Below are positions 1 to 64,000 of a stretch of 64,000 bases of DNA, one piece after another. Where the stretch lies: positions 33,741 through 97,740 of the forward strand of contig CAYQIY010000011.1 in the NCBI GenBank assembly GCA_964417635.1, given 5' to 3'. Source of the stretch: an uncultured Pseudomonadota bacterium. Lineage in GTDB: Bacteria; Bacillota; Sulfobacillia; JAUYEF01. The translations under genes were made by a program, and so were the position numbers. Within the stretch, counting starts at the first letter, position 1. Each line of letters begins with the position of its first letter. The notes below the pieces were generated by a model. It made no database searches. It was not told the origin of the DNA and saw only the letters and a program-made list of their open reading frames with translations.

Positions 1-277
1 ACGACGAAAGCGCTCGCAGCCAATAGGGCTGCGCAGTGCAGGCAGCGTCTTCAAGAACCCACCGCAAGCAGCAGCAGGCTACCTGATAGAACAGGTCGGT
101 CTAAAAGGCACAAGAAGAGGCGGTGCAGGTTTCTCCAGCGTACATGCAAATTTCATTGTGAACTACGGCGGGGCGAGCGCGCGTGATGTGATGCACCTAA
201 TCCACGAAGCCAGGCAGAGAGTGAACGAGCGTTTTGGTGTGGTACTTGAGACGGAGATAAAGATACTTGTCGAGTAG
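1..277 (+). CDS. murB: UDP-N-acetylenolpyruvoylglucosamine reductase MurB, 3' partial (C-terminal ~90 aa)
   Basis: Frame-2 translation ...[64 protein letters not shown] is a typical MurB C-terminus; stop read at ~275-277; not in ORF track because truncated by window edge. Confidence 0.7.
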
Positions 278-289
278 GCGCAAGAGGAA

Positions 290-1588
290 GTGTTCCGGGG
301 GTGTGACACGTTGGAAGTGTACGAGGTGTACGGCAGAACCAGACTCCGAGGCGCCGTTAGGATAAGCGGCGCCAAGAACGCGGTGCTGCCTATGCTTGCG
401 GCAACACTGCTTACTGCAAAGACCTGCTCGATCGTGGACTGGCCTGACCTTCGGGATGTACACGTCATGATAAAGATTCTTCAAAGCCTTGGAGCGGAGG
501 TGGACTTTGAGACCGATGAGATTGGAAGAAAGGTGCTCAATGTCACAGCCCGGGAGTTAGTGACTCACGAGGTACCAGAAAGCCTTATGCGCCAGATGCG
601 GTCGTCAATATTCCTTATGGGGCCTCTTCTTGGAAGACTGCGCAAGGTGAGGGTGGTGTATCCGGGTGGATGTGCGATAGGTCCCCGGCCCATAGACTTG
701 CACCTTTCGAGCCTACAGGCGCTCGGCGTGAAGATAGATGAACGCGGGGGCTACATCGATGCATCCAGCCCCAAGCTCAGGGGCGCCGAGATACACCTTG
801 ATTTTCCGAGCGTAGGTGCGACCGAGAACATCATAATGGCTGCTGTGACTGCCAAGGGCCAGACCATTATTCGCAACGCGGCAAAAGAGCCGGAAATCGT
901 TGACCTGCAGAACTTCCTGAACGGTATGGGGGCCAACATAAAAGGAGCGGGGCTCGACATCATTCGCATCGAAGGCACAGATATGCTTGACGGCACCCGG
1001 CACACTGTTATACCAGATCGTATAGAGGCAGGTACCTTTCTTGCGGCAGCAGGCATAACCAGCGGGGAGGTGCGCATCGAAAACTGCATCCCAGAGCACA
1101 TTGAGTCCATAATCGCGAAACTGACAGAGGCAGGAGTCGAGATTGCCAATGCAGGCGACCACACTCTGTGGGCCAGAGGACCGAGGCGACTGCGCGCGGT
1201 GGATTTCAAAACGCTGCCGTACCCGGGGTTCCCGACAGATATGCAGCCACAGGTGATGGCGCTGATGTCTGTCGCGAATGGCACCAGCGTGATCACCGAA
1301 ACCATATTCGAAAACAGATTCAAGCAGGGAGAAGAGCTGAAGCGAATGGGCGCCAATATCAAGTCGGAGGGCCGTACGGCTGTGATAAAGGGTGTAGACA
1401 CGCTGTTTGGTGCCACAGTTGAAGCAAGTGACCTCAGAAGTGGTGCCGCACTGATTCTGGCAGGGCTTGCGGCGGACGGTATCACCAGAGTAGAGGGATG
1501 CCATCATATTGAACGAGGGTACGAGTTGATTGAGCAAAAGTTTGGCAATCTCGGAGCATCGGTAAAGAGAGTCACGGTTTTCCATTGA
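290..1588 (+). CDS. murA: UDP-N-acetylglucosamine 1-carboxyvinyltransferase
   Basis: ORF track 432 aa; RISGAKNAVLP N-terminus and full-length MurA-like sequence; true start may be a few codons downstream (~311). Confidence 0.93.
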   Translation: MFRGCDTLEVYEVYGRTRLRGAVRISGAKNAVLPMLAATLLTAKTCSIVDWPDLRDVHVMIKILQSLGAEVDFETDEIGRKVLNVTARELVTHEVPESLMRQMRSSIFLMGPLLGRLRKVRVVYPGGCAIGPRPIDLHLSSLQALGVKIDERGGYIDASSPKLRGAEIHLDFPSVGATENIIMAAVTAKGQTIIRNAAKEPEIVDLQNFLNGMGANIKGAGLDIIRIEGTDMLDGTRHTVIPDRIEAGTFLAAAGITSGEVRIENCIPEHIESIIAKLTEAGVEIANAGDHTLWARGPRRLRAVDFKTLPYPGFPTDMQPQVMALMSVANGTSVITETIFENRFKQGEELKRMGANIKSEGRTAVIKGVDTLFGATVEASDLRSGAALILAGLAADGITRVEGCHHIERGYELIEQKFGNLGASVKRVTVFH

Positions 1589-1698
1589 TTGGCTGTGTCT
1601 GTGGTCTATTTCGCGGACATATCCAGTTATGTTACAATAGGACAAAGGAAACTCCGGGGGCCCTCCGGCCCTCGTTTTTGACTGGTAGAGGTGATGTG

Positions 1699-2409
1699 AT
1701 GCGGTCGAGTCGCGTGCTCAGACTTGGTGTGCTGCTCACCGCGCTTGGAGTGGCTTCTTTTGTGCTGAGCAATGCAGCCTATTTCCGCGTACACGAGATA
1801 CGCGTAAAAGAAAGCACCAGGGTGCCCAAGGAAGAGATACTCGCTCTTTCTGGGCTTTCGATAGGTATGCACATCTACTCTTTCGATCCGAGAAGAGTTG
1901 AGGCGGCCATATGCAAGAATCCATGGATTCACACTGCCACCGTTACCCGATCTCTGCCCGGTTTGGTTAGCATAAGCACGAGTATGAGGCAACCAATCGC
2001 CGCTATACCTCATTACAGCGGCTTCTTCTTGATAGATAGCGATGCACGTGTTGTTGACTTTCAAGACGGTGGACAAGTTCTATATCCCGTCATAACCGGG
2101 TATGATTCTGGCAATACGCTCGCAGGCGATTTCATCAAGCATCCGAGTGTGCTTGCAGGTCTGAGGTGCCTTGAGTCGCTGACGCCCGAAATAACCGCGC
2201 AGCTCTCGGAAGTGAACGTAGACAAAGAGGGAGAAGTCACGCTTTTTCTCGTGGGTGGGCTTAGAGTATTCATAGGGCAAGCTGATGCTCAAACTGAAAG
2301 AAAAGCAAGGACTCTTGAATCGTTGCTTGAAGATATAAGGAAGTCCAGTCTCTCCGCGCTGCATGTGGACTTAAGGTATGAGCAACCGGTTATACGCCTG
2401 CGCGACTGA
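1699..2409 (+). CDS. ftsQ: Cell division protein FtsQ/DivIB (POTRA domain)
   Basis: ORF 1585..2409; start moved to Met39 (GGTAGAGGTGA RBS just upstream, avoids murA overlap); short cytoplasmic tail, one TM helix, POTRA-like region; dcw position. Confidence 0.8.
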   Translation: MRSSRVLRLGVLLTALGVASFVLSNAAYFRVHEIRVKESTRVPKEEILALSGLSIGMHIYSFDPRRVEAAICKNPWIHTATVTRSLPGLVSISTSMRQPIAAIPHYSGFFLIDSDARVVDFQDGGQVLYPVITGYDSGNTLAGDFIKHPSVLAGLRCLESLTPEITAQLSEVNVDKEGEVTLFLVGGLRVFIGQADAQTERKARTLESLLEDIRKSSLSALHVDLRYEQPVIRLRD

Positions 2410-2432
2410 GACGCTGTGCAGGAGGTGACGCT

Positions 2433-3137
2433 ATGAAACCAAGTAGGGGCAGCATCGCTATAGCATTAGTGTGCGTGCTGCTTGGTTTTGTACTGGCCAT
2501 CCAGTTCAGAGCACAGAGGGAGCTCGCGTCAGATGTATCACGTCTCCGCACGGCTGAACTCACAAGCTACATAACTGCATTGGAAAGAGAGCGCGAGCAG
2601 CTCCGGGATGAGGTAGCGGCGTTACGTCTCAGTATGTCTGAGATGGTTGATGGAAGGAGCATCATCACCTCTTTGCGTGCGGAATTGGAGAACCTTCAGG
2701 TATTAGCCGGTTTGACAGACTTGAAAGGACCTGGTATCACGGTGGTGATGGATGATAGCAAGCGTCCGCAGAAACCAGGCCAGGACCCGAACGCGTTTGT
2801 GATCCATGACGATGACGTGCTGAAACTCATAAATGAGCTAAAGGCGAGTGGTGCTGAAGCGCTCTCGATAAACGGGCAGCGCTATGTGGCCAGCACCGAG
2901 ATACGCTGTGTAGGACCCACGATTTCGATTAACAACACAAGGACGGCTCCTCCGATAGTTATAAAGGCGATTGGTAACCCTCAGACGATGGAGGCAGGGC
3001 TGAAAATGCGTGGCGGTATTGCAGAAAGCCTCGCGTTTTGGGGTATTAGCGTTACCATAAAGGTTGAAGAAGAGGTATACGTTCCCGCTTACAAAGGCGG
3101 TTTCAAGTTCGAGTATGCGCGGCAGGTCGGGAAGTGA
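2433..3137 (+). CDS. DUF881 family division-associated membrane protein (YlxW/YlxX-like)
   Basis: N-terminal TM helix, coiled coil, GPGITV..DD and SINGQR motifs typical of DUF881; same position as ylxW/ylxX in B. subtilis. Confidence 0.75.
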   Translation: MKPSRGSIAIALVCVLLGFVLAIQFRAQRELASDVSRLRTAELTSYITALEREREQLRDEVAALRLSMSEMVDGRSIITSLRAELENLQVLAGLTDLKGPGITVVMDDSKRPQKPGQDPNAFVIHDDDVLKLINELKASGAEALSINGQRYVASTEIRCVGPTISINNTRTAPPIVIKAIGNPQTMEAGLKMRGGIAESLAFWGISVTIKVEEEVYVPAYKGGFKFEYARQVGK

Positions 3138-3149
3138 GGTGAAGCAAAG

Positions 3150-3524
3150 GTGATGTTCCTGGCGATTGGTGGAGTCATTCTGGGCATCTACCTTGGCTTG
3201 CAACTTCCTATCACGCTTCCTGCGGTATACACAAGGTATCTATCTATTGCCGTGCTTGCAACTCTCGATTCAGTCTTCGGGGGCATACGCGCCAGTTTGG
3301 AGAACCGTTTTGATAATACGGTATTCGTTACAGGTTTCTTCAGTAACGCGGTGTTGGCCGCAGCGTTCACGTATCTGGGCGATAGGATCGGAGTCGAACT
3401 GTATAATGCGGCGGTGTTTGCACTCGGATATAGGATTTTTCAGAACCTCGGACTCTCGCGCCTTCTGTTGCTAAAAGGTAAGCAATACCGTTCTCAGGAC
3501 TCAGAATTGGGCCCTAAACTGTGA
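3150..3524 (+). CDS. sbp: Small basic protein Sbp (DUF1290)
   Basis: 124 aa membrane protein directly upstream of ftsA, as sbp in Bacillus. Confidence 0.7.
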   Translation: MMFLAIGGVILGIYLGLQLPITLPAVYTRYLSIAVLATLDSVFGGIRASLENRFDNTVFVTGFFSNAVLAAAFTYLGDRIGVELYNAAVFALGYRIFQNLGLSRLLLLKGKQYRSQDSELGPKL

Positions 3525-3591
3525 AGGTGCACTGACCTATGTTGTTGAATGATAGAGGCAAACCGCGGCTGATACTCGGAGGTGAGAACTC

Positions 3592-4818
3592 TTGCCAAGA
3601 CGCGACTTTGTGGTAGGTCTTGACATAGGCACAAGCAAAGTGTCTGTAGTCGCAGCCGAGATAGCCTCCGAGTCACAGGTGAATGTAATCGGAGTTGGTA
3701 CGAGCCCTTCCAACGGCATGAGGAAGGGCGTCGTCGTAGACATAGATGGGATAGTGCGTTCGATTGGTACGGCGCTTGAACAGGCTGAGCGAATGGCCGG
3801 GATCGACATCAAGTCGGCTTACATAGGCATAACGGGTGCTCACATATCTTCTTTGAACAACCGAGGCGTTGTGGCTGTTGGCAGAGAGGACAAAGAGATC
3901 ACCCAAGAAGACGTAGACCGTGTCATGGATGCCGCGCGTGTAATCAACATACCTTCGGATAGGGAGATCATCCACGTGTTGCCGCGTGAGTTTGTGGTCG
4001 ACGGCTACGATGGAGTCAGAGATCCGGTGGGCATGATGGGAGTCCGGCTTGAGGTCGAGGCGCAGATTGTGACTGGCGCTGTCACTTCAATGCAGAACCT
4101 GCTCCGGGCAGTGTACAAGTCTGGGCTTGAAGTAGATGACGTGGTGCTTGCACCGCTTGCTTCAGGCGAAGCGGTGCTACATCAAGCTGAGCGTGAGCTC
4201 GGTGTTGAAGTGGTGGATGTCGGCGGAGGCACTACCGATATTGCCATATTCGAAAACGGCAGCCTGTGGCATGCTGCGGTACTTCCGCTCGGAGGTGACC
4301 ATATCACCAACGACATAGCCGTAGGTCTCAGAACTCCGGTTTTCCAAGCAGAGAAGATTAAGAAGGACTATGGAGTTGCACGGGTGAGCCTCATTGAGGA
4401 TGACTCGAGTTTCCAGATGCCGCTTGTTGGGGGAACGAAAGAGAAAAGTGTAGCACGCGCCACACTTGCAGGCATTATTGAACCGCGTGTGCAAGAAATC
4501 CTGCTGATGCTTGACAGAGAGGTGAAGAAGGCAGGATACGGCAGCGTTCTTCCGGGAGGCGTGGTATTTACCGGTGGCACTTCTTTGCTTCCGGGCCTCG
4601 TTGATTTTGCGCAAGAGGTGTTGGACATGCCGGTCAGGCTCGGTGTTCCGAGCGGAATCGGCGGACTCAGAGATGTTGTGGCCAGTCCTGCCTATGCCAC
4701 GGCGGTAGGGCTTGTGTTGTTTGCAGCAAGCGAAAGAGACAAGTCTCTGCCTCGCCAGAAAGAAGGCGGAGGCGGTGTATTTAACAGGATCAAGAGTTGG
4801 TTTCGAGAATTCTTCTAG
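3592..4818 (+). CDS. ftsA: Cell division protein FtsA
   Basis: 408 aa; DIGTSKV actin-like N-terminus; TTG start preceded by GGAGGTGA; immediately upstream of ftsZ. Confidence 0.95.
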   Translation: MPRRDFVVGLDIGTSKVSVVAAEIASESQVNVIGVGTSPSNGMRKGVVVDIDGIVRSIGTALEQAERMAGIDIKSAYIGITGAHISSLNNRGVVAVGREDKEITQEDVDRVMDAARVINIPSDREIIHVLPREFVVDGYDGVRDPVGMMGVRLEVEAQIVTGAVTSMQNLLRAVYKSGLEVDDVVLAPLASGEAVLHQAERELGVEVVDVGGGTTDIAIFENGSLWHAAVLPLGGDHITNDIAVGLRTPVFQAEKIKKDYGVARVSLIEDDSSFQMPLVGGTKEKSVARATLAGIIEPRVQEILLMLDREVKKAGYGSVLPGGVVFTGGTSLLPGLVDFAQEVLDMPVRLGVPSGIGGLRDVVASPAYATAVGLVLFAASERDKSLPRQKEGGGGVFNRIKSWFREFF

Positions 4819-4844
4819 AACACTGACCCGTGAGGGGGAGCGCT

Positions 4845-5906
4845 ATGCTGGATTTTGATCTTGATACTGAACGCTTTGCGAACCTCAAAGTGGTAGGAGT
4901 AGGCGGGGGAGGTTCAAACGCCGTGAACCGGATGATAACTTCTGGTTTGAAGGGCGTTGACTTCATCGCGGTGAACACTGACGCTCAAGCCCTTGCGCTG
5001 TCGAACGCGCTGCGCAAGATACAAATAGGCCAGAACATTACGAGGGGCCTTGGTGCGGGTGCAAATCCTGAAATAGGATTCCAGGCCGCCGAGGAAAGCC
5101 GAGAGGAGATTATGGAAGCGCTCAAGGGCGCTGATATGGTGTTCATAACTGCCGGTATGGGTGGAGGCACCGGCACAGGCGGAGCGCCGGTTATCGCGGA
5201 GGTATCCAAAGAGATCGGCGCACTCACCGTAGGCGTGGTGACGAAGCCGTTCTCGTTCGAAGGCAAGCGACGCCAGCAGGTTGCCGAAAAAGGCATTCAG
5301 GAGCTTCGTCAGAAGGTTGACACACTGATCACCATACCGAACGATCGGCTGCTGCAGGTGGTGGACAAGAAGACGTCCATAGTGGAAGCGTTCAAGTACG
5401 CCGACGATGTGCTGCGGCAGGGAGTGCAGGGCATATCCGATCTCATAGCCGTACCCGGCCTGATAAACCTCGACTTCGCCGATGTCAAGACCATCATGGT
5501 TGATACCGGCTCGGCTCTCATGGGGATAGGCTCGGCGTGTGGCGAGACCAGAGCGGTAGAAGCTGCTCGTGCCGCGATATCTAGTCCTCTTCTCGAAACC
5601 TCGATTGAAGGAGCGAGGGGCATTCTGCTCAACATTACGGGAGGCTCCGACTTAGGTCTGTTCGAGGTGAACGAGGCGGCAGAGATAGTGGCCGAGGTTG
5701 CAGATCAGGACGCAAACTTCATCTTTGGTGCTGTGATCGATGAGTCGATGGGAGACGAGATCCGAGTAACGGTTATAGCGACGGCGTTTGACGGCAGACT
5801 GCCCAAGACAGAGAAGCGACCCGAGGAGGCAAAGGTGCCTGAGGTTGAGATAAAGCAGTATGGGGGAGATGAACTGGACATACCTGCCTTCTTGCGCAAG
5901 AAATAG
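4845..5906 (+). CDS. ftsZ: Cell division protein FtsZ
   Basis: ORF 4830..5906; start at Met6 after GAGGGGGAG RBS; GGGGSNAV and [12 protein letters not shown] tubulin signature. Confidence 0.97.
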
Positions 5907-5921
5907 AGACCGAACTAAGAA

Positions 5922-5952
5922 CCCCGCCGAACCCGGCGGGGTTTTGTCGTTT
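5922..5952 (+). terminator. Rho-independent terminator downstream of ftsZ
   Basis: CCCCGCCG-aacc-CGGCGGGG hairpin followed by TTTTGTCGTTT. Confidence 0.65.
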
Positions 5953-5967
5953 CAAAGCCAACAGTGC

Positions 5968-6001
5968 GTGACAGTATGCGCCATAGCGCTTCGCTTATAA
6001 T
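5968..6001 (+). promoter_or_regulatory. Candidate spoIIG-type promoter (-35-like GTGACA, ~22 nt spacer, TATAAT)
   Basis: GTGACA ... 22 nt ... TATAAT about 85 nt upstream of spoIIGA start; unusual spacing resembles the Spo0A-dependent spoIIG promoter of B. subtilis; a TGTCGTT (0A-box-like) lies ~20 nt further upstream. Confidence 0.3.
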
Positions 6002-6087
6002 GTAGACACGTTCTGAGACGCTATCTGAACGAATACTCTTGCTATAAGAGCAGGCATTACGTCTGTTAGAGCCTAGGGGTGGCCCCG

Positions 6088-6972
6088 ATGGTTCAGTATG
6101 TTTACGTGGACATTTTGTTCTTGGGCAACTGGCTGATGAACCTGCTGTTGCTCTGGGCTACAGCCAAGTTCGTGGGCATCAGCACGCGCCGATCAAGAAT
6201 GTGCCTGGCAGCGGCCATTGGAGCCGGGTACGCCGTTACAGTGTGTATTTGGCCGGAGATCCCACTTGGTCACGCAGTAGTCAAGATAATTGTGCTGTTA
6301 GCAATGATCTACGCTTGCTTCGGGCGGCTCAGACCTGCAGCCGGAGCGCGAATAGTGGCCTACTTTCTTACCTTCTGTTTCTCGGTTGCCGGTGCAGCCA
6401 CAGCGCTGGTGCATGCGGCTAGCGCCGGAGGCGCGAATCCGGAATGGATTCCGCTACTTGGGGGGGTTGGGTTGAGCGCCCTCGGAATACGGAGCGTGTG
6501 CGCTCGTGCAGCCAGACATTACAACCTCCCGGCAACGTTGCATACAGAGGTTACGGTGGATGGGCAAACCGTCTGCTTTCATTCGTTTGTAGACACAGGC
6601 AACCATCTGCTTGACCCGGTATCCGGCATGCCTGTGCTGGTATGCGAGAAGCATGCCGTAATGCCTCTTATGCCACCTCCTGTGAGCGCAGTTTTCAAAC
6701 GAGGCGCCGACGGTGTATGTAGCGTCGTCTGCAAAGAGAGCATCGGGTCATGGACGACGAGGCTGCGTGTGATACCTTATGCCAGCCTTGGCACTCCAAA
6801 CGGCATGTTGTTAGGGTTCAAACCCGACGAGGTTAGGCTGGGCCGAGAAGCAGCAGGCATGGTCAGCCCCAACGTGATCATCGGTGTATGCGAGAGTAAA
6901 CTGAGCCAAGACGGTGCGTACAGCGCGCTCGTGGGCCCTGCATTAACCGCACTGCTTAGAGAAGCGAGGTGA
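6088..6972 (+). CDS. spoIIGA: Sporulation sigma-E factor-processing peptidase SpoIIGA
   Basis: ORF 6079..6972; start at Met4 after AGGGGTGG; multi-TM N-terminal half, FVDTGN aspartic-protease motif; directly upstream of sigE. Confidence 0.9.
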
Positions 6973-7706
6973 CTGGCTTGACCAGTTTTGAGAGGCTGTG
7001 CTGGGCGGCGAGGTTACTGGTCGTGAAGATACTGCACTGTACAGGTTTGGCGCGCAATTCGCTGGATTACGTGGGTTCCAGCGAAGCGCTTCCTCCACCG
7101 CTGAGCTCGGATGAGGAACTGTTCTTACTGGCGCGGCTGGAGCGAGGCGAGAACACCGTCAGAAGCGTGCTGATCGAAAGAAATTTGAGGCTTGTGGTGT
7201 ACATAGCCAGGAAGTTTGAAAACACCGGTGTGGGTATAGAAGACCTGGTTTCCATAGGCACCATAGGGCTTATAAAGGCGGTAGGCACGTTTGACCCGTC
7301 CAAACGCATCAAACTTGCGACATATGCTTCGAAATGCATAGAGAACGAGATATTGATGTACCTTCGGAGGAACAACAAGACGAGGTCAGAGGTTTCGTTT
7401 GACGAACCACTTAACGTGGATTGGGACGGCAACGAACTGCTGCTGTCTGATGTATTGGGGACTGACAGCAACACCGTTAGCCGCGAACTGGAAGAAGAGG
7501 TTGACAGGACACTGCTGCGAAAGGCAATGGCCAACCTGAGTGGTCGCGAGAGATGCATAGTCGAACTGAGATTTGGGCTTTCAGGCGGTGTGGAACGCAC
7601 ACAAAAAGAAGTGGCCGACTATCTTGGGATTTCGCAGTCATACATATCGAGGCTGGAGAAAAAGATAATGAAACGCTTGAGGCGAGAGATGAAGCGCATG
7701 GAATGA
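6969..7706 (+). CDS. sigE: RNA polymerase sporulation sigma factor SigE (pro-sigma-E)
   Basis: N-terminal pro-sequence followed by [12 protein letters not shown] and near-identity to B. subtilis SigE through regions 2-4 ([19 protein letters not shown]..., [12 protein letters not shown]). Confidence 0.95.
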
Positions 7707-7726
7707 GACAATGCTGCTTATCAATG

Positions 7727-7754
7727 GCCCGGCGCTACCGGGCTTTCTTCATTT
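7727..7754 (+). terminator. Putative terminator/attenuator between sigE and sigG
   Basis: GCCCGG-cgcta-CCGGGC hairpin followed by TTTCTTCATTT. Confidence 0.45.
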
Positions 7755-7869
7755 ACCCCTCTGTGCCGCGTATCTACCAGTAATTGGTACCACCTCGAAT
7801 TAATCCGCACTTTCGGGAGCATAATTATCTTCGCAGGTTAGTCCATTTGTTTCCCGGGGGTCAGCTGGT

Positions 7870-8637
7870 GTGAACAAAGTCGAGATATGTGGAGTAAATA
7901 CCGCGAAGCTGCCTGTGCTATCCAACGCCAAGATGCGCGAACTGTTTGTCCAAATGCAAAATGGCGACGAATCCGCCAGGGACAGACTGGTGGGCGGTAA
8001 CCTAAGGCTTGTGTTAAGCGTTATACAGCGATTTAACAACAGGGGCGAGTATGTAGACGATCTATTCCAGGTCGGATGTATCGGGCTGATGAAAGCAATA
8101 GACAACTTCGACCTGTCACAAAATGTGAAGTTCTCAACTTACGCAGTGCCCATGATAATCGGGGAAATACGCCGCTATCTTAGAGACAACAATCCGATAC
8201 GTGTGTCGAGGTCATTGCGAGACGTAGCCTACAGAGCGCTACAAGTTCGCGATGCGCTTGTGACCCGGCATTCGCGAGAGCCCTCTATAAACGAGATCGC
8301 TCAAGAACTCGCGATGCCACGAGAAGAGGTTGTGTATGCACTCGACGCGATCCAAGAGCCCATATCGCTGTTTGAGCCGGTCTACCATGACGGCGGTGAC
8401 CCCATCTACGTGATGGATCAGATAAGCGATGAGAAAAATCAAGACCACAACTGGCTTGAAGGAATCTCAATTAGAGAGGCGCTACGCAAGCTGTCTCCGC
8501 GCGAAAAACGCATCCTGACACTGAGATTCTTTGACGGCAAAACGCAGATGGAAGTTGCCCAGGAAATCGGCATATCTCAAGCTCAGGTATCGAGGCTTGA
8601 GAAGGCCGCGTTGACACACATGCGTAAGCATATGTAA
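7870..8637 (+). CDS. sigG: RNA polymerase sporulation sigma factor SigG
   Basis: MNKVEICGV..., GNLRLVLSVIQRFNNRGEYVDDLFQVGCIGLMK, ISQAQVSRLEK; near-identical blocks to B. subtilis SigG. Confidence 0.95.
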   Translation: MNKVEICGVNTAKLPVLSNAKMRELFVQMQNGDESARDRLVGGNLRLVLSVIQRFNNRGEYVDDLFQVGCIGLMKAIDNFDLSQNVKFSTYAVPMIIGEIRRYLRDNNPIRVSRSLRDVAYRALQVRDALVTRHSREPSINEIAQELAMPREEVVYALDAIQEPISLFEPVYHDGGDPIYVMDQISDEKNQDHNWLEGISIREALRKLSPREKRILTLRFFDGKTQMEVAQEIGISQAQVSRLEKAALTHMRKHM

Positions 8638-8650
8638 GGGGTTGAAAAGC

Positions 8651-9283
8651 ATGAACTCAAGACGGCAGGCAATACTGCTGCTCGGGCTGGCCGTGGTGGT
8701 GGCGACGTGTATGGGTCTCATGCGCCCGGCTTTGGGCGCCGATTCTCACCCGCGCAACGATCTGTTGAGGCTGCACATTGTGGCGAACAGTGATTCTGAG
8801 CATGATCAACAGGTGAAACTGATGGTCAGAGATGCCATACTGAAGCACACGGCCGAAGCGTTGACCGGAGTTCGCACTGTGACAGAAGCTTTCGAGTATC
8901 TTACTGCCGAAAAAGACAACGTACGGAAAGTAGTCGAAAGCCAACTTGCTGAATGCGGTGTTTACCAGGAGTTTAGCATGCAGATCGGATGGATGAGGTT
9001 CCCTACTAGGGCATACAAAGACAAGATAGTCCCGGCAGGTGTTTACAGGGCTATACGAGTGGTGCTAGGAGATGGCGCAGGAGCCAACTGGTGGTGCGTG
9101 GTGTTTCCACCGCTCTGCCTGGGTAATACTGCAACAAAAAGCAACTCAAAGAGTGACTCGCGGCCGGAGGTAATCGATGACGAGTGCACGGAAAGACTCG
9201 AGGTAAGGCCCAAACTCGCAGTGTTGGAATGGGCCAGAGCCAAAAAAGACACGATTACGGCCATAGTGAGCCGAAAACACTAG
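8651..9283 (+). CDS. spoIIR: Stage II sporulation protein R
   Basis: ORF 8642..9283; start at Met4 after AAGGGG; signal peptide, LRLHIVANSDSEHDQQ and GANWWCVVFPPLC motifs characteristic of SpoIIR. Confidence 0.85.
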   Translation: MNSRRQAILLLGLAVVVATCMGLMRPALGADSHPRNDLLRLHIVANSDSEHDQQVKLMVRDAILKHTAEALTGVRTVTEAFEYLTAEKDNVRKVVESQLAECGVYQEFSMQIGWMRFPTRAYKDKIVPAGVYRAIRVVLGDGAGANWWCVVFPPLCLGNTATKSNSKSDSRPEVIDDECTERLEVRPKLAVLEWARAKKDTITAIVSRKH

Positions 9284-9364
9284 AATGGTTGCATAGTACG
9301 GGTTTATCTGTATCCAGCGCTCATATACTGTTGTGAGCAGGTGTGAGTGGGAGGAGGATACAGA

Positions 9365-9610
9365 TTGGCGAGGGCCTCTGATCTTGAAGCACGAGACGTC
9401 GTAAACATAGTAGACGGCAAACGACTAGGAAGCATCACCGATGTAGAATTCAGCCTCGATTCCGGGCGGATTACAGCGATTATCGTGCCCGGCTCACCCA
9501 AGATGCTGGGTCTTTTTGCGCGCGATTCTGAAGTTGTGATACCTTGGGAGAACATACGAAAGATCGGTGCTGATGTAATACTGGTCGAAGTCAAAGAATA
9601 CGGCGGATAG
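9365..9610 (+). CDS. ylmC: YlmC/YmxH family sporulation protein (PRC barrel)
   Basis: ORF 9347..9610; likely TTG start after GGGAGGAGGA; aligns with B. subtilis YmxH (..DVVNIVDGKRLG..IDL..GRI..IIVPG). Confidence 0.75.
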   Translation: MARASDLEARDVVNIVDGKRLGSITDVEFSLDSGRITAIIVPGSPKMLGLFARDSEVVIPWENIRKIGADVILVEVKEYGG

Positions 9611-9636
9611 CGATGAACTGATACGTCTCATAGAGG

Positions 9637-9668
9637 AACGCCCACGTTGTTGGGCGTATTCGTTGTGG
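9637..9668 (+). terminator. Possible weak terminator after ylmC
   Basis: ACGCCCA-cgttgt-TGGGCGT hairpin followed by ATTCGTTGTG; weak U-tract. Confidence 0.3.
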
Positions 9669-9713
9669 GTGGAGAGTTTGCAGAAGCCACAGACAGGAGA
9701 TCTGACGCATATC

Positions 9714-10496
9714 ATGTGTGCCGCTTTGCTTCGTATACCTGGTACGCCTCATGGATTCTCGGCTTTATTCACCACTCGTTCGGGTGGAGTATCAGACGGA
9801 GCCTACAAGAGCATGAACCTAGGCTTCACTGTGGATGACGACGAGCAATCTGTTCGCATTAACCGGAACAGGTTGTTCAGTACACTCGGTTGCAGACCGT
9901 CCGACGTAGTTGTCATGCAGCAGGTGCACGGCGCGGAGTGTAGACTCGTGAGTTCGATGGAGCGCTCTCTTGGGGCACTCGAGCAGCGCAGCGCATTAGC
10001 TGGTGTAGATGCGCTGACCACACGCGAGCAGCGCCTCGTGCTCATGGGGCTGTTTGCCGACTGCGTGCCGGTGTGCATATTTGACCCGGTGTCCAATGCG
10101 CTTGCGCTGTGTCATGCAAGCTGGAGAGGCACTGCTCGGCGAGTTGCACCGGCGGCGGTACGTTGTCTGGTTGAAAGCGGCAGTAAGGTGAACGATCTTA
10201 CCGCAGTGATCGGCCCGTGTATATGCCAAAGATGCTATGAAGTGGGAGATGATGTGGTAGACGCGCTCGGACTATATGATATGTCCATGCCGGGTGTGCT
10301 CGTGCCGAGTCGGCCAGGTAAGTGGTTACTCGACCTTAGAACGCTGAACAGCGCTCAACTCGCCGACTCAGGTGTGCCGATGCACAACATCAGCGTGTAC
10401 GACATGTGCACGGCCTGCAATGAGGATCTATTTTTCTCGCACAGGAGAGACGGCGCCAAGACCGGCCGAATGGCGATGGTCTGTTGGATTGAGTGA
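9714..10496 (+). CDS. pgeF: Purine nucleoside phosphorylase / laccase-domain protein PgeF (YlmD/YfiH, DUF152)
   Basis: ORF 9663..10496; start moved to Met18 by alignment with YlmD; TTRSGGVS..YKSMNLG, CHASWRG, GPCICQRCYEVG motifs. Confidence 0.8.
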   Translation: MCAALLRIPGTPHGFSALFTTRSGGVSDGAYKSMNLGFTVDDDEQSVRINRNRLFSTLGCRPSDVVVMQQVHGAECRLVSSMERSLGALEQRSALAGVDALTTREQRLVLMGLFADCVPVCIFDPVSNALALCHASWRGTARRVAPAAVRCLVESGSKVNDLTAVIGPCICQRCYEVGDDVVDALGLYDMSMPGVLVPSRPGKWLLDLRTLNSAQLADSGVPMHNISVYDMCTACNEDLFFSHRRDGAKTGRMAMVCWIE

Positions 10497-10566
10497 GGCT
10501 GTGGAGGAATAGAGATGGCTTCGAGAGAACAACCATTAGATACGACCTATGCCACGGAAGACCACT

Positions 10567-11856
10567 ATGACATCTCGTAAGACATCTGCCCCAAAGAAGC
10601 GTTCGGCTGTGAGACGGAGGAGGCCCAAGCAGAAGAAAACCGGCAGATTTAGGGTCGGATTCTTGCTGCTCATTCCGGTGCTTCTGTTTATCGCGTACTG
10701 GTGGGCCAAAGACGCGATACTGCCTGTCGTGGTGCTCTCGGCAACAGCTGAACCCGGTTATCTGGAGCGTTCTGTACACGCCAAAGCGCTTGTGGTGCGG
10801 CAGGAGACGGTGTACGTCGCGCCTGTCTCAGGCCGTCTTGTGCTCTTGGTCAACGAAGGCGAAAGAGTGCGGGCAGGCGCGTGGGTTGCCGAGATCTCGG
10901 ATCCTGCGACGCAGAAGGCTTTTGACGAGCAGATCGAAGCGTTGGACAGGCGGATCGCCGAATTCGAGCGCTCGAACGCATCAAGGATGTCTCAACTTGT
11001 ACACACGATGAAGCAGTTCGACACCAAGATTGCAGAGAGCGTGGCCGAAGCAAGAAAAGCGACATCTCTCAATGACGCAGCAAGGCTGCACGAGCTGGAC
11101 AAGATCGTCCGAGATTATCTGGATGCTAGGCTAACAGCTTCTATAGACCTTGCAAGACTCGACTCTGTACTCCAGGATTTGCTGGCAGAAAGACAGCGGC
11201 TGCTGGAGCTTTCGAAGAAAACCACAAATGTTATTGTAGCTCCGGGGCCCGGTGTAGTAAGCTTCGTGTTGGATGGGCTTGAACGCCAGTTTGCATTCGG
11301 TATGCTGGAGGGGCTCTCGGCAAGGACTGTGTTTACTGCACAGACCTCGAGTGAACAGAGTAGCACCGGCGATGAGGTGCGAGCGGGCAAACCAATACTG
11401 AAAATAATGGGGCTTGACAACGTCCAACTTGCCGTTCCGCTTAAAGCGGAAGACTTGGTAGATATGGTGGCAGTGCAGCACGTCGAAGTCAGGTCAGAAT
11501 TGTTTGGCCTAAGGGCGTATGCTGGTAAAGTGGTATCTGTTTCCGAGCCGGGAATTGACGGTTATGGCCTGGTCATGATTGGTCTCTCTTCGTTCCCTGA
11601 GGAACTGTTCAGAACGAGGGTGCTCGACGTCGAGCTTGTCAAAGACAGACGCGAGGGCATAGTACTGCCCGAAGAATGTCTTATTGAGAAGAACGGCGAG
11701 ACCGGCGTCTATGTAGTTTATAAGACCATGGCGAGCTTTCGCAAAGTCACAGTAAGGGCAAGGATAGACGGGAAGGTGGTTGTTGACGGTATATCCCCAG
11801 GGGTCGAGGTTATCAGGAATCACTGGCTGGTCAGAGAAGGATTAAAAGTACGCTAG
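10567..11856 (+). CDS. HlyD-family membrane-fusion (periplasmic adaptor-like) protein, orphan
   Basis: ORF 10549..11856; Lys/Arg-rich N-terminus, one TM helix, biotin-lipoyl-like half-motifs, long coiled coil, C-terminal beta-barrel/MP-like region (GIVLPEECLIEKNGETGVYVV); no cognate transporter gene adjacent. Confidence 0.65.
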   Translation: MTSRKTSAPKKRSAVRRRRPKQKKTGRFRVGFLLLIPVLLFIAYWWAKDAILPVVVLSATAEPGYLERSVHAKALVVRQETVYVAPVSGRLVLLVNEGERVRAGAWVAEISDPATQKAFDEQIEALDRRIAEFERSNASRMSQLVHTMKQFDTKIAESVAEARKATSLNDAARLHELDKIVRDYLDARLTASIDLARLDSVLQDLLAERQRLLELSKKTTNVIVAPGPGVVSFVLDGLERQFAFGMLEGLSARTVFTAQTSSEQSSTGDEVRAGKPILKIMGLDNVQLAVPLKAEDLVDMVAVQHVEVRSELFGLRAYAGKVVSVSEPGIDGYGLVMIGLSSFPEELFRTRVLDVELVKDRREGIVLPEECLIEKNGETGVYVVYKTMASFRKVTVRARIDGKVVVDGISPGVEVIRNHWLVREGLKVR

Positions 11857-11874
11857 ACACTACGGGGGAACACC

Positions 11875-12573
11875 ATGACACTTGAGGAACGTCTTGCATC
11901 GGTACGGCTGCGCATCGAGCGCGCCGCACAAAAGAGCGGCAGATCAGGTAGTGATGTCACGCTGGTTGCCGTAACCAAAGGGGTTAGTCTTGCCGATGTG
12001 GAAAGAGCATATCAGCTTGGGCAGAAGGATTTTGGCGAGAACCGGGTGCAGGAAGCTCGTGAGAAGATCGGCCTCTGCGACTTTGACGCGAACTGGCACA
12101 TGATAGGCCACCTGCAGACGAACAAGGCACGACACGCGTTGCAGATGTTTTCACTGATTCACTCGCTAGATAGGATCTCACTTGCCAAAGAACTGCAGAG
12201 ACAGTGCGAGCGCGAGGACAAGGTAGTTCGTACGCTGGTGCAGATCAACATAGCAGGGGAGTCAACCAAATTTGGAATCAGTCCGGAAGACGTGAGCGGT
12301 CTTGTCGAAAGAGTGAAAGCATATGACCGCATTTACATTGATGGTATCATGACCATCGCGCCTTACACGGATGATCCCGAAAGTGTGAGGCCGCATTTTG
12401 CGGAGATGGCTCGCATTCGGGACATGCTCAGCCAGAGGTCTCACGAGCGGCTGCGTATGCGCCACCTGTCGATGGGTATGAGTGGCGATTTTGAAGTGGC
12501 TATAGAAGAAGGTGCAACAATGGTCAGAATAGGCACGGCAGTCTTTGGTCCGAGGTCGGCGGCTGCGGTCTGA
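11875..12573 (+). CDS. ylmE: PLP-binding protein YggS/YlmE
   Basis: 232 aa; VTLVAVTK..., HMIGHLQTNK, SMGMSGDFEVAIEEGATMVRIG motifs of the YggS family. Confidence 0.9.
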   Translation: MTLEERLASVRLRIERAAQKSGRSGSDVTLVAVTKGVSLADVERAYQLGQKDFGENRVQEAREKIGLCDFDANWHMIGHLQTNKARHALQMFSLIHSLDRISLAKELQRQCEREDKVVRTLVQINIAGESTKFGISPEDVSGLVERVKAYDRIYIDGIMTIAPYTDDPESVRPHFAEMARIRDMLSQRSHERLRMRHLSMGMSGDFEVAIEEGATMVRIGTAVFGPRSAAAV

Positions 12574-12598
12574 GAGAGAGGTGTTCTGTTTGCAGGTG

Positions 12599-12853
12599 AT
12601 GCGTGTAATAGACGTCGCGCTTGAACTACTGCTTTGGGGGATGATCGTTCGGGCCATACTATCATGGTTTCCGGTTAGGTCACCCAGGGGTACGCTCTAC
12701 AGTGCCAGAAGGGTTCTTGAAGATCTGACAGACCCCATACTGGCTCCCATCAGGAAAGTTATACCGATTGTGGGTGGGTTGGATTTCTCGGTCTTTGTTG
12801 CGGTATTGCTGATTCAGGTTGTACGACAGTGGCTTAGGGTGCTTCCATTGTAG
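12599..12853 (+). CDS. ylmG: YggT family membrane protein (YlmG)
   Basis: ORF 12545..12853; start at Met19; small 2-TM protein with YGGT-like LSWFP motif. Confidence 0.75.
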   Translation: MRVIDVALELLLWGMIVRAILSWFPVRSPRGTLYSARRVLEDLTDPILAPIRKVIPIVGGLDFSVFVAVLLIQVVRQWLRVLPL

Positions 12854-12937
12854 TATTGCAGGAGCGGAATTCACGTTCTTCATAAGTTCAAATAGAGACC
12901 GTGAGCCCAGACGGATTCCGGTCGGGGAGGTATGTTA

Positions 12938-13405
12938 ATGCTGACTCCGCTTGATATTCATAACAAGGAGTTTAGCAAGGCCTTCAGGGGTTACAGTGAG
13001 GTAGAGGTGGACGAGTTTCTCGATGTTGTTGTGCGCAACTTCGAAGAACTGCTCCGCACGAACTCAGAGCAGAAAGCGCGTATTGAAGAGATGGAGGCCA
13101 AAGTCAACCAGTACAAGTCTTTGGAGGAGACGCTGAACAACACCCTGATAGTGGCTCAGCAGACGGCTGATGAGGTCAGGGCTAACGCAAATCGAGAAGC
13201 AGAACTGATAGTTGAGAAGGCGAAGATAGAAGCCAGCCGAATTGTTGACGAAGGCCAAGAAAGACTTGAGCAGGTGGTTCGCGAGTACGAGGATCTAAAA
13301 CGGCAGATGCAGGTCTTCAAGACGCGTATGCGCTCTCTTGTGAAATCGTATGAGCAGATGTTAGACGGCGTTGAGGAAGACTTAGAGGCTACGAAGGTAG
13401 TCTAG
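12938..13405 (+). CDS. divIVA: Cell division protein DivIVA
   Basis: ORF 12932..13405; MLTPLDIHNKEFSKAFRGY N-terminus and coiled-coil body; GGGGAGG RBS 7 nt upstream. Confidence 0.9.
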   Translation: MLTPLDIHNKEFSKAFRGYSEVEVDEFLDVVVRNFEELLRTNSEQKARIEEMEAKVNQYKSLEETLNNTLIVAQQTADEVRANANREAELIVEKAKIEASRIVDEGQERLEQVVREYEDLKRQMQVFKTRMRSLVKSYEQMLDGVEEDLEATKVV

Positions 13406-13702
13406 ATGGGCTCCAAAGCATTTGTCAGTGTAGTCGTCAAGACGCGTTCGAGAAGACCGGGAATACTCGGCTGGGTTGGAGCGTCGCTCAAAATGGGCGT
13501 CGCGTCTCCACCGGTGGACGGCAAGGCGAACTCCGAACTTGTCGGTGCGCTTTCTGACACGCTTGGTGTTCCCAGGAATGCCATAAGCATTGTGGCGGGC
13601 CAGAGTTCGTCAAAAAAACTGGTGGCCGTCTTGGGTATGGAGCCAGAAGAACTGCTTCGAAAGATAGAGGCACACACGCCGAGGCCACGCCAGTGGCCTT
13701 AA
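13406..13702 (+). CDS. DUF167 family protein (YggU-like)
   Basis: 98 aa; VDGKANSELVGALSDTLGVPRNAISIVAGQSSSKK resembles the YggU/UPF0235 family; start abuts divIVA stop. Confidence 0.7.
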   Translation: MGSKAFVSVVVKTRSRRPGILGWVGASLKMGVASPPVDGKANSELVGALSDTLGVPRNAISIVAGQSSSKKLVAVLGMEPEELLRKIEAHTPRPRQWP

Positions 13703-13724
13703 GTGTTCACCATCAAAGGGGGGC

Positions 13725-14423
13725 TTGCTTGCATTGCGCAAGAAGACGGTCGGTATTCTGGGGGGCATGGGCCCCGAAGCAACGGCAGATCTGTTTCTCA
13801 AGATCATAAAGGCTACACCTGCAAAGAAGGACCAGGAACACCTGCGCATTGTAGTGGACAATAACCCGGCGATTCCTGACAGGACGAGCGCCATACTTTC
13901 TGGGGGCGAAGACCCCACACCACTACTCGTAACAACCGCCAGGCGACTTGTTGATGCGGGAGCCCAACTGATAGTAATCCCGTGCAACACCGCGCACTAT
14001 TTCCATTCGAGTGTTGCGGAAGCCGTAGACGTTCCAGTTCTGCACATGATGGAAGAGACCGCGTGCTGTTTGGCGTCAAAAGGCGTGAAGAGAGCAGGTT
14101 TGCTCGCTTCGAGCGGCACGGTAGAGGCGCAGTTATACCACAAAGCGCTTAGTCAGAAGCGAATTGACACGATTGTGCCGTCTGAGGGGATGCAGGCCAG
14201 GGTCATGAATGCGATCTACGCTATCAAATCTGGTGAGTTCAGCGAATCCAAGAGTCGGCTGCTGCAGGCAGCGCATGAGCTAGTCGATGCAGGAGCCGGT
14301 GCAGTGATCGCAGGCTGCACTGAGATCCCGCTTGTGCTTTCTCGTGCAGATCTTTCTGTGATGGTGATTGATGCAACGTGGGTGCTTGCTCAAGCAGCTG
14401 TGAGAGAGGCTCTCAGCCAGTAG
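13725..14423 (+). CDS. Aspartate/glutamate-family racemase (aspartate racemase-like)
   Basis: GILGGMGPEAT N-terminal motif and two-Cys architecture (..IPCNTAHYF.., ..AGCTEIPLV..). Confidence 0.8.
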   Translation: MLALRKKTVGILGGMGPEATADLFLKIIKATPAKKDQEHLRIVVDNNPAIPDRTSAILSGGEDPTPLLVTTARRLVDAGAQLIVIPCNTAHYFHSSVAEAVDVPVLHMMEETACCLASKGVKRAGLLASSGTVEAQLYHKALSQKRIDTIVPSEGMQARVMNAIYAIKSGEFSESKSRLLQAAHELVDAGAGAVIAGCTEIPLVLSRADLSVMVIDATWVLAQAAVREALSQ

Positions 14424-14454
14424 CACAAATTCTAAGTACGGCCAGGAGGTCAAT

Positions 14455-16065
14455 ATGAGGTACCTAAAAGCCGATGCGGTTTTTGTTAATGGCAAAATTC
14501 GTACCCAAGATTTTCATGATCGCGTTGTACAGGCGATCGCCGTGAAGGACGGGAGAATACTGGTTGTTGGCCAGAACGCAGAGGTTCAGAATGTGTGCGG
14601 CGATCTGACCGAGTGTCACGACCTAGGTGGAAGGACTGTCATCCCAGGTCTGATAGACAGCCACCTTCACTTACTCAGTTTCGGGCAATCGCTCGACAGG
14701 ATTGTGTTGTCTGACACAGCGTCCATTGAGCAGATGAAGCGTGCGTTGTCGCAGAAGGTGGCAGAAGCAGAACCCCAGACGTGGCTGTTCGGTCGTGGTT
14801 GGGATCAGGACAGGCTTAGCGAAAGCCGGTATCCGAATAGGGATGACCTGGACGAGGTTTCGCCGGACAATCCGGTTGTGTTGACCCGCGCGTGCGGTCA
14901 CGTCTCGGTGGTCAACAGCGCGGCTCTCAAGATTGCAAACATTGACGAAAACACTCCCGATCCTGCAGGAGGGGTCATTGATAGAGACAATGATGGGCGT
15001 CCGACTGGAATATTCCGCGAGCGCGCCATGGATCTCATACGAGTACATATACCTGAGCCCTCACGAGAAGAACTGCTCGCATGCCTTAGAAATGCTATGC
15101 GGGCGGCAGTTCGCGCCGGGCTCACCTCGATTCACACCAATGACGGTGTGCAAGCAGGTCTGGACATCGTCCCGGAACTCTACCGTACACTCCATCGGCA
15201 GGGCGAAAGGCTTAGAGTGTACTGGGATGTGCCGTGTGCGCATGCTGACGAACTGCTGGCCTCGGCTTACAGAACCGGCTCGGGCGACGAGTATTTCAAG
15301 TTTGGTTCCGTTAAGATGTTTATCGATGGCTCGCTCGGAGGCAGGACGGCTGCTCTCGACGGCTGGTATGCCGATGAACCCGGCAACAACGGAGTGCTGG
15401 TGTTAGAGCCAGCCCAACTGGACGAACTTGTGCTTCGGTGTCACGCGGCAGGTATGCAGGTGGCAGCTCACGCGATAGGTGACAGAGGTGTAAGGTTGGT
15501 ACTCGACGCCATCCATAAAGCTGACATGCAGGTTCCGAGACCTGGGTCGCGGCACCGCGTGATCCACTGCCAGATAATGACACCCGAGCTGTATGACAGG
15601 TTTGCGGCGCTCGGAGTGGTGGCAGATATCCAGCCCAAGTTCGTCACGACCGACATGCTCTGGGCAGAGAACCGAGTCGGTCGAGACAAAGCAAAGACGT
15701 CGTATGCTTGGAAGACGTTCCTAGACCGTGGGATACCTGCGGCCGGTGGTTCTGACTGTCCGGTTGAACCGATTGAACCGATGCTCGGCATATACGCGGC
15801 AGTAACGCGCTGTGACATGCAGGGCCAGCCCGAAGACGGATGGATGCCTGAGCAGCGTCTCAGTGTCAACGAAGCGGTGCGTCTGTTTACCCAAGGCGGG
15901 GCGTTTGCAGCGTATGAGGAACATTCAAAGGGCACGCTTGAGGCTGGAAAACTTGCGGATTTTGTCGTGCTGGACAGCAATATATATGAGATTGACCCTA
16001 TGGATATTATCGGTGTAAGGCCTGTTATGACCGTGATCGGCGGCAAGGTGGTCTACTCAGTCTGA
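14455..16065 (+). CDS. Amidohydrolase-3 family metal-dependent hydrolase (YtcJ / D-aminoacylase-like)
   Basis: 536 aa; GLIDSHLHL metal-binding HxH, AAHAIGD and GSDCPVEP motifs typical of amidohydrolase family 3. Confidence 0.75.
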   Translation: MRYLKADAVFVNGKIRTQDFHDRVVQAIAVKDGRILVVGQNAEVQNVCGDLTECHDLGGRTVIPGLIDSHLHLLSFGQSLDRIVLSDTASIEQMKRALSQKVAEAEPQTWLFGRGWDQDRLSESRYPNRDDLDEVSPDNPVVLTRACGHVSVVNSAALKIANIDENTPDPAGGVIDRDNDGRPTGIFRERAMDLIRVHIPEPSREELLACLRNAMRAAVRAGLTSIHTNDGVQAGLDIVPELYRTLHRQGERLRVYWDVPCAHADELLASAYRTGSGDEYFKFGSVKMFIDGSLGGRTAALDGWYADEPGNNGVLVLEPAQLDELVLRCHAAGMQVAAHAIGDRGVRLVLDAIHKADMQVPRPGSRHRVIHCQIMTPELYDRFAALGVVADIQPKFVTTDMLWAENRVGRDKAKTSYAWKTFLDRGIPAAGGSDCPVEPIEPMLGIYAAVTRCDMQGQPEDGWMPEQRLSVNEAVRLFTQGGAFAAYEEHSKGTLEAGKLADFVVLDSNIYEIDPMDIIGVRPVMTVIGGKVVYSV

Positions 16066-16114
16066 CAGATTCCCCCGCGACACAAAACCGTTCAGAACGG
16101 GCAACATACACGTC

Positions 16115-16435
16115 GTGGGGGCGACAGAATTGCCGGATACCAGCGATCGCGACGCACTGCTCGAACTACTCAGACTTAGAGTAGAGCAGATGGCGCTGAA
16201 CATCGAAAAGATGAAGATAGCCGAATACGTCGAGCTGCTCGGCAACCCCTGGAGGTTGATGTACGTCAACTTCCTTGCCGGGGTGGCGCGCGGCATCGGC
16301 GCGGCAGTTGGCTGGGCTTTGCTTGCGACAGCGCTGCTTGCGGTGTTGCGAGCACTGGTGCTGGCAAACTTGCCTCTCATCGGCGGGCTCATCGCCGATT
16401 TGGTCGAGTTGGTGCAAAACCAGCTCGCACGCTGA
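16115..16435 (+). CDS. Hypothetical small membrane protein
   Basis: ORF track only; hydrophobic C-terminal half (NFLAGVARGIGAAVGWALLATALLAVL); start uncertain, no family recognised. Confidence 0.3.
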   Translation: MGATELPDTSDRDALLELLRLRVEQMALNIEKMKIAEYVELLGNPWRLMYVNFLAGVARGIGAAVGWALLATALLAVLRALVLANLPLIGGLIADLVELVQNQLAR

Positions 16436-16455
16436 CAAGAGGAGGCCGGACACCG

Positions 16456-16998
16456 GTGAACCATGCCAGGCAGAGACAGGTACTGAATGAGTTAAAGGTA
16501 GAAACGCAAGCGAGGATTAGACGGCTGACCCAAGATGTGGGCGCGCGTGAGTCTATCGGAGAATTGTCGATGTACGACAATCATCCTGCAGACGTGGGTA
16601 CAGAAACGTTTGAGCGAGCGCGAGACGTAGGTTCTCGGGTTTATGAGGTTCGTAGGCTTGAGCAGATTGATCACGCACTAGAGCGCATCGACTCGGGAGA
16701 ATACGCTAAGTGCGAGCACTGCGGCCATCGGATTGACGATGAACGACTAGAGGCCGTGCCCTGGGCTACTCGCTGCAGCCGGTGCCAGCAATCATTGGAC
16801 GAGTCGGGCACTAAGTGGCGGCCCGTTGAAGAAGATGTTATAAAGATGCCGTTCGGCAACTCAGACAGGGCAACAGAGTATCTGGGATACGACGGGCAAG
16901 ATGCGTGGGAAGACGCATCACAGCAATCTTCGTCCGACAGCCCTCAAGATCGGTCTGGCGAGGATGTTCATGCTGATAGACGCAGGTCCGTGAATTGA
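16456..16998 (+). CDS. DksA/TraR-family C4 zinc-finger protein (YteA/YlyA-like)
   Basis: CEHCGHRIDDERLEAVPWATRCSRCQ C4 zinc finger preceded by coiled coil; sits where ylyA lies upstream of lspA in B. subtilis. Confidence 0.7.
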   Translation: MNHARQRQVLNELKVETQARIRRLTQDVGARESIGELSMYDNHPADVGTETFERARDVGSRVYEVRRLEQIDHALERIDSGEYAKCEHCGHRIDDERLEAVPWATRCSRCQQSLDESGTKWRPVEEDVIKMPFGNSDRATEYLGYDGQDAWEDASQQSSSDSPQDRSGEDVHADRRRSVN

Positions 16999-17019
16999 TA
17001 CGTCGGAAGGGAGCAACAT

Positions 17020-17475
17020 GTGAACAAACTGTTCTGGTGTGTGGCCGGGATAGTGGTGGCCATCGACCGCCTGACAAAATGGATTATTGTAAGCAACATG
17101 GAGATATTGGAGTCTATCCCGGTGATACCGGGTTTGTTCCACATAACCCATATACAGAACCCGGGAGCCGCTTTCGGTCTTTTTAGAGATGCAAGAGCGC
17201 TCTTTCTCATGATATCGCTAGTAGTCATATTGGCAGTAATATGGTACTCACATCGTGTTGAGCGAGACCAGAAACTGCTGAGCATAGGTCTTGGACTGAC
17301 GCTTGCTGGCGCGTTTGGAAATATGATCGATAGACTGACCAGAGGGCTCGTGGTAGACTTTCTCGATTTTCGTATATGGCCGGTGTTTAACGTAGCCGAT
17401 TCGGCCATTGTGGTGGGCTCTGCGATAGTGGTGTACTTTCTACTCAAAATGCCGGTGGAGCCAAGGGGTAGGTGA
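17020..17475 (+). CDS. lspA: Lipoprotein signal peptidase (signal peptidase II)
   Basis: 151 aa; four TM helices, NPGAAFG and FNVADSAIVVG motifs; GTG start after GGAAGGGAG. Confidence 0.9.
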   Translation: MNKLFWCVAGIVVAIDRLTKWIIVSNMEILESIPVIPGLFHITHIQNPGAAFGLFRDARALFLMISLVVILAVIWYSHRVERDQKLLSIGLGLTLAGAFGNMIDRLTRGLVVDFLDFRIWPVFNVADSAIVVGSAIVVYFLLKMPVEPRGR

Positions 17476-17477
17476 GC

Positions 17478-18434
17478 ATGCAGAGAATCCGAGTCGATGA
17501 GCCAAACCACGGCGTAAGGTTAGACGTGCTCTTGTCTCTAGAGCCATCCTTCGGGCGCAGCCGCTCGTTCGCGCAGAAGATAATAGACGCCGGATTGGTG
17601 AGTATAAACGGTAAGTTGGCCAAGTCGTCGGCTAGGGTGCGAGCAGGTGATGAGATTGCTTTCGAAGTGCCCGCACCGCTACCTTCAGAAGCACTGCCAG
17701 AGAGCATTCCGATCGATGTAGTCTACGAAGATAGCCAGATCATAGTCGTGAACAAGCCTCGCGGAATGGTGGTGCATCCTGCGGCAGGCAATCGTTCGGG
17801 CACACTCGTAAACGCGCTGCTTGCACGCTGCCCGGATATTTCTGCGATAGGAGATCGCGTACGGCCTGGAATCGTGCACCGCCTTGACAAAGACACCACC
17901 GGCGTTCTGGTTGTGGCCAAGAACGAGCGATCACTCAAAGCTCTGCAGACGCAGATCAAAGCGCGCACCGCTAAGAGGCGTTATGTAGCGCTGGTGAACG
18001 GTGTGATCTTGAAGCCGGGCATGGTCGACGCTCCCATAGGCAGAGACCCGAAAAACCGCAAGAAGATGGCCGTGGTGCAAAACGGTAGGCCGGCAGTCAC
18101 AAAGTTCTGTGTAATTGAGAGATTTGAGCGCAGTTGTCTGCTCAGAATTGAGTTAGAGACCGGGCGTACACACCAGATAAGGGTGCACATGGCGCATATA
18201 GGACATCCGGTGGCCAATGATAGTGTCTACGGCCGAAAGAAGACGGCATCAACACTAAAAGGTCAGGCGTTGCATGCGTACGAACTCGGACTCTGTCATC
18301 CGGAAACAGGTGTGCAGATGCTCTTTAGAGCAGGCTTGCCTGAGGATTTCAGGGATGAGCTGCTGCGTATCGGGATGGAACCAGCAGCAGTTGACAGGTT
18401 GGTGTGCACTGAAGTATGCGAAAAGACGTCCTAA
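17478..18434 (+). CDS. rluD: 23S rRNA pseudouridine synthase RluD (RluA family)
   Basis: ORF 17472..18434; S4 domain then HRLDKDTTGVLVVAKN catalytic motif. Confidence 0.9.
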   Translation: MQRIRVDEPNHGVRLDVLLSLEPSFGRSRSFAQKIIDAGLVSINGKLAKSSARVRAGDEIAFEVPAPLPSEALPESIPIDVVYEDSQIIVVNKPRGMVVHPAAGNRSGTLVNALLARCPDISAIGDRVRPGIVHRLDKDTTGVLVVAKNERSLKALQTQIKARTAKRRYVALVNGVILKPGMVDAPIGRDPKNRKKMAVVQNGRPAVTKFCVIERFERSCLLRIELETGRTHQIRVHMAHIGHPVANDSVYGRKKTASTLKGQALHAYELGLCHPETGVQMLFRAGLPEDFRDELLRIGMEPAAVDRLVCTEVCEKTS

Positions 18435-18494
18435 ATATTACCTCGGTTTGGGCAGATATTTGCTTGACACACTAAATTCGTTCTGCTAGTGTTT

Positions 18495-19198
<704 letters not shown>

Positions 19199-19199
19199 A

Positions 19200-19290
19200 A
19201 ACCTAGACCCTTTAAGCCAGTACGAGATGCTGGAAAGGGTGGACGAGACGGACATACCCCGCCGTTCACCCGGACGGGGTTTTTTGACGC
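19200..19290 (+). promoter_or_regulatory. pyr operon attenuator 2 (PyrR-binding loop + terminator) upstream of pyrB
   Basis: CCCTTTAAGCCAGTACGAGATGCTGGAAAGGG repeats the attenuator-1 motif; then CCCCGCCG..CGGACGGGG hairpin + TTTTTT. Confidence 0.6.
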
Positions 19291-19316
19291 ACTAATCAGG
19301 TGAAGGAGGCAAGCCC

Positions 19317-20240
19317 TTGAGACTCCAGAGAAAGGACATACTGGGACTGGAAGAGATGACAGCAGGAGAAATGCTGCTGATTCTAGACACTGCTGACTCT
19401 ATGAAAGAAATACTTACCAGAACGATAAAAAAGGTTCCTACGCTGCGCGGGCGTTCCGTATGCACACTCTTTTACGAGCCGAGCACTCGTACACGTACTT
19501 CGTTTGAGATGGCTGCCAAGTACATGAGTGCCGATACGGTGAGCGTTGCGACCGCAACGTCGGCCGTGCAGAAGGGCGAGACTCTCAAGGATACCGCACT
19601 CACCATACAGGCAATGGGAATCGACGTAGTCATCATGAGACACCCTGTTTCGGGCTCATGCCACTTCCTCAGTAGGATCCTGGATGCGTCTGTGATAAAC
19701 GCAGGAGACGGCATGCACGAGCATCCCACGCAGGGGCTTCTTGACATGTTCACAATTCGTGAGAAGAAGGGTCAGATAGAAGGACTTGAAGTCACCATCC
19801 TGGGCGATGTGTACCACAGCCGGGTTGCACGGTCGAACATCTGGGGTCTCACGAAACTTGGAGCCAAAGTGAGGGTATGCGGGCCGTCAACTCTTCTACC
19901 GCCAGAGATCGAAAAGATGGGAGTCAAGGCGTACACAGATGTCAGCAAAGCGGTGGACGGAGCAGATGTAATCAACGTGCTCAGGTTGCAGCTTGAGCGT
20001 CAGCATAAAGGACTCTTCCCCAGTGTTCGTGAGTACTCGGCAATGTTCGGCCTTAACGCGGAGCGGGTGAAAGCGGCAAAACCGGATGTCCTTGTGATGC
20101 ATCCCGGGCCGATGAACAGGGGAGTCGAAATCTCGTCTGACGTAGCCGATGCGCCGTACGCCGTGATAGGCGAGCAGGTGACCAACGGCGTGGCCGTGCG
20201 AATGGCCATCCTGTATCTAATCCTGGGAGGAGTTGAGTAG
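19317..20240 (+). CDS. pyrB: Aspartate carbamoyltransferase catalytic subunit
   Basis: STRTR and HPTQ motifs; TTG start after GAAGGAGG. Confidence 0.95.
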
Positions 20241-20243
20241 CAG

Positions 20244-21539
20244 ATGAAGTTGTTGCTGAAAAACGGTAGGGTGGTTGACCCTGCAAACTCGATAGACAAA
20301 GTCATGGACGTGCTCATTGACCAGGGAAAGATAGCTCTTGTACAAGAGAGCGTCGACGTGTCCGAGATCGACCGCGTGATTGATCTGACGGGTAAGATAG
20401 TCGCGCCAGGACTTATAGACATGCATGTGCACTTAAGAGACCCGGGTTTTGAGTACAAAGAAGACATAGTCAGTGGCACACAGGCAGCCGTTGTCGGTGG
20501 CTTCACGAGCGTCGCCTGCATGCCTAACACGAACCCGGTTATGGACTCCCGCGCTATCGTGGAATACGTGGTAGAAAAGGCAAAGCGGGAAGCAAAGGCC
20601 AACGTATTCCCGATTGCAGCCGTTACCAAGGGCTCGAAAGGCGAAGAGATCACAGAGATGGGCGACATGAAGCAGGCGGGAGCGGTGGCATTTTCGGACG
20701 ACGGACTGCCCATAATGAACGCTGAAGTGATGCGCTGTGCGATGGAGTACGCTGCGATGATAGGCGCTCCGATCCTTGACCACTGCGAAGACAAGAACCT
20801 TGCTGCAGGCGGAGCCATGAATTTGGGGCTCGTTTCCACCATCATGGGTATTAAGGGTATACCCGCGGCGGCTGAAGAAGTGCAGGTGGCTCGAGACGTA
20901 GTATTGGCCAAAATGACCGGTGCTCACGTGCACATCTGCCATGTTAGCACGGCCGGATCGGTGGACATACTGAGATGGGCCAAATCTGACGGTGTACGGG
21001 TCACAGCCGAGGCGGCACCTCACCATTTTGGTGCTACCGATGAGCTCGTTAGAGAGCTTGCATACGATACTTCAACCAAGGTAAATCCACCGCTTCGTTC
21101 TCAGCAGGATGTTCGCGCCATTCGGCAAGGGTTAAAGGACGGCACAATTGACGCCATAGCAACTGACCACGCGCCTCACCACAAGAACGACAAAGACGTC
21201 GAATACATCTACGCCGCGAGTGGTATCTCCGGTATAGAGACCGCCGCATCCTTTGTGTTCACCAAACTCGTGAACGACGGTGTGTTAAGTCTAGCCCAGG
21301 CGATAGCCAAACTGAGTGTTGAGCCGGCTCGTATCCTCGGGCTCGATAGAGGAAGTCTTACTCCAGGCAGCGCTGCCGACGTAACTGTCATCGACCCGGA
21401 GGCGGATGTTATCGTGCGGCCCGAAAACTTCGTGTCGAAAGGCAAGAACAGCCCGTTCGGTGGTTGGAGACTGCGTGCGCGCCCAGTATTGACGGTCGTG
21501 GGCGGAAACATCCGGTTTGAGTATGCTGATCAGAATTAG
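20244..21539 (+). CDS. pyrC: Dihydroorotase
   Basis: 431 aa; DMHVHLRDPG metal-binding motif and DHAPH motif. Confidence 0.95.
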   Translation: MKLLLKNGRVVDPANSIDKVMDVLIDQGKIALVQESVDVSEIDRVIDLTGKIVAPGLIDMHVHLRDPGFEYKEDIVSGTQAAVVGGFTSVACMPNTNPVMDSRAIVEYVVEKAKREAKANVFPIAAVTKGSKGEEITEMGDMKQAGAVAFSDDGLPIMNAEVMRCAMEYAAMIGAPILDHCEDKNLAAGGAMNLGLVSTIMGIKGIPAAAEEVQVARDVVLAKMTGAHVHICHVSTAGSVDILRWAKSDGVRVTAEAAPHHFGATDELVRELAYDTSTKVNPPLRSQQDVRAIRQGLKDGTIDAIATDHAPHHKNDKDVEYIYAASGISGIETAASFVFTKLVNDGVLSLAQAIAKLSVEPARILGLDRGSLTPGSAADVTVIDPEADVIVRPENFVSKGKNSPFGGWRLRARPVLTVVGGNIRFEYADQN

Positions 21540-21635
21540 GCTCTTGACGAGAAGGCTCAATTAGGAATACACTACTGGGAAGAAAGCATATAGATACATA
21601 AGTATGTATAGATATGCAAGAGCCGGAGGTGTGTC

Positions 21636-22697
21636 ATGAAAGGAAGATTGGTGCTCGAGGACGGCACAGTGTTTGAGGGCGAGGTGCTCGGGTCGCAAGG
21701 CAAGGTGTCTGGTGAAGTGGTGTTTACCACGAACATGACCGGATACCAAGAAGTGCTCACTGACCCCTCTTTCTGCGGGCAGATCGTTGCGATGACATAC
21801 CCGCTCGTCGGTAACTACGGATTTAACCACTCTAACTCTCAGTCTGCCGCCACATGGGTCAGAGGGTTTGTGGTGCGAGAGGCTTGTGAATTGCCCAGTC
21901 ATTACCAGAGCTCAAAATGCATTTCAGAGTATCTGTGCGAGAATCAGGTGGTAGGCCTCACAGGCGTGGATACCCGTTCTCTCGCCAAGCATATAAGAGA
22001 TTGTGGTAGTATGCGCGGGGTGATCTGTACCAATGGCGAAGACACAAGCGAATTGGTCCGGTTTCTCAGTAACGAAGATTCCGCGAGCCTACTCGAGCAA
22101 GTTACAACTCCTAGGCCATACCGGATAATGGGAGATGGACCGAGGGTAGTCGTGCTCGACCTAGGTATCAAGACAGGCATATTGCGCCAGATGATGGCGC
22201 TCGATTTTGACATAAGCGTGATGCCCGCCGACACTCCAGTTGATGTACTCGCTGACATGAAGATGGACGGTTTGTTCTTGTCCAACGGCCCGGGTAATCC
22301 TGAAGAAGCCGAAGACGCGATAGAGGCAGTCACCAAACTGGCCGGAATTGTGCCGGTGTTCGGCATATGCCTTGGCCATCAAGCGATAGCTCTTGCTCTT
22401 GGGGCCCGCACTTACAAGATGAAGTACGGACACCGAGGCGGGAATCAGCCTGTCAAACACCTGGAATCGGGCAGAACTTACATCACATCTCAGAATCACG
22501 GGTACGCCGTGGACCGTGAGAGCCTGTGCGGGACGGGGCTGGTGGTTACTCATGAGAACCAGAACGACCGTACGGTTGAGGGAATGCGTCACGAGCAAAT
22601 GCCTATAGTGTCTGTGCAGTACCACCCAGAAGGTTTTCCGGGCCCCGAAGATTCGACTTATCTGTTTGCTGAGTTCATGAAGATGATGGAGAGATAG
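21636..22697 (+). CDS. carA: Carbamoyl-phosphate synthase small (glutaminase) subunit
   Basis: 353 aa; GICLGHQ catalytic Cys motif. Confidence 0.95.
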   Translation: MKGRLVLEDGTVFEGEVLGSQGKVSGEVVFTTNMTGYQEVLTDPSFCGQIVAMTYPLVGNYGFNHSNSQSAATWVRGFVVREACELPSHYQSSKCISEYLCENQVVGLTGVDTRSLAKHIRDCGSMRGVICTNGEDTSELVRFLSNEDSASLLEQVTTPRPYRIMGDGPRVVVLDLGIKTGILRQMMALDFDISVMPADTPVDVLADMKMDGLFLSNGPGNPEEAEDAIEAVTKLAGIVPVFGICLGHQAIALALGARTYKMKYGHRGGNQPVKHLESGRTYITSQNHGYAVDRESLCGTGLVVTHENQNDRTVEGMRHEQMPIVSVQYHPEGFPGPEDSTYLFAEFMKMMER

Positions 22698-22703
22698 CAG
22701 AGG

Positions 22704-25700
22704 ATGCCGAAGAGACAAGATGTTAAGAGGGTGCTGCTTTTAGGCTCGGGTCCTATAGTCATTGGACAGGCAGCAGAATTCGACTACGCAGGGAGCCAAG
22801 CGTGTCTCTCGCTCAAAGAAGAGGGTATACAGATTGTGCTTGTGAACTCCAACCCTGCCACCATAATGACCGATCCAACCATGGCAGACAGGGTGTACAT
22901 CGAACCGCTTACGCTGGATATAGTTGAGCAGGTAATATGCAAAGAAAAGCCCGACAGTCTGTTGCCTACGCTGGGTGGACAGGTCGGGCTCAATCTTGCC
23001 AAAGAGTTGCACGAGTCCGGTGTGCTGCAAAGACATGGTGTGCGTCTTCTGGGTACGCCTATTGATGCCATAAGACAGGCAGAAGACAGGCAGATGTTCA
23101 AAGACATGCTTCGCTCGATAGACCAGCCGGTACCCGAAAGTGTTGTCGTGACAAATGCTGATGACGCGTTGCGTTTTGCAACGCGTCACGGTTACCCTGT
23201 TGTTGTGCGTCCGGCGTACACGCTAGGCGGCACCGGGGGGGGCATAGCATACACCGAGAGCGAACTTGCTGAGATTGTGAGAAGAGCGCTCAAGATGAGC
23301 ATCATAGGACAGGCGCTAATAGAAAAATGTGTGTCTGGATGGAAAGAGATCGAGTATGAAGTGATGCGTGATTCGATCGGCAACTGCATCACCGTGTGCA
23401 ATATGGAAAACCTTGATCCGATGGGTATTCACACAGGTGATAGTGTGGTTGTCGCCCCAAGTCAGACCATCTCGCAAGATGAATACCAGATGCTCAGAAG
23501 CGCTTCTCTTAAGATCATAAGCGCGCTCGGTATTGAAGGCGGGTGCAACGTGCAGTTTGCGCTTGATCCTGAGAGCAGCAAGTACTATGTAATTGAGGTC
23601 AACCCCAGGGTGAGCCGTTCTAGCGCGCTCGCGTCCAAAGCCACAGGCTATCCGATTGCGCGTATTGCGGCCAAGATCGCCATTGGGCTCAACCTCGACG
23701 AAATCACAAACCCGATAACCCAGGCTGGCTGCGCCTGTTTTGAGCCAGCACTTGACTACGTCGTCGTCAAAATCCCGCGGTGGCCGTTCGACAAATTCTC
23801 CTTAGGCGATAGACGACTCGGCACGCAGATGAAAGCCACTGGCGAGGTAATGGCTATCGGGCGCAGCTTCGAGAGCGCGCTTCACAAGGCCGTATGTTGC
23901 CTTGAAGCAGACAACAAGGGGTTCTACCTCCCCGGATTGAAGGAGCGTTCGGTGCAGCAATTGCTTGAGCAGGTGGCCTGTGCTGATGACGAACGTCTTT
24001 TCGTTGTCGCCGAACTGCTGAGGCGAGGCGTTGATACCAAGCAGATTCGGTCTGTCTCCTGCATAGACCCGTGGTTTTTGTCTCGCATCAAGAGCATCGT
24101 GCTGATGGAACAGCAGATTGCTGCGGCGAGGCCAGATACCGGACAACCACTTGCAGACGCTCAGCTCGAGGCAGTGAAGCGCGCAAAGAGAATGGGCTTT
24201 CCAGATTCATCGATCGCCTCTATCTGGGGCGTTTCCGAAGCCCAGGTACGCTTGTTGCGTAAGCACAAAGCGCACACGTCGTATCGGATGGTGGACACGT
24301 GTGCGGGCGAATTCAGCGCGCTAACGCCGTACTACTACTCTGTGTTCGGAGAGGCTGACGAAGCTCAGCAATCGGCGGGCTCCGTGATCGTTGTGGGTTC
24401 TGGCCCCATACGTATTGGCCAGGGCATCGAGTTTGACTACTCCTGTGTGCGCGCTGTGCAGGCTTTTCGCAAACAAGGGATCAGGACTGTTGTCATAAAC
24501 AACAACCCTGAGACTGTTAGCACGGACTTCAGCATCTCTGACAGACTGTATTTCGAACCTCTGGCAGTTGAAGACGTGCTTGAAGTAGTGCGAAAGGAGG
24601 CGCCGCTCGGCATAGTGCTTCAGTTCGGCGGGCAGACAGCTATAAACCTTGCACGCTATCTGCACGAAGAAGGCATCCCGGTGCTTGGCACATCTCCGGA
24701 TACCATTGACATGGCTGAAGACAGGCAGCGGTTTGAAGAACTGCTTGCAGAGTTGGGCATAAGCCGTCCGGCCGGTGGCACCGCGCACTCTGTCGAAAGA
24801 GCGTGCGAGATAGCGTGCAACGTAGGATACCCTGTGCTGGTAAGACCTTCTTATGTCTTGGGCGGACGTGCTATGCAGGTTGTTTACAACGAAGCAGCTC
24901 TCAAAGAGTACATGCTGAGCGCCATAAAAGTGAGCCCTGAACACCCCGTGCTCATCGACCAGTATATAAGTGGAGTCGAGATTGAAATCGACGCGGTCGC
25001 AGACGGCGAAGACACACTTATCCCTGCTATCATGGAGCATGTGGAGCGAGCGGGCGTGCACAGCGGGGACAGCATAGCATTCTGTCCCTCGAAGACGCTT
25101 GACTCAGACATCGAGTCAGAGGTCGTGTCGTACGTCAGCAGGATTGCCAAAGCGCTTTCGGTAAGAGGGTTGCTTAATGCGCAGTTTGTGGTGCGAGACA
25201 AGAAAGTGTACGTGCTTGAGGTCAATCCAAGAGCGTCTCGGACCGTGCCGTTTGTGTCCAAAGTGACGGGAGTGCCGCTCGTGGACATAGCAGTAGCTGT
25301 TATGTGTGGTAACACTTTGAGGTCACTGGGCTATACTCCAGGACTCATGCCGCGTCCGACGGTAACCGGCGTCAAGGTACCGGTGTTCTCCTGGGCAAAA
25401 CTAACGCTCGTGGACACCAGCCTCGGGCCTGAGATGAAGTCTACAGGAGAAGTAATGGGAGTGGACACTGATCCCAACACAGCGCTTTACAAGGCGTTGC
25501 TAGCAGCTGGCATATCTTTGGACAGGCGCGGCAGTGTTCTCCTCACCGTGGCCGATAGGGACAAACATGAGTGCGTCAGCATCGCGAGAATGCTGATTGA
25601 AGCAAGGTATGCTCTGGTTGCCACGCCCGGAACGTGTGCTTACTTGCGTGAACACGGTCTAGATGTGCAGCAAGTGCCCAAACTCGACAAGGGAGATCAC

Positions 25701-25991
25701 ATCGTTGAGAGAATTGTCTCCGGAGAGATAACGCTTGTGGTCAACACTCTTACGGGTGGAGAGCGTCCTAGGACTGACGGATTCCGAATCAGGCGTGTGG
25801 CGGTAGAACACGGAATACCTTGCCTCACGAGTTTGGATACCGCACATGCGCTTTGCTCGGTGCTTTGTTCTGGTACTTCTCCCGAGTCCGTGAAAGTCTT
25901 GGCGCTTCAAGATCTGCACTTGGCTGAAGGGAGAGGACACGATGTGGCACAGAGTTGTAGCGGAGGTGCTGGACATCTTGCCGGTCGGTAA
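22704..25991 (+). CDS. carB: Carbamoyl-phosphate synthase large subunit
   Basis: 1095 aa; duplicated ATP-grasp halves and C-terminal MGS-like domain; 3' end overlaps pyrK start by ~50 nt. Confidence 0.95.
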   Translation: MPKRQDVKRVLLLGSGPIVIGQAAEFDYAGSQACLSLKEEGIQIVLVNSNPATIMTDPTMADRVYIEPLTLDIVEQVICKEKPDSLLPTLGGQVGLNLAKELHESGVLQRHGVRLLGTPIDAIRQAEDRQMFKDMLRSIDQPVPESVVVTNADDALRFATRHGYPVVVRPAYTLGGTGGGIAYTESELAEIVRRALKMSIIGQALIEKCVSGWKEIEYEVMRDSIGNCITVCNMENLDPMGIHTGDSVVVAPSQTISQDEYQMLRSASLKIISALGIEGGCNVQFALDPESSKYYVIEVNPRVSRSSALASKATGYPIARIAAKIAIGLNLDEITNPITQAGCACFEPALDYVVVKIPRWPFDKFSLGDRRLGTQMKATGEVMAIGRSFESALHKAVCCLEADNKGFYLPGLKERSVQQLLEQVACADDERLFVVAELLRRGVDTKQIRSVSCIDPWFLSRIKSIVLMEQQIAAARPDTGQPLADAQLEAVKRAKRMGFPDSSIASIWGVSEAQVRLLRKHKAHTSYRMVDTCAGEFSALTPYYYSVFGEADEAQQSAGSVIVVGSGPIRIGQGIEFDYSCVRAVQAFRKQGIRTVVINNNPETVSTDFSISDRLYFEPLAVEDVLEVVRKEAPLGIVLQFGGQTAINLARYLHEEGIPVLGTSPDTIDMAEDRQRFEELLAELGISRPAGGTAHSVERACEIACNVGYPVLVRPSYVLGGRAMQVVYNEAALKEYMLSAIKVSPEHPVLIDQYISGVEIEIDAVADGEDTLIPAIMEHVERAGVHSGDSIAFCPSKTLDSDIESEVVSYVSRIAKALSVRGLLNAQFVVRDKKVYVLEVNPRASRTVPFVSKVTGVPLVDIAVAVMCGNTLRSLGYTPGLMPRPTVTGVKVPVFSWAKLTLVDTSLGPEMKSTGEVMGVDTDPNTALYKALLAAGISLDRRGSVLLTVADRDKHECVSIARMLIEARYALVATPGTCAYLREHGLDVQQVPKLDKGDHIVERIVSGEITLVVNTLTGGERPRTDGFRIRRVAVEHGIPCLTSLDTAHALCSVLCSGTSPESVKVLALQDLHLAEGRGHDVAQSCSGGAGHLAGR

Positions 25992-26730
25992 GGATACCTA
26001 CCGGATGCGGCTTTCGGCACCTGAGTTAGTGCGTGACGCAAGAAGTGGCCAATTCGTAGAAGTGTTGTGTGGAGGAGTCTCGTTACCGTATCTCAGGCGA
26101 CCAATCAGCATCCACAGCCTGGACAAGCAGTGCGGTGTGCTGGGACTGCTTTTTCGTGTGGTCGGATCCGGCACAGAGTACATGGCTTCACTACGCGCAG
26201 GAGACAACGTCGACCTGTTAGGACCTCTTGGCAACGGGTGGCCGGATGTGTCAGCCAAGAACGTGCTGATGTTGGCGGGCGGAATAGGGATTGCGCCAAT
26301 GCCTGAAGCAGCTAAGACATACAAAGCTGCAGGCGCTGACGTAAGGTTCTTGTACGGTGCCAGATCCGAAGATGAACTAGTAGCGCTGGATGCGCTCGAG
26401 GATAGCGGGATACAGCCTGTGCTGGCCACTGACGATGGCTCTCGAGGGTACGAAGGGTTTGTCACCGATCTGCTCCCACAGCAGATTGAAGCGCTCGGCG
26501 ATGCTGTTGTAATGGCGTGTGGGCCAACTCCGATGCTGCGAGTGGCGCAGCGCATATGCCGCGATATGGGCGCTGTGTTATATGTGAGCCTGGAGCAGAA
26601 GATGGCGTGTGGCGTCGGAGCGTGTCTCGGTTGTGTGGTGGAGACTGTGCACCGGTCGCCTCGTTATGTGAAGGTGTGCGCCGACGGGCCTGTGTTCCGT
26701 GCGGATGAGGTGGTGATCGGTGATGTGTAA
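25942..26730 (+). CDS. pyrK: Dihydroorotate dehydrogenase electron-transfer subunit
   Basis: 262 aa; RRPISI FAD-binding motif and C-terminal MACGVGACLGC 2Fe-2S motif. Confidence 0.9.
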   Translation: MWHRVVAEVLDILPVGKDTYRMRLSAPELVRDARSGQFVEVLCGGVSLPYLRRPISIHSLDKQCGVLGLLFRVVGSGTEYMASLRAGDNVDLLGPLGNGWPDVSAKNVLMLAGGIGIAPMPEAAKTYKAAGADVRFLYGARSEDELVALDALEDSGIQPVLATDDGSRGYEGFVTDLLPQQIEALGDAVVMACGPTPMLRVAQRICRDMGAVLYVSLEQKMACGVGACLGCVVETVHRSPRYVKVCADGPVFRADEVVIGDV

Positions 26731-27637
26731 GATGGAAGTGAACCTGGCAGGACTCATACTGAAGAACCCGGTGATGACTGCATCCGGCACTTTTGGGTAC
26801 GGGCGTGAGTACGCGCATGTCGTGCCGCTTCGCGAACTCGGCGCGGTGGTTGTCAAAGGCACGACACTGCTTGCCCGTGACGGTAACCCACCGCCCCGCG
26901 TGGTTGAAACGCCTGCTGGGATGTTGAACGCTATCGGGCTTCAGAACGTGGGTGTAGATGCGTTCTTGCGCGATGAGCTGCCGTTTTTGAGAGACGCCGG
27001 AGCCACCGTGGTATTAAACCTCGCGGGCCACACCGTCAAGGACTACGAGGAGGCCACAGCGCGTGTGGATGGAGCACCGGGTTTGCATGCTATAGAAGTG
27101 AACATCTCGTGTCCGAACGTGTCTATGGGAGGCATGGCGTTCGGAGTTTCGCCTAAGAGCGCCTACGAGGTGGTCGCGGCTGTTAGAAAACGCACGGCGC
27201 TTCCTGTGATAGCAAAACTATCACCCAATGTGACAGACATAAAGCAGATAGCCACTGCGGTTGTTGAAGCGGGTGCGGACGCAGTGTCGCTCATCAATAC
27301 GCTTGTGGGTATGGCGATAGACGTCGATGCCAGACAGCCTGTGCTCAAGAATGTGACTGGAGGACTGTCGGGCCCTGCGGTAAGACCTGTGGCAGTGCGA
27401 ATGGTGTGGGATGTGTGCTCATGCGTTGACGTTCCGGTGGTAGGTATAGGTGGAATTAGCACTGCGCGCGATGCACTCGAGTTTATCATGGCGGGAGCGA
27501 GCGCTGTGCAGGTGGGCACAGCCATGTTCCGAGAGCCAACAGCACCGCTTGAGGTCATTAAGGGTATTGGCGAGTATCTAACGCAGAACTCACTGTGTCT
27601 TGAAGAAATAGTCGGGATAGCAAGGAGGAGTGCGTAG
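26720..27637 (+). CDS. pyrD: Dihydroorotate dehydrogenase catalytic subunit (class 1B)
   Basis: 305 aa; NPVMTASGTFGYG and TIM-barrel PyrD motifs; start may be Met5 (~26732). Confidence 0.95.
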   Translation: MMCKMEVNLAGLILKNPVMTASGTFGYGREYAHVVPLRELGAVVVKGTTLLARDGNPPPRVVETPAGMLNAIGLQNVGVDAFLRDELPFLRDAGATVVLNLAGHTVKDYEEATARVDGAPGLHAIEVNISCPNVSMGGMAFGVSPKSAYEVVAAVRKRTALPVIAKLSPNVTDIKQIATAVVEAGADAVSLINTLVGMAIDVDARQPVLKNVTGGLSGPAVRPVAVRMVWDVCSCVDVPVVGIGGISTARDALEFIMAGASAVQVGTAMFREPTAPLEVIKGIGEYLTQNSLCLEEIVGIARRSA

Positions 27638-27638
27638 A

Positions 27639-28364
27639 TTGAGCAAGAGAGACAGGATCATAGTCGCGCTCGACACCACCAATCTGAACGATGCTCGTGC
27701 TGTGGTCGAGAAACTTCAGGGCAGTGCCAGATGGTTTAAGGTAGGCATGGAGCTATTCTATTCAGCCGGCTGGCAGGCGGTCGAGATGGTGAGCGGCTCG
27801 GGGGCAAGCGTGTTCTTGGACCTTAAGTTCAACGATATCCCGAACACGGTGCAAGGAGCTTTCCGGTCTTGTCTTAGACCGGGGGTTGGGATGATCAACA
27901 TGCACACCACAGCCGGGCTTGAGGCGATGAAAAGTGCAATGCAGCAAGTGCAGCAGATCGAGGTCCATGCTAGGCCAATGGTGATCGGAGTTACGGTTCT
28001 CACGAGCCTTGACGAAGCCGCACTGAACGAGCAGTTAGGAATGCCCGGCAGTGTGATGCAAAATGTCACGCGACTGGCCGGTCTGGCGAAGCAGGCAGGG
28101 CTCTGCGGTGTGGTTGCGTCTCCACTCGAGACCCGCGCAATAAAGCAGGCGTGTGGGCAAGACATGATAGTTGTCACACCCGGCGTCAGGCCGGTGTGGT
28201 CGGGCACGCAGGACCAGAGGCGTTTTGCATCTCCGGCGCAGGCTTTTGCCGATGGAGCTGACTATATAGTGATCGGAAGACCTGTTACCGCCGCTGTCGA
28301 TCCTCTTAGCGCATATGAGCGGATCGCTGAAGAAGTAGAAGCACAACAGGGGGGAAGAGTGTGA
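27639..28364 (+). CDS. pyrF: Orotidine 5'-phosphate decarboxylase
   Basis: ORF 27630..28364; start moved to TTG (Leu4) after AAGGAGGAG; IIVALD and DLKFNDIPNT motifs. Confidence 0.9.
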   Translation: MSKRDRIIVALDTTNLNDARAVVEKLQGSARWFKVGMELFYSAGWQAVEMVSGSGASVFLDLKFNDIPNTVQGAFRSCLRPGVGMINMHTTAGLEAMKSAMQQVQQIEVHARPMVIGVTVLTSLDEAALNEQLGMPGSVMQNVTRLAGLAKQAGLCGVVASPLETRAIKQACGQDMIVVTPGVRPVWSGTQDQRRFASPAQAFADGADYIVIGRPVTAAVDPLSAYERIAEEVEAQQGGRV

Positions 28365-28933
28365 CAGAGAACGAGATCATCTCACTGTTTGAGGAGACAG
28401 GAGTCATTCTTACCGGCCATTTCCGCCTTACGAGCGGTAGGCACAGTGATCGTTTCCTCCAGTGTTCGCAGGTATTGCAGCATCCTGCTGCAACCGAGGC
28501 GCTGTGCAAACAGCTCGCGTCCAAATTCGCGGACGACAAAATCGATGTCGTGGCAGGCCCCGCTATGGGCGGAATCATATTGGCATACGAGGTCAGCAGA
28601 GCTCTTGGCGCGCGAGCAATATACGCCGAACGCGAAGATGGCCAGATGGTGTTACGTCGTGGATTCCACGTGGGACCGAACGAGAACGTGCTGTTGGTAG
28701 AAGACGCCGTAAGCACCGGAGGATCTGTCAATCAGGTCGCGGAAGTGATAGCCGCGTGTGGTGCAAGAATAGTGGGTATCGGGGCGCTTGTGGACAGGAC
28801 AGGTGGCAAAGTGTCTTTCGGCGTACCGTTCAGACCTCTCATTAGCATGGAGATCAAGTCGTATTCACCCGCAGAATGCCCGATGTGCCAACAAGGAATT
28901 CCACTGTATCTGCCGAAATCTGGCCGGCGCTAG
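28361..28933 (+). CDS. pyrE: Orotate phosphoribosyltransferase
   Basis: 190 aa; VLLVEDAVSTGGS PRPP-binding motif. Confidence 0.95.
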   Translation: MTENEIISLFEETGVILTGHFRLTSGRHSDRFLQCSQVLQHPAATEALCKQLASKFADDKIDVVAGPAMGGIILAYEVSRALGARAIYAEREDGQMVLRRGFHVGPNENVLLVEDAVSTGGSVNQVAEVIAACGARIVGIGALVDRTGGKVSFGVPFRPLISMEIKSYSPAECPMCQQGIPLYLPKSGRR

Positions 28934-28947
28934 TCAGGCGTACGATA

Positions 28948-28989
28948 CACCGGCTGTCCTACTGATGATGACAGCCGGTGTTTGCTTGA
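28948..28989 (+). terminator. Terminator downstream of pyrE
   Basis: Perfect 11-bp inverted repeat CACCGGCTGTC...GACAGCCGGTG followed by TTTGCTTG. Confidence 0.55.
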
Positions 28990-29078
28990 CTGGAGCGTGC
29001 TAGGCTAACATTGCCCAAGGCTGCAAAACCGCGAAAACGCGCGCTTGAGCGACGTCTAGTCAGAAAAAGGCACGGAGA

Positions 29079-29096
29079 TTGTGAAAAAAATCACTT
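29079..29096. promoter_or_regulatory. Rex-like operator half-palindrome overlapping a TTGACA -35 box
   Basis: TTGTGAAAAAAATCACTT: perfect TTGTGAA half-site plus partial TCAC partner, against the Rex consensus TTGTGAAnnnnTTCACAA; placed upstream of the hydrogenase locus. Confidence 0.35.
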
Positions 29097-29149
29097 GACA
29101 TATGTACAGTATAGATTCACACTTAGTTATGGAAAGGGGGGTTAACTTG

Positions 29150-29713
29150 ATGGCGCAGGAACAGGATGCGCTTGCGATGAGGGTCAAGCGCTTCAGAGAG
29201 AACAACAACATGTCTGTGCGAGCGCTTGCCGCAAGAGTAGGAGTGACTCCCAGTTTTATCTATCAGCTGGAACAGGGCAAGGTTTCGGCTTCATATTCGA
29301 CTCTTAAGAGCATAGCCTCCGCTCTGCACACTTCTGTATCGGTGCTTGCCGGTGACGAAGTACCGACTGAGTGGTTCCTAGTCAAAAAGCACGACAGACG
29401 GAAATTGGTGCTCGACGGCACGGGGATGGCTTACGAACTGCTGAACTTCACGGGAGCGCGTGCTAAGCGAATGCATCCGCTGTTTTTCACGCTGGATGCA
29501 GGTGCTGAGGAGCGAGGTACTCTGTACGAGCACGAGAGAGAAGAGTTTGTGTTTCTAATTGAGGGACAGTTGGAGATCGTGATGGCAGGCAAGAAATACA
29601 CGCTTGAGGGCGGAGACGCGCTGTACTTCATGTTTGAGAGGCCTGAGGTCATCAGGAACACAGGAGAGAGCAAAGCCCAAGGCATTCTGGTGGTATCACC
29701 TCCGGGCGTATAG
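29150..29713 (+). CDS. XRE-family transcriptional regulator with C-terminal cupin domain
   Basis: ORF 29102..29713; start at Met17 after GGAAAGGGGGG; N-terminal HTH (MSVRALAARVGVTPSFIYQLEQGK), C-terminal cupin-like beta segment. Confidence 0.8.
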   Translation: MAQEQDALAMRVKRFRENNNMSVRALAARVGVTPSFIYQLEQGKVSASYSTLKSIASALHTSVSVLAGDEVPTEWFLVKKHDRRKLVLDGTGMAYELLNFTGARAKRMHPLFFTLDAGAEERGTLYEHEREEFVFLIEGQLEIVMAGKKYTLEGGDALYFMFERPEVIRNTGESKAQGILVVSPPGV

Positions 29714-29741
29714 CAGCACAGTGAATGAGAGGTGTGTTGTA

Positions 29742-32177
29742 GTGGACGAACTAGCGATCGACCGCAAATTCGAGAAAGTCAACGAGATTGTCGAAAAACA
29801 CAACCGCAAAGTCTCGAGTCTGGTCACCATTTTGCAGGAGGTACAGCAAGAGTACAGGTACCTTCCGCAGGAAGTGATGACCTATATAGCTACTGCACTC
29901 GGGATACCGCCTGCGATGGTTTACGGCGTGGCCACGTTCTATTCACAGTTCTCGACCGAACCTAAGGGAAAGTACGTCGTAAGAGTATGCGACGGTACAG
30001 CTTGTCACGTGAGAGGATCAGATCCGGTACACTTCGCGATACGCAGAGCGGCGGGACTCAGTGGAGACAGAGTCACAACCGATGACCTCATGTTCACGGT
30101 TGAGACAGTCGCATGCGTCGGAGCGTGTGGGCTTGCACCGGTGGTGATGGTGAACGACGATAGGGTCTACGGCCAAGTGTCACCTCAGGAAGCAGCCATA
30201 CTCATAGAAGAACTGAGGACGGACAATCCGCCAGCAACCCGTTCCGAACAAGCGGTCGAGACAACCAAGTCGGCTGCGCGCGTCTTTGAACGGCTGAGCA
30301 ACAGGCGTGCCTTGGACGCGCTTCGCCAGTCTGCTCTTGACGCAGTGAAGAACCAGAAGGCACGGATTTTGGTGTGTATGGAGACTGCGTGCTTGGCAAA
30401 CGGCGCACAGCAGGTATATGAGGCGTTTAAGCAGCAAGTCAAGGCTAAGCAGCTGGGCGCAGAAGTAGTAGAACTGCGCGAGCCGGCTACACCCGGGGAT
30501 GTTGCGCTGGTAAAAGCAGGTTGCCACGGCTACTGTCAGATAGGTCCGCTGGTCAAGATTATGCCGCAAGACGTGTTGTACGCTCATGTCGGGCCAGAAG
30601 ACGTAGACGAAATCCTTGAGAAGACGATCGTAAAAGGCGAGATTATCGAGAGGCTGCTGTACAAAGACGCTGCAACGGGCGACACTGCAGTGTCTGAAGA
30701 ACAGAACCCGTTCTACAAAGGCCAGCGCAAAGTGGCGCTTGCTTTGTGTGGCCTAATAGACTCAGAAGACATATACGAGTACGTAGCATTTGGGGGATAC
30801 CAGGCGTTTGCCAAAGCGATATTCGAGTTATCACCCGAACGCGTGATCGATGAGGTTATTGGGTCTGGGCTGAGAGGCCGCGGAGGCGGTGGATTCCCCA
30901 CAGGTAAGAAGTGGCATTTCGCCAGGCAGGCTAAATCGGACACCAAGTACGTTATCTGTAATGCAGACGAGGGTGACCCCGGTGCGTTCATGGATAGAAG
31001 CGTCATGGAAGGCGACCCGCATCGGTTGCTCGAGGGAATGATGATAGCTGGCTATTCGATCGGCGCGAACGAGGGTTACATCTATGTTCGAGCCGAGTAT
31101 CCGTTGGCGGTGAAGAGACTGCGTAAGGCGATTGCTGAGGCTACTGCGCTTGGTCTTCTTGGAGACAACATTTTGGGCAGCGGCTTCGGGTTTCGCATTA
31201 ATATCAAAGAGGGAGCTGGTGCTTTCGTCTGCGGCGAGGAGACGGCACTTCTGGCATCGATGATGGGCGAAAGAGGCATGCCGAAGCCCAAACCTCCTTT
31301 TCCATCTGACTCAGGCCTTCTTGGAAAACCGACGATCATTAACAATGTCGAGACGTTTGTTAACGTACCCTCGATAATATCTGCTGGCAAGGAATGGTTC
31401 AGGTCGATGGGAACCGAACGAAGCCCCGGTACGAAGACCTTCGCTCTGGCCGGGCAAGTGGCGCGCACCGGTCTTATCGAGGTGCCCATGGGGATGAGTT
31501 TGAGAGATGTGGTGTTCGGAATCGGTGGCGGAATGCGGAGACCTGGGTACGAGTTCAAAGCGGTGCAGATAGGCGGGCCATCAGGAGGCTGTCTGACAAA
31601 AGAGCATCTCGACCTGCCGCTGGATTTCGATTCTCTAACCAGCGTAGGCGCCATGATAGGCTCAGGTGGTCTTGTGGTGGTGGACAGCGGAACGTGTATG
31701 GTTGAGATGGCCAAGTTCTTCATGGCGTTCGTGCAGAACGAGAGCTGCGGCAAGTGTGTACCGTGCAGAGAGGGCACCAAGCAGATGCTAGCTCTGCTGA
31801 ACAAGATAACCGAAGGCAAGGGTACGCTTCAGGACATAGACACGCTGTGCCACCTTGCGGATATGGTTAAGACGAGCGCGCTATGCGGACTGGGCAAGAC
31901 TGCTCCAAATCCAGTGCTGACCACGCTTCAGTATTTCAAGGACGAGTACCTTGCGCACGTCGTCTCAAAGCATTGCCCCGCCGGCGTATGCAAACAGCTA
32001 CAGAAGTACTGTATTGACTTGGAGAAGTGTAAGGGCTGCGGCTTGTGCAAGAAAGTGTGTCCCGTGGGCGCTATATCAGGCGAGATAAAGGGGCCTCACA
32101 CAATCGATCAAGAGAAATGCATCAAATGCGGGGCTTGCGTGGAACGCTGCAAGTTCAACGCGATCATCGTGTCATAG
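29742..32177 (+). CDS. Fused NuoE-like/NuoF-like NADH-binding hydrogenase subunit (HydC-HydB fusion)
   Basis: ORF 29604..32177 trimmed to GTG after GAGAGGTG (upstream part overlaps regulator); N-terminal 2Fe-2S NuoE-like domain (CDGTACH..CVGACGLAP), ~45 aa linker, then 2Fe-2S thioredoxin-like domain, NuoF FMN/NAD module (GRGGGGFPTGKKW, ESCGKCVPCREG) and C-terminal 2x[4Fe-4S]; no stop between the E-like and F-like parts. Confidence 0.85.
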   Translation: MDELAIDRKFEKVNEIVEKHNRKVSSLVTILQEVQQEYRYLPQEVMTYIATALGIPPAMVYGVATFYSQFSTEPKGKYVVRVCDGTACHVRGSDPVHFAIRRAAGLSGDRVTTDDLMFTVETVACVGACGLAPVVMVNDDRVYGQVSPQEAAILIEELRTDNPPATRSEQAVETTKSAARVFERLSNRRALDALRQSALDAVKNQKARILVCMETACLANGAQQVYEAFKQQVKAKQLGAEVVELREPATPGDVALVKAGCHGYCQIGPLVKIMPQDVLYAHVGPEDVDEILEKTIVKGEIIERLLYKDAATGDTAVSEEQNPFYKGQRKVALALCGLIDSEDIYEYVAFGGYQAFAKAIFELSPERVIDEVIGSGLRGRGGGGFPTGKKWHFARQAKSDTKYVICNADEGDPGAFMDRSVMEGDPHRLLEGMMIAGYSIGANEGYIYVRAEYPLAVKRLRKAIAEATALGLLGDNILGSGFGFRINIKEGAGAFVCGEETALLASMMGERGMPKPKPPFPSDSGLLGKPTIINNVETFVNVPSIISAGKEWFRSMGTERSPGTKTFALAGQVARTGLIEVPMGMSLRDVVFGIGGGMRRPGYEFKAVQIGGPSGGCLTKEHLDLPLDFDSLTSVGAMIGSGGLVVVDSGTCMVEMAKFFMAFVQNESCGKCVPCREGTKQMLALLNKITEGKGTLQDIDTLCHLADMVKTSALCGLGKTAPNPVLTTLQYFKDEYLAHVVSKHCPAGVCKQLQKYCIDLEKCKGCGLCKKVCPVGAISGEIKGPHTIDQEKCIKCGACVERCKFNAIIVS

Positions 32178-32189
32178 GGGGCGATATTC

Positions 32190-34208
32190 ATGGCAGGGGC
32201 TCCGTCAGTCAAGATCAACGGACGAGCGTGCAAGATAGACGGCGAAACCAACATACTCGAGTTGGCCAGAAAGCAAGGTATAGACATTCCATCGTTCTGT
32301 TACCACTCAGAATTGAGTGTGTACGGGGCGTGCAGAATGTGCCTGGTCGACGTTGAGGGAATGGGGCTTGTAGCAGCGTGCTCCACCGTGCCAAGAGATG
32401 GTATGGTCATCGAAACGATGACCGAAAAGGCACAAGCAGTGCGCAAGACGATACTCGAATTACTGCTTGCCAACCATGACAGAGAGTGTACGGCGTGCGA
32501 CAAAAACGGCTCGTGCAAGCTGCAAAAACTCGCATACCAGCTAGGCGTGGATAGAGTGCGCTTCGGTACGCCTGAACTCATGGCGCAAGTAGACCTAGAT
32601 GGACCTGCTATAGTGCGCAATCCCAACAGATGCATATTGTGCGGCGATTGCGTGAGAATGTGCCGCGAGATCCAGGGGATTGGCGTGCTGGACTTCACAC
32701 ACCGAGGCCCAAAGACGAGTGTGGAGCCCGCTTTCGGCAAGAAACTCACCGAAGTGGAGTGTGTCAACTGCGGTCAGTGCATAGCGGTGTGTCCGACCGG
32801 CGCGCTGACGGCAAAATCACAGGTTACCGGCGTGTGGGGTGCACTGCACGACGAGACTAAGACCGTCGTTGTGCAAATTGCGCCGGCCGTGCGTGTGGCT
32901 ATAGGCGAGGAGTTTGGACTGGGCGCGGGAGAGGTAGCAACAGGCAAGATTGCCGCGGCTATGAGGCTTATGGGGTTCGACTATGTGTTCGACACCACAT
33001 TCGCGGCAGATCTCACCTCGGTCGAAGAGACTCACGAATTCGTCCAAAGGCTTACGGCAGGTCAGAAACTGCCTCACCTTACGTCATGCTGTCCGGGCTG
33101 GGTGAAGTACTGTGAGCAGTTCTATCCTGGCATGCTCAAGAATCTGTCAACCTGCCGGTCGCCTCAGCAGATGTTTGGATCTATGGCAAAGCACTATTTT
33201 GCTTCCAGCATCAACAAGAAGGCTTCGGATCTGACTGTGGTGTCCGTGATGCCGTGCACTGCCAAGAAGTTCGAGGCAGAACGGCCAGAGTTCGCGGACA
33301 AAGACCAAAAAGATGTGGACTTCGTGCTCACAACCGTAGAACTAGCACGCATGATAAAAGAGTCCGGGATACTGTTTGACGAAATAGAGCCCGAGGCGAT
33401 GGATGTGCCTCTCGGACTGGGAACCGGAGCAGGCGTGATATACGGCGTCACCGGCGGCGTGGCTGAGGCGGTATTGCGCACAGCATACAGCATGTTAAGT
33501 GGCGGTAAGATCGACCATCTCGAGTACCAGGAAGTGCGCGGTATGGAGGGGGTCAAGACTGCCGAGATAGAAATCCTCGGAAACAAGGTCAAACTTGCCG
33601 TGGTGAGCGGCCTTGCCAACGCCAAGCGAGTGCTTGACGCCGTGAACGCCGGAGAGATGACATGCCACATCATAGAGGTCATGGCGTGTCCAGGCGGCTG
33701 CGTCGGAGGAGGCGGACAGCCGTACCCGAACGATACACGCGTCAGAGCACGTAGAGGGAAGGGGCTCTACACTCTCGACAGACAGATGCAGCTGAGACAT
33801 CCAACCGAGAACGTGTACGTCAAGATGCTGTACGATAAGTGGCTTGGTGAGCCAGGCAGTGAAGTGGCACATCGCGCACTGCACACGACCTACTATCCGA
33901 GACGCAGAATCAGTGGAGAAGTGATTGAAGGCATCATGAAGGCTCAGTGCGATGCGCCGGTGCGAGTGTCGGTCTGTGTGGGTACAGGTTGCTACACTCG
34001 CGGTTCGTACGAAGTGCTTGCGCGGATCCGCGAACTGGCAGAAGCATATGGGTTGGAGGGTTCTGTCGAAGTGACGGCGACGTTCTGTTTGGAGCGCTGT
34101 TCTGAGGGCGTGAGCGTAAGAGTTGGAGATCAGATCGTAACCGGAATAAATCCCGACAATGTCGAAGAACTGTTCAAGCACAAAGTGCTTGCGCAGGTCT
34201 CCAACTAA
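32190..34208 (+). CDS. hydA: [FeFe]-hydrogenase catalytic subunit HydA
   Basis: H-cluster motifs L1 TSCCPGW, L2 MPCTAKKFE, L3 EVMACPGGCVGGGGQP; N-terminal 2Fe-2S + [4Fe-4S] domains; extra C-terminal thioredoxin-like 2Fe-2S domain. Confidence 0.92.
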   Translation: MAGAPSVKINGRACKIDGETNILELARKQGIDIPSFCYHSELSVYGACRMCLVDVEGMGLVAACSTVPRDGMVIETMTEKAQAVRKTILELLLANHDRECTACDKNGSCKLQKLAYQLGVDRVRFGTPELMAQVDLDGPAIVRNPNRCILCGDCVRMCREIQGIGVLDFTHRGPKTSVEPAFGKKLTEVECVNCGQCIAVCPTGALTAKSQVTGVWGALHDETKTVVVQIAPAVRVAIGEEFGLGAGEVATGKIAAAMRLMGFDYVFDTTFAADLTSVEETHEFVQRLTAGQKLPHLTSCCPGWVKYCEQFYPGMLKNLSTCRSPQQMFGSMAKHYFASSINKKASDLTVVSVMPCTAKKFEAERPEFADKDQKDVDFVLTTVELARMIKESGILFDEIEPEAMDVPLGLGTGAGVIYGVTGGVAEAVLRTAYSMLSGGKIDHLEYQEVRGMEGVKTAEIEILGNKVKLAVVSGLANAKRVLDAVNAGEMTCHIIEVMACPGGCVGGGGQPYPNDTRVRARRGKGLYTLDRQMQLRHPTENVYVKMLYDKWLGEPGSEVAHRALHTTYYPRRRISGEVIEGIMKAQCDAPVRVSVCVGTGCYTRGSYEVLARIRELAEAYGLEGSVEVTATFCLERCSEGVSVRVGDQIVTGINPDNVEELFKHKVLAQVSN

Positions 34209-34250
34209 TGGAGAACGGTCGACTAACGGATATTCCGAAAGGAGTCGACA

Positions 34251-34502
34251 GTGTTGATTACCGTCCAGGTTTGCATGGGGAGCTCCTGCTATATAAGGGG
34301 TTCGGCCAAGGTGGTTGAGACGTTAAGAAGACTGATAGAGCGAAATGGTCTTCTGAACAAAGTCGTGCTGAAAGGCAGCTTCTGCATGGAGCGCTGCACG
34401 CACGGAGTCACAATCAAAATAGATGACAGCCTTTTTACAGGTGTTCACCCAGAGGACATTGAACAGCTGTTCAGTCGCGAAGTGCTCGCACGCATTTCGT
34501 GA
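34251..34502 (+). CDS. Small thioredoxin-like [2Fe-2S] ferredoxin (NuoE-like fold)
   Basis: 83 aa, four Cys (CMGSSC...CMERC); paralogous to the C-terminal domain of HydA; GTG start after AAAGGAG. Confidence 0.7.
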   Translation: MLITVQVCMGSSCYIRGSAKVVETLRRLIERNGLLNKVVLKGSFCMERCTHGVTIKIDDSLFTGVHPEDIEQLFSREVLARIS

Positions 34503-36265
34503 CCCGAATAGAGGAGGTGGCGGCTCTCGTGGGGATCATCTCGACGATAGAAGCTAGGTGCAAGGATTGCTACAAGTGCCTAAGGGCATGTCCGGTCAAG
34601 GCGATAAAATTTGTGCCGGGAGATGCATCGGGTGAATTGCACGCTCGCGTGGTCGACGATATGTGTGTGCTTTGTGGTACGTGTGTAAAAGAGTGCCCTC
34701 AAAACGCCAAGAAGGTTCGTGAAGACCTGGACGTTGTCAAGCACATGCTTGAGTCAAAGCGACCGGGCGTGCCCATCGGCGTTAGCATTGCACCGTCGTT
34801 TGTGTCGGGTATGATGCTTGAAGAGCCGCTCGGCATAGTGAGCGCACTCAAGCGACTGGGGTTCGATGTGGTAGAGGAAACCGCGATAGGTGCTGCGCTT
34901 GTGGCTAAGTTTCACTCAGAATACGAACCGGACTCACAGCCTAAAGTCATAGGTACTGCGTGTCCGGTAGTGGTGAACCTCGTAGAGAAGTACTATCCGG
35001 ACGCAATAAGCAGCATGACACCTGTCGTTTCTCCCATGATAGCGCATGCTCGCGACCTTCGCGCGCGCCACCCTGGGATTCAGGTTGTGTTCATCGGGCC
35101 TTGCTTTGCCAAGAAGAGTGAGGCAGAGGAAGCTTACGGCAGTTCTGAGGTGGCGGCGGTGTTGACGTTCGCCGAACTGGCGAAGTGGTTCGAAGAAGAG
35201 GGCATAGACCTCGAGCAGATGCAGCCAGCAGAATTCGAAGGGCCGAATCCAGGCACCGCACGCTTTTTCCCGCTAGAGGGCGGCCTGCCTCATACAGCTT
35301 CGATGGAAACCGGAGTAGGCGCAAAAACTACTCTCGCTGTATCAGGTATCGAAGAGTGCATGGATTTCCTTAAGATGGCGCAGGAAGACAACCCCCTGAT
35401 AAAAGACATCGCAGTGGCTGATCTTCTAGCATGCAGAGGCGGCTGCATAAACGGCCCGGGCATCGCGACTACTGCAGACCAGTTCACGCGAAGAGCACAC
35501 CTTGTGCAGTATGCTGCAGCGAAAAAGCGCTTGACGTGCGAGGTAGATGAACCCAGCGCCGAAGATATCGATCTCTCGCGCGCATTCTGCTCCAAACAGC
35601 CCAAACTGCGTCAGCCTACAGAACAAGAAATACGGCAGATTCTCGAGCGTACTGGCAAGATGACAGAGGCTGACGAACTGAACTGCGGTTCATGCGGATA
35701 CAGTTCGTGTAGGGCAAAAGCCATAGCGGTGTACCAAGGACTGGCTGAGATAGAGATGTGCCTTCCGTACATGCGCTCAAAGGCAGAGTCGCTCTCGAAC
35801 TCGGTTGTGGAGCATGCACCAGACGGCATCGTAGTCGTTGACAGTGCTTGCCGAATAGTCCAGGTAAACCGTTCGTTTGAACGGATGTTTGGGTCAGGTG
35901 CCAAGAACGTTTTGGGACAGCCACTTGCGAACATCATTGATTCTGAGAACTATGAGCGGGTTCTCAGTGAGCACAAGCCCATCATGGTGACATGTGCGTA
36001 TCCGAAATATGGAGTGGTGACGCTCCAGACCATATTCTATATGCCTGACCAGAGGCTCGCGGTCGGTATAATGGCCGACATCACCGAAGAAGAGAAGCGC
36101 AAAGAAGCCATGCTGAAACTCAAAGCCGCTACCATGACTCGGGCACAAGAGGTCATCAACAAGCAGATGAAGGTGGCGCAGGAAATAGCGAGCCTTCTGG
36201 GAGAGACTACCGCAGAGACCAAAGTGCTGCTTTCAAAAATCATTGAACTAAACCGCCAGGACTGA
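34499..36265 (+). CDS. hydS: Putative sensory [FeFe]-hydrogenase HydS (ferredoxin + degenerate H-cluster domain + PAS)
   Basis: N-terminal 2x[4Fe-4S] ferredoxin motifs; H-domain with altered motifs (TACPVV, GPCFAKK, LACRGGCINGPG); Cx2Cx4Cx16C motif (CGSCGYSSC...C) then PAS-like domain; start may be ~34529. Confidence 0.8.
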   Translation: MTRIEEVAALVGIISTIEARCKDCYKCLRACPVKAIKFVPGDASGELHARVVDDMCVLCGTCVKECPQNAKKVREDLDVVKHMLESKRPGVPIGVSIAPSFVSGMMLEEPLGIVSALKRLGFDVVEETAIGAALVAKFHSEYEPDSQPKVIGTACPVVVNLVEKYYPDAISSMTPVVSPMIAHARDLRARHPGIQVVFIGPCFAKKSEAEEAYGSSEVAAVLTFAELAKWFEEEGIDLEQMQPAEFEGPNPGTARFFPLEGGLPHTASMETGVGAKTTLAVSGIEECMDFLKMAQEDNPLIKDIAVADLLACRGGCINGPGIATTADQFTRRAHLVQYAAAKKRLTCEVDEPSAEDIDLSRAFCSKQPKLRQPTEQEIRQILERTGKMTEADELNCGSCGYSSCRAKAIAVYQGLAEIEMCLPYMRSKAESLSNSVVEHAPDGIVVVDSACRIVQVNRSFERMFGSGAKNVLGQPLANIIDSENYERVLSEHKPIMVTCAYPKYGVVTLQTIFYMPDQRLAVGIMADITEEEKRKEAMLKLKAATMTRAQEVINKQMKVAQEIASLLGETTAETKVLLSKIIELNRQD

Positions 36266-36272
36266 GGCCGAT

Positions 36273-37424
36273 ATGCAGCTTTTCTATGAAGTGGGATACT
36301 CGCAGCTCAACAAGAACAACGAAGAACTGTGTGGCGATAGCGTCGAAGTAACTCGCACTCGCCGCTCAACGATCGTCACGGTGTCTGACGGGCTGGGTAG
36401 CGGCGTCAAGGCTAACATTCTGTCGTCTCTGACCACCAAGATGGCAGCCACCATGCTGAAAAAAGGTTCAGCTGTGGACGAAGTGATCGAGACGCTGGTG
36501 GGTACGCTGCCCACATGTAAGGTCAGAAAGCTGGCCTACAGCACTTTCACCGTGGCAAAGTTGGATACTGACGGCAGCATCTACATAGCCGAATACGATA
36601 ACCCTCCGGTGATGTCGGGCTCAGCGCAGGCTCAGCTGGACGTAAGGTTTTGTGAGCGGGAAGTCGGCGAAAAGACGATTCGCGAGGCTCGGTTTCGGGC
36701 GAAGCCAGGAGACTGGCTCGTGATAGTGAGCGACGGCGTACTGCACGCCGGTATAGGAGGAGTCTGGAACCTCGGGTGGGGTTGGGACAGAGTATCCAGC
36801 TACGTGAGCCGACTCGCGGCGAGTGGTCTTAGCGCAGACGAACTGGCAGCAGATGTCACGTCTTTGTGCAACAGGCTCTACGGAGCAATGCCCGGGGATG
36901 ATGCCACTTGCGTGGCGATTAGAGTCAGGGAGCCGCGGCATCTCGCACTGATGGTAGGCCCACCGGCAGACCCAAAAGACGACGAGATTGCCGTGCAGCG
37001 CCTGCTCGAGTGCCCAGGCAGGAAGGTGGTCGCCGGTGGCACAACCGGGAACCTGGTAGCCCGTGCGCTAGGCAAGCCCATAACAGTCGACCTTGGTTCG
37101 TGTTACGAGGACGTGCCTCCGACAGGTGTTATCGAGGGCATCGATCTTGTGACCGAAGGTATGCTCACGCTTGTAAAGACGCTTGAACACCTGAGGAAGA
37201 ATACATCTCTGTCCCGGTTTGAAGGTAGAAGAGACGGTGCAAGCAGGCTGGCTCGCGCTTTGCTTGAAGCCGACAAGGTGCACGTAATAGTAGGACGCGC
37301 CATAAATCCGGCTCATCAGAGTCGTGATGTGCCTGCGGCACTTGCGCTAAAGAGCCAACTCATAGACGACATAATACGCGAACTACGAAAGAGGCAGAAG
37401 CGGGTGAGCGTTGAGTATCACTGA
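36273..37424 (+). CDS. SpoIIE/PP2C-family serine phosphatase with C-terminal uncharacterised domain
   Basis: 383 aa; PP2C-like N-terminal half (GDSVEV..VSDGLGSG..., VSDGVLHAG, DDATCVAI); follows hydS with 7-nt gap. Confidence 0.75.
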   Translation: MQLFYEVGYSQLNKNNEELCGDSVEVTRTRRSTIVTVSDGLGSGVKANILSSLTTKMAATMLKKGSAVDEVIETLVGTLPTCKVRKLAYSTFTVAKLDTDGSIYIAEYDNPPVMSGSAQAQLDVRFCEREVGEKTIREARFRAKPGDWLVIVSDGVLHAGIGGVWNLGWGWDRVSSYVSRLAASGLSADELAADVTSLCNRLYGAMPGDDATCVAIRVREPRHLALMVGPPADPKDDEIAVQRLLECPGRKVVAGGTTGNLVARALGKPITVDLGSCYEDVPPTGVIEGIDLVTEGMLTLVKTLEHLRKNTSLSRFEGRRDGASRLARALLEADKVHVIVGRAINPAHQSRDVPAALALKSQLIDDIIRELRKRQKRVSVEYH

Positions 37425-39139
37425 GGTTTGGCTGTGCGCGCATCTGTCGGGTCAACTGCTATCGTGCGGTGGTGGTCGTATATGACCATGCCCGGTCTTG
37501 AACCAGGCGGTTTTCGGACGTGCTTGACGTGCGTGTAATCCACGAGCACCTTTGTGGAATGCCTTGCCTTGCTGTACGCGGCTGCGATAGCGGCCGCTTC
37601 TTTGATTGACTGCTGCTGCACATCACCCCTGTTTCTCAGGATTACGTGCGCACCCGGAACATCTTTTGCGTGAAACCATAGATCGTCGGGTTTTGCCACG
37701 CGGTTAGTGAGGTAGTCGTTCTGCTTGTTGTTCGTTCCGAACAGTACTTCGTCTCCGAGCGAGGTCCGGATTGCCTGAAAATAGGGTGTTGACTGGCCAG
37801 TACGACTCGGCTTTGAGCGTGTTCTCGTTTCTCTGGGCTTGTAAAACCCTTGCTGTGTGAGTTCAGATCTGACGTCTTCAATGTGTTGTACTGAGCATGC
37901 AAATTCGAGCGATTCAAGCACGCCCTCAAGATAAGCGAGATCGGCCTGATCGCTCTGTACTTGAGGCAAGAGCGCCTCATACCTCGCTCTCTCTTTAGAG
38001 TACCTGCGGTAGTACGACTGAGCGTTCTCGGATGCCGACTTTCGTGGGTCAAGCTCGACTCTTATCGCCGTGCCTTCTGCTGGATCGAGCAGTTCGACCG
38101 AGCGCCCGCCGGCGGCCAATACAGACCTGACTTCGGGCAGGTAGGTGAGAATGAGGTCGGCCTTGTGTTTTAGTGCGTCGCGTTCTAGCGATTTGCTTAT
38201 CTCTTTGCTACGCACTTCAAGACGTCTCCTGATTCTCTGGATGCACGTGCCGAGCACCTGCCGGACAGAATGCGCCTGCGTTTGCACATCTTCAATAGAC
38301 TTGAGTTCTGAGTAGAAACGGTCGAGCGCTTCACTCACATCGCAGAAGGTTTCTCGACTGGTGTGCTGGATACCGAGTTCCACCACATGCACTTCAAGCG
38401 GTTTTCCGGATGCGTCGAAGTAGATGTGGGCTGCCTGCTGCTGTGATTCACGCCAGATATCACGCGTTGCCATGGATAGCGCCTCTGCAGGGCAGTAAAG
38501 CGTCTCCAGGTGTCTGGAGCGCTGACACACCTCGCGCGCAAGCAGCGGCCCAAAACCTCTAACACACGAAAGCACCGCTCGCTCGCAGTCTGTGACGGCA
38601 TTGCCGAACGTATCTTTTGTCACACACGTGGGCGGAGTTTTGCCAGGAGGAGGAGGAGGTTCATATGCCATACCGGGTAGTAACTGCCTATACCTGTTGT
38701 GCGAAGCGTGAACCGGACGCATAACCCCCGCTATCCCGAGATCAGAGTCACAGAGTATCAGGTTGCTTCGCTTCGCCATTATTTCGATTACCAGCGACAA
38801 CTTCTGTGCGTCTCCTATCTCGTTGCTGCTCAGCACATCTATATGCACCACTCGCTCCATCTCAGGCTGATACACTCGCTCAATTCGGCTTCCTTCAAGC
38901 CGGCGCCTCAGCAGCATACAGAACGCTGGCGGGTGGTCTCCTGTGCGCCTCGGGTTGTCCGTGAAGTGAAGCCTGGCATTACGCGCATCAATAGATACGA
39001 GCAGGTACATGTTAAGCCCCGACTTGCGGAGGCTGAGTATGACCTCGCTGACCGACGGCTGGTCAACTCTCATAACGCGTGCGCCTACGGAGCGAGCTGC
39101 AACCTGCTTTGCGACGACACTCAGCAAAAGTGCATCCAC
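37418..39139 (-). CDS. rqcH: NFACT-family ribosome quality-control protein RqcH / fibronectin-binding protein A
   Basis: ORF 37418..39202 (-); start trimmed to GTG (Val22) by alignment with RqcH N-termini (..RVDQPSVSEVILSLR.., FCMLLRRRLEG); start uncertain. Confidence 0.75.
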   Translation of the reverse strand: MDALLLSVVAKQVAARSVGARVMRVDQPSVSEVILSLRKSGLNMYLLVSIDARNARLHFTDNPRRTGDHPPAFCMLLRRRLEGSRIERVYQPEMERVVHIDVLSSNEIGDAQKLSLVIEIMAKRSNLILCDSDLGIAGVMRPVHASHNRYRQLLPGMAYEPPPPPGKTPPTCVTKDTFGNAVTDCERAVLSCVRGFGPLLAREVCQRSRHLETLYCPAEALSMATRDIWRESQQQAAHIYFDASGKPLEVHVVELGIQHTSRETFCDVSEALDRFYSELKSIEDVQTQAHSVRQVLGTCIQRIRRRLEVRSKEISKSLERDALKHKADLILTYLPEVRSVLAAGGRSVELLDPAEGTAIRVELDPRKSASENAQSYYRRYSKERARYEALLPQVQSDQADLAYLEGVLESLEFACSVQHIEDVRSELTQQGFYKPRETRTRSKPSRTGQSTPYFQAIRTSLGDEVLFGTNNKQNDYLTNRVAKPDDLWFHAKDVPGAHVILRNRGDVQQQSIKEAAAIAAAYSKARHSTKVLVDYTHVKHVRKPPGSRPGMVIYDHHRTIAVDPTDARTAKPQ

Positions 39140-39289
39140 GATGGTATTACACAGCCTTTCCGATTGCTGACTACACCAGTATACCACAGCCGTTGAGTGC
39201 ACTTTTTGCGAGGCACAAAGCCGAAATTAGGTGGTGCAAGCCGAACTCGGCAGGCGTAGAATTGTGCTTGTAGAGAGGGGTGAACTGCC

Positions 39290-40168
39290 ATGAGGTTTAC
39301 CAAGATGGAAGGTGCGGGAAACGACTATATCTACGTCAACTGTTTTGCAGAAGGAGTAGAACACGACTGGCCGGAGCTTGCAAGGCAGATCAGCGACAGG
39401 CACTACGGAGTCGGTTCCGACGGACTCATACTTGTCATGCCTTCTGCTTGCGCCGATTTCAGGATGCGCATGTACAACCGCGATGGTTCAGAAGGCGACA
39501 TGTGTGGTAATGGGATACGCTGCTTTGCAAGGTATGTGTACGACCACAGGCTCACAACTAATACGCAACTGTGTATCGAGACCAGAGCTGGCATCATGCG
39601 TTCGAGACTTGTCCTTGACGGGGACAAGGTGCACTCAGTCGAGGTTAACATGGGCAAGCCCGGGCTCAGGCCGGAAGATATACCCATGCGGGTGCCTGAT
39701 GGCTGGATGAGCGCGCAGAACGTTCCGGTATGCGTCGGAGCCACTACCTACAGTGTAACAGGAGTGAAAATGGGCAACCCCAATGGTGTTGTGTTTGTGC
39801 ACAACCTTGAAGATATCGATGTAGCCCGCGACGGGCGTCTGCTTGAACTGAGTCCGGTATTTACCGAAGGTGCGAACATAGAGTTTGTCCAGGTTCTAGC
39901 GCCCGAGCTCATCAAGATGAAGGTGTGGGAGAGAGGCTCCGGAGAGACTCTCTCCTGCGGAACCGGAGCGTGTGCTGCGTTGGTCGCGGCAGCTAACTCA
40001 GGTAGCACCCGTAGAGCGGCCGAGGTGCTGTTACCAGGCGGGCGGCTGTACATTGAGTGGAGACAAGACGGTGACGTGATGATGACCGGTCCTGCCAACG
40101 AAGTGTGTTCTGGTGTATTCACCAGGTGGACTCGGCAGCACGACTACGTGGTTACGTCAGTCGGGTAG
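39290..40168 (+). CDS. dapF: Diaminopimelate epimerase
   Basis: 292 aa; MRFTKMEGAGNDYIYV, catalytic CGNG and C-terminal SCGTGACA Cys motifs. Confidence 0.95.
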   Translation: MRFTKMEGAGNDYIYVNCFAEGVEHDWPELARQISDRHYGVGSDGLILVMPSACADFRMRMYNRDGSEGDMCGNGIRCFARYVYDHRLTTNTQLCIETRAGIMRSRLVLDGDKVHSVEVNMGKPGLRPEDIPMRVPDGWMSAQNVPVCVGATTYSVTGVKMGNPNGVVFVHNLEDIDVARDGRLLELSPVFTEGANIEFVQVLAPELIKMKVWERGSGETLSCGTGACAALVAAANSGSTRRAAEVLLPGGRLYIEWRQDGDVMMTGPANEVCSGVFTRWTRQHDYVVTSVG

Positions 40169-41438
40169 AGAATATGTCATCTAGTCCTGCTTGTTTGACA
40201 CGAGTCTTGGCGGCAAGAGAATCAGGCGTGTAAAGCGATTTGCTCTTCATGTGCTCGAAGAATACAGAGCCGGCAAAGGTGTAAGATTGCTGCAGACCTT
40301 CAGCAGACTTCATCTTTTCGTTCGTGTATGCGATGAATTCGCCAATAGCCGTTGAACGTGACAGGCCGACAAGCGGCATTGCCAGTGCTTTTCGTACTGC
40401 GTTGTGTCCCGCAAGTGTACCGGTTACAATTGCCTCGGTGTGTCCGATCAGCGTACCAGCTTTTTCTCCGGCACAAAGCAGGTTATCCATACCTTCGACT
40501 TGAAGGAACTGGTCTCTCGGCGCAAGCGCGAGAAACCTGACTGAATTTCCGCGACCTCCTGAATAAGGGTCGGCATAGCGTGCCCGTTGGAACCCCGATA
40601 TACTGCGCAGCGAGTCAAGTGGTAGAAAAGGAGTCATGAGTTTGGCGTGGCCCGTATCTAACAGCACGAGATGCTCGGCGTACTCAGATAGTGCGTACTG
40701 CTGGCATGCCTTTATTGAGAGCTTCGCAGAACTGATTAGCGAAGCCGGTAGAGGCGCCACAAACATGCCTGTTCGGTTAAGGGCACCCACGACAGAGCGC
40801 GCCAGGGACTCTTTCGCGATCTTGCAGCTGCCGCTCATTGCGCCAAATACGCCGGGCGTCTTAGTGGCCTGTGATTCGTGTACACCCGCTTTCGCGGCAA
40901 TGCTCACACGAGGGCCGTAAGTCGGACAGCGCTGTACGCACATAGCGCAGCCGTTTCCGAACCTGCTACAGTTTCCCATTGGACCCGATGTGCCTGTCGC
41001 GTCCACAAACACATCTGCCGAGAATTCGTTTGTATGCTCGTCTATGACTGATTTGATCAGCCTGGGACCGGATTTGTGCACGTCCACAACGCGGCACTCC
41101 AGATGCACGCTGACGCCGCGCGAGCCGAGCAACGAACGCACAGCAGGTTCCACTCGATGCACGTCGTACAGCGTTGCATGCAGGTGTCCTGGGAAATCCA
41201 CATCCTTGTGCCGGGCGTGTCTGTCGGTGAGCTTGAACAGATCTCCGCCTCCCATGGCAATTGCTTCTTCGGCCGCTGTGTACCTGCCGTTATTGCGCAT
41301 AATTCCGCCAACAAGTCCTGCTCCGAGAAGCATATCTGTCCTTTCCAGTAAGCTGACTTGCGCACCAGCGCGCTTTGCAGCTATTGCAGCCGCAACCCCC
41401 GACCAGCCGCCTCCGATTACTATTATCTTGGGTTTCAT
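40152..41438 (-). CDS. FAD-dependent oxidoreductase with Cys-cluster insert (GidA/TrmFO-like fold), function unknown
   Basis: 428 aa; N-terminal Rossmann IIVIGGGWSGVAAAIAAKRAG; internal CSRFGNGCAMCVQRCP motif; C-terminal ..CAGEKAGTLIGHTEAIVTGTLAGHNA..TAIGEFIAYTNE resembling TrmFO/GidA C-termini. Confidence 0.55.
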   Translation of the reverse strand: MKPKIIVIGGGWSGVAAAIAAKRAGAQVSLLERTDMLLGAGLVGGIMRNNGRYTAAEEAIAMGGGDLFKLTDRHARHKDVDFPGHLHATLYDVHRVEPAVRSLLGSRGVSVHLECRVVDVHKSGPRLIKSVIDEHTNEFSADVFVDATGTSGPMGNCSRFGNGCAMCVQRCPTYGPRVSIAAKAGVHESQATKTPGVFGAMSGSCKIAKESLARSVVGALNRTGMFVAPLPASLISSAKLSIKACQQYALSEYAEHLVLLDTGHAKLMTPFLPLDSLRSISGFQRARYADPYSGGRGNSVRFLALAPRDQFLQVEGMDNLLCAGEKAGTLIGHTEAIVTGTLAGHNAVRKALAMPLVGLSRSTAIGEFIAYTNEKMKSAEGLQQSYTFAGSVFFEHMKSKSLYTPDSLAAKTRVKQAGLDDIFSTRLT

Positions 41439-41462
41439 AGCGCAGTACCTCCGTACGGACGT

Positions 41463-42416
41463 TTAGAACCTCAGTATGTTGACGGGCGGCATAACTTTGC
41501 ACGCTCTGGCCGGAGCGGCGGCACCCGAGACCGTACAAGAACCACAAATGCCTTCCCCGCAGCACATCAGCGCATTATTCGTATATGCCGTTCTCGATCT
41601 CGGCGCTATCTCATTCGCAAGCGTCTGTAGCATCCGGTGCTGAATGTCTGGACCTGCGCTTATGATAAGGTCGCTCGCGGTGCTACGGATCAGCGTACGG
41701 ATGTCACCTGAATTGTGGTCATCAGTCTTGTCGAGCATCACAATTCTGGCATCACCGTCTGACAACCAGCGTCTCGCGAATACAGCGTCTGAACTGCCTT
41801 GCCCGACCGCCAGCGTGACCGGCGTCTTGCGGTCTGCAAAATACCGAGTGATGTGCGCTGCGCATCCCTGAGCCACCCCCTTTGCAACGATCAGCACGTG
41901 TTTTGCCGGTTGTTTTAAGTTGTTTAGGCCCAGGATTCCACCAAAATACGCGCCCCGAACCGCGAAACTAGTACAAGAGTCCAAGGAGAGCGCACGGCTC
42001 TTGGGGCCGACAACCTGAACGGCAAAATCGACTGTGCTGTCGGACGCGCTTACCTGAGCTGGCGAGAGCGGCACGTCAAAATGGGTGGGGTGGTCGTGCG
42101 GCCTGACAAACACAAAGCTGCCCGGAGGGCTAAGCCTTGCCGAGAACCAGGTAGGCATTTTGATCTTGATGATGAAAGTGTTCGAAGAAACGTGATTTCT
42201 TAGCACCAATTCAGAGCGTACACTCTGTCGCAAGTTTTCGGCTTTCTCAAGTCTCCATCTGAACTCTGCATGAGCACACGAGCCACACCACGCGCACTCG
42301 CAATGGTCGAACCCTGCAAGCAGTGAGCAGTTCACGCATTGTCCGAGTTCTGCCAGATAACACGGGCAGTACCAAGAGCCCGCGTCCACGCAAGGCAGAG
42401 AATGCCAGTCTCGCAT
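41463..42416 (-). CDS. PyrK-like FNR-type flavin reductase with N-terminal Cys-rich domain and C-terminal 2Fe-2S motif
   Basis: 317 aa; GAGGTG RBS 5 nt upstream of ATG; nine Cys in first 50 aa (CPCYLAELGQCVNC..CECAWCGSC); FNR-like body; MCCGEGICGSC like PyrK MACGxGxCGxC. Confidence 0.6.
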   Translation of the reverse strand: MRDWHSLPCVDAGSWYCPCYLAELGQCVNCSLLAGFDHCECAWCGSCAHAEFRWRLEKAENLRQSVRSELVLRNHVSSNTFIIKIKMPTWFSARLSPPGSFVFVRPHDHPTHFDVPLSPAQVSASDSTVDFAVQVVGPKSRALSLDSCTSFAVRGAYFGGILGLNNLKQPAKHVLIVAKGVAQGCAAHITRYFADRKTPVTLAVGQGSSDAVFARRWLSDGDARIVMLDKTDDHNSGDIRTLIRSTASDLIISAGPDIQHRMLQTLANEIAPRSRTAYTNNALMCCGEGICGSCTVSGAAAPARACKVMPPVNILRF

Positions 42417-42643
42417 GACAGCACCTCAAGTGTAGTGTCCGAGATAGCGTATGTGGCATCGCTCAAGGGTGTTACCTCGGGTGACGGTAATCGCTGTAAG
42501 CCAGAATTGAATGAGAGAACCTGCTAATTGGCATACTAAACCATCCATTTTTGGCAAAGTGGCGCGGCCTCAGAGGAATTCAGCGTTTTACCCAGAACCA
42601 GATAACGGTGGTTTTGTTGCGTCTTGCAGGGAGGATACCTCGA

Positions 42644-43522
42644 GTGCCGTGTAGTATGACTGGATATGGAAGAGGAGAGGCCGCATCGAGCGCGGTTCGG
42701 GTGGTGGCAGAGATGAAGTCTGTGAACCACCGATACTGCGACATCTCGATAAGGCTTCCAAAGGGATTGCTTGCGCTTGAAGACAGAGTGCGCAAACTGG
42801 TATCTGAGCAGGTGAATCGCGGGCGGATCGACGTTATGCTGAGCGTGGAGATGCTTCTGGCCGGAGACAAGTCGGTGAGGCTTGACTCGGTACTTGCCCG
42901 AGGATACTACGATGCGTTACTTGAACTCAAAGAAGCGCTTGCTCTGCAGGATCGGGTCACTTTGGCCGAAATAGTGAGTTTGCCGGATGTGCTAAGTGTC
43001 GAAGAACGTGTGATCGATCTTGAAGAAGTGTGGACTTACGCTGCTCCTGCAGTATCTGACGCTCTCACAAACTTGATTGAAATGAGGCAACAAGAAGGCG
43101 ATGCGCTTGTACTGAGCATTCGAGAGAAGTGTGATACAATTCGCTCTCTCGTAGACGGCATAGCCGATCGCGCCCCGCTTGTTGTCGACGAGTTCCGTAG
43201 ACGGCTCGAAAGACGACTTGAGGAAGTAGTGCCGTCAGGGCTTCTCGATGAAGCACGCCTCGGGCTTGAGGTCGCGATATTAGCCGAACGAGCTAGCATT
43301 GAGGAGGAACTCGTTCGTCTTGAGAGCCATCTTAATCAGGTGAATGCCATCTTGTCCCAGCAAGGTGCTGTGGGGCGAAAACTCGATTTTCTGATGCAGG
43401 AGATCAACCGCGAAGTCAACACAATCTCCTCTAAGTCGCAGGACCTGCAGCTCGCAGGGTCTGTGGTGGAAATCAAGAGCGAACTGGAGAAGATCCGAGA
43501 ACAAGTTCAGAACCTGGAGTAA
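42644..43522 (+). CDS. yicC: YicC family stress-induced protein (YloC)
   Basis: ORF 42551..43522; start trimmed to ~Val32/Met36 (MTGYGRGEA is the usual YicC N-terminus). Confidence 0.85.
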   Translation: MPCSMTGYGRGEAASSAVRVVAEMKSVNHRYCDISIRLPKGLLALEDRVRKLVSEQVNRGRIDVMLSVEMLLAGDKSVRLDSVLARGYYDALLELKEALALQDRVTLAEIVSLPDVLSVEERVIDLEEVWTYAAPAVSDALTNLIEMRQQEGDALVLSIREKCDTIRSLVDGIADRAPLVVDEFRRRLERRLEEVVPSGLLDEARLGLEVAILAERASIEEELVRLESHLNQVNAILSQQGAVGRKLDFLMQEINREVNTISSKSQDLQLAGSVVEIKSELEKIREQVQNLE

Positions 43523-43540
43523 AAGAAGGAGGGACATGAA

Positions 43541-43855
43541 TTGGCACTCCCCAAACTGAGTCCGAAAGAGAAGAGGGAAGCACTAGAGAAAGCGCAGAGG
43601 ATGCGCAGAGAACGTAGCCTTCTTCGTGCCCGTCTGAAGAAAGGTGAGGTCGACTTCAGCACGATCTTAGACGGTGAAAACGAGGTCACGGCGCGTATGC
43701 GAGTTGCCTATCTTTTGAGATCGTTGCCTAGGATCGGAAAAGTCAAGGCGCAACGGATGATGGAAGAAATCGGTATTGACGAAGCGCGTCGCGTTCAAGG
43801 ACTCGGCAAGAGACAGAAGGAAGCATTGCTGGCGAGGTTGGGTCAGAGAAAGTAG
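43541..43855 (+). CDS. Integration host factor, actinobacterial-type (mIHF-like) small DNA-binding protein
   Basis: 104 aa; MALPKLSPKEKREALEKAQ...LPRIGKVKAQRMMEEIGIDEARRVQGLGKRQKEALLARLG aligns closely with mycobacterial mIHF as recalled; TTG start after AAGGAGGG. Confidence 0.6.
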   Translation: MALPKLSPKEKREALEKAQRMRRERSLLRARLKKGEVDFSTILDGENEVTARMRVAYLLRSLPRIGKVKAQRMMEEIGIDEARRVQGLGKRQKEALLARLGQRK

Positions 43856-43864
43856 GGGGAGCTC

Positions 43865-44134
43865 ATGGACATCAAGCTCATCAACATTGGCTTCGGTAAC
43901 ATTGTCTCAGCAAACCGTATCGTGGCGATAGTGAGCCCTGAGTCTGCGCCGATTAAGAGGATTATTACGGAGGCCAGAGACAGAGGTATGCTTATAGACG
44001 CCACTTACGGGCGTCGCACCAGAGCCGTAATAATCTCGGATTCTGACCACGTGATTTTGTCTGCTGTCCAGCCCGAGACAGTCGCTAACCGTCTCAACAG
44101 CAGAGAGCCAGAACCCGAAGAAGCCGTCGAGTAG
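43865..44134 (+). CDS. remA: Extracellular matrix regulator RemA (DUF370, YlzA)
   Basis: [57 protein letters not shown]... nearly identical to B. subtilis RemA. Confidence 0.88.
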
Positions 44135-44154
44135 ACCGATATAACTAGGGTGAT

Positions 44155-44751
44155 GTGGTGTCCAGGAGAGGACTATTGTTCTGTATTTCGGGGCCTTCGG
44201 GGACGGGAAAAGGTACGATCCGCGAGGCGTTTGAGAGAAAGCACCCAGACCTTGAGTTCTGTGTATCGGTTACCACGAGGCTGCCGAGGCCCAATGAAGA
44301 GCCGGGTGTGAGTTACATCTTCGTGGGGGTGGACGAGTTCCATCAGATGGCCGAAAGAGGAGAATTCCTCGAGACGGCTAACGTCTATGGAAACTACTAT
44401 GGCACGCCGAGAGAACCGGTGACAAGGTTGCTCGAGCAGGGTGTCGATGTGCTGCTCGAAAAGGATGTACAGGGCGCGCTCGCGATCAAACAGAAGATGC
44501 CCGAAGCGGTACTGGTGTTCATAGCGCCGCCTTCTTTCGATGAACTTCGAGCCCGCATAATGAAGCGGGGCACGGAGACTGATAATGATGTCGAGGTACG
44601 GCTCGGATGGGCAGAAGCAGAACTTAAGCAAGTAAGGCACTTTGACTACGTTGTGGTAAACTATGAGGTAGCGGAGTCGGTGAGAGTGCTGGATGCTATT
44701 GTGGTTGCCGAGCGGCACAGGACCAAGCGTCTTCGAGAGTATATCCGATAA
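44155..44751 (+). CDS. gmk: Guanylate kinase
   Basis: ISGPSGTGKGT P-loop and guanylate kinase fold motifs. Confidence 0.95.
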   Translation: MVSRRGLLFCISGPSGTGKGTIREAFERKHPDLEFCVSVTTRLPRPNEEPGVSYIFVGVDEFHQMAERGEFLETANVYGNYYGTPREPVTRLLEQGVDVLLEKDVQGALAIKQKMPEAVLVFIAPPSFDELRARIMKRGTETDNDVEVRLGWAEAELKQVRHFDYVVVNYEVAESVRVLDAIVVAERHRTKRLREYIR

Positions 44752-44776
44752 ACTTCATTGTTGAGGAGCCTGTCAT

Positions 44777-44989
44777 ATGATGCTGTACCCGCCTTTAGAA
44801 GATTTGCTTTTGAAAGTGGATAGCAAGTACACTCTTGTGGTTGCATCTGCCAAACGCGCGCGAGATGTGATGGCAGGAAAAGACCAGCCGCGGATAGAGA
44901 CTTACTCCAACAAGCCGGTTTCTGTGGCACTTGAGGAAATTGCCGCAGGAGCAGTGTACTTCGAGCGTGCGCGAGCACAAGTGCGTTAG
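44777..44989 (+). CDS. rpoZ: DNA-directed RNA polymerase subunit omega
   Basis: 70 aa; LLKVDSKYTLVVASAKRARDV omega motif; follows gmk as in B. subtilis. Confidence 0.9.
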   Translation: MMLYPPLEDLLLKVDSKYTLVVASAKRARDVMAGKDQPRIETYSNKPVSVALEEIAAGAVYFERARAQVR

Positions 44990-45065
44990 TGCACCGAGCG
45001 TTCGACTGAAGCATTTTGGGGGCGCATCGGGCGCCCCTGATTCATAGGTTCAAGGGGGGACGCAC

Positions 45066-46262
45066 GTGTTCGCGGGCAAGACTGTTGTCTTTGGCGTAAC
45101 AGGCTGCATTGCAGCTTATAAGGCGGTCGACGTGGTGAGTCGTCTACGAAAGCTGGGTGCCGACGTTTTCGTCATTATGACCAAGAATGCCACCCGCTTA
45201 GTAAATCCGCTGACGTTCCGCACGATCTCGGATAACCCTGTTACTGTAGAGATGTTCGAAGAGCCTAAGCAGTGGAATGTGGAGCACATTGCGCTTGCTG
45301 AGAGAGCCGATTTGTTCATGGTATGCCCCGCAACGGCAAATATCATTGGGAAGGTTGCCTCTGGGATAGCAGACGACTTTCTTTCCACAACAATAATGGC
45401 CACCCGTGCTCCAACTGTTTTCGTGCCGGCGATGAACAACAACATGTACGAGAACCCAATTACCCAAAGGAACATAGCATACCTGAAATCGCTTGGATAC
45501 CATTTGATGGAGCCGGATTATGGCAGGCTTGCCTCAGGTAAGTACGGCAAAGGTAGGTTTCCCGAGCCTTGCCGAATAGTTGAGTTTGCGGCCGGAGTGC
45601 TAGACAGTAGCGCACTTCTTTCGGGTAAGCGCGTGCTTGTTACTGCGGGACCAACGCGTGAGATTGCTGATCCTGTGTGGTTTGTGTCGAACTGGTCCTC
45701 AGGCAAGATGGGGTATGCGCTCGCGCAACAGGCTGCGAGAATGGGTGCGCAGGTTGTGCTTGTGAGCGGGCCTTCTGACTTAGAACCTCCACAAGGTGTT
45801 GAAGTCGCGAAAGTCGTTAGCACCGAGCAGATGATGCGAGAAGTAATGTCGCGGTTTTGCGACATGGATATCGTGGTCATGGCAGCTGCACCGGTGGACT
45901 ACCGTCCCGCGGAGGTTTCGGGTCACAAGTTGAAAAAGGGCGGCGAGACTTACACGCTTAGGCTTGTAAAGAATCCCGACATCCTTGCGTTGGCTGGCAA
46001 GAGCAAGAGCAAGCAGGTGCTCGTCGGTTTTGCCGGTGAGACAGAGGACTTTGTGAACCGCGCCAGGCAGAAGCTTGTGGCAAAGAACGCAGACATGATA
46101 GTCGCAAACGACATCTCGAAAGCGTTCGGCAAAGACGACAACCAGGCTACGATCGTACTGGCTGACGGCACAGAAGAGCCGCTGCCGAACATGCCAAAGA
46201 GCGAACTGGCAAGGCATATTCTCGCAAGAGCCGCCGAACTGTGCTCTGGGAGAACGCAGTGA
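45066..46262 (+). CDS. coaBC: Bifunctional phosphopantothenoylcysteine decarboxylase / phosphopantothenate-cysteine ligase
   Basis: 398 aa; flavoprotein N-terminal half (VTGCIAAYKA, PAMNNNMYENP) and CoaB half. Confidence 0.95.
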   Translation: MFAGKTVVFGVTGCIAAYKAVDVVSRLRKLGADVFVIMTKNATRLVNPLTFRTISDNPVTVEMFEEPKQWNVEHIALAERADLFMVCPATANIIGKVASGIADDFLSTTIMATRAPTVFVPAMNNNMYENPITQRNIAYLKSLGYHLMEPDYGRLASGKYGKGRFPEPCRIVEFAAGVLDSSALLSGKRVLVTAGPTREIADPVWFVSNWSSGKMGYALAQQAARMGAQVVLVSGPSDLEPPQGVEVAKVVSTEQMMREVMSRFCDMDIVVMAAAPVDYRPAEVSGHKLKKGGETYTLRLVKNPDILALAGKSKSKQVLVGFAGETEDFVNRARQKLVAKNADMIVANDISKAFGKDDNQATIVLADGTEEPLPNMPKSELARHILARAAELCSGRTQ

Positions 46263-47086
46263 GTCTGCTTACCAACTACCATGTTCATACGGAGCACTCG
46301 GTGGATGCGGAAGGAAGCGTAATGAAGGTGGTAGCCGCGGCCAGGCGCGCAGGCATCCGGGACATCGCGCTAACAGACCACCTTGATTTTGTGCCCGAAG
46401 ACCCAAGTTGTGGCTTTTTCGATCCTGACGCGTATCTTAGGGACGTGGCAGAAGCCCGCAGAGAGGCTCGCGACCAAATCGTGGTTAGAAGTGCAGTTGA
46501 ACTCGGCATAGAGCATGAGTTTGTGCACAAAGCACGCGAGGTTGCCTATGCTGATTTCTACTCTGAACTGGATTTCGTCATAGGTTCTGTGCATGCGGTT
46601 GAAGGTGCCCTACTATCGGCGAAATACTACCGTTCGAGAAACAGAAAGCAGAGTTACGAAGACTACTTCTGCGCTCTCAGGCGGGCCATACTAGCTGTTC
46701 GAAGCGAGAGGATTATTGACGTTGTGGGACATGTCGATTTGGTGAAGAGATATGCTCCGGCTCAATACCGTCATGCGTGGCTTGATGAGGTGCGAGATGT
46801 GGTTACAGATCTGATGGATACCGTGGTCGAGTCGGGTCTTGGGATTGAGATTAACGTTAGTGGCCTCATACAGGCTCCACAAGAGCAGTTCCCGGCACTC
46901 GATGTACTGCGGATATATCGCCAGCAGGGAGGAGAAATACTTACAATAGGCTCTGATTCGCACTCGGTCACAGGTCTAGAAGACTGCGTCAGTGAACTGC
47001 GTTTGGGCAGGCAAGTCGCGCTTGCAGCGGGATTTCGCCACATCTGCACGTTTGCACGAAGAAGACCCAGTTTTGTGAGGCTTTAG
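46259..47086 (+). CDS. PHP-domain phosphoesterase (histidinol-phosphatase family)
   Basis: ORF 46241..47086; likely GTG start at ~46259; YHVHTEHS and later His/Asp metal-binding motifs of the PHP fold. Confidence 0.7.
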   Translation: MSLLTNYHVHTEHSVDAEGSVMKVVAAARRAGIRDIALTDHLDFVPEDPSCGFFDPDAYLRDVAEARREARDQIVVRSAVELGIEHEFVHKAREVAYADFYSELDFVIGSVHAVEGALLSAKYYRSRNRKQSYEDYFCALRRAILAVRSERIIDVVGHVDLVKRYAPAQYRHAWLDEVRDVVTDLMDTVVESGLGIEINVSGLIQAPQEQFPALDVLRIYRQQGGEILTIGSDSHSVTGLEDCVSELRLGRQVALAAGFRHICTFARRRPSFVRL

Positions 47087-47088
47087 GA

Positions 47089-48021
47089 TTACTTCTTGCG
47101 GCTGGAGGAACGAGTGAAGTAGAATAGGTAGTTCTGTGCGTAACCTCTGTGATGCTCAAAATGGTCTTGCGCGAACTCCCGAAGCACGTTCAGGTTTTGT
47201 CCCTCGCCCGCGAAGTACTGATGCTCCAATCCACGCTTAATCCATACGTCTATCGGAAAGGCGTCAAGCTTTCCTACACCGAAAAGCAATACGCAGTCGG
47301 CAACTTTGCGGCCGATGCCTCGCTGCTGCATCAGAATCTCTCTAGCCTCATCCGTCGACATCTCGGACAGGCTGTCAAGATCGAGCATCCCTGAAGATAC
47401 CTTACCGGCAGCTTCAACCAGTGCCAATGCCCTATAGCCAAGTCCCAGCTGCTTACCTTCTTCTTCTGTCGCAGAAGCAAGGCTCTCAGGCGAAGGAAAC
47501 TGCCACCAACAGTGTGCTCCTTCCGTACGCCGAGCGCCCCACCGGCTGCACAGTCGGTGAACCATCTGTTTTATGCGTGGGATATTGTTGTTTTGAGACA
47601 AAATGAAGCACACAAGTGTTTCCCATGCGTCCTGCCGCAAGAGCCTCAGCCCCGGACAGTAGTCGACAGCCTCTGCCACTTTCGAATCAGAACCGCGCAA
47701 CAGGGTACACAACTCGTTATAGTCAGTGTCTATGTCAAAGTAAGCGCGAGCCCACGAGGCAGGGTCGGTGCATGACGGCGATGAGACAACCAATTCTGTG
47801 TCTTCCGACCGCACGAAGAACAGATGACCAGCCGCAACGCCTGTGTACCCACCTTGGTGACGTTCCCACCTAAATGACTGCCCAGATTCAAGTGTAGCGG
47901 CCAGATCAAGAGGGCCCCGAGTGGGGATACGTTGTTCCACGTTACCATCTCGCTCATCAATTGTTTTCACAAAGTAGGTGCTTCTCGATGCTCTGAGCCA
48001 GCTCCTTTGGGTAATCATCAA
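47089..48021 (-). CDS. 8-oxoguanine DNA glycosylase / N-glycosylase-DNA lyase (HhH-GPD, OGG-like)
   Basis: 310 aa; LESGQSFRW N-terminal motif and HhH-GPD region (..GIGRKVADCVLLFG..D..FPIDVW); annotated start overlaps HD-GYP gene by ~65 nt, so true start probably downstream. Confidence 0.7.
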   Translation of the reverse strand: MMITQRSWLRASRSTYFVKTIDERDGNVEQRIPTRGPLDLAATLESGQSFRWERHQGGYTGVAAGHLFFVRSEDTELVVSSPSCTDPASWARAYFDIDTDYNELCTLLRGSDSKVAEAVDYCPGLRLLRQDAWETLVCFILSQNNNIPRIKQMVHRLCSRWGARRTEGAHCWWQFPSPESLASATEEEGKQLGLGYRALALVEAAGKVSSGMLDLDSLSEMSTDEAREILMQQRGIGRKVADCVLLFGVGKLDAFPIDVWIKRGLEHQYFAGEGQNLNVLREFAQDHFEHHRGYAQNYLFYFTRSSSRKK

Positions 48022-49132
48022 GCACTTTATGGATTGCTATTTCGGAGTGAACGGCTAAATCAATGTCGTGGGGTTCGACAAACACACCGTCGTGCGTGCT
48101 CAGCACTCGCACTCTCGGCCTCATGGGGTCATGGGTCTGTTCAGTGACGACTGCTACTCTTCCGTCTTCGAATAGCAATACGGCGCCTTCAGAGTAGAGA
48201 GCAATCCTAGACATCAAGATGTGCAGCAGACTTTGGTCCATTCCCGTGCTCGGTCTGGACAACAGCGATAACGCATCGCCGGGTGGTAGTGCTTCGCGGT
48301 ACGGCCGGTCTGTAGTGAGCGCGTCGTAAACATCCGCAATTGCAGCTATCCTTCCGTATTCGTGGATCTCTCCATTCTTGAGGCCGCGCGGGTATCCTGA
48401 GCCATCGGTTCGCTCATGATGCTGTAGGGCTACATGCGCAGATACCGCGCTTGTCTTCTGGCTGAGCATCTCAAAGCCTGCATATGAGTGAGTACGCACT
48501 ATCTCAAATTCCTCGTTGGTGAGTTGTCCAGGCTTGTTGAGGATTGACGATGGCACATGAATCTTCCCTAGGTCGTGCAGTAGAGCACCGGTTGCCAGTT
48601 TCTTGAGGTCATACCGGTTGTAGCCGAGAACCTGGCCAATCAATATACACAGGATACACACGTTTACACTATGTACGTAAGTGTAATCATCAAAACTGCG
48701 AACTGCGCACAGACTGTGGACGACATTTCGGTTCGACTGGATATCCTGCAAAATGCTCTCGACCGCGCTGTGTGGGCCGGTGATGTCAAAGGTATGTGAG
48801 CGTTCGGCCTCGAGCAGTGCCATCCGTACGGCGCCTGTTGCTTTAACTCGAGTCAGCACGCTTACCGGATCGCTGTGTCTGATTCCTCTGATGATCTCGT
48901 CTTCGATGGCTATGCGTGAGTAGCCCCAACGTTCGAGGCCTTCCACATACGACTGAGTCAGTACTGTGCCAGAGTTTAGCAGGATACGCCCGTCTGCGGC
49001 ATACACGGGTAAGGCAAGCGTCCTGCCAATTATGCTCTGGCCCACTCGCGCGATTCTCATGTGTTTACTCCAATCTGTCTGGTCGCGGTGCCTGCTAAGA
49101 AGGAGAGGCAACGGCTGCTCCGAAGTAATCAC
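47957..49132 (-). CDS. HD-GYP domain phosphohydrolase (putative c-di-GMP phosphodiesterase) with N-terminal uncharacterised domain
   Basis: HDLGK...HHERTDGSGYPRGL HD-GYP signature; likely start at Met25 (~49060). Confidence 0.8.
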   Translation of the reverse strand: MITSEQPLPLLLSRHRDQTDWSKHMRIARVGQSIIGRTLALPVYAADGRILLNSGTVLTQSYVEGLERWGYSRIAIEDEIIRGIRHSDPVSVLTRVKATGAVRMALLEAERSHTFDITGPHSAVESILQDIQSNRNVVHSLCAVRSFDDYTYVHSVNVCILCILIGQVLGYNRYDLKKLATGALLHDLGKIHVPSSILNKPGQLTNEEFEIVRTHSYAGFEMLSQKTSAVSAHVALQHHERTDGSGYPRGLKNGEIHEYGRIAAIADVYDALTTDRPYREALPPGDALSLLSRPSTGMDQSLLHILMSRIALYSEGAVLLFEDGRVAVVTEQTHDPMRPRVRVLSTHDGVFVEPHDIDLAVHSEIAIHKVLDDYPKELAQSIEKHLLCENN

Positions 49133-49217
49133 ATAGCATTACCGGCACACTATTATATCGTGTGATAGATGGCTCAAAGCATAGTGCTTTTTGTCGGTTG
49201 AGGAGAGACTAAATCGC

Positions 49218-51395
49218 ATGGTTCACAAAAGAGCGGTATACGCACGTGTAATCGTTGCTGAACGCACCCACGATGGCGCCGCCGCTTTTGACTATATGAT
49301 ACCTCCTGAGTTGATAGGCAGGTTGTCGCTTGGAGCGGGTGTGGCAGTTCCGTTCGGCAAAAAGGTCACGCATGCTTGTGTGACCTCTCTACTGCAGCAT
49401 TCCGAACGTGCCACAAAGCAGATAATCGATGTGCTGCCACGCGAGATGTGGCCTGGAGAAGAACTGTGCCGTCTCGCGCTTTGGGTTGCGGGAAGGTACA
49501 TGTGCGGAGTGGGAGTTGCGCTGCGCGCAGTGCTCATCGGAGGTGCTCGTGTGCCGACACAGGCACGCTATTCGCTTTCAGCAAGCGACGCACAGGCTAC
49601 GCTTACGGCTCAACCCCTGATTGAGTTGCTCAGAGACGGCCCCAAGACCAAGAGGAGCATTTCGAGGGCGCTCGGAGCAACCTGGCAAGAAGAACTCCAA
49701 AGCAGCATAAGAGCCGGACTCGTTGTTGAGACCGAAGAATTCAAGGTCAAGCACACAGCCAAGAAGACAGCCGTACGTGCGCAGCACGAGTATTCGGTCT
49801 TGTGCCAACCGGAGCCCGAACTCACAGACGCTCAGCACAGCGCACGTACAAGAATTGTGTCCGGTGACGGAGTGTTCGTGCTGTTTGGAGTCACTGCATC
49901 AGGCAAGACAGAAGTGTACCTTAAGGTTGTAGAGCAGCACTTAGAACGCGGGAGGGGCGCGATAGTGTTGATCCCTGAAATAGCGCTTACTCCGCAAACG
50001 GTGGGCAGGTTCAAGCAGCAGTTCGGTGAGCAGGTTGCTGTGCTTCATAGCGGTCTATCGCAGGGCGAGCGGCATGAGCAATGGCTCAGAATCAGATCTG
50101 GTGCCGCAAAGATAGCGGTGGGCCCGAGATCGTGCGTATTTGCGCCGGTTAAAAGCCTATCCTTGGTTGTCATCGATGAAGAGCACGACCGTGCGTACAA
50201 GCAGCAAGAAGAACCCAAATACCATGCCCGGGAAGTAGCCATAAGACGAGCTTCAAGCGTTGTGCTGGGTAGTGCCACCCCGTCGCTTGAATCGTTTCAC
50301 AAAGCGCTTACGAAGCAGTACAACCTGATCGAAATGCCTGACAGGCTGCCTGGGCTTGCGCTTCCTTCGTGCAGCATCGTGGATATGCGAGCAGAACTTG
50401 CGTCCGGTAATCGCAGCATATTCTCTGAAGCGCTGACGGAGTCGCTTAAAGAACGACTCGATAGAAAAGAGCAGGCGGTGCTTTTTCTTAACAGGCGAGG
50501 CTATGCGACGTTTTTGCTCTGCCGTGAATGCGGCCATGTGATAAGATGCCCGTGGTGCGATGTTTCGGGTGTGCTGCATGTATCGGAAAACAGGGTCAGG
50601 TGCCACTACTGCAACTGGTCTCTCAAGGCGCCCGACAGGTGTCCGGAGTGTGGCTCGAGCCACATAAGGCAGTTTGGTACCGGCACGGAGAAAGTGGCCG
50701 CCGAGGTCAGCGCGCTCTTTCCGGGTGCGAAAGTGTTGCGAATGGACAGAGATACGACGTCACGCAGGGGTTCGCACGAAGCGATCTTGACCGCGTTCCA
50801 ACGGCGTGAAGCAGACGTACTAGTGGGCACTCAGATGATATCCAAAGGACATGACTTGCACGGAGTAAGCCTTGTGGGTATCATCAATGCTGACACTGCA
50901 CTGAACATGCCTGATTTCCGGTCGAGTGAACGCACCTTCCAACTGATAGCTCAAGTGTCTGGACGCGCCGGGCGAGGAGAACAGCCGGGTGAAGTGGTGA
51001 TACAGACTTATTGCCCTGGTCACTACGCAATACGCTCTGCGGCTACACTGGATTACAGGAGTTTTTACGACACCGAAATTCGGTTCCGTGAAGAGCTCGG
51101 CTACCCGCCGTTCGGAGAACTGCTCGCTGTCTCTATCCGAGGCAAGAGCGCGGATGAGTGTCGGGAAACAGGGAGCAAAACTGTTGAACTGCTCACAAGT
51201 TCAAGCATTGGTGCTGAACTCGAGGTCTTGGGTCCGGCTCCGTGCCAGGTATCAAGGGTAAAAAGGGTTCACAGGTGGCAGATCCTGATAAAGTCTCGGA
51301 CTAGAGCCAAAGTGCGTGAAGCGGGAAGAATACTCTTGCGCCATTTGGATACGCGTCGAGTCTTGTTGGATGTTGATCCAGAACATATTACTTGA
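49218..51395 (+). CDS. priA: Primosomal protein N' (replication restart helicase PriA)
   Basis: ORF 49191..51395; start at Met10 after GAGGAGAG; Walker A GVTASGKTEV, DEEHD, Cys-rich zinc-binding region (CRECGHVIRCPWCD..CHYCNW..CPECGS). Confidence 0.9.
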   Translation: MVHKRAVYARVIVAERTHDGAAAFDYMIPPELIGRLSLGAGVAVPFGKKVTHACVTSLLQHSERATKQIIDVLPREMWPGEELCRLALWVAGRYMCGVGVALRAVLIGGARVPTQARYSLSASDAQATLTAQPLIELLRDGPKTKRSISRALGATWQEELQSSIRAGLVVETEEFKVKHTAKKTAVRAQHEYSVLCQPEPELTDAQHSARTRIVSGDGVFVLFGVTASGKTEVYLKVVEQHLERGRGAIVLIPEIALTPQTVGRFKQQFGEQVAVLHSGLSQGERHEQWLRIRSGAAKIAVGPRSCVFAPVKSLSLVVIDEEHDRAYKQQEEPKYHAREVAIRRASSVVLGSATPSLESFHKALTKQYNLIEMPDRLPGLALPSCSIVDMRAELASGNRSIFSEALTESLKERLDRKEQAVLFLNRRGYATFLLCRECGHVIRCPWCDVSGVLHVSENRVRCHYCNWSLKAPDRCPECGSSHIRQFGTGTEKVAAEVSALFPGAKVLRMDRDTTSRRGSHEAILTAFQRREADVLVGTQMISKGHDLHGVSLVGIINADTALNMPDFRSSERTFQLIAQVSGRAGRGEQPGEVVIQTYCPGHYAIRSAATLDYRSFYDTEIRFREELGYPPFGELLAVSIRGKSADECRETGSKTVELLTSSSIGAELEVLGPAPCQVSRVKRVHRWQILIKSRTRAKVREAGRILLRHLDTRRVLLDVDPEHIT

Positions 51396-51405
51396 TGGAG
51401 GACAT

Positions 51406-52836
51406 ATGGCAACCGAAATAGTGACTGAAGGCGAACCTGTACTCAGGCACAAGGCCAAGCCTGTGAAGCGTGTGAACACGTCCATACGCCGTCTTCTTGA
51501 TGAGATGGTAGACACTATGCGCGAAGCCAACGGTGTCGGACTTGCTGCTCCACAAATAGGCGTATCCAAGAGAGTGATTGTGGTTGACATAGGTCAGGGG
51601 CTTCACGAGATCATAAACCCTGAAATACTCAGCAGTGAGGGCTCGGTTCAAGGAATAGAGGGTTGCCTATCAGTGCCAGGTTGGATAGGTGAAGTCGAGC
51701 GCGCCGAAAGCATCAGGGTGACAGGATTGGACCGCGACGGCAGGCAGATCTGGCTCGATGCCTGTGGTTTTCTAGCGCGCGCATTGCAGCATGAGATCGA
51801 CCATCTCGACGGGGTGCTGTTTGTGGACAAAGCCATAAGCATCACCGAGGTCAAGGACGAAGATGAAGCGCAGGCTGAAGACTTGCCTGCTTCGAAACTT
51901 GAGCCATTTCGTATCGTATATATGGGGACACCCGAATTTGCGATTGCGCCGCTTGAATGCCTGCTTGCGGCGGGGCATCAAGTGGTACAGGTTGTTACCC
52001 AGCCTGACAGAAAAGGCAATCGTGGACGAATAGAGGTGCCTGCTGTAAAGCAGTACGCGCTTGACGCTGGATTGGCTGTTGTGCAGCCGCATAACGTCCG
52101 AGATGAGCAGTTTGTAGACCTTATTGCCAAACTTGAGCCCGACTTCATAGTGGTTGCCGCGTTCGGACAGATACTACCTGCTGCCCTGCTCGATGTGCCT
52201 AAGTTCGGAGCAGTGAACGTTCATGCGTCGCTTCTGCCAGCGTATCGAGGCGCAGCTCCTGTACAGCGTGCGATCATGAATGGTGAGCAATTTACCGGAG
52301 TCACTATCATGAAGATGGACATCGGACTTGACACGGGGGATATCATATTACAGGAGAAGGTTGCGATCGAAGCAGACGATGACTCCGGGACACTGGCTCA
52401 CAAGATTGCTGCAGTCGGCGCAAATCTGCTACCGAAGGCGCTGTTGATGCTGACCAGGCAGGATGTAGAACTGCGCAAGCAAGATGACGCAAACGCGTCG
52501 TATGCGCCCAGGCTTACCGCACGAGACGAAATAGTCGACTGGAGCCTGAGTGCCAGGCAGATAGCTCTTCAGGTGAGAGCGCTGTCTCCTCTGCCGGGTG
52601 CAAGGACGAAGTATAAAGACAGGTGGCTCAAGATATGGAAGGCGTCGGTGTGTTATGGTGGGCCGAACGGATTACCGGGTACGCTCGTGCGGGCCGAGGA
52701 AAGCGAACTCCTCGTCCTGACATCCGACCAAACTTTGCGTATAATTGAGTTGCAGCCCGCGGGTAAGAAGCGGATGACGGCAGAAGAGTTCTTACGCGGA
52801 TATCGGCCTGAGCCCGCGGCCAGGTTCTCGATGTAA
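51406..52836 (+). CDS. Peptide deformylase - methionyl-tRNA formyltransferase fusion (Def-Fmt in one reading frame)
   Basis: ORF 51316..52836; start at Met31 after GGAGGA; Def motifs GVGLAAPQ, EGCLS, QHEIDHL (aa 1-148), acidic linker KDEDEAQAEDLPASKLEPF, then Fmt domain (RIVYMGTPEFA..., HASLLPAYRG); no in-frame stop between the two domains. Confidence 0.8.
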   Translation: MATEIVTEGEPVLRHKAKPVKRVNTSIRRLLDEMVDTMREANGVGLAAPQIGVSKRVIVVDIGQGLHEIINPEILSSEGSVQGIEGCLSVPGWIGEVERAESIRVTGLDRDGRQIWLDACGFLARALQHEIDHLDGVLFVDKAISITEVKDEDEAQAEDLPASKLEPFRIVYMGTPEFAIAPLECLLAAGHQVVQVVTQPDRKGNRGRIEVPAVKQYALDAGLAVVQPHNVRDEQFVDLIAKLEPDFIVVAAFGQILPAALLDVPKFGAVNVHASLLPAYRGAAPVQRAIMNGEQFTGVTIMKMDIGLDTGDIILQEKVAIEADDDSGTLAHKIAAVGANLLPKALLMLTRQDVELRKQDDANASYAPRLTARDEIVDWSLSARQIALQVRALSPLPGARTKYKDRWLKIWKASVCYGGPNGLPGTLVRAEESELLVLTSDQTLRIIELQPAGKKRMTAEEFLRGYRPEPAARFSM

Positions 52837-52862
52837 GCATGGAGACCAGGAGGTAAGCGGCA

Positions 52863-53546
52863 GTGTTCTTTTTTGACACAGGTTATCTGATTTATGTGTT
52901 GCCCGCGATGATATTTGCGATGTGGGCGCAGTCGCGGGTTAGTTCAGCATTTCAGACTTATTCTCGACAAATGTCTTCGAGTGGACTCTCCGGAGCGCAA
53001 GTAGCGCGTGAGCTCTTGAACTCATCTGGTCTGACAGGCGTGCGCATTGAAACCACTTCGGCCACACTTGGAGACCATTACGATCCAAGGAGCAAAGTGC
53101 TGCGGCTTTCACGAAACGTGTATTCTTCAAGCTCTGTGGCCGCCTTGGGTGTAGCTGCACACGAAGTGGGCCACGCGATTCAGGACGCAACAGGGTATGC
53201 TCCCTTGTATTTGCGTAACGGGCTCGTGCCAATAGCTCAGTTTGGCTCTTCGGCAGCATGGCCGCTCTTTTTGGTGGGCTTCTTGTTTCAGTCGGAGATG
53301 CTGATGAATGTGGGCCTTCTTTTCTTCGCGGGTGCGGTGCTCTTTACGCTAGTTACTTTGCCTGTTGAATACAACGCATCAGGACGTGCTATTGGACTGT
53401 TGGAAGCCGGAGGCTACGTTAGAGGTAACGAGGTAGCCGCAGTGCGCAAGGTGCTCGACGCTGCAGCTCTAACATACCTCGCTGCAACAGCAGTGGCTGT
53501 TGCTCAGTTTCTACGGCTGCTTATGCTTCGAGGCAGAAGAAGATAG
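52863..53546 (+). CDS. Zinc metallopeptidase, YugP-like (HExxH membrane protease)
   Basis: 227 aa; HEVGHAIQ motif, TM segments; strong similarity to B. subtilis YugP as recalled. Confidence 0.75.
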   Translation: MFFFDTGYLIYVLPAMIFAMWAQSRVSSAFQTYSRQMSSSGLSGAQVARELLNSSGLTGVRIETTSATLGDHYDPRSKVLRLSRNVYSSSSVAALGVAAHEVGHAIQDATGYAPLYLRNGLVPIAQFGSSAAWPLFLVGFLFQSEMLMNVGLLFFAGAVLFTLVTLPVEYNASGRAIGLLEAGGYVRGNEVAAVRKVLDAAALTYLAATAVAVAQFLRLLMLRGRRR

Positions 53547-53582
53547 CTCACCCGAGACATATTCAGCTGCAAGGCCGCGCTC

Positions 53583-54983
53583 GTGTTCGAGTACGGCCTT
53601 GCTTGGCAGTCTGGCCTAAGGGGGGCGTGTGTTTTAGTAGAGGGACTGACGGCTAGACAACTGGTATTTCGAGTGTTGAGAAAAGTCCTTTTTGAGGGCG
53701 CATATGCTGACTTGGCGTTGAGCGCCGAACTCTCGCGCTCAAGTCTCGCGTCTGTTGACCGCGCGCTTGCCACTGAACTCTGCTACGGCGTGTTGAGGAA
53801 TCTCACCCTGTTGGACTGGACGCTGGATTCTTTTCTGAAACAGCCTATCTGTGATGCCCTGCCAGCAACTCAAGTATTGCTGCGCCTCGGGGCATACCAG
53901 ATACTTATGCTGGATAGGATCCCTCCTTATGCCGCTGTGAATAGCTGTGTTGAGATTGCCAAGCGCTTCGGTGCGCATCCATCACTGGTGAACGCAGTGT
54001 TACGCAGAATAGTGTCTTCTGGCCCACGCGAGTTGCCTGATTGGGATGATCCTGAGGCACGTATTTCGGTCGAGTACTCGCATCCAAACTGGCTGGTAAG
54101 TTACTTGCTTGAGACTTTTGGGCTCGAAGAGGCCGTACAGATCTGTCGGGCAAATAACAAGCCGGCTGCGCTCACGGTGAGAGTAAACTCAATTCGGTCA
54201 GATGTGCAGCACGCAGCTCAGCTGTTTTCAGAAGACGGAGTCAAGACTGAGCGGTGCGTGTATGCTGCTGAAGGTCTCAAGATCGTATCGCAGCAGATAC
54301 CGTTGGAAAAGACTCGGGCGCATACTCAGGGTATGACATATGCCATGGATGAGGCAGCAATGCTCGCTGCGCCACTTATGGGAGAGTGCGATGGGAAGAG
54401 CGTGCTCGATGCGTGTGCTGCCCCGGGGGGCAAGACGCTGCATCTTGCCGCGCTTATGAGAAACCGAGGAAGCATACTTGCGCTTGATGTGAGCCGTGCG
54501 CGATTAGGGTTGCTCAGCCAAAACGCCGCCAGGCTGGGCGCAGAGATAGTGCGCACAGAGTTGCTCGACGCGCGTGAAGCCAAGACTCGCTATTCTGGCG
54601 CATTTGACGCAGCGCTGTGTGATGTGCCGTGCTCTGGCCTGGGCGTCATACGAAGGCGGCCAGACCTGAGGTGGCGTAAGCATACGCTTCAGATATCGGG
54701 ACTGCGCAAATTGCAGCTTCAGATATTGGACTCGGTAGCACAGTGTGTGAAGCCGGGAGGAGTGCTGGTGTACACAACTTGTAGCATCCATCAAGACGAA
54801 AACGAACACAACGTGCACGAATTCCTTTCACAGAACTCTGAGTGGAGGCTTGACTCTGTGCTGGGTTATGTGCCCGAGAACCTAAAGCGTTTCGTCACAC
54901 ATGGCTGGCTGCAACTCTATACTCACCTGCATGGTACGGATGGGTTTTACTTTGCTCGACTGAAAAGAGCAGGGGGGCAGTGA
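53583..54983 (+). CDS. rsmB: 16S rRNA (cytosine967-C5)-methyltransferase RsmB (Sun)
   Basis: 466 aa; NusB-like N-terminal domain, SAM-binding DACAAPGGKT, catalytic DVPCSGLG and TCS motifs. Confidence 0.9.
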   Translation: MFEYGLAWQSGLRGACVLVEGLTARQLVFRVLRKVLFEGAYADLALSAELSRSSLASVDRALATELCYGVLRNLTLLDWTLDSFLKQPICDALPATQVLLRLGAYQILMLDRIPPYAAVNSCVEIAKRFGAHPSLVNAVLRRIVSSGPRELPDWDDPEARISVEYSHPNWLVSYLLETFGLEEAVQICRANNKPAALTVRVNSIRSDVQHAAQLFSEDGVKTERCVYAAEGLKIVSQQIPLEKTRAHTQGMTYAMDEAAMLAAPLMGECDGKSVLDACAAPGGKTLHLAALMRNRGSILALDVSRARLGLLSQNAARLGAEIVRTELLDAREAKTRYSGAFDAALCDVPCSGLGVIRRRPDLRWRKHTLQISGLRKLQLQILDSVAQCVKPGGVLVYTTCSIHQDENEHNVHEFLSQNSEWRLDSVLGYVPENLKRFVTHGWLQLYTHLHGTDGFYFARLKRAGGQ

Positions 54984-56065
54984 TGTTGTCTATATGTGTT
55001 CAGGGTCTTGAGAAAGCCGAACTACACGAGATAGCCGAGAGACTTGGAGAAAAACCTTTTAGAGGCACACAGGTTTTCGAGTGGGTTCACAAGAAACGTG
55101 CAATCGATTTTGAGCAAATGAGCAATATTGGGGTGGCAACGCGCGCGCTGTTTGAATCGGAGTTCAATCTCGAGTCACTAGAACTGGCAGAGAAACAAAC
55201 CGCCAGAGACGGAAGTCAAAAGTATGTGTTTAGGTGTAGTGACGGCCAGGCGATCGAGTCCGTTCTTATACCGCACAACTATGGCTACAGCGTATGCGTT
55301 TCTACTCAAGCGGGTTGCCGCATGGCATGCGTTTTCTGTGCCTCTGCTACCGGCGGACTAGCAAGAGACCTAAGCGCAGCGGAGATTGTGGGCCAAGTGC
55401 TGTATGTGCAGCGAGGCTTGGACGATTGCGGGCAGCGGGTTTCGCGGGTGGATTTCATGGGTTGTGGAGAACCGCTTGATAACTATGATAACGTCGTAAA
55501 GAGCATAAGAATCATGACTGACCCGTCAGGGCTTGCGATTGGGGCACGTAAGATAACGCTTTCAACGTGCGGACTTGCGCCGGAGATAAGACGACTCGCA
55601 AGAGAAGGGCTGCAGGTCACTTTGTCTGTTTCGCTTCACGCTCCTGACGACGCGACACGTACGACAATCATGCCTGTGAACAAGCGCTATCCTCTCAAGC
55701 AGGTACTCGAGGCTTGTGGCGAGTATTCTAGAATGACCGGGCGCAGAGTGACGTACGAGTACGCACTCATCGACGGTCTAAACGACAGTGTAAACTGTGC
55801 GCGTGACCTTTCGAGGCTTCTGCGTGGCAAGATGGCGCATGTGAACCTGATTCCGCTAAACCCCGTGTCCGGCCGTACGTACGTGAGAAGCGATGCTCAG
55901 AGCGTGATGGCGTTTTGCCGCGAACTCGAGCGTCATGGCGTGCCAGCTAGCATAAGGCGAGAGATGGGAAGTGAGATTGCGGCAGCATGCGGTCAGCTCA
56001 GGAGGAGAGAACTTGATGCAGATGGGCGCCGGCTCGAGAAAAGGGCGGGCAAGAGAGATAAATGA
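54980..56065 (+). CDS. rlmN: 23S rRNA/tRNA (adenine-C2)-methyltransferase RlmN (radical SAM)
   Basis: 361 aa; radical-SAM motif CRMACVFCAS. Confidence 0.95.
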   Translation: MMLSICVQGLEKAELHEIAERLGEKPFRGTQVFEWVHKKRAIDFEQMSNIGVATRALFESEFNLESLELAEKQTARDGSQKYVFRCSDGQAIESVLIPHNYGYSVCVSTQAGCRMACVFCASATGGLARDLSAAEIVGQVLYVQRGLDDCGQRVSRVDFMGCGEPLDNYDNVVKSIRIMTDPSGLAIGARKITLSTCGLAPEIRRLAREGLQVTLSVSLHAPDDATRTTIMPVNKRYPLKQVLEACGEYSRMTGRRVTYEYALIDGLNDSVNCARDLSRLLRGKMAHVNLIPLNPVSGRTYVRSDAQSVMAFCRELERHGVPASIRREMGSEIAAACGQLRRRELDADGRRLEKRAGKRDK

Positions 56066-56777
56066 AGATGCTTATCTTGCGAAGCAGATAGACAGCACTC
56101 GGGACATTTACCTGCTTGCAGTGGCCGACGGTATGGGAGGTCACCTGGCGGGCGAGATTGCTTCGTCTACTGCAGTCGCCGCGCTTTATGAGAGTATTAA
56201 GCAAGCGCTTGCTTCCGGAGAGTTGGAGCATTCTGTATCTGGATGCATGCTGCAGGCGTTCACAGATGCTAACGAAGCGATTATCTCCGGGGCGAACGAG
56301 TACAGGTCCAGACGAGGTATGGGAACCACGTTCACGGCCGCATTGCTCATGGGCAATAGGGTATGCATAGCACATGTGGGTGATTCAAGGGCTTATGTTC
56401 TCACAGAAGGCCGACTGAGACGCATCACGCAAGACCATTCGCTGGTTGCGGAAATGGTGCGAAATGGCGGATTGTCCGAAGAAGAGGCTGCATCCCACCC
56501 GCAGCGCAACGTGCTGACAAGAGCACTTGGCAGCCAGTCGAACGTCAGTGTAGATGTGGTCGAGTTTGATTTCACAGATAGGTACGTGACGGTGCTGGTT
56601 AGCGATGGTGTGTCGGGGTTGATAGCCGACCACGAAATCCAAGAAGCGCTTAGCAATATATGCAGCGCGCAACACGCTGCCGATACGCTTTGTGAGATTG
56701 CGATGTCGCGGGGTGGATATGACGATGCCACCTGCGTAATTGCATGCAGCCATTCACAGGGAGGTGAGGCTGTTTGA
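56016..56777 (+). CDS. prpC: PP2C-type Ser/Thr protein phosphatase (Stp/PrpC)
   Basis: ORF 55971..56777; start at Met16 after GGAGGAG; EDAYL, AVADGMGGH, DGVSG motifs; directly upstream of prkC. Confidence 0.9.
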   Translation: MQMGAGSRKGRAREINEDAYLAKQIDSTRDIYLLAVADGMGGHLAGEIASSTAVAALYESIKQALASGELEHSVSGCMLQAFTDANEAIISGANEYRSRRGMGTTFTAALLMGNRVCIAHVGDSRAYVLTEGRLRRITQDHSLVAEMVRNGGLSEEEAASHPQRNVLTRALGSQSNVSVDVVEFDFTDRYVTVLVSDGVSGLIADHEIQEALSNICSAQHAADTLCEIAMSRGGYDDATCVIACSHSQGGEAV

Positions 56778-58687
56778 CGGGTGCGAAATTGGGAAACCGG
56801 TATGAACTGCTCGAACGAATCGGCGGAGGCGGGATGTCTCTTGTGTATAAGGCTCGAGATATGCTGCTAGATCGCACCGTTGCTGTCAAAGTGTTGCGTG
56901 CGGCGTACGCGAGCGATGAAGATGTCATAAGGAGGCTGCGCAGAGAGGCCCAGGCAGCTGCCAGCCTTTCACATCCGAACATAGTCGGCATGTACGACGT
57001 GGGCCAGGAAGGCGATGCGCATTACCTGGTGATGGAGTACATTGCCGGTCAGACTCTTAAGCAAAAGATCCAGCGTCTAGGTTCGCTTCCGGTGCAAGAC
57101 GCGCTTGTTATATCCGAGCAGATATGCGAAGCGCTGGAACATGCGCACGCTCACGGCGTTATACACAGGGATATCAAGCCGCATAACATAATGCTCACGC
57201 AGGGAGGCAAAGTGAAAGTTGCCGACTTTGGAATTGCGCGAGCTGCGGCGTCGTCTACGCTGACGCATTCCGGAACCATCATAGGCTCTGTTCACTATTT
57301 TTCGCCTGAGCAGGCGAGAGGTGCGTTTGCTGGCGAAAAGTCGGATATCTACTCGCTCGGCGTAGTGATGTACGAGATGCTTACGGGCAAAGTGCCCTTT
57401 GAAGGCGACAGTCCGATTACGATAGCTCTCAAACACGTTCAGGAAGAAGTGGTCGCGCCTCGCAGGTTAAAACCGGACATTCCGGCGGAAGTCGAGCGCG
57501 TTGTTATGACTGCACTTGCAAAGGAGCAGTCCAGGAGGTATCAGTCTGCGGCCGAGATGCTTGCCGATATACGCAAAGTGTCTGGGAAGAGCGATCTGAC
57601 AGAGGTTGATTCAGCGCTTAAGAATGAATATAAGGAAGGATCGAACAGGCCTGTGCGCAATTCTAAATCTGTGAGAGCCGCAAGACAGGAGAAAAAGCCC
57701 AGAACAGACAGTGCGGCGAGAAACGATAGACGAGATGCCAGGTCAGGCAGGAGGAAGAGACGATTCCCGTGGTTCATTCTGCTTGTGTTGCTTATGGCGG
57801 CTCTTGCCTGGGGAGGTTTGTCACTTCTGAGGGGTTGGCTCGAAGTTCCGACCGTAGCAGTGCCAGATGTGACAGGCAAGAGCCTCAGCGAGGCAAACAG
57901 AATGCTGCAGGAAGCAGGGCTTGTGGGCGCAGTAGTAGCAGAGAAGTACGACGAAAGCGTTGCGTCGAGTCACATCATAAGCCAACAACCCGAGCCTGGA
58001 GAGATGGTGCGCGCTGGAAGAACGATTAACCTTACCGTAAGCATGGGACAGGAGTTCACCGTTGTGCCCGAACTGGCAGATCTATCTGTGCGCGAAGCGA
58101 TGTTGCAGCTTAGCGCAGAAGGCCTAGAGCTCGGTAGCGTCAGAACCAGGAACCATCCGACGGTACCGGCGGACACGATCATATCGCAGAACCCGAGAGC
58201 GGGTACTCGTGTCGCAAAAGGTACGCAGGTTGACGTCGAAGTAAGCGCGGGCGCAGAGACGCTGACGGTCGTAGTACCGAACCTGGTGGGGGATACGCAA
58301 GGCGGTGCAGTCGGCAAACTTGAATCACTCAAGCTTGAGGCCGGCGCGATTTCACGTCGCGTCAGTAATATACCTGAAGGAATTGTGCTTGATCAAGATC
58401 CGACTCCTGGAACAGAACTCAAAGAGGGCTCAACTGTAGACCTCGTGGTCTCTGCAGGCCCTACACAGCAGACAAGACGCAGCAGCCTATCGTTCTTGGT
58501 GCCGTCGCACCAGCCGTCGTCATGGATACGCATAACTGTTACCGATTCTAGCGGCACCAACAAGGTGTACGAACAGCGACACAGTGCAGGAACCACTCTT
58601 GAACTGGAAATAGAGTGGATGGGCACAGAGGCAAAAGCGATGATCTACGTAGATAATGTGCCATACCGTGAGGAGGTATTGCGTTAG
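56774..58687 (+). CDS. prkC: Ser/Thr protein kinase PrkC (kinase + TM + PASTA repeats)
   Basis: 637 aa; GGGGMSLVYKA, HRDIKPHN, DFG-like ADFGIA kinase motifs; TM helix; three PASTA-like repeats. Confidence 0.95.
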   Translation: MTGAKLGNRYELLERIGGGGMSLVYKARDMLLDRTVAVKVLRAAYASDEDVIRRLRREAQAAASLSHPNIVGMYDVGQEGDAHYLVMEYIAGQTLKQKIQRLGSLPVQDALVISEQICEALEHAHAHGVIHRDIKPHNIMLTQGGKVKVADFGIARAAASSTLTHSGTIIGSVHYFSPEQARGAFAGEKSDIYSLGVVMYEMLTGKVPFEGDSPITIALKHVQEEVVAPRRLKPDIPAEVERVVMTALAKEQSRRYQSAAEMLADIRKVSGKSDLTEVDSALKNEYKEGSNRPVRNSKSVRAARQEKKPRTDSAARNDRRDARSGRRKRRFPWFILLVLLMAALAWGGLSLLRGWLEVPTVAVPDVTGKSLSEANRMLQEAGLVGAVVAEKYDESVASSHIISQQPEPGEMVRAGRTINLTVSMGQEFTVVPELADLSVREAMLQLSAEGLELGSVRTRNHPTVPADTIISQNPRAGTRVAKGTQVDVEVSAGAETLTVVVPNLVGDTQGGAVGKLESLKLEAGAISRRVSNIPEGIVLDQDPTPGTELKEGSTVDLVVSAGPTQQTRRSSLSFLVPSHQPSSWIRITVTDSSGTNKVYEQRHSAGTTLELEIEWMGTEAKAMIYVDNVPYREEVLR

Positions 58688-58693
58688 CGAACT

Positions 58694-59584
58694 TTGGATA
58701 AAACGGAGGAAATCTGCAGCGGAATAGTGGTTAAGGCAATGAGCAGCTTCTACCACGTACTGGTGGGTGACAGCCGACTCGTGGCCAGGCCAAGAGGGCG
58801 CTTCAAGATACGCTCGCAAGATGTGCTTGCGGGTGACAGAGTCACGGTGTGCATCGCCGAGGACGGAATGGGCTACATTGACAGCGTTGAGGAGAGGAGA
58901 AATTGCTTGGTCAGGCCGCCTGTTGCGAACATCGACCAGGCTTGTGTCGTTTTTACTTACCGCGATCCCCCGCTGGTACCTGAACTCATAGATCGTATAC
59001 TTGTTCACACCGGTGTGGTGGGAGTGTCACCGTTACTGGTGCTAAACAAGGCTGATCTGATGAGCGCAGAAGAAGTTGATACTGTGCTTGAGATGTACTC
59101 TCATTTGAGCTGTCCGTTGTTTGTCACAAGTGCAGTTGTGGGAACAGGCGTAGACGTACTGCGTGCACAACTTGCAGCAAAGACGTCGGTAATGGTCGGA
59201 CAGAGTGGGGTCGGCAAGTCCAGATTGCTGAATGCTCTCGTGCCGGGCGCAGGAAGAAGCACGCAAGAGGTAAGTAGAAAGGTGCGCAGAGGAAGACACA
59301 CGACACGCCACGTAGAACTTATCAGTATCAGTGATGGCTTCATAGCAGATACTCCAGGATTCAGCTTGCTCGAGCCCGTGAAGGTAAGTCCTTGGGAACT
59401 TTCGGCGTTCTTTGAGGAGATACACGCCGTCGAACACAGTTGCCGTTTCACGGATTGTCTACATAGAGACGAACCCGGTTGTGCAGTTAAGGATGCGGTC
59501 CGAGACGGTAGGATTCCTGTGTCTCGATATGAGAACTACCTTACGATGTTGAGCGAGGCAGAGACTGAAAGCAGGAGGTACTGA
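58694..59584 (+). CDS. rsgA: Ribosome small-subunit-dependent GTPase A (RsgA/CpgA)
   Basis: 296 aa; OB fold, GTPase motifs (VLNKADL, GQSGVGKS), C-terminal zinc finger (CRFTDCLHRDEPGC). Confidence 0.9.
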   Translation: MDKTEEICSGIVVKAMSSFYHVLVGDSRLVARPRGRFKIRSQDVLAGDRVTVCIAEDGMGYIDSVEERRNCLVRPPVANIDQACVVFTYRDPPLVPELIDRILVHTGVVGVSPLLVLNKADLMSAEEVDTVLEMYSHLSCPLFVTSAVVGTGVDVLRAQLAAKTSVMVGQSGVGKSRLLNALVPGAGRSTQEVSRKVRRGRHTTRHVELISISDGFIADTPGFSLLEPVKVSPWELSAFFEEIHAVEHSCRFTDCLHRDEPGCAVKDAVRDGRIPVSRYENYLTMLSEAETESRRY

Positions 59585-59585
59585 G

Positions 59586-60251
59586 ATGGCTAGGATATCC
59601 GCTTCAATACTGTCGGCCGATCTCGGAAGGCTGGCCGAGGAAGTCGCCAGAGTGGAATCTGCGGGTGTCGATCTGCTGCACTTAGATATCATGGACGGTC
59701 ACTTCGTGCCGAATCTGAGTTTCGGGCCCGCGTTGATGGGTTCTATACGACGTGTATCGTCTCTGCCAATGCACGCGCACCTGATGGTTAATGATCCCAC
59801 CTGGATGATAGATGAATGTGTGGCTCATGGGGCGCAATTTGTAACAGTGCACGCTGAGGCATGTGCACACCTGCACCGTACTCTATCAAGAATAAGAGAG
59901 AGTGGAATAAGTCCTGGAGTGGCTCTGAATCCCGCTACGCCTCTTACTAACATAGAATGGGTGTTGACCCTCGTTGATAACGTCACGCTAATGAGTGTGA
60001 ACCCAGGTTTTGGCGGTCAGAAGTTCATATCGTCGGTTCTGGCCAAAATCAGTGCGCTATGTGAGTTGGCGGCGAGGCTCAATCCTGCTCTGGATATAAT
60101 AGTCGACGGAGGAATCAACGATCTGACGGCCAGGGCAGTGGTTGAAGCAGGTGCGAGTACACTTGTCGTAGGGTCTTATCTGTTTGGGCAGAACACGTGC
60201 TCAAGGGTTCAGACTATAAGGCAGGCTATCCGGCATGAAGTAAGTTGTTAG
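59586..60251 (+). CDS. rpe: Ribulose-phosphate 3-epimerase
   Basis: 221 aa; LHLDIMDGHFVPN and MSVNPGFGGQKF motifs. Confidence 0.95.
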   Translation: MARISASILSADLGRLAEEVARVESAGVDLLHLDIMDGHFVPNLSFGPALMGSIRRVSSLPMHAHLMVNDPTWMIDECVAHGAQFVTVHAEACAHLHRTLSRIRESGISPGVALNPATPLTNIEWVLTLVDNVTLMSVNPGFGGQKFISSVLAKISALCELAARLNPALDIIVDGGINDLTARAVVEAGASTLVVGSYLFGQNTCSRVQTIRQAIRHEVSC

Positions 60252-60268
60252 CTACATGTTGAGTTGTG

Positions 60269-60297
60269 TTTACTGAGCGAGTATGCAGTGCTATAAT
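60269..60297 (+). promoter_or_regulatory. Candidate sigma-A promoter for the FMN riboswitch-ribU unit
   Basis: TTTACT - 17 nt - TGcTATAAT (extended -10) about 20-30 nt upstream of the riboswitch. Confidence 0.4.
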
Positions 60298-60317
60298 GAG
60301 TGATGCAAAAACACATA

Positions 60318-60515
60318 TGTGCAAACCTTCGGGGCTGGGTGAGAGGGCGTGCCCTCAATTCCCTACCGGCGGTGGGGCCAGGTCTGGCCGAGCCCGCGAC
60401 CCCCGTTAAGAACGGGGCTGATCCGGCGAAGAACCGGAGCCGACAGTATAGTCTGGATGGGAGAAGGTGTGTTTTGGTGTAGTTCCCCGGGGTTTCGCCC
60501 GGGTTTTTTGCTGCC
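60318..60515 (+). ncRNA. FMN riboswitch (RFN element) with terminator-type expression platform
   Basis: CTTCGGGGCTGGGTGAGAG..AATTCCCTACCGGCGGT..GCCCGCGACCC..GATCCGG..CCGGAGCCGACAGTATAGTCTGGATGGGAGAAGG matches conserved RFN blocks; followed by CCCGGGgtttcgCCCGGG hairpin + TTTTTT immediately upstream of ribU RBS. Confidence 0.8.
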
Positions 60516-60541
60516 CGGGACGAAAGAGGAGGAGTCAATTG

Positions 60542-61093
60542 GTGAAAGACAAGAGTGTTCAGATGGTGGTTCGTATCGGGTTTCTATCGGCTGTCGGGTT
60601 GGTGCTCACGTTCTTTGAGTTTCCCATTCTTCCGAGTGCTCCGTTTCTCAAGTACGACGCTTCAGAAGTGCCTGCGTTGATCGCCGCTTTCGGTATGGGG
60701 CCCTTGGCCGGTTTTCTGACGGTATTTCTTAAGAGCTTGCTTTTCCATTTCTCGGGCAAGAACATGACGGGCATAGTCGGTACGAGCGCAATGATAGTGG
60801 CGGGAACGGCGCTTGTGGTGCCGGCGGGAATAGTCTACGCAAGAATGAAGAACATTCGAGGCGCGGTGTTGGGTCTTCTCTCCGGCATAGTGGGAATAAC
60901 GGTTATAATGTTCTTTGCCAATCTGTATGTACTGCTCCCGCTTTGGGGAATACCGGAAGAGATTCGGGCGTCTCTCGTGAGAAGTGCGGTTGTGCCGTTT
61001 AACATTATCAAGGGGTTTACCAGCTCAATAGTCACCTTCCTGCTTTACAAGAGGGTCTCCTCGATAGTAAGGCTAGACAAGCCTATTGTCTAA
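60542..61093 (+). CDS. ribU: Riboflavin ECF-transporter substrate-specific (S) component RibU
   Basis: ORF 60467..61093; GTG start after AAAGAGGAGGAG; multi-TM protein aligning with B. subtilis RibU/YpaA (FEFPILP..., DASEVPALIAAFGMGPLAG); FMN riboswitch upstream. Confidence 0.8.
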   Translation: MKDKSVQMVVRIGFLSAVGLVLTFFEFPILPSAPFLKYDASEVPALIAAFGMGPLAGFLTVFLKSLLFHFSGKNMTGIVGTSAMIVAGTALVVPAGIVYARMKNIRGAVLGLLSGIVGITVIMFFANLYVLLPLWGIPEEIRASLVRSAVVPFNIIKGFTSSIVTFLLYKRVSSIVRLDKPIV

Positions 61094-61106
61094 GCAGCGG
61101 TTAGAA

Positions 61107-61142
61107 GCGGGCGCCACAGATATCAGGGTGCCCGTCTTTTTT
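61107..61142 (+). terminator. Terminator downstream of ribU
   Basis: GGGCGCC-loop-GGTGCCC hairpin followed by GTCTTTTTT. Confidence 0.5.
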
Positions 61143-61201
61143 CACGCCTTGGGGCGTCTCCCGAATACTATAAGATAGTGAGTGCTGGAGGCGGAGAGGC
61201 A

Positions 61202-61366
61202 GTGTTTAAGAGATCGAAGAACCGCACAATGCGATGTGCCGTAGGTCTCTTGCTCATGGCCGTGGGCGTGGTGCTGGTTTGGGCGGCGCCAGCTTGGCTG
61301 TTCAGATTCGTGTGTGGCGCTGGCCTAATTGGGCTGGGCTGGTCCATTCTAAGAAGGGATGGATGA
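61202..61366 (+). CDS. Hypothetical small membrane protein (~54 aa)
   Basis: ORF 61178..61366 trimmed to GTG after GGAGGCGGAGAGG; basic N-terminus (KRSKNR) then two hydrophobic segments; same frame and 3 nt upstream of spoVM. Confidence 0.4.
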   Translation: MFKRSKNRTMRCAVGLLLMAVGVVLVWAAPAWLFRFVCGAGLIGLGWSILRRDG

Positions 61367-61369
61367 TCG

Positions 61370-61465
61370 ATGTCGGTGAGGATCAAGGTGGTCAAAGTGC
61401 CGAGGCCTGTCGGAGCAGTGCTGAGGGCAATGCTTGGCATATTCGGCAGAAACTCCCGCTCTTAA
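61370..61465 (+). CDS. spoVM: Stage V sporulation protein M (SpoVM), ~31 aa micro-protein
   Basis: Not in ORF track (too short); translation MSVRIKVVKVPRPVGAVLRAMLGIFGRNSRS aligns with B. subtilis SpoVM MKFYTIKLPKFLGGIVRAMLGSFRKD (recalled); conserved position next to rpmB. Confidence 0.6.
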   Translation: MSVRIKVVKVPRPVGAVLRAMLGIFGRNSRS

Positions 61466-61472
61466 AGGGCGG

Positions 61473-61496
61473 AAACAGGGCACGAGTGCCCTGTTT
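61473..61496. terminator. Perfect inverted-repeat hairpin between convergent spoVM and rpmB
   Basis: AAACAGGGCAC-ga-GTGCCCTGTTT; flanked by A-run upstream and T-run downstream, could act bidirectionally. Confidence 0.4.
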
Positions 61497-61514
61497 CTAA
61501 GTATGGGACAGGCT

Positions 61515-61552
61515 TAGCAAAACACGAAGACTCTTCGAGCGTACGAAGAGTC
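61515..61552 (-). terminator. Terminator downstream of rpmB (minus strand)
   Basis: GACTCTTCG-agcgta-CGAAGAGTC hairpin; on the minus strand followed by TTCGTGTTTTGC. Confidence 0.45.
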
Positions 61553-61567
61553 CCGGGTACAGAAGTG

Positions 61568-61759
61568 TTATACTGCTCTTTCAACCTTTCCGGAACGCAA
61601 GCAGCTGGTGCACACATACATCCGAGCAGCACGGCCTTTAACAAGAACACGAACCTTTTGGATGTTGGGTGCCCAGATACGCTTTGTCTTAATGTTTGAA
61701 TGGCTTACGTGATGTCCGAAACCCACTTTCTTTCCGCATACCTCGCATATCTTTGCCAA
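61568..61759 (-). CDS. rpmB: 50S ribosomal protein L28
   Basis: ORF 61568..61918 (-) trimmed to TTG at Leu54 after AGGAGGTG; product MAKICEVCGKKVGFGHHVSHSNIKTKRIWAPNIQKVRVLVKGRAARMYVCTSCLRSGKVERAV. Confidence 0.9.
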   Translation of the reverse strand: MAKICEVCGKKVGFGHHVSHSNIKTKRIWAPNIQKVRVLVKGRAARMYVCTSCLRSGKVERAV

Positions 61760-61787
61760 AGGTCGCACCTCCTGCATAACGGGATTC

Positions 61788-61816
61788 ATTCTAACACAGA
61801 GCTTTTGGTATTGCAA
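61788..61816 (-). promoter_or_regulatory. Candidate sigma-A promoter for rpmB
   Basis: On the minus strand: TTGCAA - 17 nt - TAGAAT about 30 nt upstream of the rpmB RBS. Confidence 0.45.
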
Positions 61817-61961
61817 GGTGCACTGCCTAGTACGATAATGTAGACTTGTAGTGGAGCACGCGCGTTTGATGTTGACGGCACCGGTTGATGCTAAGAAGGA
61901 AAATCGGTGTGTGCGCAAAATACGTAAATACTTAGGGCCAAGTCAATGGAGGGTTTCTCAG

Positions 61962-62321
61962 ATGGACCGCGAGATTACCAACGAACTCGGACGTCTCAGC
62001 GTGTCTGAAGATGTCATCGCCACCATTGCAGGCGTGGCCGCAACCGAGTGCTACGGCATAGTCGGCATGTCGTCTCGAAGGATGGCGGACGGGATCGCGG
62101 AACTCTTGGGCCGGGAGAACTTGAGCCGCGGAGTAGAAGTTGCCGTTGAAGGGGATAAGGCGACGATCACCTTGAACGTGATAGTCGGATACGGTACCAG
62201 GATATCCGAAGTGGCAAGAAACGTAGTGGATAAGGTCAAGTACACAGTAGAGAACGCCACCGATCTGAAGGTGGCCAAAGTCAAAGTAAATGTTCAGGGC
62301 GTGAAGGTTGGTCCTAGATAG
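61962..62321 (+). CDS. Asp23/Gls24 family envelope stress protein (YloU-like)
   Basis: ORF 61851..62321; start at Met38 after GGAGGG; ..VIATIAGVAATECYGIVGM.. Asp23 signature. Confidence 0.85.
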   Translation: MDREITNELGRLSVSEDVIATIAGVAATECYGIVGMSSRRMADGIAELLGRENLSRGVEVAVEGDKATITLNVIVGYGTRISEVARNVVDKVKYTVENATDLKVAKVKVNVQGVKVGPR

Positions 62322-62333
62322 GGGAGGCCCGTA

Positions 62334-63974
62334 TTGAGCGGGGAGTGCATAACGGGAAATTTGTTTCGCAGAATGATCGCCGGTGCAACAGAGGTCTTAA
62401 AACAGAACAAGGCTACCGTGGACGCGCTAAACGTGTTTCCGGTGCCCGATGGGGACACCGGGACGAACATGTCGCTTACCATGCTGTCTGCTACTGCCGA
62501 GGCGCAGAAGTCAAGGTCTGAGAATCTGTCTGCGGTAGCCGAGCAAGTCGCACTCGGTTCACTGATGGGAGCTCGAGGCAACTCGGGCGTCATACTGAGC
62601 CAGCTTTTCCGAGGAATAGCGAAAGGGCTCTCGGGCCACGAAAAAGCATCAGCAGAGGTGCTTGCTGAGGCTTTTGAACAAGGCGTCGAGACAGCCTACA
62701 AGGCGGTTATGAAGCCGGTCGAGGGGACTATCCTAACGGTGGCGCGTGAAGCCTCTAGAGCTGCTAGGACTGCCGAGCAAATGGGGAAGGACGTCTACGC
62801 GGTGTGGGAGGCGGCATGTAGAGAGGCAGAGGCTGCACTCGCAAGGACGCCGGAACAGCTGCCAGTGCTTAAGCAGGCCAAAGTGGTTGATGCGGGTGGA
62901 AAAGGGTTGGTGTATATCCTAAAGGGCGCTCTTGACGTGTTACGCGACCAGAGCCCGGTAAAGAAGACCAATGTGGTGTTACGGCCCGTGGCGGAAGAGG
63001 CGACGATCACCGATGACATGGGAGAGATTGCTTACCCGTACGACACCCAACTTCTGGTTAAGGCTACTTCGGTAGACGTTGATAGTCTTCGCGAGCAGCT
63101 TGAGCCGCTGGGCGACTCGCTTCTTGTAGTGGGTTCTGAAGAAGTGGCCAGAGTGCACATCCACACCGAGCGACCGGACGAGGTCTTGCGCATCTGTCTT
63201 GCCCATGGATTTGTGTCACGTGTTACGGTGGACAACATGAGAGAGCAGTACCTAGAGATGAAAGAGGGCGCTTCGACAAGTCACGAGCAGCAGCCATCTC
63301 GAGATGACGCCGAAGAAAAGGAAGTTGGAGTCGTGGCCGTAGTGTCGGGACAAGGGCTCATTGAAGTGGTCAAGAGCTTGGGCGCCGACATGATAATAGA
63401 TGGTGGTCAGACGATGAATCCCAGCACTGAGGATGTTGTGACCGCTGTGAACTCGGTGAAGGCAAAGAGAGTCATATTCCTCCCGAACAACGGCAACATA
63501 TTTCTTGCGGCAAAACAGGCAAAGAGGATATGCGATAAGCGAATGTACGTAGTGCCCACAAGGACAATACCTCAGGGAATCTCTGCTCTGTTGGCCTTGC
63601 ATCTCGATGCTAACATGGAAACGAATCTCAAGCGGATGGCGAAGGCGGTCAAGCAGGTGAAGACGGGCGAGATTACGTTTGCGGTTAGAAAGAGCCAGTA
63701 CAATGGGTTTGCGATATCTGAAGGAGACGTACTTGGGCTCATCGACGGCGAGATAGCGTTGACCGGCAGTGATGCCTCATCGGTGTTGAATGATCTGCTG
63801 GATAAGATGGTTGATGAAGACGATGAGGTAATTACCGTGTTTTACGGCAACGGACTCGATGAAGAAAGCGTCTGGAATGCCACTTCTGATCTCTCTTCAC
63901 GCTTCCCCAACTGCGAGATAGAAATAAGAAACGGCGGCCAGCCACTTTACTATTACATTGTGTCCGTTGAGTGA
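62334..63974 (+). CDS. yloV: DAK2-domain fusion protein YloV
   Basis: 546 aa; N-terminal DhaL-like domain (LNVFPVPDGDTGTNM) and C-terminal YloV-type domain; follows asp23 as in B. subtilis. Confidence 0.9.
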   Translation: MSGECITGNLFRRMIAGATEVLKQNKATVDALNVFPVPDGDTGTNMSLTMLSATAEAQKSRSENLSAVAEQVALGSLMGARGNSGVILSQLFRGIAKGLSGHEKASAEVLAEAFEQGVETAYKAVMKPVEGTILTVAREASRAARTAEQMGKDVYAVWEAACREAEAALARTPEQLPVLKQAKVVDAGGKGLVYILKGALDVLRDQSPVKKTNVVLRPVAEEATITDDMGEIAYPYDTQLLVKATSVDVDSLREQLEPLGDSLLVVGSEEVARVHIHTERPDEVLRICLAHGFVSRVTVDNMREQYLEMKEGASTSHEQQPSRDDAEEKEVGVVAVVSGQGLIEVVKSLGADMIIDGGQTMNPSTEDVVTAVNSVKAKRVIFLPNNGNIFLAAKQAKRICDKRMYVVPTRTIPQGISALLALHLDANMETNLKRMAKAVKQVKTGEITFAVRKSQYNGFAISEGDVLGLIDGEIALTGSDASSVLNDLLDKMVDEDDEVITVFYGNGLDEESVWNATSDLSSRFPNCEIEIRNGGQPLYYYIVSVE

Positions 63975-64000
63975 TGGGTATGCGCAATGCGAGAGATACC

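Follow-up and report, generated by a model that had tools for sequence, protein, structure and literature searches.

The described proteins that are closest to the one analyzed here are adaptors of the membrane fusion protein (MFP) type. MacA of E. coli and the Gram-positive Spr0693 are encoded beside MacB-type ABC genes, and YknX is comparable to adaptors of this type. Gram-positive adaptors normally pair with the MacB/FtsX-type ABC class. BesA of Borrelia, which has no hairpin, is part of the RND operon BesABC, and HlyD is the adaptor of type I secretion. As for profiles, the families that concern us are Pfam HlyD_2 (PF12700) and NCBIfam TIGR02828 ("putative membrane fusion protein"), and neither model has a known function. 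We found no literature on the function of this family, including the context of sporulation and division; the mention of PF12700 for Desulfotomaculum reducens refers to other loci.

We analyzed a stretch of DNA of 64 kb, which is called the window below, and found in it an MFP gene that can be compared with these systems as follows. Unlike MacA and Spr0693, the window protein has no linked pump. Its identity to these adaptors is 15-19%, and it possesses an extra stretch of about 35 residues with an invariant DGxE motif. With HlyD it has in common the TM anchor, the cytoplasmic tail and the long hairpin, but it is not a member of the type I secretion family (TIGR01843; 19.3 bits, under the cutoff of 208.65). 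In contrast to BesA, it keeps the long hairpin.

The genomic setting can also be compared with what has been described. The ylmD-ylmE-sepF-ylmG-ylmH-divIVA operon of C. difficile has no MFP gene (PMC13584725), and therefore the MFP is not a universal requirement of this cluster. The MFP gene is also not listed in the DCW2 cluster as defined in PMC8136486.

The MFP gene and the features on both sides of it are located in the window as follows.

9636 to 9657, + strand: GC-rich hairpin GAACGCCCAC-N6-GTGGGCGT, 3' of ylmC, a terminator-like match
9663 to 10496, + strand: pgeF (ylmD), Pfam Cu-oxidase_4 (E 6.7e-78), directly 5' of the MFP gene
10567 to 11856, + strand: MFP (HlyD_2) gene, 429 aa, with an alternative in-frame ATG at 10549 (435 aa)
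11875 to 12573, + strand: ylmE (yggS-type PLP-binding protein), Pfam Ala_racemase_N, 18 nt 3' of the MFP gene
12545 to 12853, + strand: yggT (ylmG), Pfam YGGT (E 3.7e-19)
12932 to 13405, + strand: divIVA, Pfam DivIVA (E 6.6e-47)

Reading of the ORFs together with Pfam matches gave the order of genes on the + strand as murA, ftsQ, DUF881, sbp, ftsA, ftsZ, spoIIGA, sigE, sigG, spoIIR, ylmC (PRC barrel), pgeF/ylmD, the MFP gene, ylmE, yggT, divIVA and DUF167, which are followed in the window by lspA, rluD and the pyr operon. The true start of pgeF, whose stop is TGA 10494-10496, is probably downstream of 9663, for example at ATG 9714, and divIVA possibly starts at 12938, behind GGAGG-N7-ATG. The stem sequence of the GC-rich hairpin is identical in three related loci (L002, L003 and L007), and the transcription unit pgeF-MFP-ylmE probably begins downstream of this hairpin. 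The scan of the window for sigma-70 promoters and terminators gave matches at the background level, and no consistent consensus site for sigA, sigE, sigF, sigG, sigH or sigK was seen 5' of pgeF or of the MFP gene at 12 loci.

The first-pass annotation had placed an HlyD-like protein of about 430 aa between pgeF and ylmE, and its coordinates and size proved to be essentially correct (429 or 435 aa). The sole long ORF between the two genes is 10549-11856 on the + strand, and the stop TAG at 10537-10539 closes its frame upstream. An identical public protein (P0001) is annotated from ATG 10567 with 429 aa. The N-termini of homologues, for example MTAKIPKKRIRPRRRP, align with MTSRKTSAPKKRSAVRRRRP of the window protein when ATG 10567 is taken as the start, and we therefore regard 10567 as the likely start. 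A Shine-Dalgarno (SD) match of at least 4 nt was absent ahead of both 10567 and 10549; such a match precedes the in-frame start of the MFP gene at nine of 12 loci and in nine of the 11 relatives inspected. The same DNA is present in a separately assembled ENA contig (L001). The gene encodes an intact, membrane-anchored protein with the MFP fold.

Then the protein was compared with profile models. The match with PF12700 was clear (138.4 bits, cutoff 25.1, E between 3.5e-40 and 3.7e-40, aa 21-403). The best NCBIfam match was TIGR02828, which begins at about aa 229-235 of the window protein, and its score of 49.2 bits was under the cutoff of 154.4. Ten relatives behaved similarly: their scores against TIGR02828 were 44-98 bits, all under the same cutoff, and this was the top family for nine of them. 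All curated NCBIfam adaptor models stayed below cutoff with the window protein, the RND adaptor model TIGR01730 giving 46.6 bits (cutoff 94.9). A syntenic Clostridium-like relative (P0064) matched the whole PF12700 model with an E value of 8e-85, so that the model is covered over its full length by relatives at this position. These results indicate that the window protein belongs, as a divergent member, to PF12700, an uncharacterised family for which models exist, and that TIGR02828 is its nearest NCBIfam model.

We also predicted the structure of the window protein with AlphaFold2 (AF2) from an alignment of 38 sequences. The model is of a single chain, and its mean pLDDT was 91.3. It shows a membrane anchor followed by a beta-rich lipoyl-like domain, which an alpha-hairpin interrupts, and then by the beta-barrel and membrane-proximal domains, which reach the C-terminus. 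That is, the domain order expected of an HlyD protein is complete, and the adaptor type given in the first-pass annotation is supported. The model structurally matches MexA, AcrA, MacA, EmrA and BesA. The parts of the gene that encode these elements are as follows.

10567 to 10731, + strand: N-terminal basic tail and anchor (K/R-rich tail aa 1-27, AF2 helix aa 28-55)
10903 to 11217, + strand: alpha-helical hairpin (aa 113-167 and 171-217, from AF2 secondary structure)
11248 to 11283, + strand: hallmark motif PGVVSFVLDGLE (aa 228-239, alignments A2 and A5)
11392 to 11853, + strand: beta-barrel and membrane-proximal domains (AF2 strands), with R351, G364, P368 and G380 conserved

The basic tail is cytoplasmic and is disordered in the model, and the N-terminus of the window protein has no lipobox cysteine. 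Basic tails were found in most homologues, not in all. With this anchor, the bulk of the MFP lies outside the cell. The hairpin is about 80 A long in the model. It is poorly conserved, and the alignment has a gap over the region in P0159 and P0168, which represent a subclass of about 320 aa. This hairpin-less subclass keeps the same genomic position (L015). Since the hairpin is absent from the subclass, it is not the essential part of the protein, and a dispensable hairpin fits a cell that has no outer-membrane channel to dock on.

The consensus of the hallmark motif is G-V-V-S-x3-D-G-x-E, in which G229, S232, D236, G237 and E239 are invariant. Across sequences of 20-48% identity, E80, G89, R351, G364, P368 and G380 are invariant as well. 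The profile search against PDB left the stretch with the motif unaligned to canonical MFP chains, and it aligned the C-terminal part with the corresponding MFP domains of TriA-like and MexJ chains.

The completeness of the fold raises the main rival explanation, namely, that the protein works as a normal adaptor for efflux or secretion, with an ABC, MFS or RND pump gene at some other place in the genome, and that the location of its own gene in the ylm cluster says nothing about function. The conserved residues of the beta-barrel and the membrane-proximal domain agree with this explanation, since these domains contact the pump in known systems. So do the TM-anchored N-terminus, which is like that of adaptors of the MacA, EmrA and HlyD type, and the label of the public records, "HlyD family efflux transporter periplasmic adaptor subunit". 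However, the scores with the curated efflux-adaptor models were all far below cutoff, as described above. Adaptor genes also normally adjoin pump genes.

Neither the ORF translations of the 64-kb window nor Pfam matches of 18 ORFs revealed an ABC exporter, FtsX/MacB, RND or MFS gene. The lone transporter part in the window is the S-component of an ECF importer at 60467-61093. No pump gene adjoined the MFP gene at any of 13 related loci (13/13), and efflux-type Pfam families were absent near the gene in the ten related loci for which Pfam gene tables were available. The loci also contained no genes for an HlyB-like ABC protein, an outer-membrane channel or a secretion substrate, and an FtsX/MacB-type partner gene was seen in none of them. 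The statement of the first-pass annotation that no transporter partner is encoded nearby thus stands, and it extends to the related loci examined.

A phmmer search through the whole of a set of 1.8 billion representative proteins gave 614 relatives at E <= 1e-10. The genomic context was examined at 13 distinct related loci, whose proteins are 24-60% identical to the window protein. At all 13 (L002-L004, L006-L008 and L010-L016), the MFP gene was directly 5' of ylmE and in the same orientation. It was preceded by pgeF in eight of them (L004, L006, L008, L010, L011, L012, L015 and L016), and it was retained where pgeF was absent (L002 and L003) or degraded (L007). In L004, the overlap of pgeF with the MFP start was 8 nt and that of the MFP gene with ylmE was 4 nt; in L006, the MFP gene overlapped ylmE by 8 nt. 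One of the loci (L016) is from the complete genome of Natranaerobius thermophilus (CP001034.1), where the MFP gene occupies 1387051-1388229, and its order is murA-ftsQ-ftsA-ftsZ-spoIIGA-sigE-sigG-ylmC-pgeF-MFP-ylmE-sepF-yggT-ylmH-divIVA-ileS.

Because the ORF overlaps with pgeF or ylmE in some genomes, the MFP gene is a fixed member of the ylm/divIVA operon. That is, it is fixed in an operon of the form pgeF-MFP-ylmE-(sepF)-yggT-(ylmH)-divIVA in many spore-forming Clostridia-type Bacillota. The first-pass annotation had described the gene as inserted into the ylm cluster, and this description has to be given up. The MFP gene is an old member of the cluster that is retained down to 24% identity, not an idiosyncratic local insertion. 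The adjacency to ylmE at such low identity and the overlaps with neighboring ORFs also speak against the explanation that the protein is an ordinary adaptor with a pump elsewhere, and we consider this explanation to be rather doubtful, although it is the main rival.

The named members of the family are from Clostridium sp. D2Q-11 and D2Q-14, Senegalia massiliensis and N. thermophilus, and the closest relatives of the window protein are from unclassified Bacillota MAGs. The clade of the window has a high-GC genome, very basic tails and a cluster without sepF and ylmH. Other searches gave smaller numbers: three loci were found with the A3 alignment in a genome collection that does not hold the window's own genome, four proteins were found by a word search with the A1 profile, and a metagenome scan gave one 3' fragment of the gene, without the upstream region. 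A simple rule that the MFP replaces SepF or YlmH was ruled out, as L013, L014 and L016 carry all three genes.

The spacer between pgeF and the MFP gene contains a short upstream ORF (uORF), which consists of the following elements.

10503 to 10509, + strand: Shine-Dalgarno sequence GGAGGAA of the uORF, with the GGAGG core at 10503-10507 and a 7-nt spacer to ATG 10515
10515 to 10580, + strand: uORF MASREQPLDTTYATEDHYDIS, 21 codons, from ATG 10515 to TAA 10578-10580

The first-pass annotation had pointed out this ORF with its strong ribosome binding site and its overlap with the start of the adaptor gene, and we confirmed each of these points. The uORF shares its last 14 nt with the MFP gene as counted from ATG 10567, and its frame differs from that of the main ORF. 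It is in the frame of pgeF, behind the single TGA at 10494-10496.

To estimate how easily such a signal arises by chance, we counted the sites of the form GGAGG-N4-10-ATG in the window. There were 17: the ORFs behind ten of them have 119 aa or more, and those behind the other seven have 43 aa or less. The window thus contains other short ORFs with this pair of signals, and the signal of the uORF alone is therefore unremarkable. The site of the uORF is the only intergenic one among the seven, about five of the others being inside genes.

Inspection of the start regions of 11 related loci, all with at most 60% identity, did not reveal a comparable uORF. In L003, an unrelated ORF of 8 codons follows a weak SD, and L007 has an SD-led in-frame ATG near the position equivalent to ATG 10515. 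The ATG of L007, together with the fact that the uORF lies in the pgeF frame behind one TGA, means that the uORF may have arisen incidentally as the start region drifted. The uORF is a lineage-specific feature and not a conserved regulatory leader.

The first-pass annotation had proposed either translational coupling or leader-peptide control for the uORF, and these two proposals fared differently. Coupling is plausible because the main start of the MFP gene has no SD of its own. From the geometry, we predict coupling by termination and reinitiation: ribosomes loaded at the strong SD of the uORF would terminate 11 nt past ATG 10567 and reinitiate there. The likeness to known coupling of this kind is that the upstream ORF ends 14 nt inside an SD-less downstream gene; the difference is that the upstream ORF of the window is an unconserved mini-ORF of 21 codons. 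In L004, pgeF, which overlaps the MFP start, may play the role of the uORF.

Leader-peptide control, on the other hand, was not supported. In this explanation, the uORF would encode a leader peptide through which the MFP is regulated by attenuation or ribosome stalling, and the strong SD with its ideal spacing and the overlap with the start of a gene without its own SD would suit it. However, the uORF is not conserved, being missing in the 11 relatives inspected, nine of which have an ordinary SD, and a lack of conservation was among the outcomes that the first-pass annotation had set against its own proposal. No alternative hairpin was found, and the uORF region was less structured than shuffled sequences (MFE -23.8 kcal/mol compared to a shuffle mean of -30.6, z = +2.0). 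Rfam gave no match in 9000-13600, and nothing in the peptide can be recognised as a stalling or sensing feature. We therefore think that a leader peptide is very improbable.

Still less probable is an artefact, in which translation would truly begin at ATG 10515 and an error in sequencing or assembly would have shifted the frame between this ATG and the main ORF. It is true that ATG 10515 has the one strong SD of the spacer and that the in-frame ATG of L007 is at a roughly equivalent position. However, the DNA, including the uORF, is identical in L001, so that an assembly error is unlikely, with the reservation that both assemblies may share a sample. In addition, the acidic peptide of the uORF is unlike the basic N-termini of most homologues, the 10567 frame aligns with the homologue N-termini without a gap, and the main frame cannot be extended upstream past TAG 10537-10539. 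We also considered a programmed +1 frameshift that would join the uORF to the main ORF and rejected it, since no slippery or prfB-like sequence is present and the N-termini of the homologues need no fusion. The uORF is of little importance beyond its lineage, and it offers an example of an SD-less start served by a neighboring mini-ORF.

Taken comprehensively, the reading that we prefer is that the MFP is an oligomeric adaptor on an unlinked partner, that it serves the septal or forespore envelope, and that its coupling with the uORF is lineage-specific. We give this whole reading a probability of about 0.4. The conserved, transporter-less place of the gene in a division and sporulation cluster makes a putative envelope role probable. 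Such a role, in septation or engulfment, would fit the conserved operon linkage, and the argument is one of guilt by association only, because conserved gene order is linkage and not mechanism.

In the preferred reading, the steps would be as follows. The MFP would probably be made together with the products of the division genes pgeF, ylmE, yggT and divIVA. It would then probably form an oligomeric adaptor on the outside of the membrane, bound to a membrane partner whose gene lies elsewhere. This partner would most plausibly be a MacB/FtsX-type ABC complex in the Gram-positive cell, which we infer purely because Gram-positive adaptors normally pair with that class. The MFP would act in the septal or forespore envelope, outside any dedicated drug-efflux operon.

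The same evidence can be read in another manner. That is, the MFP might be a structural ring or scaffold that is independent of any transporter and takes no part in transport, connecting the membrane to septal or cortex peptidoglycan or organising YggT and DivIVA. The gene is an orphan at every locus examined and is tightly linked with division genes, the hairpin is dispensable in the subclass, and the invariant DGxE motif, which is specific to the family, was unaligned to canonical adaptors; all of these would agree with a scaffold. However, the conserved membrane-proximal domain suggests that a membrane partner exists, and we know of no precedent for a stand-alone MFP. We therefore consider a pure scaffold to be unlikely.

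A further proposal is that adaptors of the PF12700/TIGR02828 type might be an unrecognised component of the envelope machinery for division and sporulation in Clostridia-type Bacillota that has no dedicated pump, for example, the extracytoplasmic partner in a mechanotransmission complex of the FtsEX/MacB type or a stand-alone ring. We put this forward only tentatively and think it somewhat improbable. If it is true, the protein would be the first MFP with a morphogenetic instead of a transport function, and the retention of the MFP in a clade whose cluster has lost sepF and ylmH would suggest that the MFP compensates in part.

The name "efflux transporter periplasmic adaptor subunit" is generic and probably misleads when applied to this gene. 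The MFP is conserved, shares an operon with divIVA, sepF and ylmE, and faces the outside of the cell. If the linkage reflects function, the family would be a cheap candidate for a missing envelope factor of clostridial division or sporulation, and the MFP scaffold would be used outside efflux.

The pgeF gene was not always found beside the membrane-fusion-protein (MFP) gene in the related loci that carry the latter directly upstream of ylmE. It was absent from L002 (9849-10000) and L003 (5923-6000), and the adjoining MFP gene was intact in both. In another locus, L007 (760-1355), pgeF appeared degraded, with only 109 aa alignable and no intact ORF call, and the MFP gene was again intact.

In the window, the 21-codon uORF, which overlaps the start of the MFP gene, was found to share one reading frame with pgeF (10494-10580), and the sole separation of the two was the TGA at 10494-10496. 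In the related locus L004, pgeF itself runs on into the start of the MFP gene with an overlap of 8 nt. The uORF could be a remnant of a once longer pgeF tail.

A GC-rich hairpin was located on the other side of pgeF, and it was also present in relatives, as follows.

9636-9657, window: GC-rich hairpin 3' of ylmC, GAACGCCCAC-N4-6-GTGGGCGT
~9905-9925, L002: same hairpin
~5965-5985, L003: same hairpin
~720-740, L007: same hairpin

The conservation of the hairpin sequence was limited to the close clade, and the T-tract was degraded in the window copy. In L003, the hairpin directly adjoins the start codon of the MFP gene. The hairpin probably functions as a terminator or attenuator between ylmC and the pgeF-MFP-ylmE unit.

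Downstream of the MFP gene, the order was ylmE-yggT-divIVA (11875-13405), with neither sepF nor ylmH between these genes, and a tblastn search with queries from three relatives gave no match to SepF or YlmH in the whole 64-kb window. The same gap was common to the close relatives L002, L003, L004, L006, L007, L010, L011 and L012; both genes were retained in the distant relatives L013, L014 and L016 (Natranaerobius thermophilus). The divIVA ORF has its first ATG at 12932, but GGAGG precedes the ATG at 12938 with a 7-nt spacer (12926-12940), and the latter is therefore the more probable start.

Among these relatives, L010 (JBLNBR010000032.1) is labeled in its record as an Ignavibacteriales MAG. 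Its contig has sigG, spoIIR, ylmC, pgeF, MFP, ylmE and divIVA genes that share 35-85% identity with the window; the contig probably derives from Bacillota and was mis-binned. In L006 (1-2380), intein and LAGLIDADG endonuclease insertions were observed in a ribonucleotide reductase gene that precedes the cluster by a few kb.

Two further genes lie elsewhere in the window.

34499-36265: protein resembling iron hydrogenases, with Fe-S and PAS domains
36273-37424: protein with a SpoIIE/PP2C-phosphatase domain, directly after the iron-hydrogenase-like gene

This gene pair (34499-37424) looks like a sensory-hydrogenase signalling pair.

Follow-up and report, generated by a model that had tools for sequence, protein, structure and literature searches.

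The Bfu family is built on a BfuBC core and includes the electron-bifurcating HydABC hydrogenases of Thermotoga maritima (PDB 7P5H/7P8N/7P92) and Thermoanaerobacter kivui (8A6T) (PMC9499530, PMC9304861). The usual composition of Bfu enzymes comprises separate HydB and HydC polypeptides, and a HydC-HydB fusion is mentioned neither in the family survey nor in the T. maritima structure paper, both of which have 0 occurrences of the words 'fused' and 'fusion'. Joined modules of this kind are documented in related systems. In the non-bifurcating HydAB of Syntrophus aciditrophicus (SYN_01369/01370), a purified enzyme with a HydA partner, a HydC-like N-terminus is fused to HydB (PMC7311640). HoxF of the NAD+-reducing [NiFe] hydrogenase (5XF9/5XFA) and the beta subunit of the Methylobacterium extorquens tungsten formate dehydrogenase, MeFDH1-beta (7E5Z/7XQW), are one-chain NuoE-NuoF fusions. 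The NuoE/NuoF subunits of complex I (Nqo2/Nqo1) represent the homologous NADH/FMN module with its N1a and N3 cluster positions.

In the window (the whole 64,000-nucleotide stretch of DNA analysed here), HydC and HydB are encoded as one chain, HydCB, so that two genes stand in place of the three of T. maritima and T. kivui HydABC. Judged from sequence, hydCB is very probably a real and evolutionarily fixed end-to-end fusion of hydC and hydB that would, together with hydA, form a two-polypeptide Thermotoga-type electron-bifurcating/confurcating [FeFe] hydrogenase. The gene, its modules and its neighbours are arranged as follows.

29102..29713, + strand: XRE-HTH and cupin transcription regulator (HTH_3, Cupin_2), directly upstream of hydCB; likely true start ATG 29150
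29742..32177, + strand: hydCB, fused gene, 811 aa, ~89 kDa (estimated from length), GTG start, stop included; open reading frame, domain matches and 17 full-length fused homologues
29763..30248, + strand: HydC / NuoE-like [2Fe-2S] module, residues 8-169, ligands C83, C88, C125 and C129 (PF01257)
30249..30293, + strand: linker proper, residues 170-184, between the HydC and HydB alignment ends and overlapping the low-confidence stretch 163-179 of the structure model
30294..30659, + strand: HydB N-terminal helix and thioredoxin-like [2Fe-2S] domain, residues 185-306, ligands C212, C217, C261 and C265 (NF041612)
30765..31976, + strand: NuoF-like FMN/NAD(H) core, SLBB and N3-type [4Fe-4S], residues 342-745, with C669, C672, C675 and C715 and with H739, C745 and C750 (TIGR01959 over 342-740)
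32007..32165, + strand: C-terminal 2x[4Fe-4S] ferredoxin ('bridge') domain, residues 756-808, C763/766/769/773 and C793/796/799/803 (Fer4)
32190..34208, + strand: hydA, [FeFe] hydrogenase catalytic subunit, 672 aa, extra C-terminal [2Fe-2S] domain at about residues 591-663 (NF040763)
34251..34502, + strand: small Trx-like gene (PF01257 E = 3e-7; phmmer against HydA E = 1.9e-22)
34499..36265, + strand: HydS/HfsB-like putative sensory [FeFe] hydrogenase with Fe_hyd_lg_C, FeS and PAS domains
36273..37424, + strand: PP2C/SpoIIE-type Ser phosphatase, HfsC-like (PF07228 E = 2.6e-15)

The hydCB gene is one open frame that runs from GTG 29742 to the stop codon at 32175-32177 (811 codons by ORF calling and translation) and contains no in-frame stop codon. 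A Shine-Dalgarno-like GAGAGGTG lies 7-8 nt 5' of the GTG, and the start is backed by matching homologue N-termini: P0001 opens with MDEVALDRKFEKVNE and the window protein with (M)DELAIDRKFEKVNE. Pfam and NCBIfam profile searches agree with the single frame of about 811 aa and the domain order given in the preliminary description. Residues 14-158 match 2Fe-2S_thioredx / NuoE (PF01257, whole-protein E = 8e-61), residues 204-306 a clostridial-type [2Fe-2S] ferredoxin-like domain (NF041612, E = 1.2e-17), residues 375-543 Complex1_51K (PF01512, E = 1.9e-48), residues 568-616 SLBB (PF10531), residues 655-739 NADH_4Fe-4S (PF10589, E = 3.2e-33) and residues 757-808 two Fer4 motifs. By alignment, the HydC module corresponds to residues 6-167 of the complete D. 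kuznetsovii HydC, while the N-terminal [2Fe-2S] region of HydB aligns to T. kivui HydB from residue 4 and also to the T. maritima HydB N-terminus, and the C-terminal ferredoxin domain to the C-termini of T. maritima, T. kivui and A. mobile HydB. The 811-residue HydCB is a complete HydC joined to a complete bifurcating-type HydB.

The surrounding operon follows a conserved order: XRE/cupin gene, hydCB, hydA, small Trx-like gene, hydS and PP2C phosphatase gene. The XRE/cupin gene also lies directly upstream of the hydrogenase genes in six related loci (L001, L005, L007, L008, L009 and L010), and a small gene with a weak PF01257 match occupies the equivalent position in L001, L007, L008 and L009. 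Downstream of the hydrogenase genes, hydS is present in the fused loci L001, L005, L007, L008 and L009 and in the split locus L006; the phosphatase gene adjoins hydS in related loci too. L003 carries a fused hydCB-hydA set directly upstream of a split hydC-hydB-hydA set, and its hydS comes after this second, split set. Promoter and terminator scans of the window did no better than on shuffled sequence. The XRE/cupin regulator and the HydS(PAS)-PP2C module on either side would probably control expression. With a fused set lying beside a split one in L003, the fused HydCB clade might be read as a functionally distinct HydABC paralogue rather than a neutral repackaging; we consider this unlikely.

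Assignment of the fused chain to the bifurcating class draws on the Bfu-type features present in the window: a NuoF-like FMN/NAD(H) subunit with N3 cluster, both extra HydB Fe-S domains, a NuoE-like HydC and an adjacent HydA. Among solved structures, the nearest are without exception B subunits of bifurcating Bfu enzymes (7t2r_B, 823 bits; 8a6t_B, 798; 7p5h_B, 772; 7q4v_B, 736), and HydB and HydC modules, cofactor ligands and H-cluster HydA are the same as in T. maritima and T. kivui HydABC, with HydB-chain scores of 772-823 bits. HydA matches NF040763, the NCBIfam A6 model, with 786 bits against a cutoff of 765 and aligns to 8a6t_A (628 bits) and 7p5h_A (574 bits). The latter covers residues 8-663 and includes the extra C-terminal [2Fe-2S] domain that HydA shares with its T. 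maritima counterpart. C83/88/125/129 of the HydC module and C212/217/261/265 of the HydB N-terminal [2Fe-2S] domain are invariant in 22 fused and 71 split sequences, as are the N3-type ligands C669/672/675/715 in the fused and split alignments. The eight ferredoxin-domain cysteines, which are kept in all characterised bifurcating enzymes (PMC9499530), are invariant in 22/22 fused sequences and at least 70/71 split pairs, one split pair being gapped at two of them. H739, C745 and C750 are invariant and lie where candidate ligands of the His/Cys metal site would be expected, between the NuoF core and the C-terminal domain; this site holds Zn in T. maritima and a proposed [2Fe-2S] in A. mobile.

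Bifurcating HydB proteins are further distinguished by A/E at Tm232, M at Tm234, Phe instead of Tyr near FMN and GGPSG at Tm427-431 (Losey 2020). Mapped by alignment to 7p5h_B, HydCB has A415, M417, F495 (in GAGAFVCGEE) and GGPSG at 611-615, the diagnostic Phe being placed from the paper's description since its residue number there differs from the PDB chain numbering. These residues are near-invariant across the 22 fused sequences and 71 split pairs, with exceptions limited to G611V in one fused sequence and M417A in 3 split pairs. They bear directly on whether the locus encodes a non-bifurcating, NADH-only HydAB of the S. aciditrophicus type, which shares the N-terminal gamma-like fusion topology and the two-gene (alpha, beta) make-up (PMC7311640); moreover, the NCBIfam model matched by HydA is named 'NADH-dependent [FeFe] hydrogenase, group A6'. 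In the S. aciditrophicus type, however, the beta subunit (585+ aa) has neither of the extra Fe-S domains (Trx-like [2Fe-2S] and C-terminal 2x[4Fe-4S]), carries T/S at Tm232, K/S/A at Tm234 and Tyr near FMN, and contains no GGPSG, whereas the 811-residue HydCB displays the full bifurcating pattern and has only proven bifurcating enzymes as its best structural relatives. A non-bifurcating enzyme is thus improbable. HydCB also differs from HoxF and MeFDH1-beta, which have [NiFe] hydrogenase and formate dehydrogenase partners, share only 25-26% identity with it and have neither the N-terminal [2Fe-2S] domain nor the C-terminal ferredoxin domain specific to bifurcation. A complex I NuoF was rejected as well: TIGR01959 scores 483.4 against a cutoff of 558.65 bits and NF008436 384 against 749, complex I lacks the extra Fe-S domains and the H-cluster hydrogenase partner found in the window, and no membrane-arm nuo genes lie near hydCB, where the neighbours are hydA, hydS and the PP2C phosphatase gene.

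An AlphaFold2 model of HydCB (pLDDT 84, pTM 0.84) is of low confidence only at residues 1-6 and 163-179, with pLDDT < 50 for the latter stretch. The model superposes on T. kivui HydB with a TM score of 0.94 and on Bfu-type B chains with 0.93-0.94. For HoxF (5xfa_A) and MeFDH1-beta (7xqw_B), both modules are covered over about 726-732 columns with TM scores of 0.79-0.82. Judged indirectly, by pTM and Foldseek, the NuoE-like module would dock onto its NuoF-like partner in the manner of a separate HydC, placing its [2Fe-2S] cluster near FMN. The junction between the two is shorter than the ~45 aa linker originally proposed. D. kuznetsovii HydC ends at the equivalent of residue 169 and residue 2 of its HydB corresponds to residue 185, leaving an extra stretch of ~15 residues (170-184); the remainder is HydB's own N-terminal helix, ~20 residues preceding the Trx-like domain that are also found in separate HydB proteins. 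The disordered part is estimated at ~15-24 residues. Across 22 fused sequences, the linker-equivalent stretch is 20-34 aa long, rich in E, P and A and without a conserved motif.

These properties are relevant to the mature form of the enzyme. The gene could be fused and the enzyme nevertheless consist of three subunits, if the linker were cleaved after translation or HydB were also produced from an internal start. An exposed, disordered and unconserved linker would be accessible to proteases, and in-frame TTG and GTG codons occur within the HydB N-terminal helix region. Inspection of the sequence, however, revealed no ribosome-binding site 5' of these codons, no in-frame ATG at the junction and no start codon preceded by a credible ribosome-binding site, in agreement with the earlier observation that the junction contains neither a stop nor an obvious internal RBS-start pair. 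The fusion has been retained for long (57-76% identity across the clade), which would be unexpected if it were functionally irrelevant, and the analogous S. aciditrophicus fusion was purified as an intact 66 kDa beta subunit (PMC7311640). We therefore regard a three-subunit mature enzyme as very improbable. Under the favoured reading of HydCB as one continuous chain, a product of ~89 kDa, its oligomeric state and its bifurcating activity are predicted from the gene.

Fused relatives are numerous. Independent assemblies yield at least 19 further distinct sequences, 57-76% identical to HydCB, that contain an uninterrupted HydC-HydB fusion, mostly in the same operon context. The 17 full-length fused homologues are 808-855 aa long and 57-74% identical (NCBI MAGs, ENA, JGI, Logan). 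The best homologue, from a metagenome assembly, is 74% identical. L008 and L009 are also fused after gene-call correction; L011 and L012 likewise carry the fusion, but their sequences almost match those of P0006 and P0014. A comparison with relatives had been suggested at the outset as a check, with uniformly split close homologues counting against the fusion. The closest homologues (74, 71 and 68% identity) proved to be fused. Two near relatives annotated as unfused, P0028 and P0043, are 78-84% identical to fused proteins and were rejected as split genes: both are truncated calls with the NuoE module in frame 5' of the called start.

Beyond this clade, the premise that HydC and HydB are normally separate holds, as they are separate chains in solved HydABC structures and separate adjacent genes in 78/80 species-representative loci retrieved with their junction region, a set taken from among the matches listed, in which 2/80 fused is not a frequency. 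In an exhaustive search, a NuoE-like module was joined to a NuoF-like one in 45 of the best 150 representatives of 50%-identity clusters. That the single frame results from an assembly or sequencing error, with a stop or frameshift overlooked in a normally split operon, has a negligible probability: hydC and hydB of the closest cultured relatives do abut or overlap (by 8 nt as separate genes in D. kuznetsovii) and about 34 of the 78 split loci have both genes in the same frame with one stop codon between them, so that one base error could mimic a fusion, but the window junction is ~15 codons longer than the overlapping split arrangement and hence not a 1-nt change, the nearest homologues by identity are all fused, and the fusion is conserved in ~20 divergent, independent sequences from unrelated assemblies and assemblers, whose uninterrupted junctions differ in linker sequence and length. 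The fusion is genuine and common to a clade of uncultivated Bacillota.

The origin of the fusion was addressed by neighbour-joining trees, on which the single-origin claim is based. In concatenated HydC+HydB trees the fused genes form one clade with a bootstrap value of 0.86-0.92, or 0.63 when junction columns are left out. Support for the fused clade drops to 0.29-0.39 in single-partition trees (HydC-only, HydB-only). With P0028 and P0043 labelled as fused, a 128-taxon HydB-only set did not recover a split made up of the fused sequences (bootstrap 0.22); the eight outgroup sequences also fall within the smallest split that holds all of them. Multiple recent fusion or fission events had been considered when HydB-only trees gave 0/200 monophyly with P0028 and P0043 mislabelled as unfused, and were rejected as corrected labels and concatenated HydC+HydB yielded a monophyletic fused set. 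A 255-protein tree of the NuoF core only contains fused forms in several architectures and 22 state changes by Fitch parsimony, its resolution being too poor for counting independent fusions. The concatenated tree fits one old fusion, most likely a single event in an uncultivated lineage of Bacillota in which the hydC stop codon was lost and the frame adjusted.

The predicted HydCB-HydA enzyme would couple the oxidation of NADH and reduced ferredoxin to H2 production, or the reverse. Electrons may pass via FMN, the N3-type cluster, the N-terminal [2Fe-2S] and the mobile C-terminal 2x[4Fe-4S] domain, the route put forward for HydABC of T. maritima, T. kivui and A. mobile. The main effect of the tether would be an obligatory 1:1 stoichiometry and co-folding of HydB and HydC, not new chemistry. 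As subunit fusions go, HydCB is ordinary: the NuoE/NuoF superfamily is well known for joins of this kind, and the present one is a modest variant and not a surprise. In the open-access literature searched we found no description of such a fusion for a HydB with all bifurcating cofactors retained, an absence that is not proof.

The fusion has consequences for how these hydrogenases are catalogued and studied. In public MAG annotations the fused genes are truncated or mislabelled: they appear as 'NuoF' proteins of 610-635 aa whose NuoE module lies outside the call, or are named, for example, 'NAD(P)H-dependent oxidoreductase subunit E' or '4Fe-4S binding protein'. A survey based on counting hydC genes would for this reason wrongly record the organisms carrying them as being without HydC. 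For the family as a whole, HydCB indicates that a single chain can accommodate the conserved BfuBC bifurcating core. Encoded by two genes, a bifurcating hydrogenase may offer a simpler scaffold for heterologous expression in which correct stoichiometry is easier to obtain. The 20-34-residue tether between the HydC C-terminus and the N-terminal [2Fe-2S] domain of HydB limits the separation of both modules and, if the fused enzyme still bifurcates, would provide a natural constraint experiment on competing models of gating by domain movement (PMC9499530).

The hydCB gene encodes HydC and HydB in one polypeptide. ORF analysis and translation of the window give a single open frame from a GTG at 29742, preceded by a GAGAGGTG ribosome-binding site, to a stop at 32175-32177 (811 aa), with an N-terminus that agrees with those of aligned homologues. 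Pfam and NCBIfam assign the following domains:

Residues 14-158: NuoE-type 2Fe-2S_thioredx domain
Residues 204-306: clostridial-type [2Fe-2S] ferredoxin-like domain
Residues 375-543: Nuo51 FMN domain
Residues 568-616: SLBB
Residues 655-739: NuoF [4Fe-4S] region
Residues 757-808: 2x[4Fe-4S] ferredoxin domain

No in-frame stop interrupts the 811 codons. On inspection, the junction showed neither an in-frame ATG nor any start codon preceded by a convincing ribosome-binding site. The preliminary description of a single polypeptide with this domain order, free of a stop or an obvious internal RBS-start pair, is therefore accurate. With 811 codons and E-values down to 1e-61, the frame is no chance feature.

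In Desulfofundulus kuznetsovii, which carries the same operon type, hydC (170 aa) and hydB (626 aa) are separate genes with an 8-nt overlap. All of its HydC aligns with residues 8-169 of the window protein and residue 2 of its HydB with residue 185, and hydCB therefore comprises an entire HydC and an entire HydB with ca. 15 added residues between them. The linker noted earlier is thus present but shorter than the ~45 aa proposed, the remainder being an N-terminal helix found in separate HydB proteins too. The counterpart of residues 161-184 spans 20-34 residues in a set of 22 fused sequences; it is rich in Glu, Pro and Ala and lacks any conserved motif. An AlphaFold2 model built from a 51-sequence alignment has a mean pLDDT of 84 and a pTM of 0.84, with pLDDT below 50 at residues 1-6 and 163-179 only, the profile that two folded modules on a flexible tether would be expected to give.

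The fusion is shared by close relatives. A search of 5.8 billion proteins identified 17 full-length fused homologues (808-855 aa, 57-74% identity, 99-100% coverage) from NCBI MAGs, ENA, JGI and Logan assemblies, all with NuoE-type Cys ligands and an unbroken junction. The matches ranking after them are ordinary HydB proteins of 621-644 aa from Desulfofundulus, Moorella, Thermoanaerobacter, Desulfotomaculum and related genera. Two homologues, P0028 and P0043, are apparently split, with HydB parts 78-84% identical to fused proteins. They are ruled out as split genes, since 620-680 nt of uncalled DNA 5' of the called start encodes a NuoE module in the same frame without a stop. The concern that all close homologues might be split does not hold, because these homologues are fused and the two seeming exceptions are truncated gene calls. 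An assembly artefact is likewise rejected as the source of the fusion, which is kept in independently assembled homologues. In public MAG annotation, the loci L008 (4434-6908) and L009 (~4410-6833) carry a 'NuoF' of 635 and 610 aa, respectively, with the NuoE-like module uncalled; annotation-based surveys therefore under-count fused hydCB. A further homologue, P0018 (753 aa), has no NuoE module and contains a ~120-residue internal duplication in the NuoF core (alignment A1 columns ~508-627), which is probably an assembly artefact; it was left out of later analyses.

By sequence, the HydB part of hydCB is nearest to the B subunits of bifurcating enzymes with solved structures, namely A. mobile NiFe-HydB (7t2r_B, 823 bits), T. 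kivui (8a6t_B, 798 bits), T. maritima (7p5h_B, 772 bits) and A. woodii (7q4v_B, 736 bits), and the AlphaFold2 model superposes on these four with TM 0.92-0.94. Features distinguishing bifurcating from NADH-only beta subunits are extra Fe-S domains, the residues at T. maritima HydB positions 232 and 234, an FMN-proximal Phe and a GGPSG motif (Losey et al., PMC7311640). In hydCB, each of these reads as the bifurcating type: the HydB part carries extra Fe-S domains at its N- and C-termini, A415 and M417 correspond to A/E at 232 and M at 234, F495 is the FMN-proximal Phe rather than Tyr, and residues 611-615 form the GGPSG of positions 427-431. Almost no variation occurs in these diagnostic residues or in any Fe-S ligand across the 22 fused sequences and the 71 split pairs; it is limited to G611V in one fused sequence, M417A in three split pairs and a gap at two ferredoxin-domain Cys in one split pair. 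The published number of the diagnostic Phe is T. maritima HydB position 367 (PMC7311640); counted on the alignment with 7p5h_B (626 residues), GAGAFVCGEE has its Phe at 312 and position 367 is a Val, while positions 232, 234 and 427-431 agree with the chain numbering. The window HydA scores 786 against a 765-bit cutoff for NCBIfam 'group A6' and can be aligned over its full length to T. maritima HydA, one additional C-terminal domain included:

HydA residues ~591-663 (window ~33960-34180): extra thioredoxin-like [2Fe-2S] domain, as in T. maritima HydA

The genes flanking hydCB and hydA indicate a conserved locus.

29102-29713, plus strand: XRE-HTH/cupin regulator, directly 5' of hydCB
[quoted passage not shown]
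34499-37424, plus strand: HydS/HfsB-like putative sensory [FeFe] hydrogenase (Fer4, H-cluster domain, FeS, PAS) and PP2C/SpoIIE phosphatase, 3' of the hydrogenase genes

Most fused loci (L001, L005, L007) share the order XRE-HTH/cupin regulator, hydCB, hydA (676-697 aa), small Trx-like gene, hydS (PAS) and PP2C phosphatase. A small gene with a weak 2Fe-2S_thioredx match lies between hydA and hydS in L001, L007, L008 and L009, and in the window the small Trx-like gene overlaps hydS by 4 nt. The hydS-like and PP2C/SpoIIE genes are kept in fused and split relatives alike and resemble HfsB/HydS, a PAS-domain [FeFe] hydrogenase, and HfsC, a serine phosphatase, of Thermoanaerobacterium and Ruminococcus albus (PMC11837493). 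Together with the XRE/cupin regulator they probably control hydrogenase expression. Only 28 nt separate the regulator stop from the hydCB start, and co-transcription is therefore likely. For the regulator, ATG 29150 is the probable start: it has GGAAAGGGGGG ~8 nt upstream and gives 187 aa, against 203 aa for a start at 29102, the first ATG; homologues have 180-197 aa and the L007 copy 187 aa. Pyrimidine biosynthesis genes (carB, pyrK-like, pyrD, pyrF, phosphoribosyltransferase) lie upstream at 22704-28933 on the plus strand, and an upstream pyrD-pyrF-pyrE is common to the window and L007 (74% identity). The downstream stretch (37418-40168) carries dapF and, on the minus strand, an NFACT/RqcH-like gene. 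GC skew is positive over most of the window, as would fit genes that lie mostly co-oriented on the leading strand. The 64-kb window contains no further hydC, hydB or hydA.

Separate genes are the usual arrangement, as had been assumed. Using the junction region as query with one genome per species, hydC and hydB are split in 78 of the 80 loci among the matches listed, which is no frequency estimate; the two top-ranked loci, from a Bacillota and a Syntrophomonadaceae MAG, are fused and nearly identical to the homologues P0006 and P0014. Among the matches listed, about 34 of the 78 split loci (L013-L036, L038, L040, L043, L045, L048, L050, L052, L064, L067, L072; Lachnospiraceae, Ruminococcus, Gastranaerophilales, Chloroflexi and others) have both genes in the same frame with a single stop between them, a share biased because tblastn ranking favours same-frame loci. 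Such pairs would offer a one-mutation route to fusion. HMMER was run exhaustively against 1.84 billion cluster representatives; 45 of the best 150 by score place a NuoE-like module ahead of a NuoF-like module. This architecture therefore recurs in public data, though poorly named. About 19-25 of these 45, mostly metagenomic, also have a C-terminal ferredoxin domain and a ~150-200-residue gap fitting the Trx-like domain; one cluster has 116 members including a Polyangia MAG.

A neighbour-joining tree of concatenated HydC+HydB, built on 785 columns from 22 fused sequences and 71 truly split pairs, places all fused genes in a single clade (bootstrap 0.86-0.92). They remain monophyletic (0.63) without the junction columns, which might group fused sequences artificially, and are monophyletic in the point estimate of each partition with weak support (HydC-only 0.29, HydB-only 0.39). 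In a 128-taxon HydB-only set with P0028 and P0043 scored as fused, the fused set is not recovered as a split (0.22), and the smallest split that includes every fused sequence also takes in the eight outgroup sequences. Overall, these neighbour-joining trees lend moderate support to one old fusion retained under selection, with members up to ~40% different.

By analogy with homologous structures (PMC9499530, PMC9304861), NAD(H) would react at FMN in the NuoF-like core and electrons would pass to or from the H-cluster via the N3-type cluster and the HydA Fe-S chain. The ferredoxin branch would comprise the [2Fe-2S] of the HydC module together with the N-terminal [2Fe-2S] and a mobile 2x[4Fe-4S] domain at the C-terminus. 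HoxF (5xfa_A) and MeFDH1-beta (7xqw_B) are natural NuoE-NuoF fusions of solved structure, and the hydCB model spans both of their modules (TM 0.79-0.82, ~730 columns), indicating a canonical predicted position for the NuoE-like module. Fused and split paralogous hydrogenase operons occur in tandem in the genome GCA_049323775.1, where fused hydCB-hydA is directly followed by split hydC (172 aa), hydB (624 aa), hydA (670 aa) and hydS (L003, 8001-18553). The fused clade could represent a functionally distinct paralogue whose tether might limit the domain motions proposed to gate bifurcation, a reading we consider improbable. No signs of new chemistry were found. The chief effect of the fusion is most probably that HydB and HydC are kept at a 1:1 ratio and fold together.

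The fusion has precedents. The purified S. aciditrophicus HydAB has a beta subunit fusing a gamma-like with a beta part, and the hydrogenase of Nyctotherus ovalis looks like a fusion of alpha, beta and gamma equivalents (PMC7311640). Both are of the trimmed, non-bifurcating type, whereas hydCB keeps the full bifurcating cofactor set. We found no description of a fusion with that full set in the open-access literature searched, and 'fused' and 'fusion' do not occur in the Bfu family survey or the T. maritima structure paper. Therefore, hydCB represents a variant in subunit organisation within a known enzyme family, unlikely to surprise a specialist and already present in public metagenomic data, uncharacterised and often mis-annotated. 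It suggests that the bifurcating BfuBC core can exist as one chain, makes hydCB-hydA a possible two-gene expression scaffold, and its recognition corrects annotation.

Follow-up and report, generated by a model that had tools for sequence, protein, structure and literature searches.

We suggest that the open reading frame at 34499..36265 on the + strand of the window (the whole 64,000-nucleotide stretch of DNA analysed) encodes a group C, putatively H2-sensing [FeFe]-hydrogenase, HydS, whose H-cluster state would be relayed to the PP2C-type phosphatase encoded beside it, and we give this reading as a whole a probability of roughly 0.85. Judged by its sequence, the protein would be classed as a typical representative of the known group C (M2f, C3-like) "sensory" [FeFe]-hydrogenases, an assignment that rests on motifs, domains and synteny, with the H-domain compared among nearest relatives only. 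The nearest relatives retrieved have 43-62% identity and the same architecture. Neither the motif substitutions nor the Cx2Cx4Cx16C motif is new; published descriptions give them in the same terms, and the literature on TmHydS and TamHydS (2018-2026) already covers every feature noted in the initial annotation. The locus is one more clean example of HydS, from a spore-forming Bacillota lineage, and adds nothing beyond a confirmation of the canonical layout.

Gene start and domain order

The features of the HydS gene are as follows.

34499..36265, + strand: HydS open reading frame, 588 aa as the longest ORF (ORF list, Pfam, relatives)
34550..34708, + strand: ferredoxin-like N-terminal domain with two CxxCxxCxxxC(P) motifs (Fer4_7, aa 20-70)
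34781..35458, + strand: H-domain (Fe_hyd_lg_C), aa 95-320 (Pfam, E 4.6e-45)
34955..34972, + strand: motif L1, TACPVV, aa 153-158 (CpI TSCCPGW), with C299 replaced by A154 (alignments)
35096..35116, + strand: motif L2, GPCFAKK, aa 200-206 (CpI MPCTSKK), with M353 replaced by G200 (alignments)
35426..35461, + strand: motif L3, LACRGGCINGPG, aa 310-321 (CpI MACHGGCVNGGG), with M497 replaced by L310 (alignments)
35684..35761, + strand: Cx2Cx4Cx16C site (C396, C399, C404, C421), predicted extra [4Fe-4S] (PF04060, E 3.7e-10)
35786..36082, + strand: PAS domain with its N-terminal flanking helix, aa ~430-528 (PAS_9, E 1.7e-9; TIGR00229, 46.7 bits)
36134..36244, + strand: post-PAS helical tail, aa 546-582 (..AQEVI.KQM.VAQEIA.LLGETTAETK..L..L..) (column entropy)

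The true start is probably the GTG at 34529, giving a protein of 578 aa, since the N-termini of the relatives align from aa 11 of the open reading frame and aa 1-8 fall below a pLDDT of 50 in the AlphaFold2 model, while 34499 is merely the start of the longest ORF. The sequence GGAGG lies at 34513-34517, 5' of this GTG. In Pfam searches the protein reads, in order, two [4Fe-4S] clusters, H-domain, PF04060 and PAS. The initial annotation had proposed a HydS-type paralogue of the catalytic HydA, and the proposal holds, for the domain order, the motifs and the PAS domain are those of the published M2f or group C definition (PMC8163306, PMC10055695).

H-cluster motifs

It had also been claimed that where the catalytic HydA of the locus carries TSCCPGW, MPCTAKKFE and EVMACPGGCVGGGGQP, all of which we find in the ORF at 32190..34208, the downstream paralogue has substituted counterparts. 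The substitutions are real: TACPVV, GPCFAKK and LACRGGCINGPG line up column by column with the group A motifs, both when HMMER aligns the protein to CpI and further HydA chains of known structure and when MAFFT aligns it with the window's own HydA and 120 relatives. The agreement of these two independent alignments rules out misalignment.

On the evidence of these sequences, the substitutions are family signatures. Among the 120 relatives, the position of C299 is Ser in 51, Ala in 43, Pro in 14 and Cys in 12 (Ser, Ala or Pro in 108 of 120); that of M353 is Gly in every one; and that of M497 is Leu in 97, Met in 19 and Val in 4. Both active-site methionines are gone from the protein (M353G, M497L), as fits the group C pattern of a small residue (Gly, Ser or Thr) for M353 and a variable M497, and the group A proton relay is absent (C299A, E279H, E282Y, R286 deleted, S319T), its positions being taken by A154, H139, Y142, a gap and T174. 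The H-cluster ligands C155, C202, C312 and C316 align with C300, C355, C499 and C503 of CpI and are invariant in the relatives, as are A98-P99-S100, P179 and K205; the CN-anchoring residues are kept as well. In the N-terminal domain, the motif cysteines are C21/24/27/31 and C56/59/62/66, of which seven are invariant among the relatives; position 59, a Cys here, is Asp in 84 of 116.

Since C299, M353 and M497 are second-sphere residues important in group A, their replacement could be taken to mean that the protein is a degenerate pseudo-hydrogenase, devoid of the [2Fe] subcluster and serving only as a scaffold. We reject this reading as scarcely credible, because every H-cluster ligand is invariant; the equivalents of K358 and A230-P231-S232 are invariant too, and TmHydS, which carries the same replacements, assembles a spectroscopically normal H-cluster (PMC10055695). 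A fold search of the H-domain with Foldseek returned solved [FeFe]-hydrogenases (E 2e-23). No solved structure of a HydS turned up in the searches, in which group A HydA chains were the best PDB matches by sequence and by fold.

The four-cysteine site

The motif CGSCGYSSC-x16-C, noted earlier as lying ahead of the PAS domain, is borne out by a PF04060 match and by the relatives. The segment CGSCGYSSCRAKAIAVYQGLAEIEMC (aa 396-421) is exactly Cx2Cx4Cx16C, it aligns cysteine for cysteine with RnfB (8ahx_B) and with CFeSP (4djd_C, 2h9a_A), and AlphaFold2 confidence across the region is 80-93. The bare pattern is weak evidence taken alone, given that it was expected 0.07 times per shuffled window and observed twice, the second match lying in a non-coding frame at 41311 on the - strand. 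A chance origin of the HydS pattern is ruled out by the invariance of its four cysteines in 120 of 120 relatives. We predict from the sequence that the motif is a [4Fe-4S] site of the PF04060 type; cluster binding at such a HydS site is experimental for relatives only (PMC13104023).

PAS domain and helical tail

The PAS-like character of the C-terminal region, suggested earlier, was confirmed by three approaches. PAS_9, PAS_8, PAS and PAS_4 all exceed their Pfam gathering scores; the AlphaFold2 topology is bb-aaa-bbb, with pLDDT of 90-97 (the AlphaFold2 models have pLDDT of 89.7 and 83.9); and the top Foldseek matches are the PAS domains of LOV, FixL and NifL proteins (E 5.5e-8, target-normalised TM at most 0.73). 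The tail is modelled by AlphaFold2 as a long helix that runs on from the PAS domain, and Pfam and PDB searches with aa 546-582 found no relatives. At 0.68 bits, its column entropy is the lowest of any region of the protein; the H-domain has 1.77 and the PAS core 2.05.

Genomic context

Five neighbouring genes bear on the interpretation.

29102..29713, + strand: XRE-type HTH and cupin regulator heading the cluster (Pfam)
29604..32177, + strand: fused HydC-HydB, NuoE-like + 2Fe-2S ferredoxin + NuoF-like (profile searches)
32190..34208, + strand: catalytic HydA, 672 aa, NADH-dependent/bifurcating type (NF040763, 786 bits, cut-off 765)
34251..34502, + strand: small thioredoxin-like [2Fe-2S] protein, 83 aa, HfsA-like (PF01257, E 3.3e-7)
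36273..37424, + strand: SpoIIE/PP2C-type Ser/Thr phosphatase, 383 aa (PF07228, E 2.6e-15)

The genes for HydC-HydB, HydA, the small [2Fe-2S] protein, HydS and the phosphatase are contiguous on the + strand, an arrangement that suits group C, whose genes adjoin those of a group A hydrogenase and of a signalling partner (PP2C in the C3 type). The regulator occupies the same position only in loci L001 and L010, and the 812-aa homologue of HydC-HydB in the syntenic L001 indicates that the true start of the fused gene is probably near 29736-29742. HydA ends in a [2Fe-2S] thioredoxin-like domain according to Pfam, and the stop of the small [2Fe-2S] gene overlaps the GTG at 34499. Beyond the phosphatase gene lies a convergent NFACT gene and nothing hydrogenase-related. 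A non-exhaustive scan of the window's ORFs met no hydE, hydF or hydG; next to the cluster there is neither a Ser/Thr kinase nor a STAS protein nor anything else that would be an evident substrate of the PP2C, the only kinase/phosphatase pair noticed being the housekeeping PrkC/PrpC at about 56-58.7 kb. Promoter and terminator sites were no commoner over 28800-37700 than in shuffled sequence, and an Rfam scan of 28-40 kb returned no RNA families.

The phosphatase consists of a PP2C half (aa 1-221), whose metal-binding Asp motifs (CGD, DGxGxG, SDG, GDDxT) are shared by 90% or more of 80 orthologues, and a conserved, uncharacterised C-terminal domain (aa 222-383). The latter, searched with 26 members, had no Pfam match at E<=1, and its best hit among PDB profiles (E 1.4) is meaningless. 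A word-index protein search with this domain was uninformative, yielding only proteins of 100-284 aa that are apparently fragments. In an exhaustive search that matched 877 cluster representatives, every near-full-length protein (~380-410 aa) among the best 150 bears the domain at the C-terminus of this same architecture.

The pairing with the phosphatase is close. Its gene stands directly 3' of HydS in 84 of 85 loci, a linkage that holds for close, tail-bearing relatives only, the sample having been drawn by tail and FeS-motif patterns. A HydCBA-type cluster (NuoF-like + HydA) is nearby in 30 of these 85 loci, and the HydS-PP2C pairing persists where HydABC is missing. A homologue of the small [2Fe-2S] protein, as an ORF or as a domain, lies just 5' of HydS in most of them.

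This context bears on two further alternatives. HydS could be a hydrogenase that works at a low rate, or else belong to HydABC as an additional subunit ("BfuT"), its PAS domain then regulating the activity of the enzyme. TmHydS and TamHydS do turn over H2 at low rates (PMC8163306, PMC10055695), in Hydrogenedentota such a gene is named as a T subunit in sub-types of BfuABC (PMC11406978), and the C-terminal [2Fe-2S] domain of HydA has a homologue in the small [2Fe-2S] protein. However, the protein is without the group A proton pathway, the phosphatase pairing is constant even where HydABC is missing, and deletion of hfsB raised hydrogenase activity rather than lowering it (PMC5707799); we consider this alternative, in either form, very improbable.

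Somewhat less remote, although still unlikely, is that HydS senses redox poise or the ferredoxin pool, as reported by its N-terminal clusters, its C-terminal cluster and the small [2Fe-2S] partner, in which case the H-cluster would do no more than link that poise with the H+/H2 couple. The dedicated [2Fe-2S] protein that precedes HydS in most loci speaks for such a sensor, as does the FeS domain, which by column entropy is among the best-conserved regions of HydS. Against it, no relative departs from the H-cluster ligands or the residues that anchor CN, a sign that selection acts on H2 chemistry itself; in TamHydS, moreover, 1 atm H2 leaves the C-terminal cluster unreduced, and activity hardly changes when that cluster is mutated (PMC13104023).

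Proposed function

We return to HydS as a putative H2 sensor. That it is sensory rather than a high-turnover enzyme, a role with which the initial annotation found the motifs consistent, is the accepted but unproven reading for the family. The same substitutions, together with the Cx2Cx4Cx16C motif and PAS layout, define M2f HydS (PMC8163306, PMC10055695), and C3 enzymes with a PAS domain adjoin A3 hydrogenases (PMC11406978). Deletion of hfsB has regulatory phenotypes (PMC5707799), and co-culture data from Ruminococcus albus connect the sensor cluster with regulation that depends on H2 (PMC6776011). Activity is low in both TmHydS and TamHydS. It counts against the sensory reading that H2 sensing has so far been directly demonstrated for no HydS, and that the path of the signal is described as unknown (PMC11376134).

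The mechanism that we propose draws on TmHydS, TamHydS, R. albus HydS and the hfs operon of Thermoanaerobacterium saccharolyticum. With its crippled proton pathway, the H-cluster would serve as a site of slow H2 binding in which reduced states are held stable; of a group C enzyme one would expect low H2 turnover, stabilised Hred states and CO tolerance. The state of the H-cluster would then be passed through the FeS, PAS and tail region to the PP2C phosphatase, which in turn may alter the phosphorylation of some regulator, so that the expression of hydrogenase and fermentation genes would be tuned to the level of H2. HydS is thought to set the balance of H2, ethanol and acetate production. Because H2 fails to reduce the C-terminal cluster of TamHydS (PMC13104023), it is doubtful that electrons are simply handed on to the PAS domain. 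Within the module, constraint is strongest in the four-Cys domain, the post-PAS helix and the C-terminal domain of the phosphatase, which makes these the obvious candidates for the signal-transduction step. It is possible, if on balance doubtful, that PAS-type HydS signals through the nearly invariant tail (aa 546-582) rather than through the PAS core, the tail docking on the equally family-specific C-terminal domain of the phosphatase and the two proteins forming a dedicated, kinase-independent switch from H2 to phosphatase. If so, the partner domain in this switch would be one for which sequence comparison gives no known fold relatives.

Comparison with known systems

A close parallel is TmHydS of Thermotoga maritima (M2f, group C), which, in a comparison made through its published description, has the same order of two [4Fe-4S] clusters, H-domain, Cx2Cx4Cx16C and PAS; its A131 corresponds to A154 here (C299 in CpI) and its G177 to G200 (M353) (PMC10055695). 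The M497 position differs, being Ser in TmHydS and Leu here, in TamHydS and in 97 of 120 close relatives. TamHydS of Thermoanaerobacter mathranii (M2e, group D) shares with the present protein the N-terminal clusters, the lost proton pathway, the C-terminal Cx2Cx4Cx16C cluster motif and the Leu at M497 (PMC8163306). The PAS domain after the four-Cys motif is the mark of M2f as against M2e or group D, and it is present here.

Gene order is that of the systems of HfsB (hfsABCD, T. saccharolyticum) and R. albus HydS, namely small Fe-S protein, HydS-PAS and Ser/Thr phosphatase (PMC5707799, PMC11837493, PMC6776011). In those systems a ferredoxin-linked hydrogenase (hfsD or HydA2) follows the phosphatase, whereas none does so here; unlike them, the HydS module of the window is appended to a NADH-dependent hydC/B-hydA cluster.

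The four-Cys domain itself recalls the PF04060 domains of RnfB and of the CFeSP large subunit, which have the same spacing and flanks (NCG.CG...C...A......G.A....C.P) in the solved chains 8ahx_B, 4djd_C and 2h9a_A. There the domain is N-terminal and its electrons go to Rnf or cobalamin, while in HydS it sits between the hydrogenase domain and the PAS domain. Finally, the regulatory [NiFe]-hydrogenase system HoxBC-HoxJ of Ralstonia/Cupriavidus follows the same logic, in which a slow hydrogenase acts with a PAS-containing signalling partner to govern the hydrogenase genes (PMC5707799, PMC8163306), but its metal site and fold are unrelated to those of HydS, and a histidine kinase takes the place of the PP2C phosphatase as output.

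Organization of the hydrogenase locus

The putative sensory [FeFe]-hydrogenase HydS (group C, M2f, C3-like) lies in a same-strand series of genes that runs from a regulator, through a fused electron-transfer protein, the catalytic hydrogenase HydA and a small [2Fe-2S] protein, to HydS and a phosphatase, after which comes a convergent NFACT gene. The features concerned are as follows.

29102-29713, + strand: XRE-HTH/cupin regulator, heading the cluster
29604-32177, + strand: fused NuoE-ferredoxin-NuoF protein, probable start near 29740
32190-34208, + strand: HydA
34251-34502, + strand: thioredoxin-like [2Fe-2S] protein, 83 aa
34499-36265, + strand: HydS, 588 aa as longest ORF
HydS aa 20-70: two-cluster ferredoxin domain (Pfam)
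HydS aa 95-320: Fe_hyd_lg_C (Pfam, E 4.6e-45)
HydS aa 153-158: TACPVV
HydS aa 200-206: GPCFAKK
HydS aa 310-321: LACRGGCINGPG
HydS aa 394-423: PF04060, "putative Fe-S cluster" (Pfam, E 3.7e-10)
HydS aa 396-421: CGSCGYSSC-x16-C, exactly Cx2Cx4Cx16C
HydS aa 441-530: PAS (four Pfam PAS models above gathering scores)
36134-36244, + strand: post-PAS helical tail, HydS aa 546-582, AQEVI.KQM.VAQEIA.LLGETTAETK..L..L
36273-37424, + strand: SpoIIE/PP2C phosphatase, 383 aa, directly after HydS
36936-37424, + strand: PP2C C-terminal domain, ~160 aa (PP2C aa 222-383)

HydA belongs to the NADH-dependent group A6 (NCBIfam, 786 bits against a cut-off of 765), and the 83-aa protein is a paralogue of its C-terminal thioredoxin-like [2Fe-2S] domain (aa 591-663, 33960-34178), a likeness that gives tblastn E values of 1e-11 to 1e-14 in related loci. 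The ORF at 29604-32177 joins NuoE-like HydC to NuoF-like HydB with an additional 2Fe-2S ferredoxin module between them; its listed TTG start, which overlaps the upstream regulator, is probably some 45 codons too early. The fusion recurs in one related locus (L001) and is suggested by tblastn spans for a second (L010) and for two or three others; in Desulfofundulus the two genes are separate.

The start of HydS itself is probably misplaced. The GTG at 34499 that opens the longest ORF shares bases with the stop codon of the preceding gene (GTGA), and we favor GTG 34529 because a GGAGG at 34513-34517 precedes it, relatives begin at the equivalent position and residues 1-8 are disordered in the AlphaFold2 model.

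A predicted H-cluster site without the group A proton relay

The initial annotation had described substituted H-cluster motifs in HydS and had read them as consistent with a sensory enzyme. All three are literal in the ORF, and the canonical TSCCPGW, MPCTAKKFE and EVMACPGGCVGGGGQP are present in HydA. HMMER alignments to solved HydA chains and a MAFFT alignment that takes in HydA and 120 relatives place both sets in the same columns; the differences are hence not misalignments. Numbered as in CpI, C299 is replaced by A154 (S51, A43, P14 and C12 among the 120 relatives), M353 by G200 (Gly in all 120) and M497 by L310 (L97, M19, V4), while E279, E282 and S319 become H139, Y142 and T174 and R286 is deleted. 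The ligand cysteines C155, C202, C312 and C316 are invariant, as are A98-P99-S100 (A230-P231-S232), P179 (P324) and K205 (K358). Judged from these residues, HydS no longer has the two active-site methionines or the proton relay of group A, and has kept everything needed to hold the H-cluster. The same pattern has been published for the sensory enzymes of Thermotoga maritima (TmHydS; A131, G177 and S267 at the substituted positions) and Thermoanaerobacter mathranii (TamHydS, group D; Ser and Leu in place of the two methionines) (PMC10055695, PMC8163306). The sensory reading agrees with the accepted, putative interpretation.

In the ferredoxin domain, the second ligand of the second motif is C59 (34673-34675). 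This position is Cys in 28 of 116 relatives and Asp in 84 (CxxDxxCxxxCP), so that an Asp-ligated or convertible cluster may prevail in the family.

The C-terminal region of HydS

The four-Cys motif does precede a PAS domain, as initially annotated. All 120 relatives have C396, C399, C404 and C421, which sit in the strongly conserved block DELNCGACGY.SCR[DE]KA.AV..G.AE..MCIPY. Searched alone against the PDB, the segment aligns Cys-for-Cys with the N-terminal cluster domain of RnfB (8ahx_B, E 0.0022) and with the corrinoid iron-sulfur protein large subunit (4djd_C, 2h9a_A). In those structures the motif ligates a [4Fe-4S] cluster. Model confidence over the putative site in HydS is 80-93. The motif is written in the same form in PMC8163306, and TamHydS has been shown to carry the C-terminal cluster, which was also mutated (PMC13104023). 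The bare pattern is neither specific nor diagnostic alone: 0.07 matches are expected per shuffle, and a second literal match in the window (41311-41388, - strand) falls in an alternative, non-coding frame and was rejected as chance.

The PAS assignment is also made by NCBIfam TIGR00229 (46.7 bits, cut-off 22.9). The full-length AlphaFold2 model (117-sequence alignment, mean pLDDT 89.7, pTM 0.80) predicts strands at 443-447, 452-456, 495-501, 506-515 and 520-527 together with three short intervening helices (pLDDT 90-97), which in the model is PAS topology. When aa 385-588 were modelled separately (pLDDT 83.9), the top PDB matches were short LOV proteins, YF1, FixL, NifL and other PAS domains (E from 5.5e-8, target-normalised TM up to 0.73). 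A PAS fold is thus predicted where a PAS-like region had been proposed. For the full-length model, the only PDB matches are group A hydrogenases (E 2e-23); sequence and fold searches found no HydS structure there.

The tail beyond the PAS domain is the least variable part of HydS: among 117 relatives it has twelve invariant residues and an entropy of 0.68 bits, where the FeS domain has 0.80, the H-domain 1.77 and the PAS core 2.05. It has no match in Pfam or the PDB, and we found no mention of it in the HydS literature cited here. The C-terminal domain of the phosphatase is likewise conserved (GPP..D, CGGTT, GIDLVTEG, DGASRL, NPAHQ), with no Pfam match and no sequence relative in the PDB. A search with it matched 877 cluster representatives; every protein of near full length among the best 150 has it after the PP2C domain, in one architecture. 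Conservation of both elements suggests that the tail may contact the phosphatase.

Discussion

By analogy with relatives, HydS would be a slow, H2-binding enzyme whose H-cluster state controls the PP2C phosphatase through the HydS C-terminal region, and the phosphatase would in turn act on a regulator. The locus itself shows the architecture, which residues are kept and which are lost, the genes of the partners, and a PP2C whose catalytic motifs are intact. The XRE-HTH/cupin protein is a candidate for local regulation and might be where the signal ends; of the related loci, only L001 and L010, the two closest syntenic ones, also have it at the head of the cluster. The proposal has weak points: no kinase or STAS partner was seen adjoining the cluster, the only such pair being the housekeeping PrkC/PrpC 20 kb away, and the TamHydS C-terminal cluster is not reduced by H2 (PMC13104023).

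Elsewhere in the window, spoIIGA, sigE and sigG (6079-8637) upstream, and a PrpC-like PP2C with a PASTA kinase (55971-58687) downstream, identify the source as an endospore-forming member of the Bacillota. A 317-aa ORF (41463-42416, - strand) has a Cys-rich N-terminus (CPCYLAELGQCVNCS..CECAWCGSC), a C-terminal CCGEGICGSC and no Pfam match at E<=1e-4; it adjoins a GIDA-like FAD oxidoreductase (40152-41438).

The initial annotation was accurate and its interpretation is the accepted one, re-describing published features of the family; the locus would not surprise a specialist. HydS here is a fairly divergent member of the known HydS family: its closest relative, the best match anywhere (62% identity), is on a fully syntenic metagenomic contig, and among species genomes identity reaches only 45%. 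The HydS-PP2C pair is kept in loci of Desulfofundulus and Thermosediminibacter. In an 85-locus sample, which describes close relatives only since it was drawn with tail and FeS-motif patterns, a PP2C with both halves follows HydS in 84 loci (the exception has no downstream DNA), a small [2Fe-2S] ORF or domain lies upstream in most, and a HydCBA-type cluster lies within 10 kb in 30. The layout is that of hfsA-hfsB-hfsC in Thermoanaerobacterium and of the R. albus HydS cluster (PMC5707799, PMC11837493, PMC6776011), and it matches the "group C3 next to A3" arrangement in Hydrogenedentota (PMC11406978).
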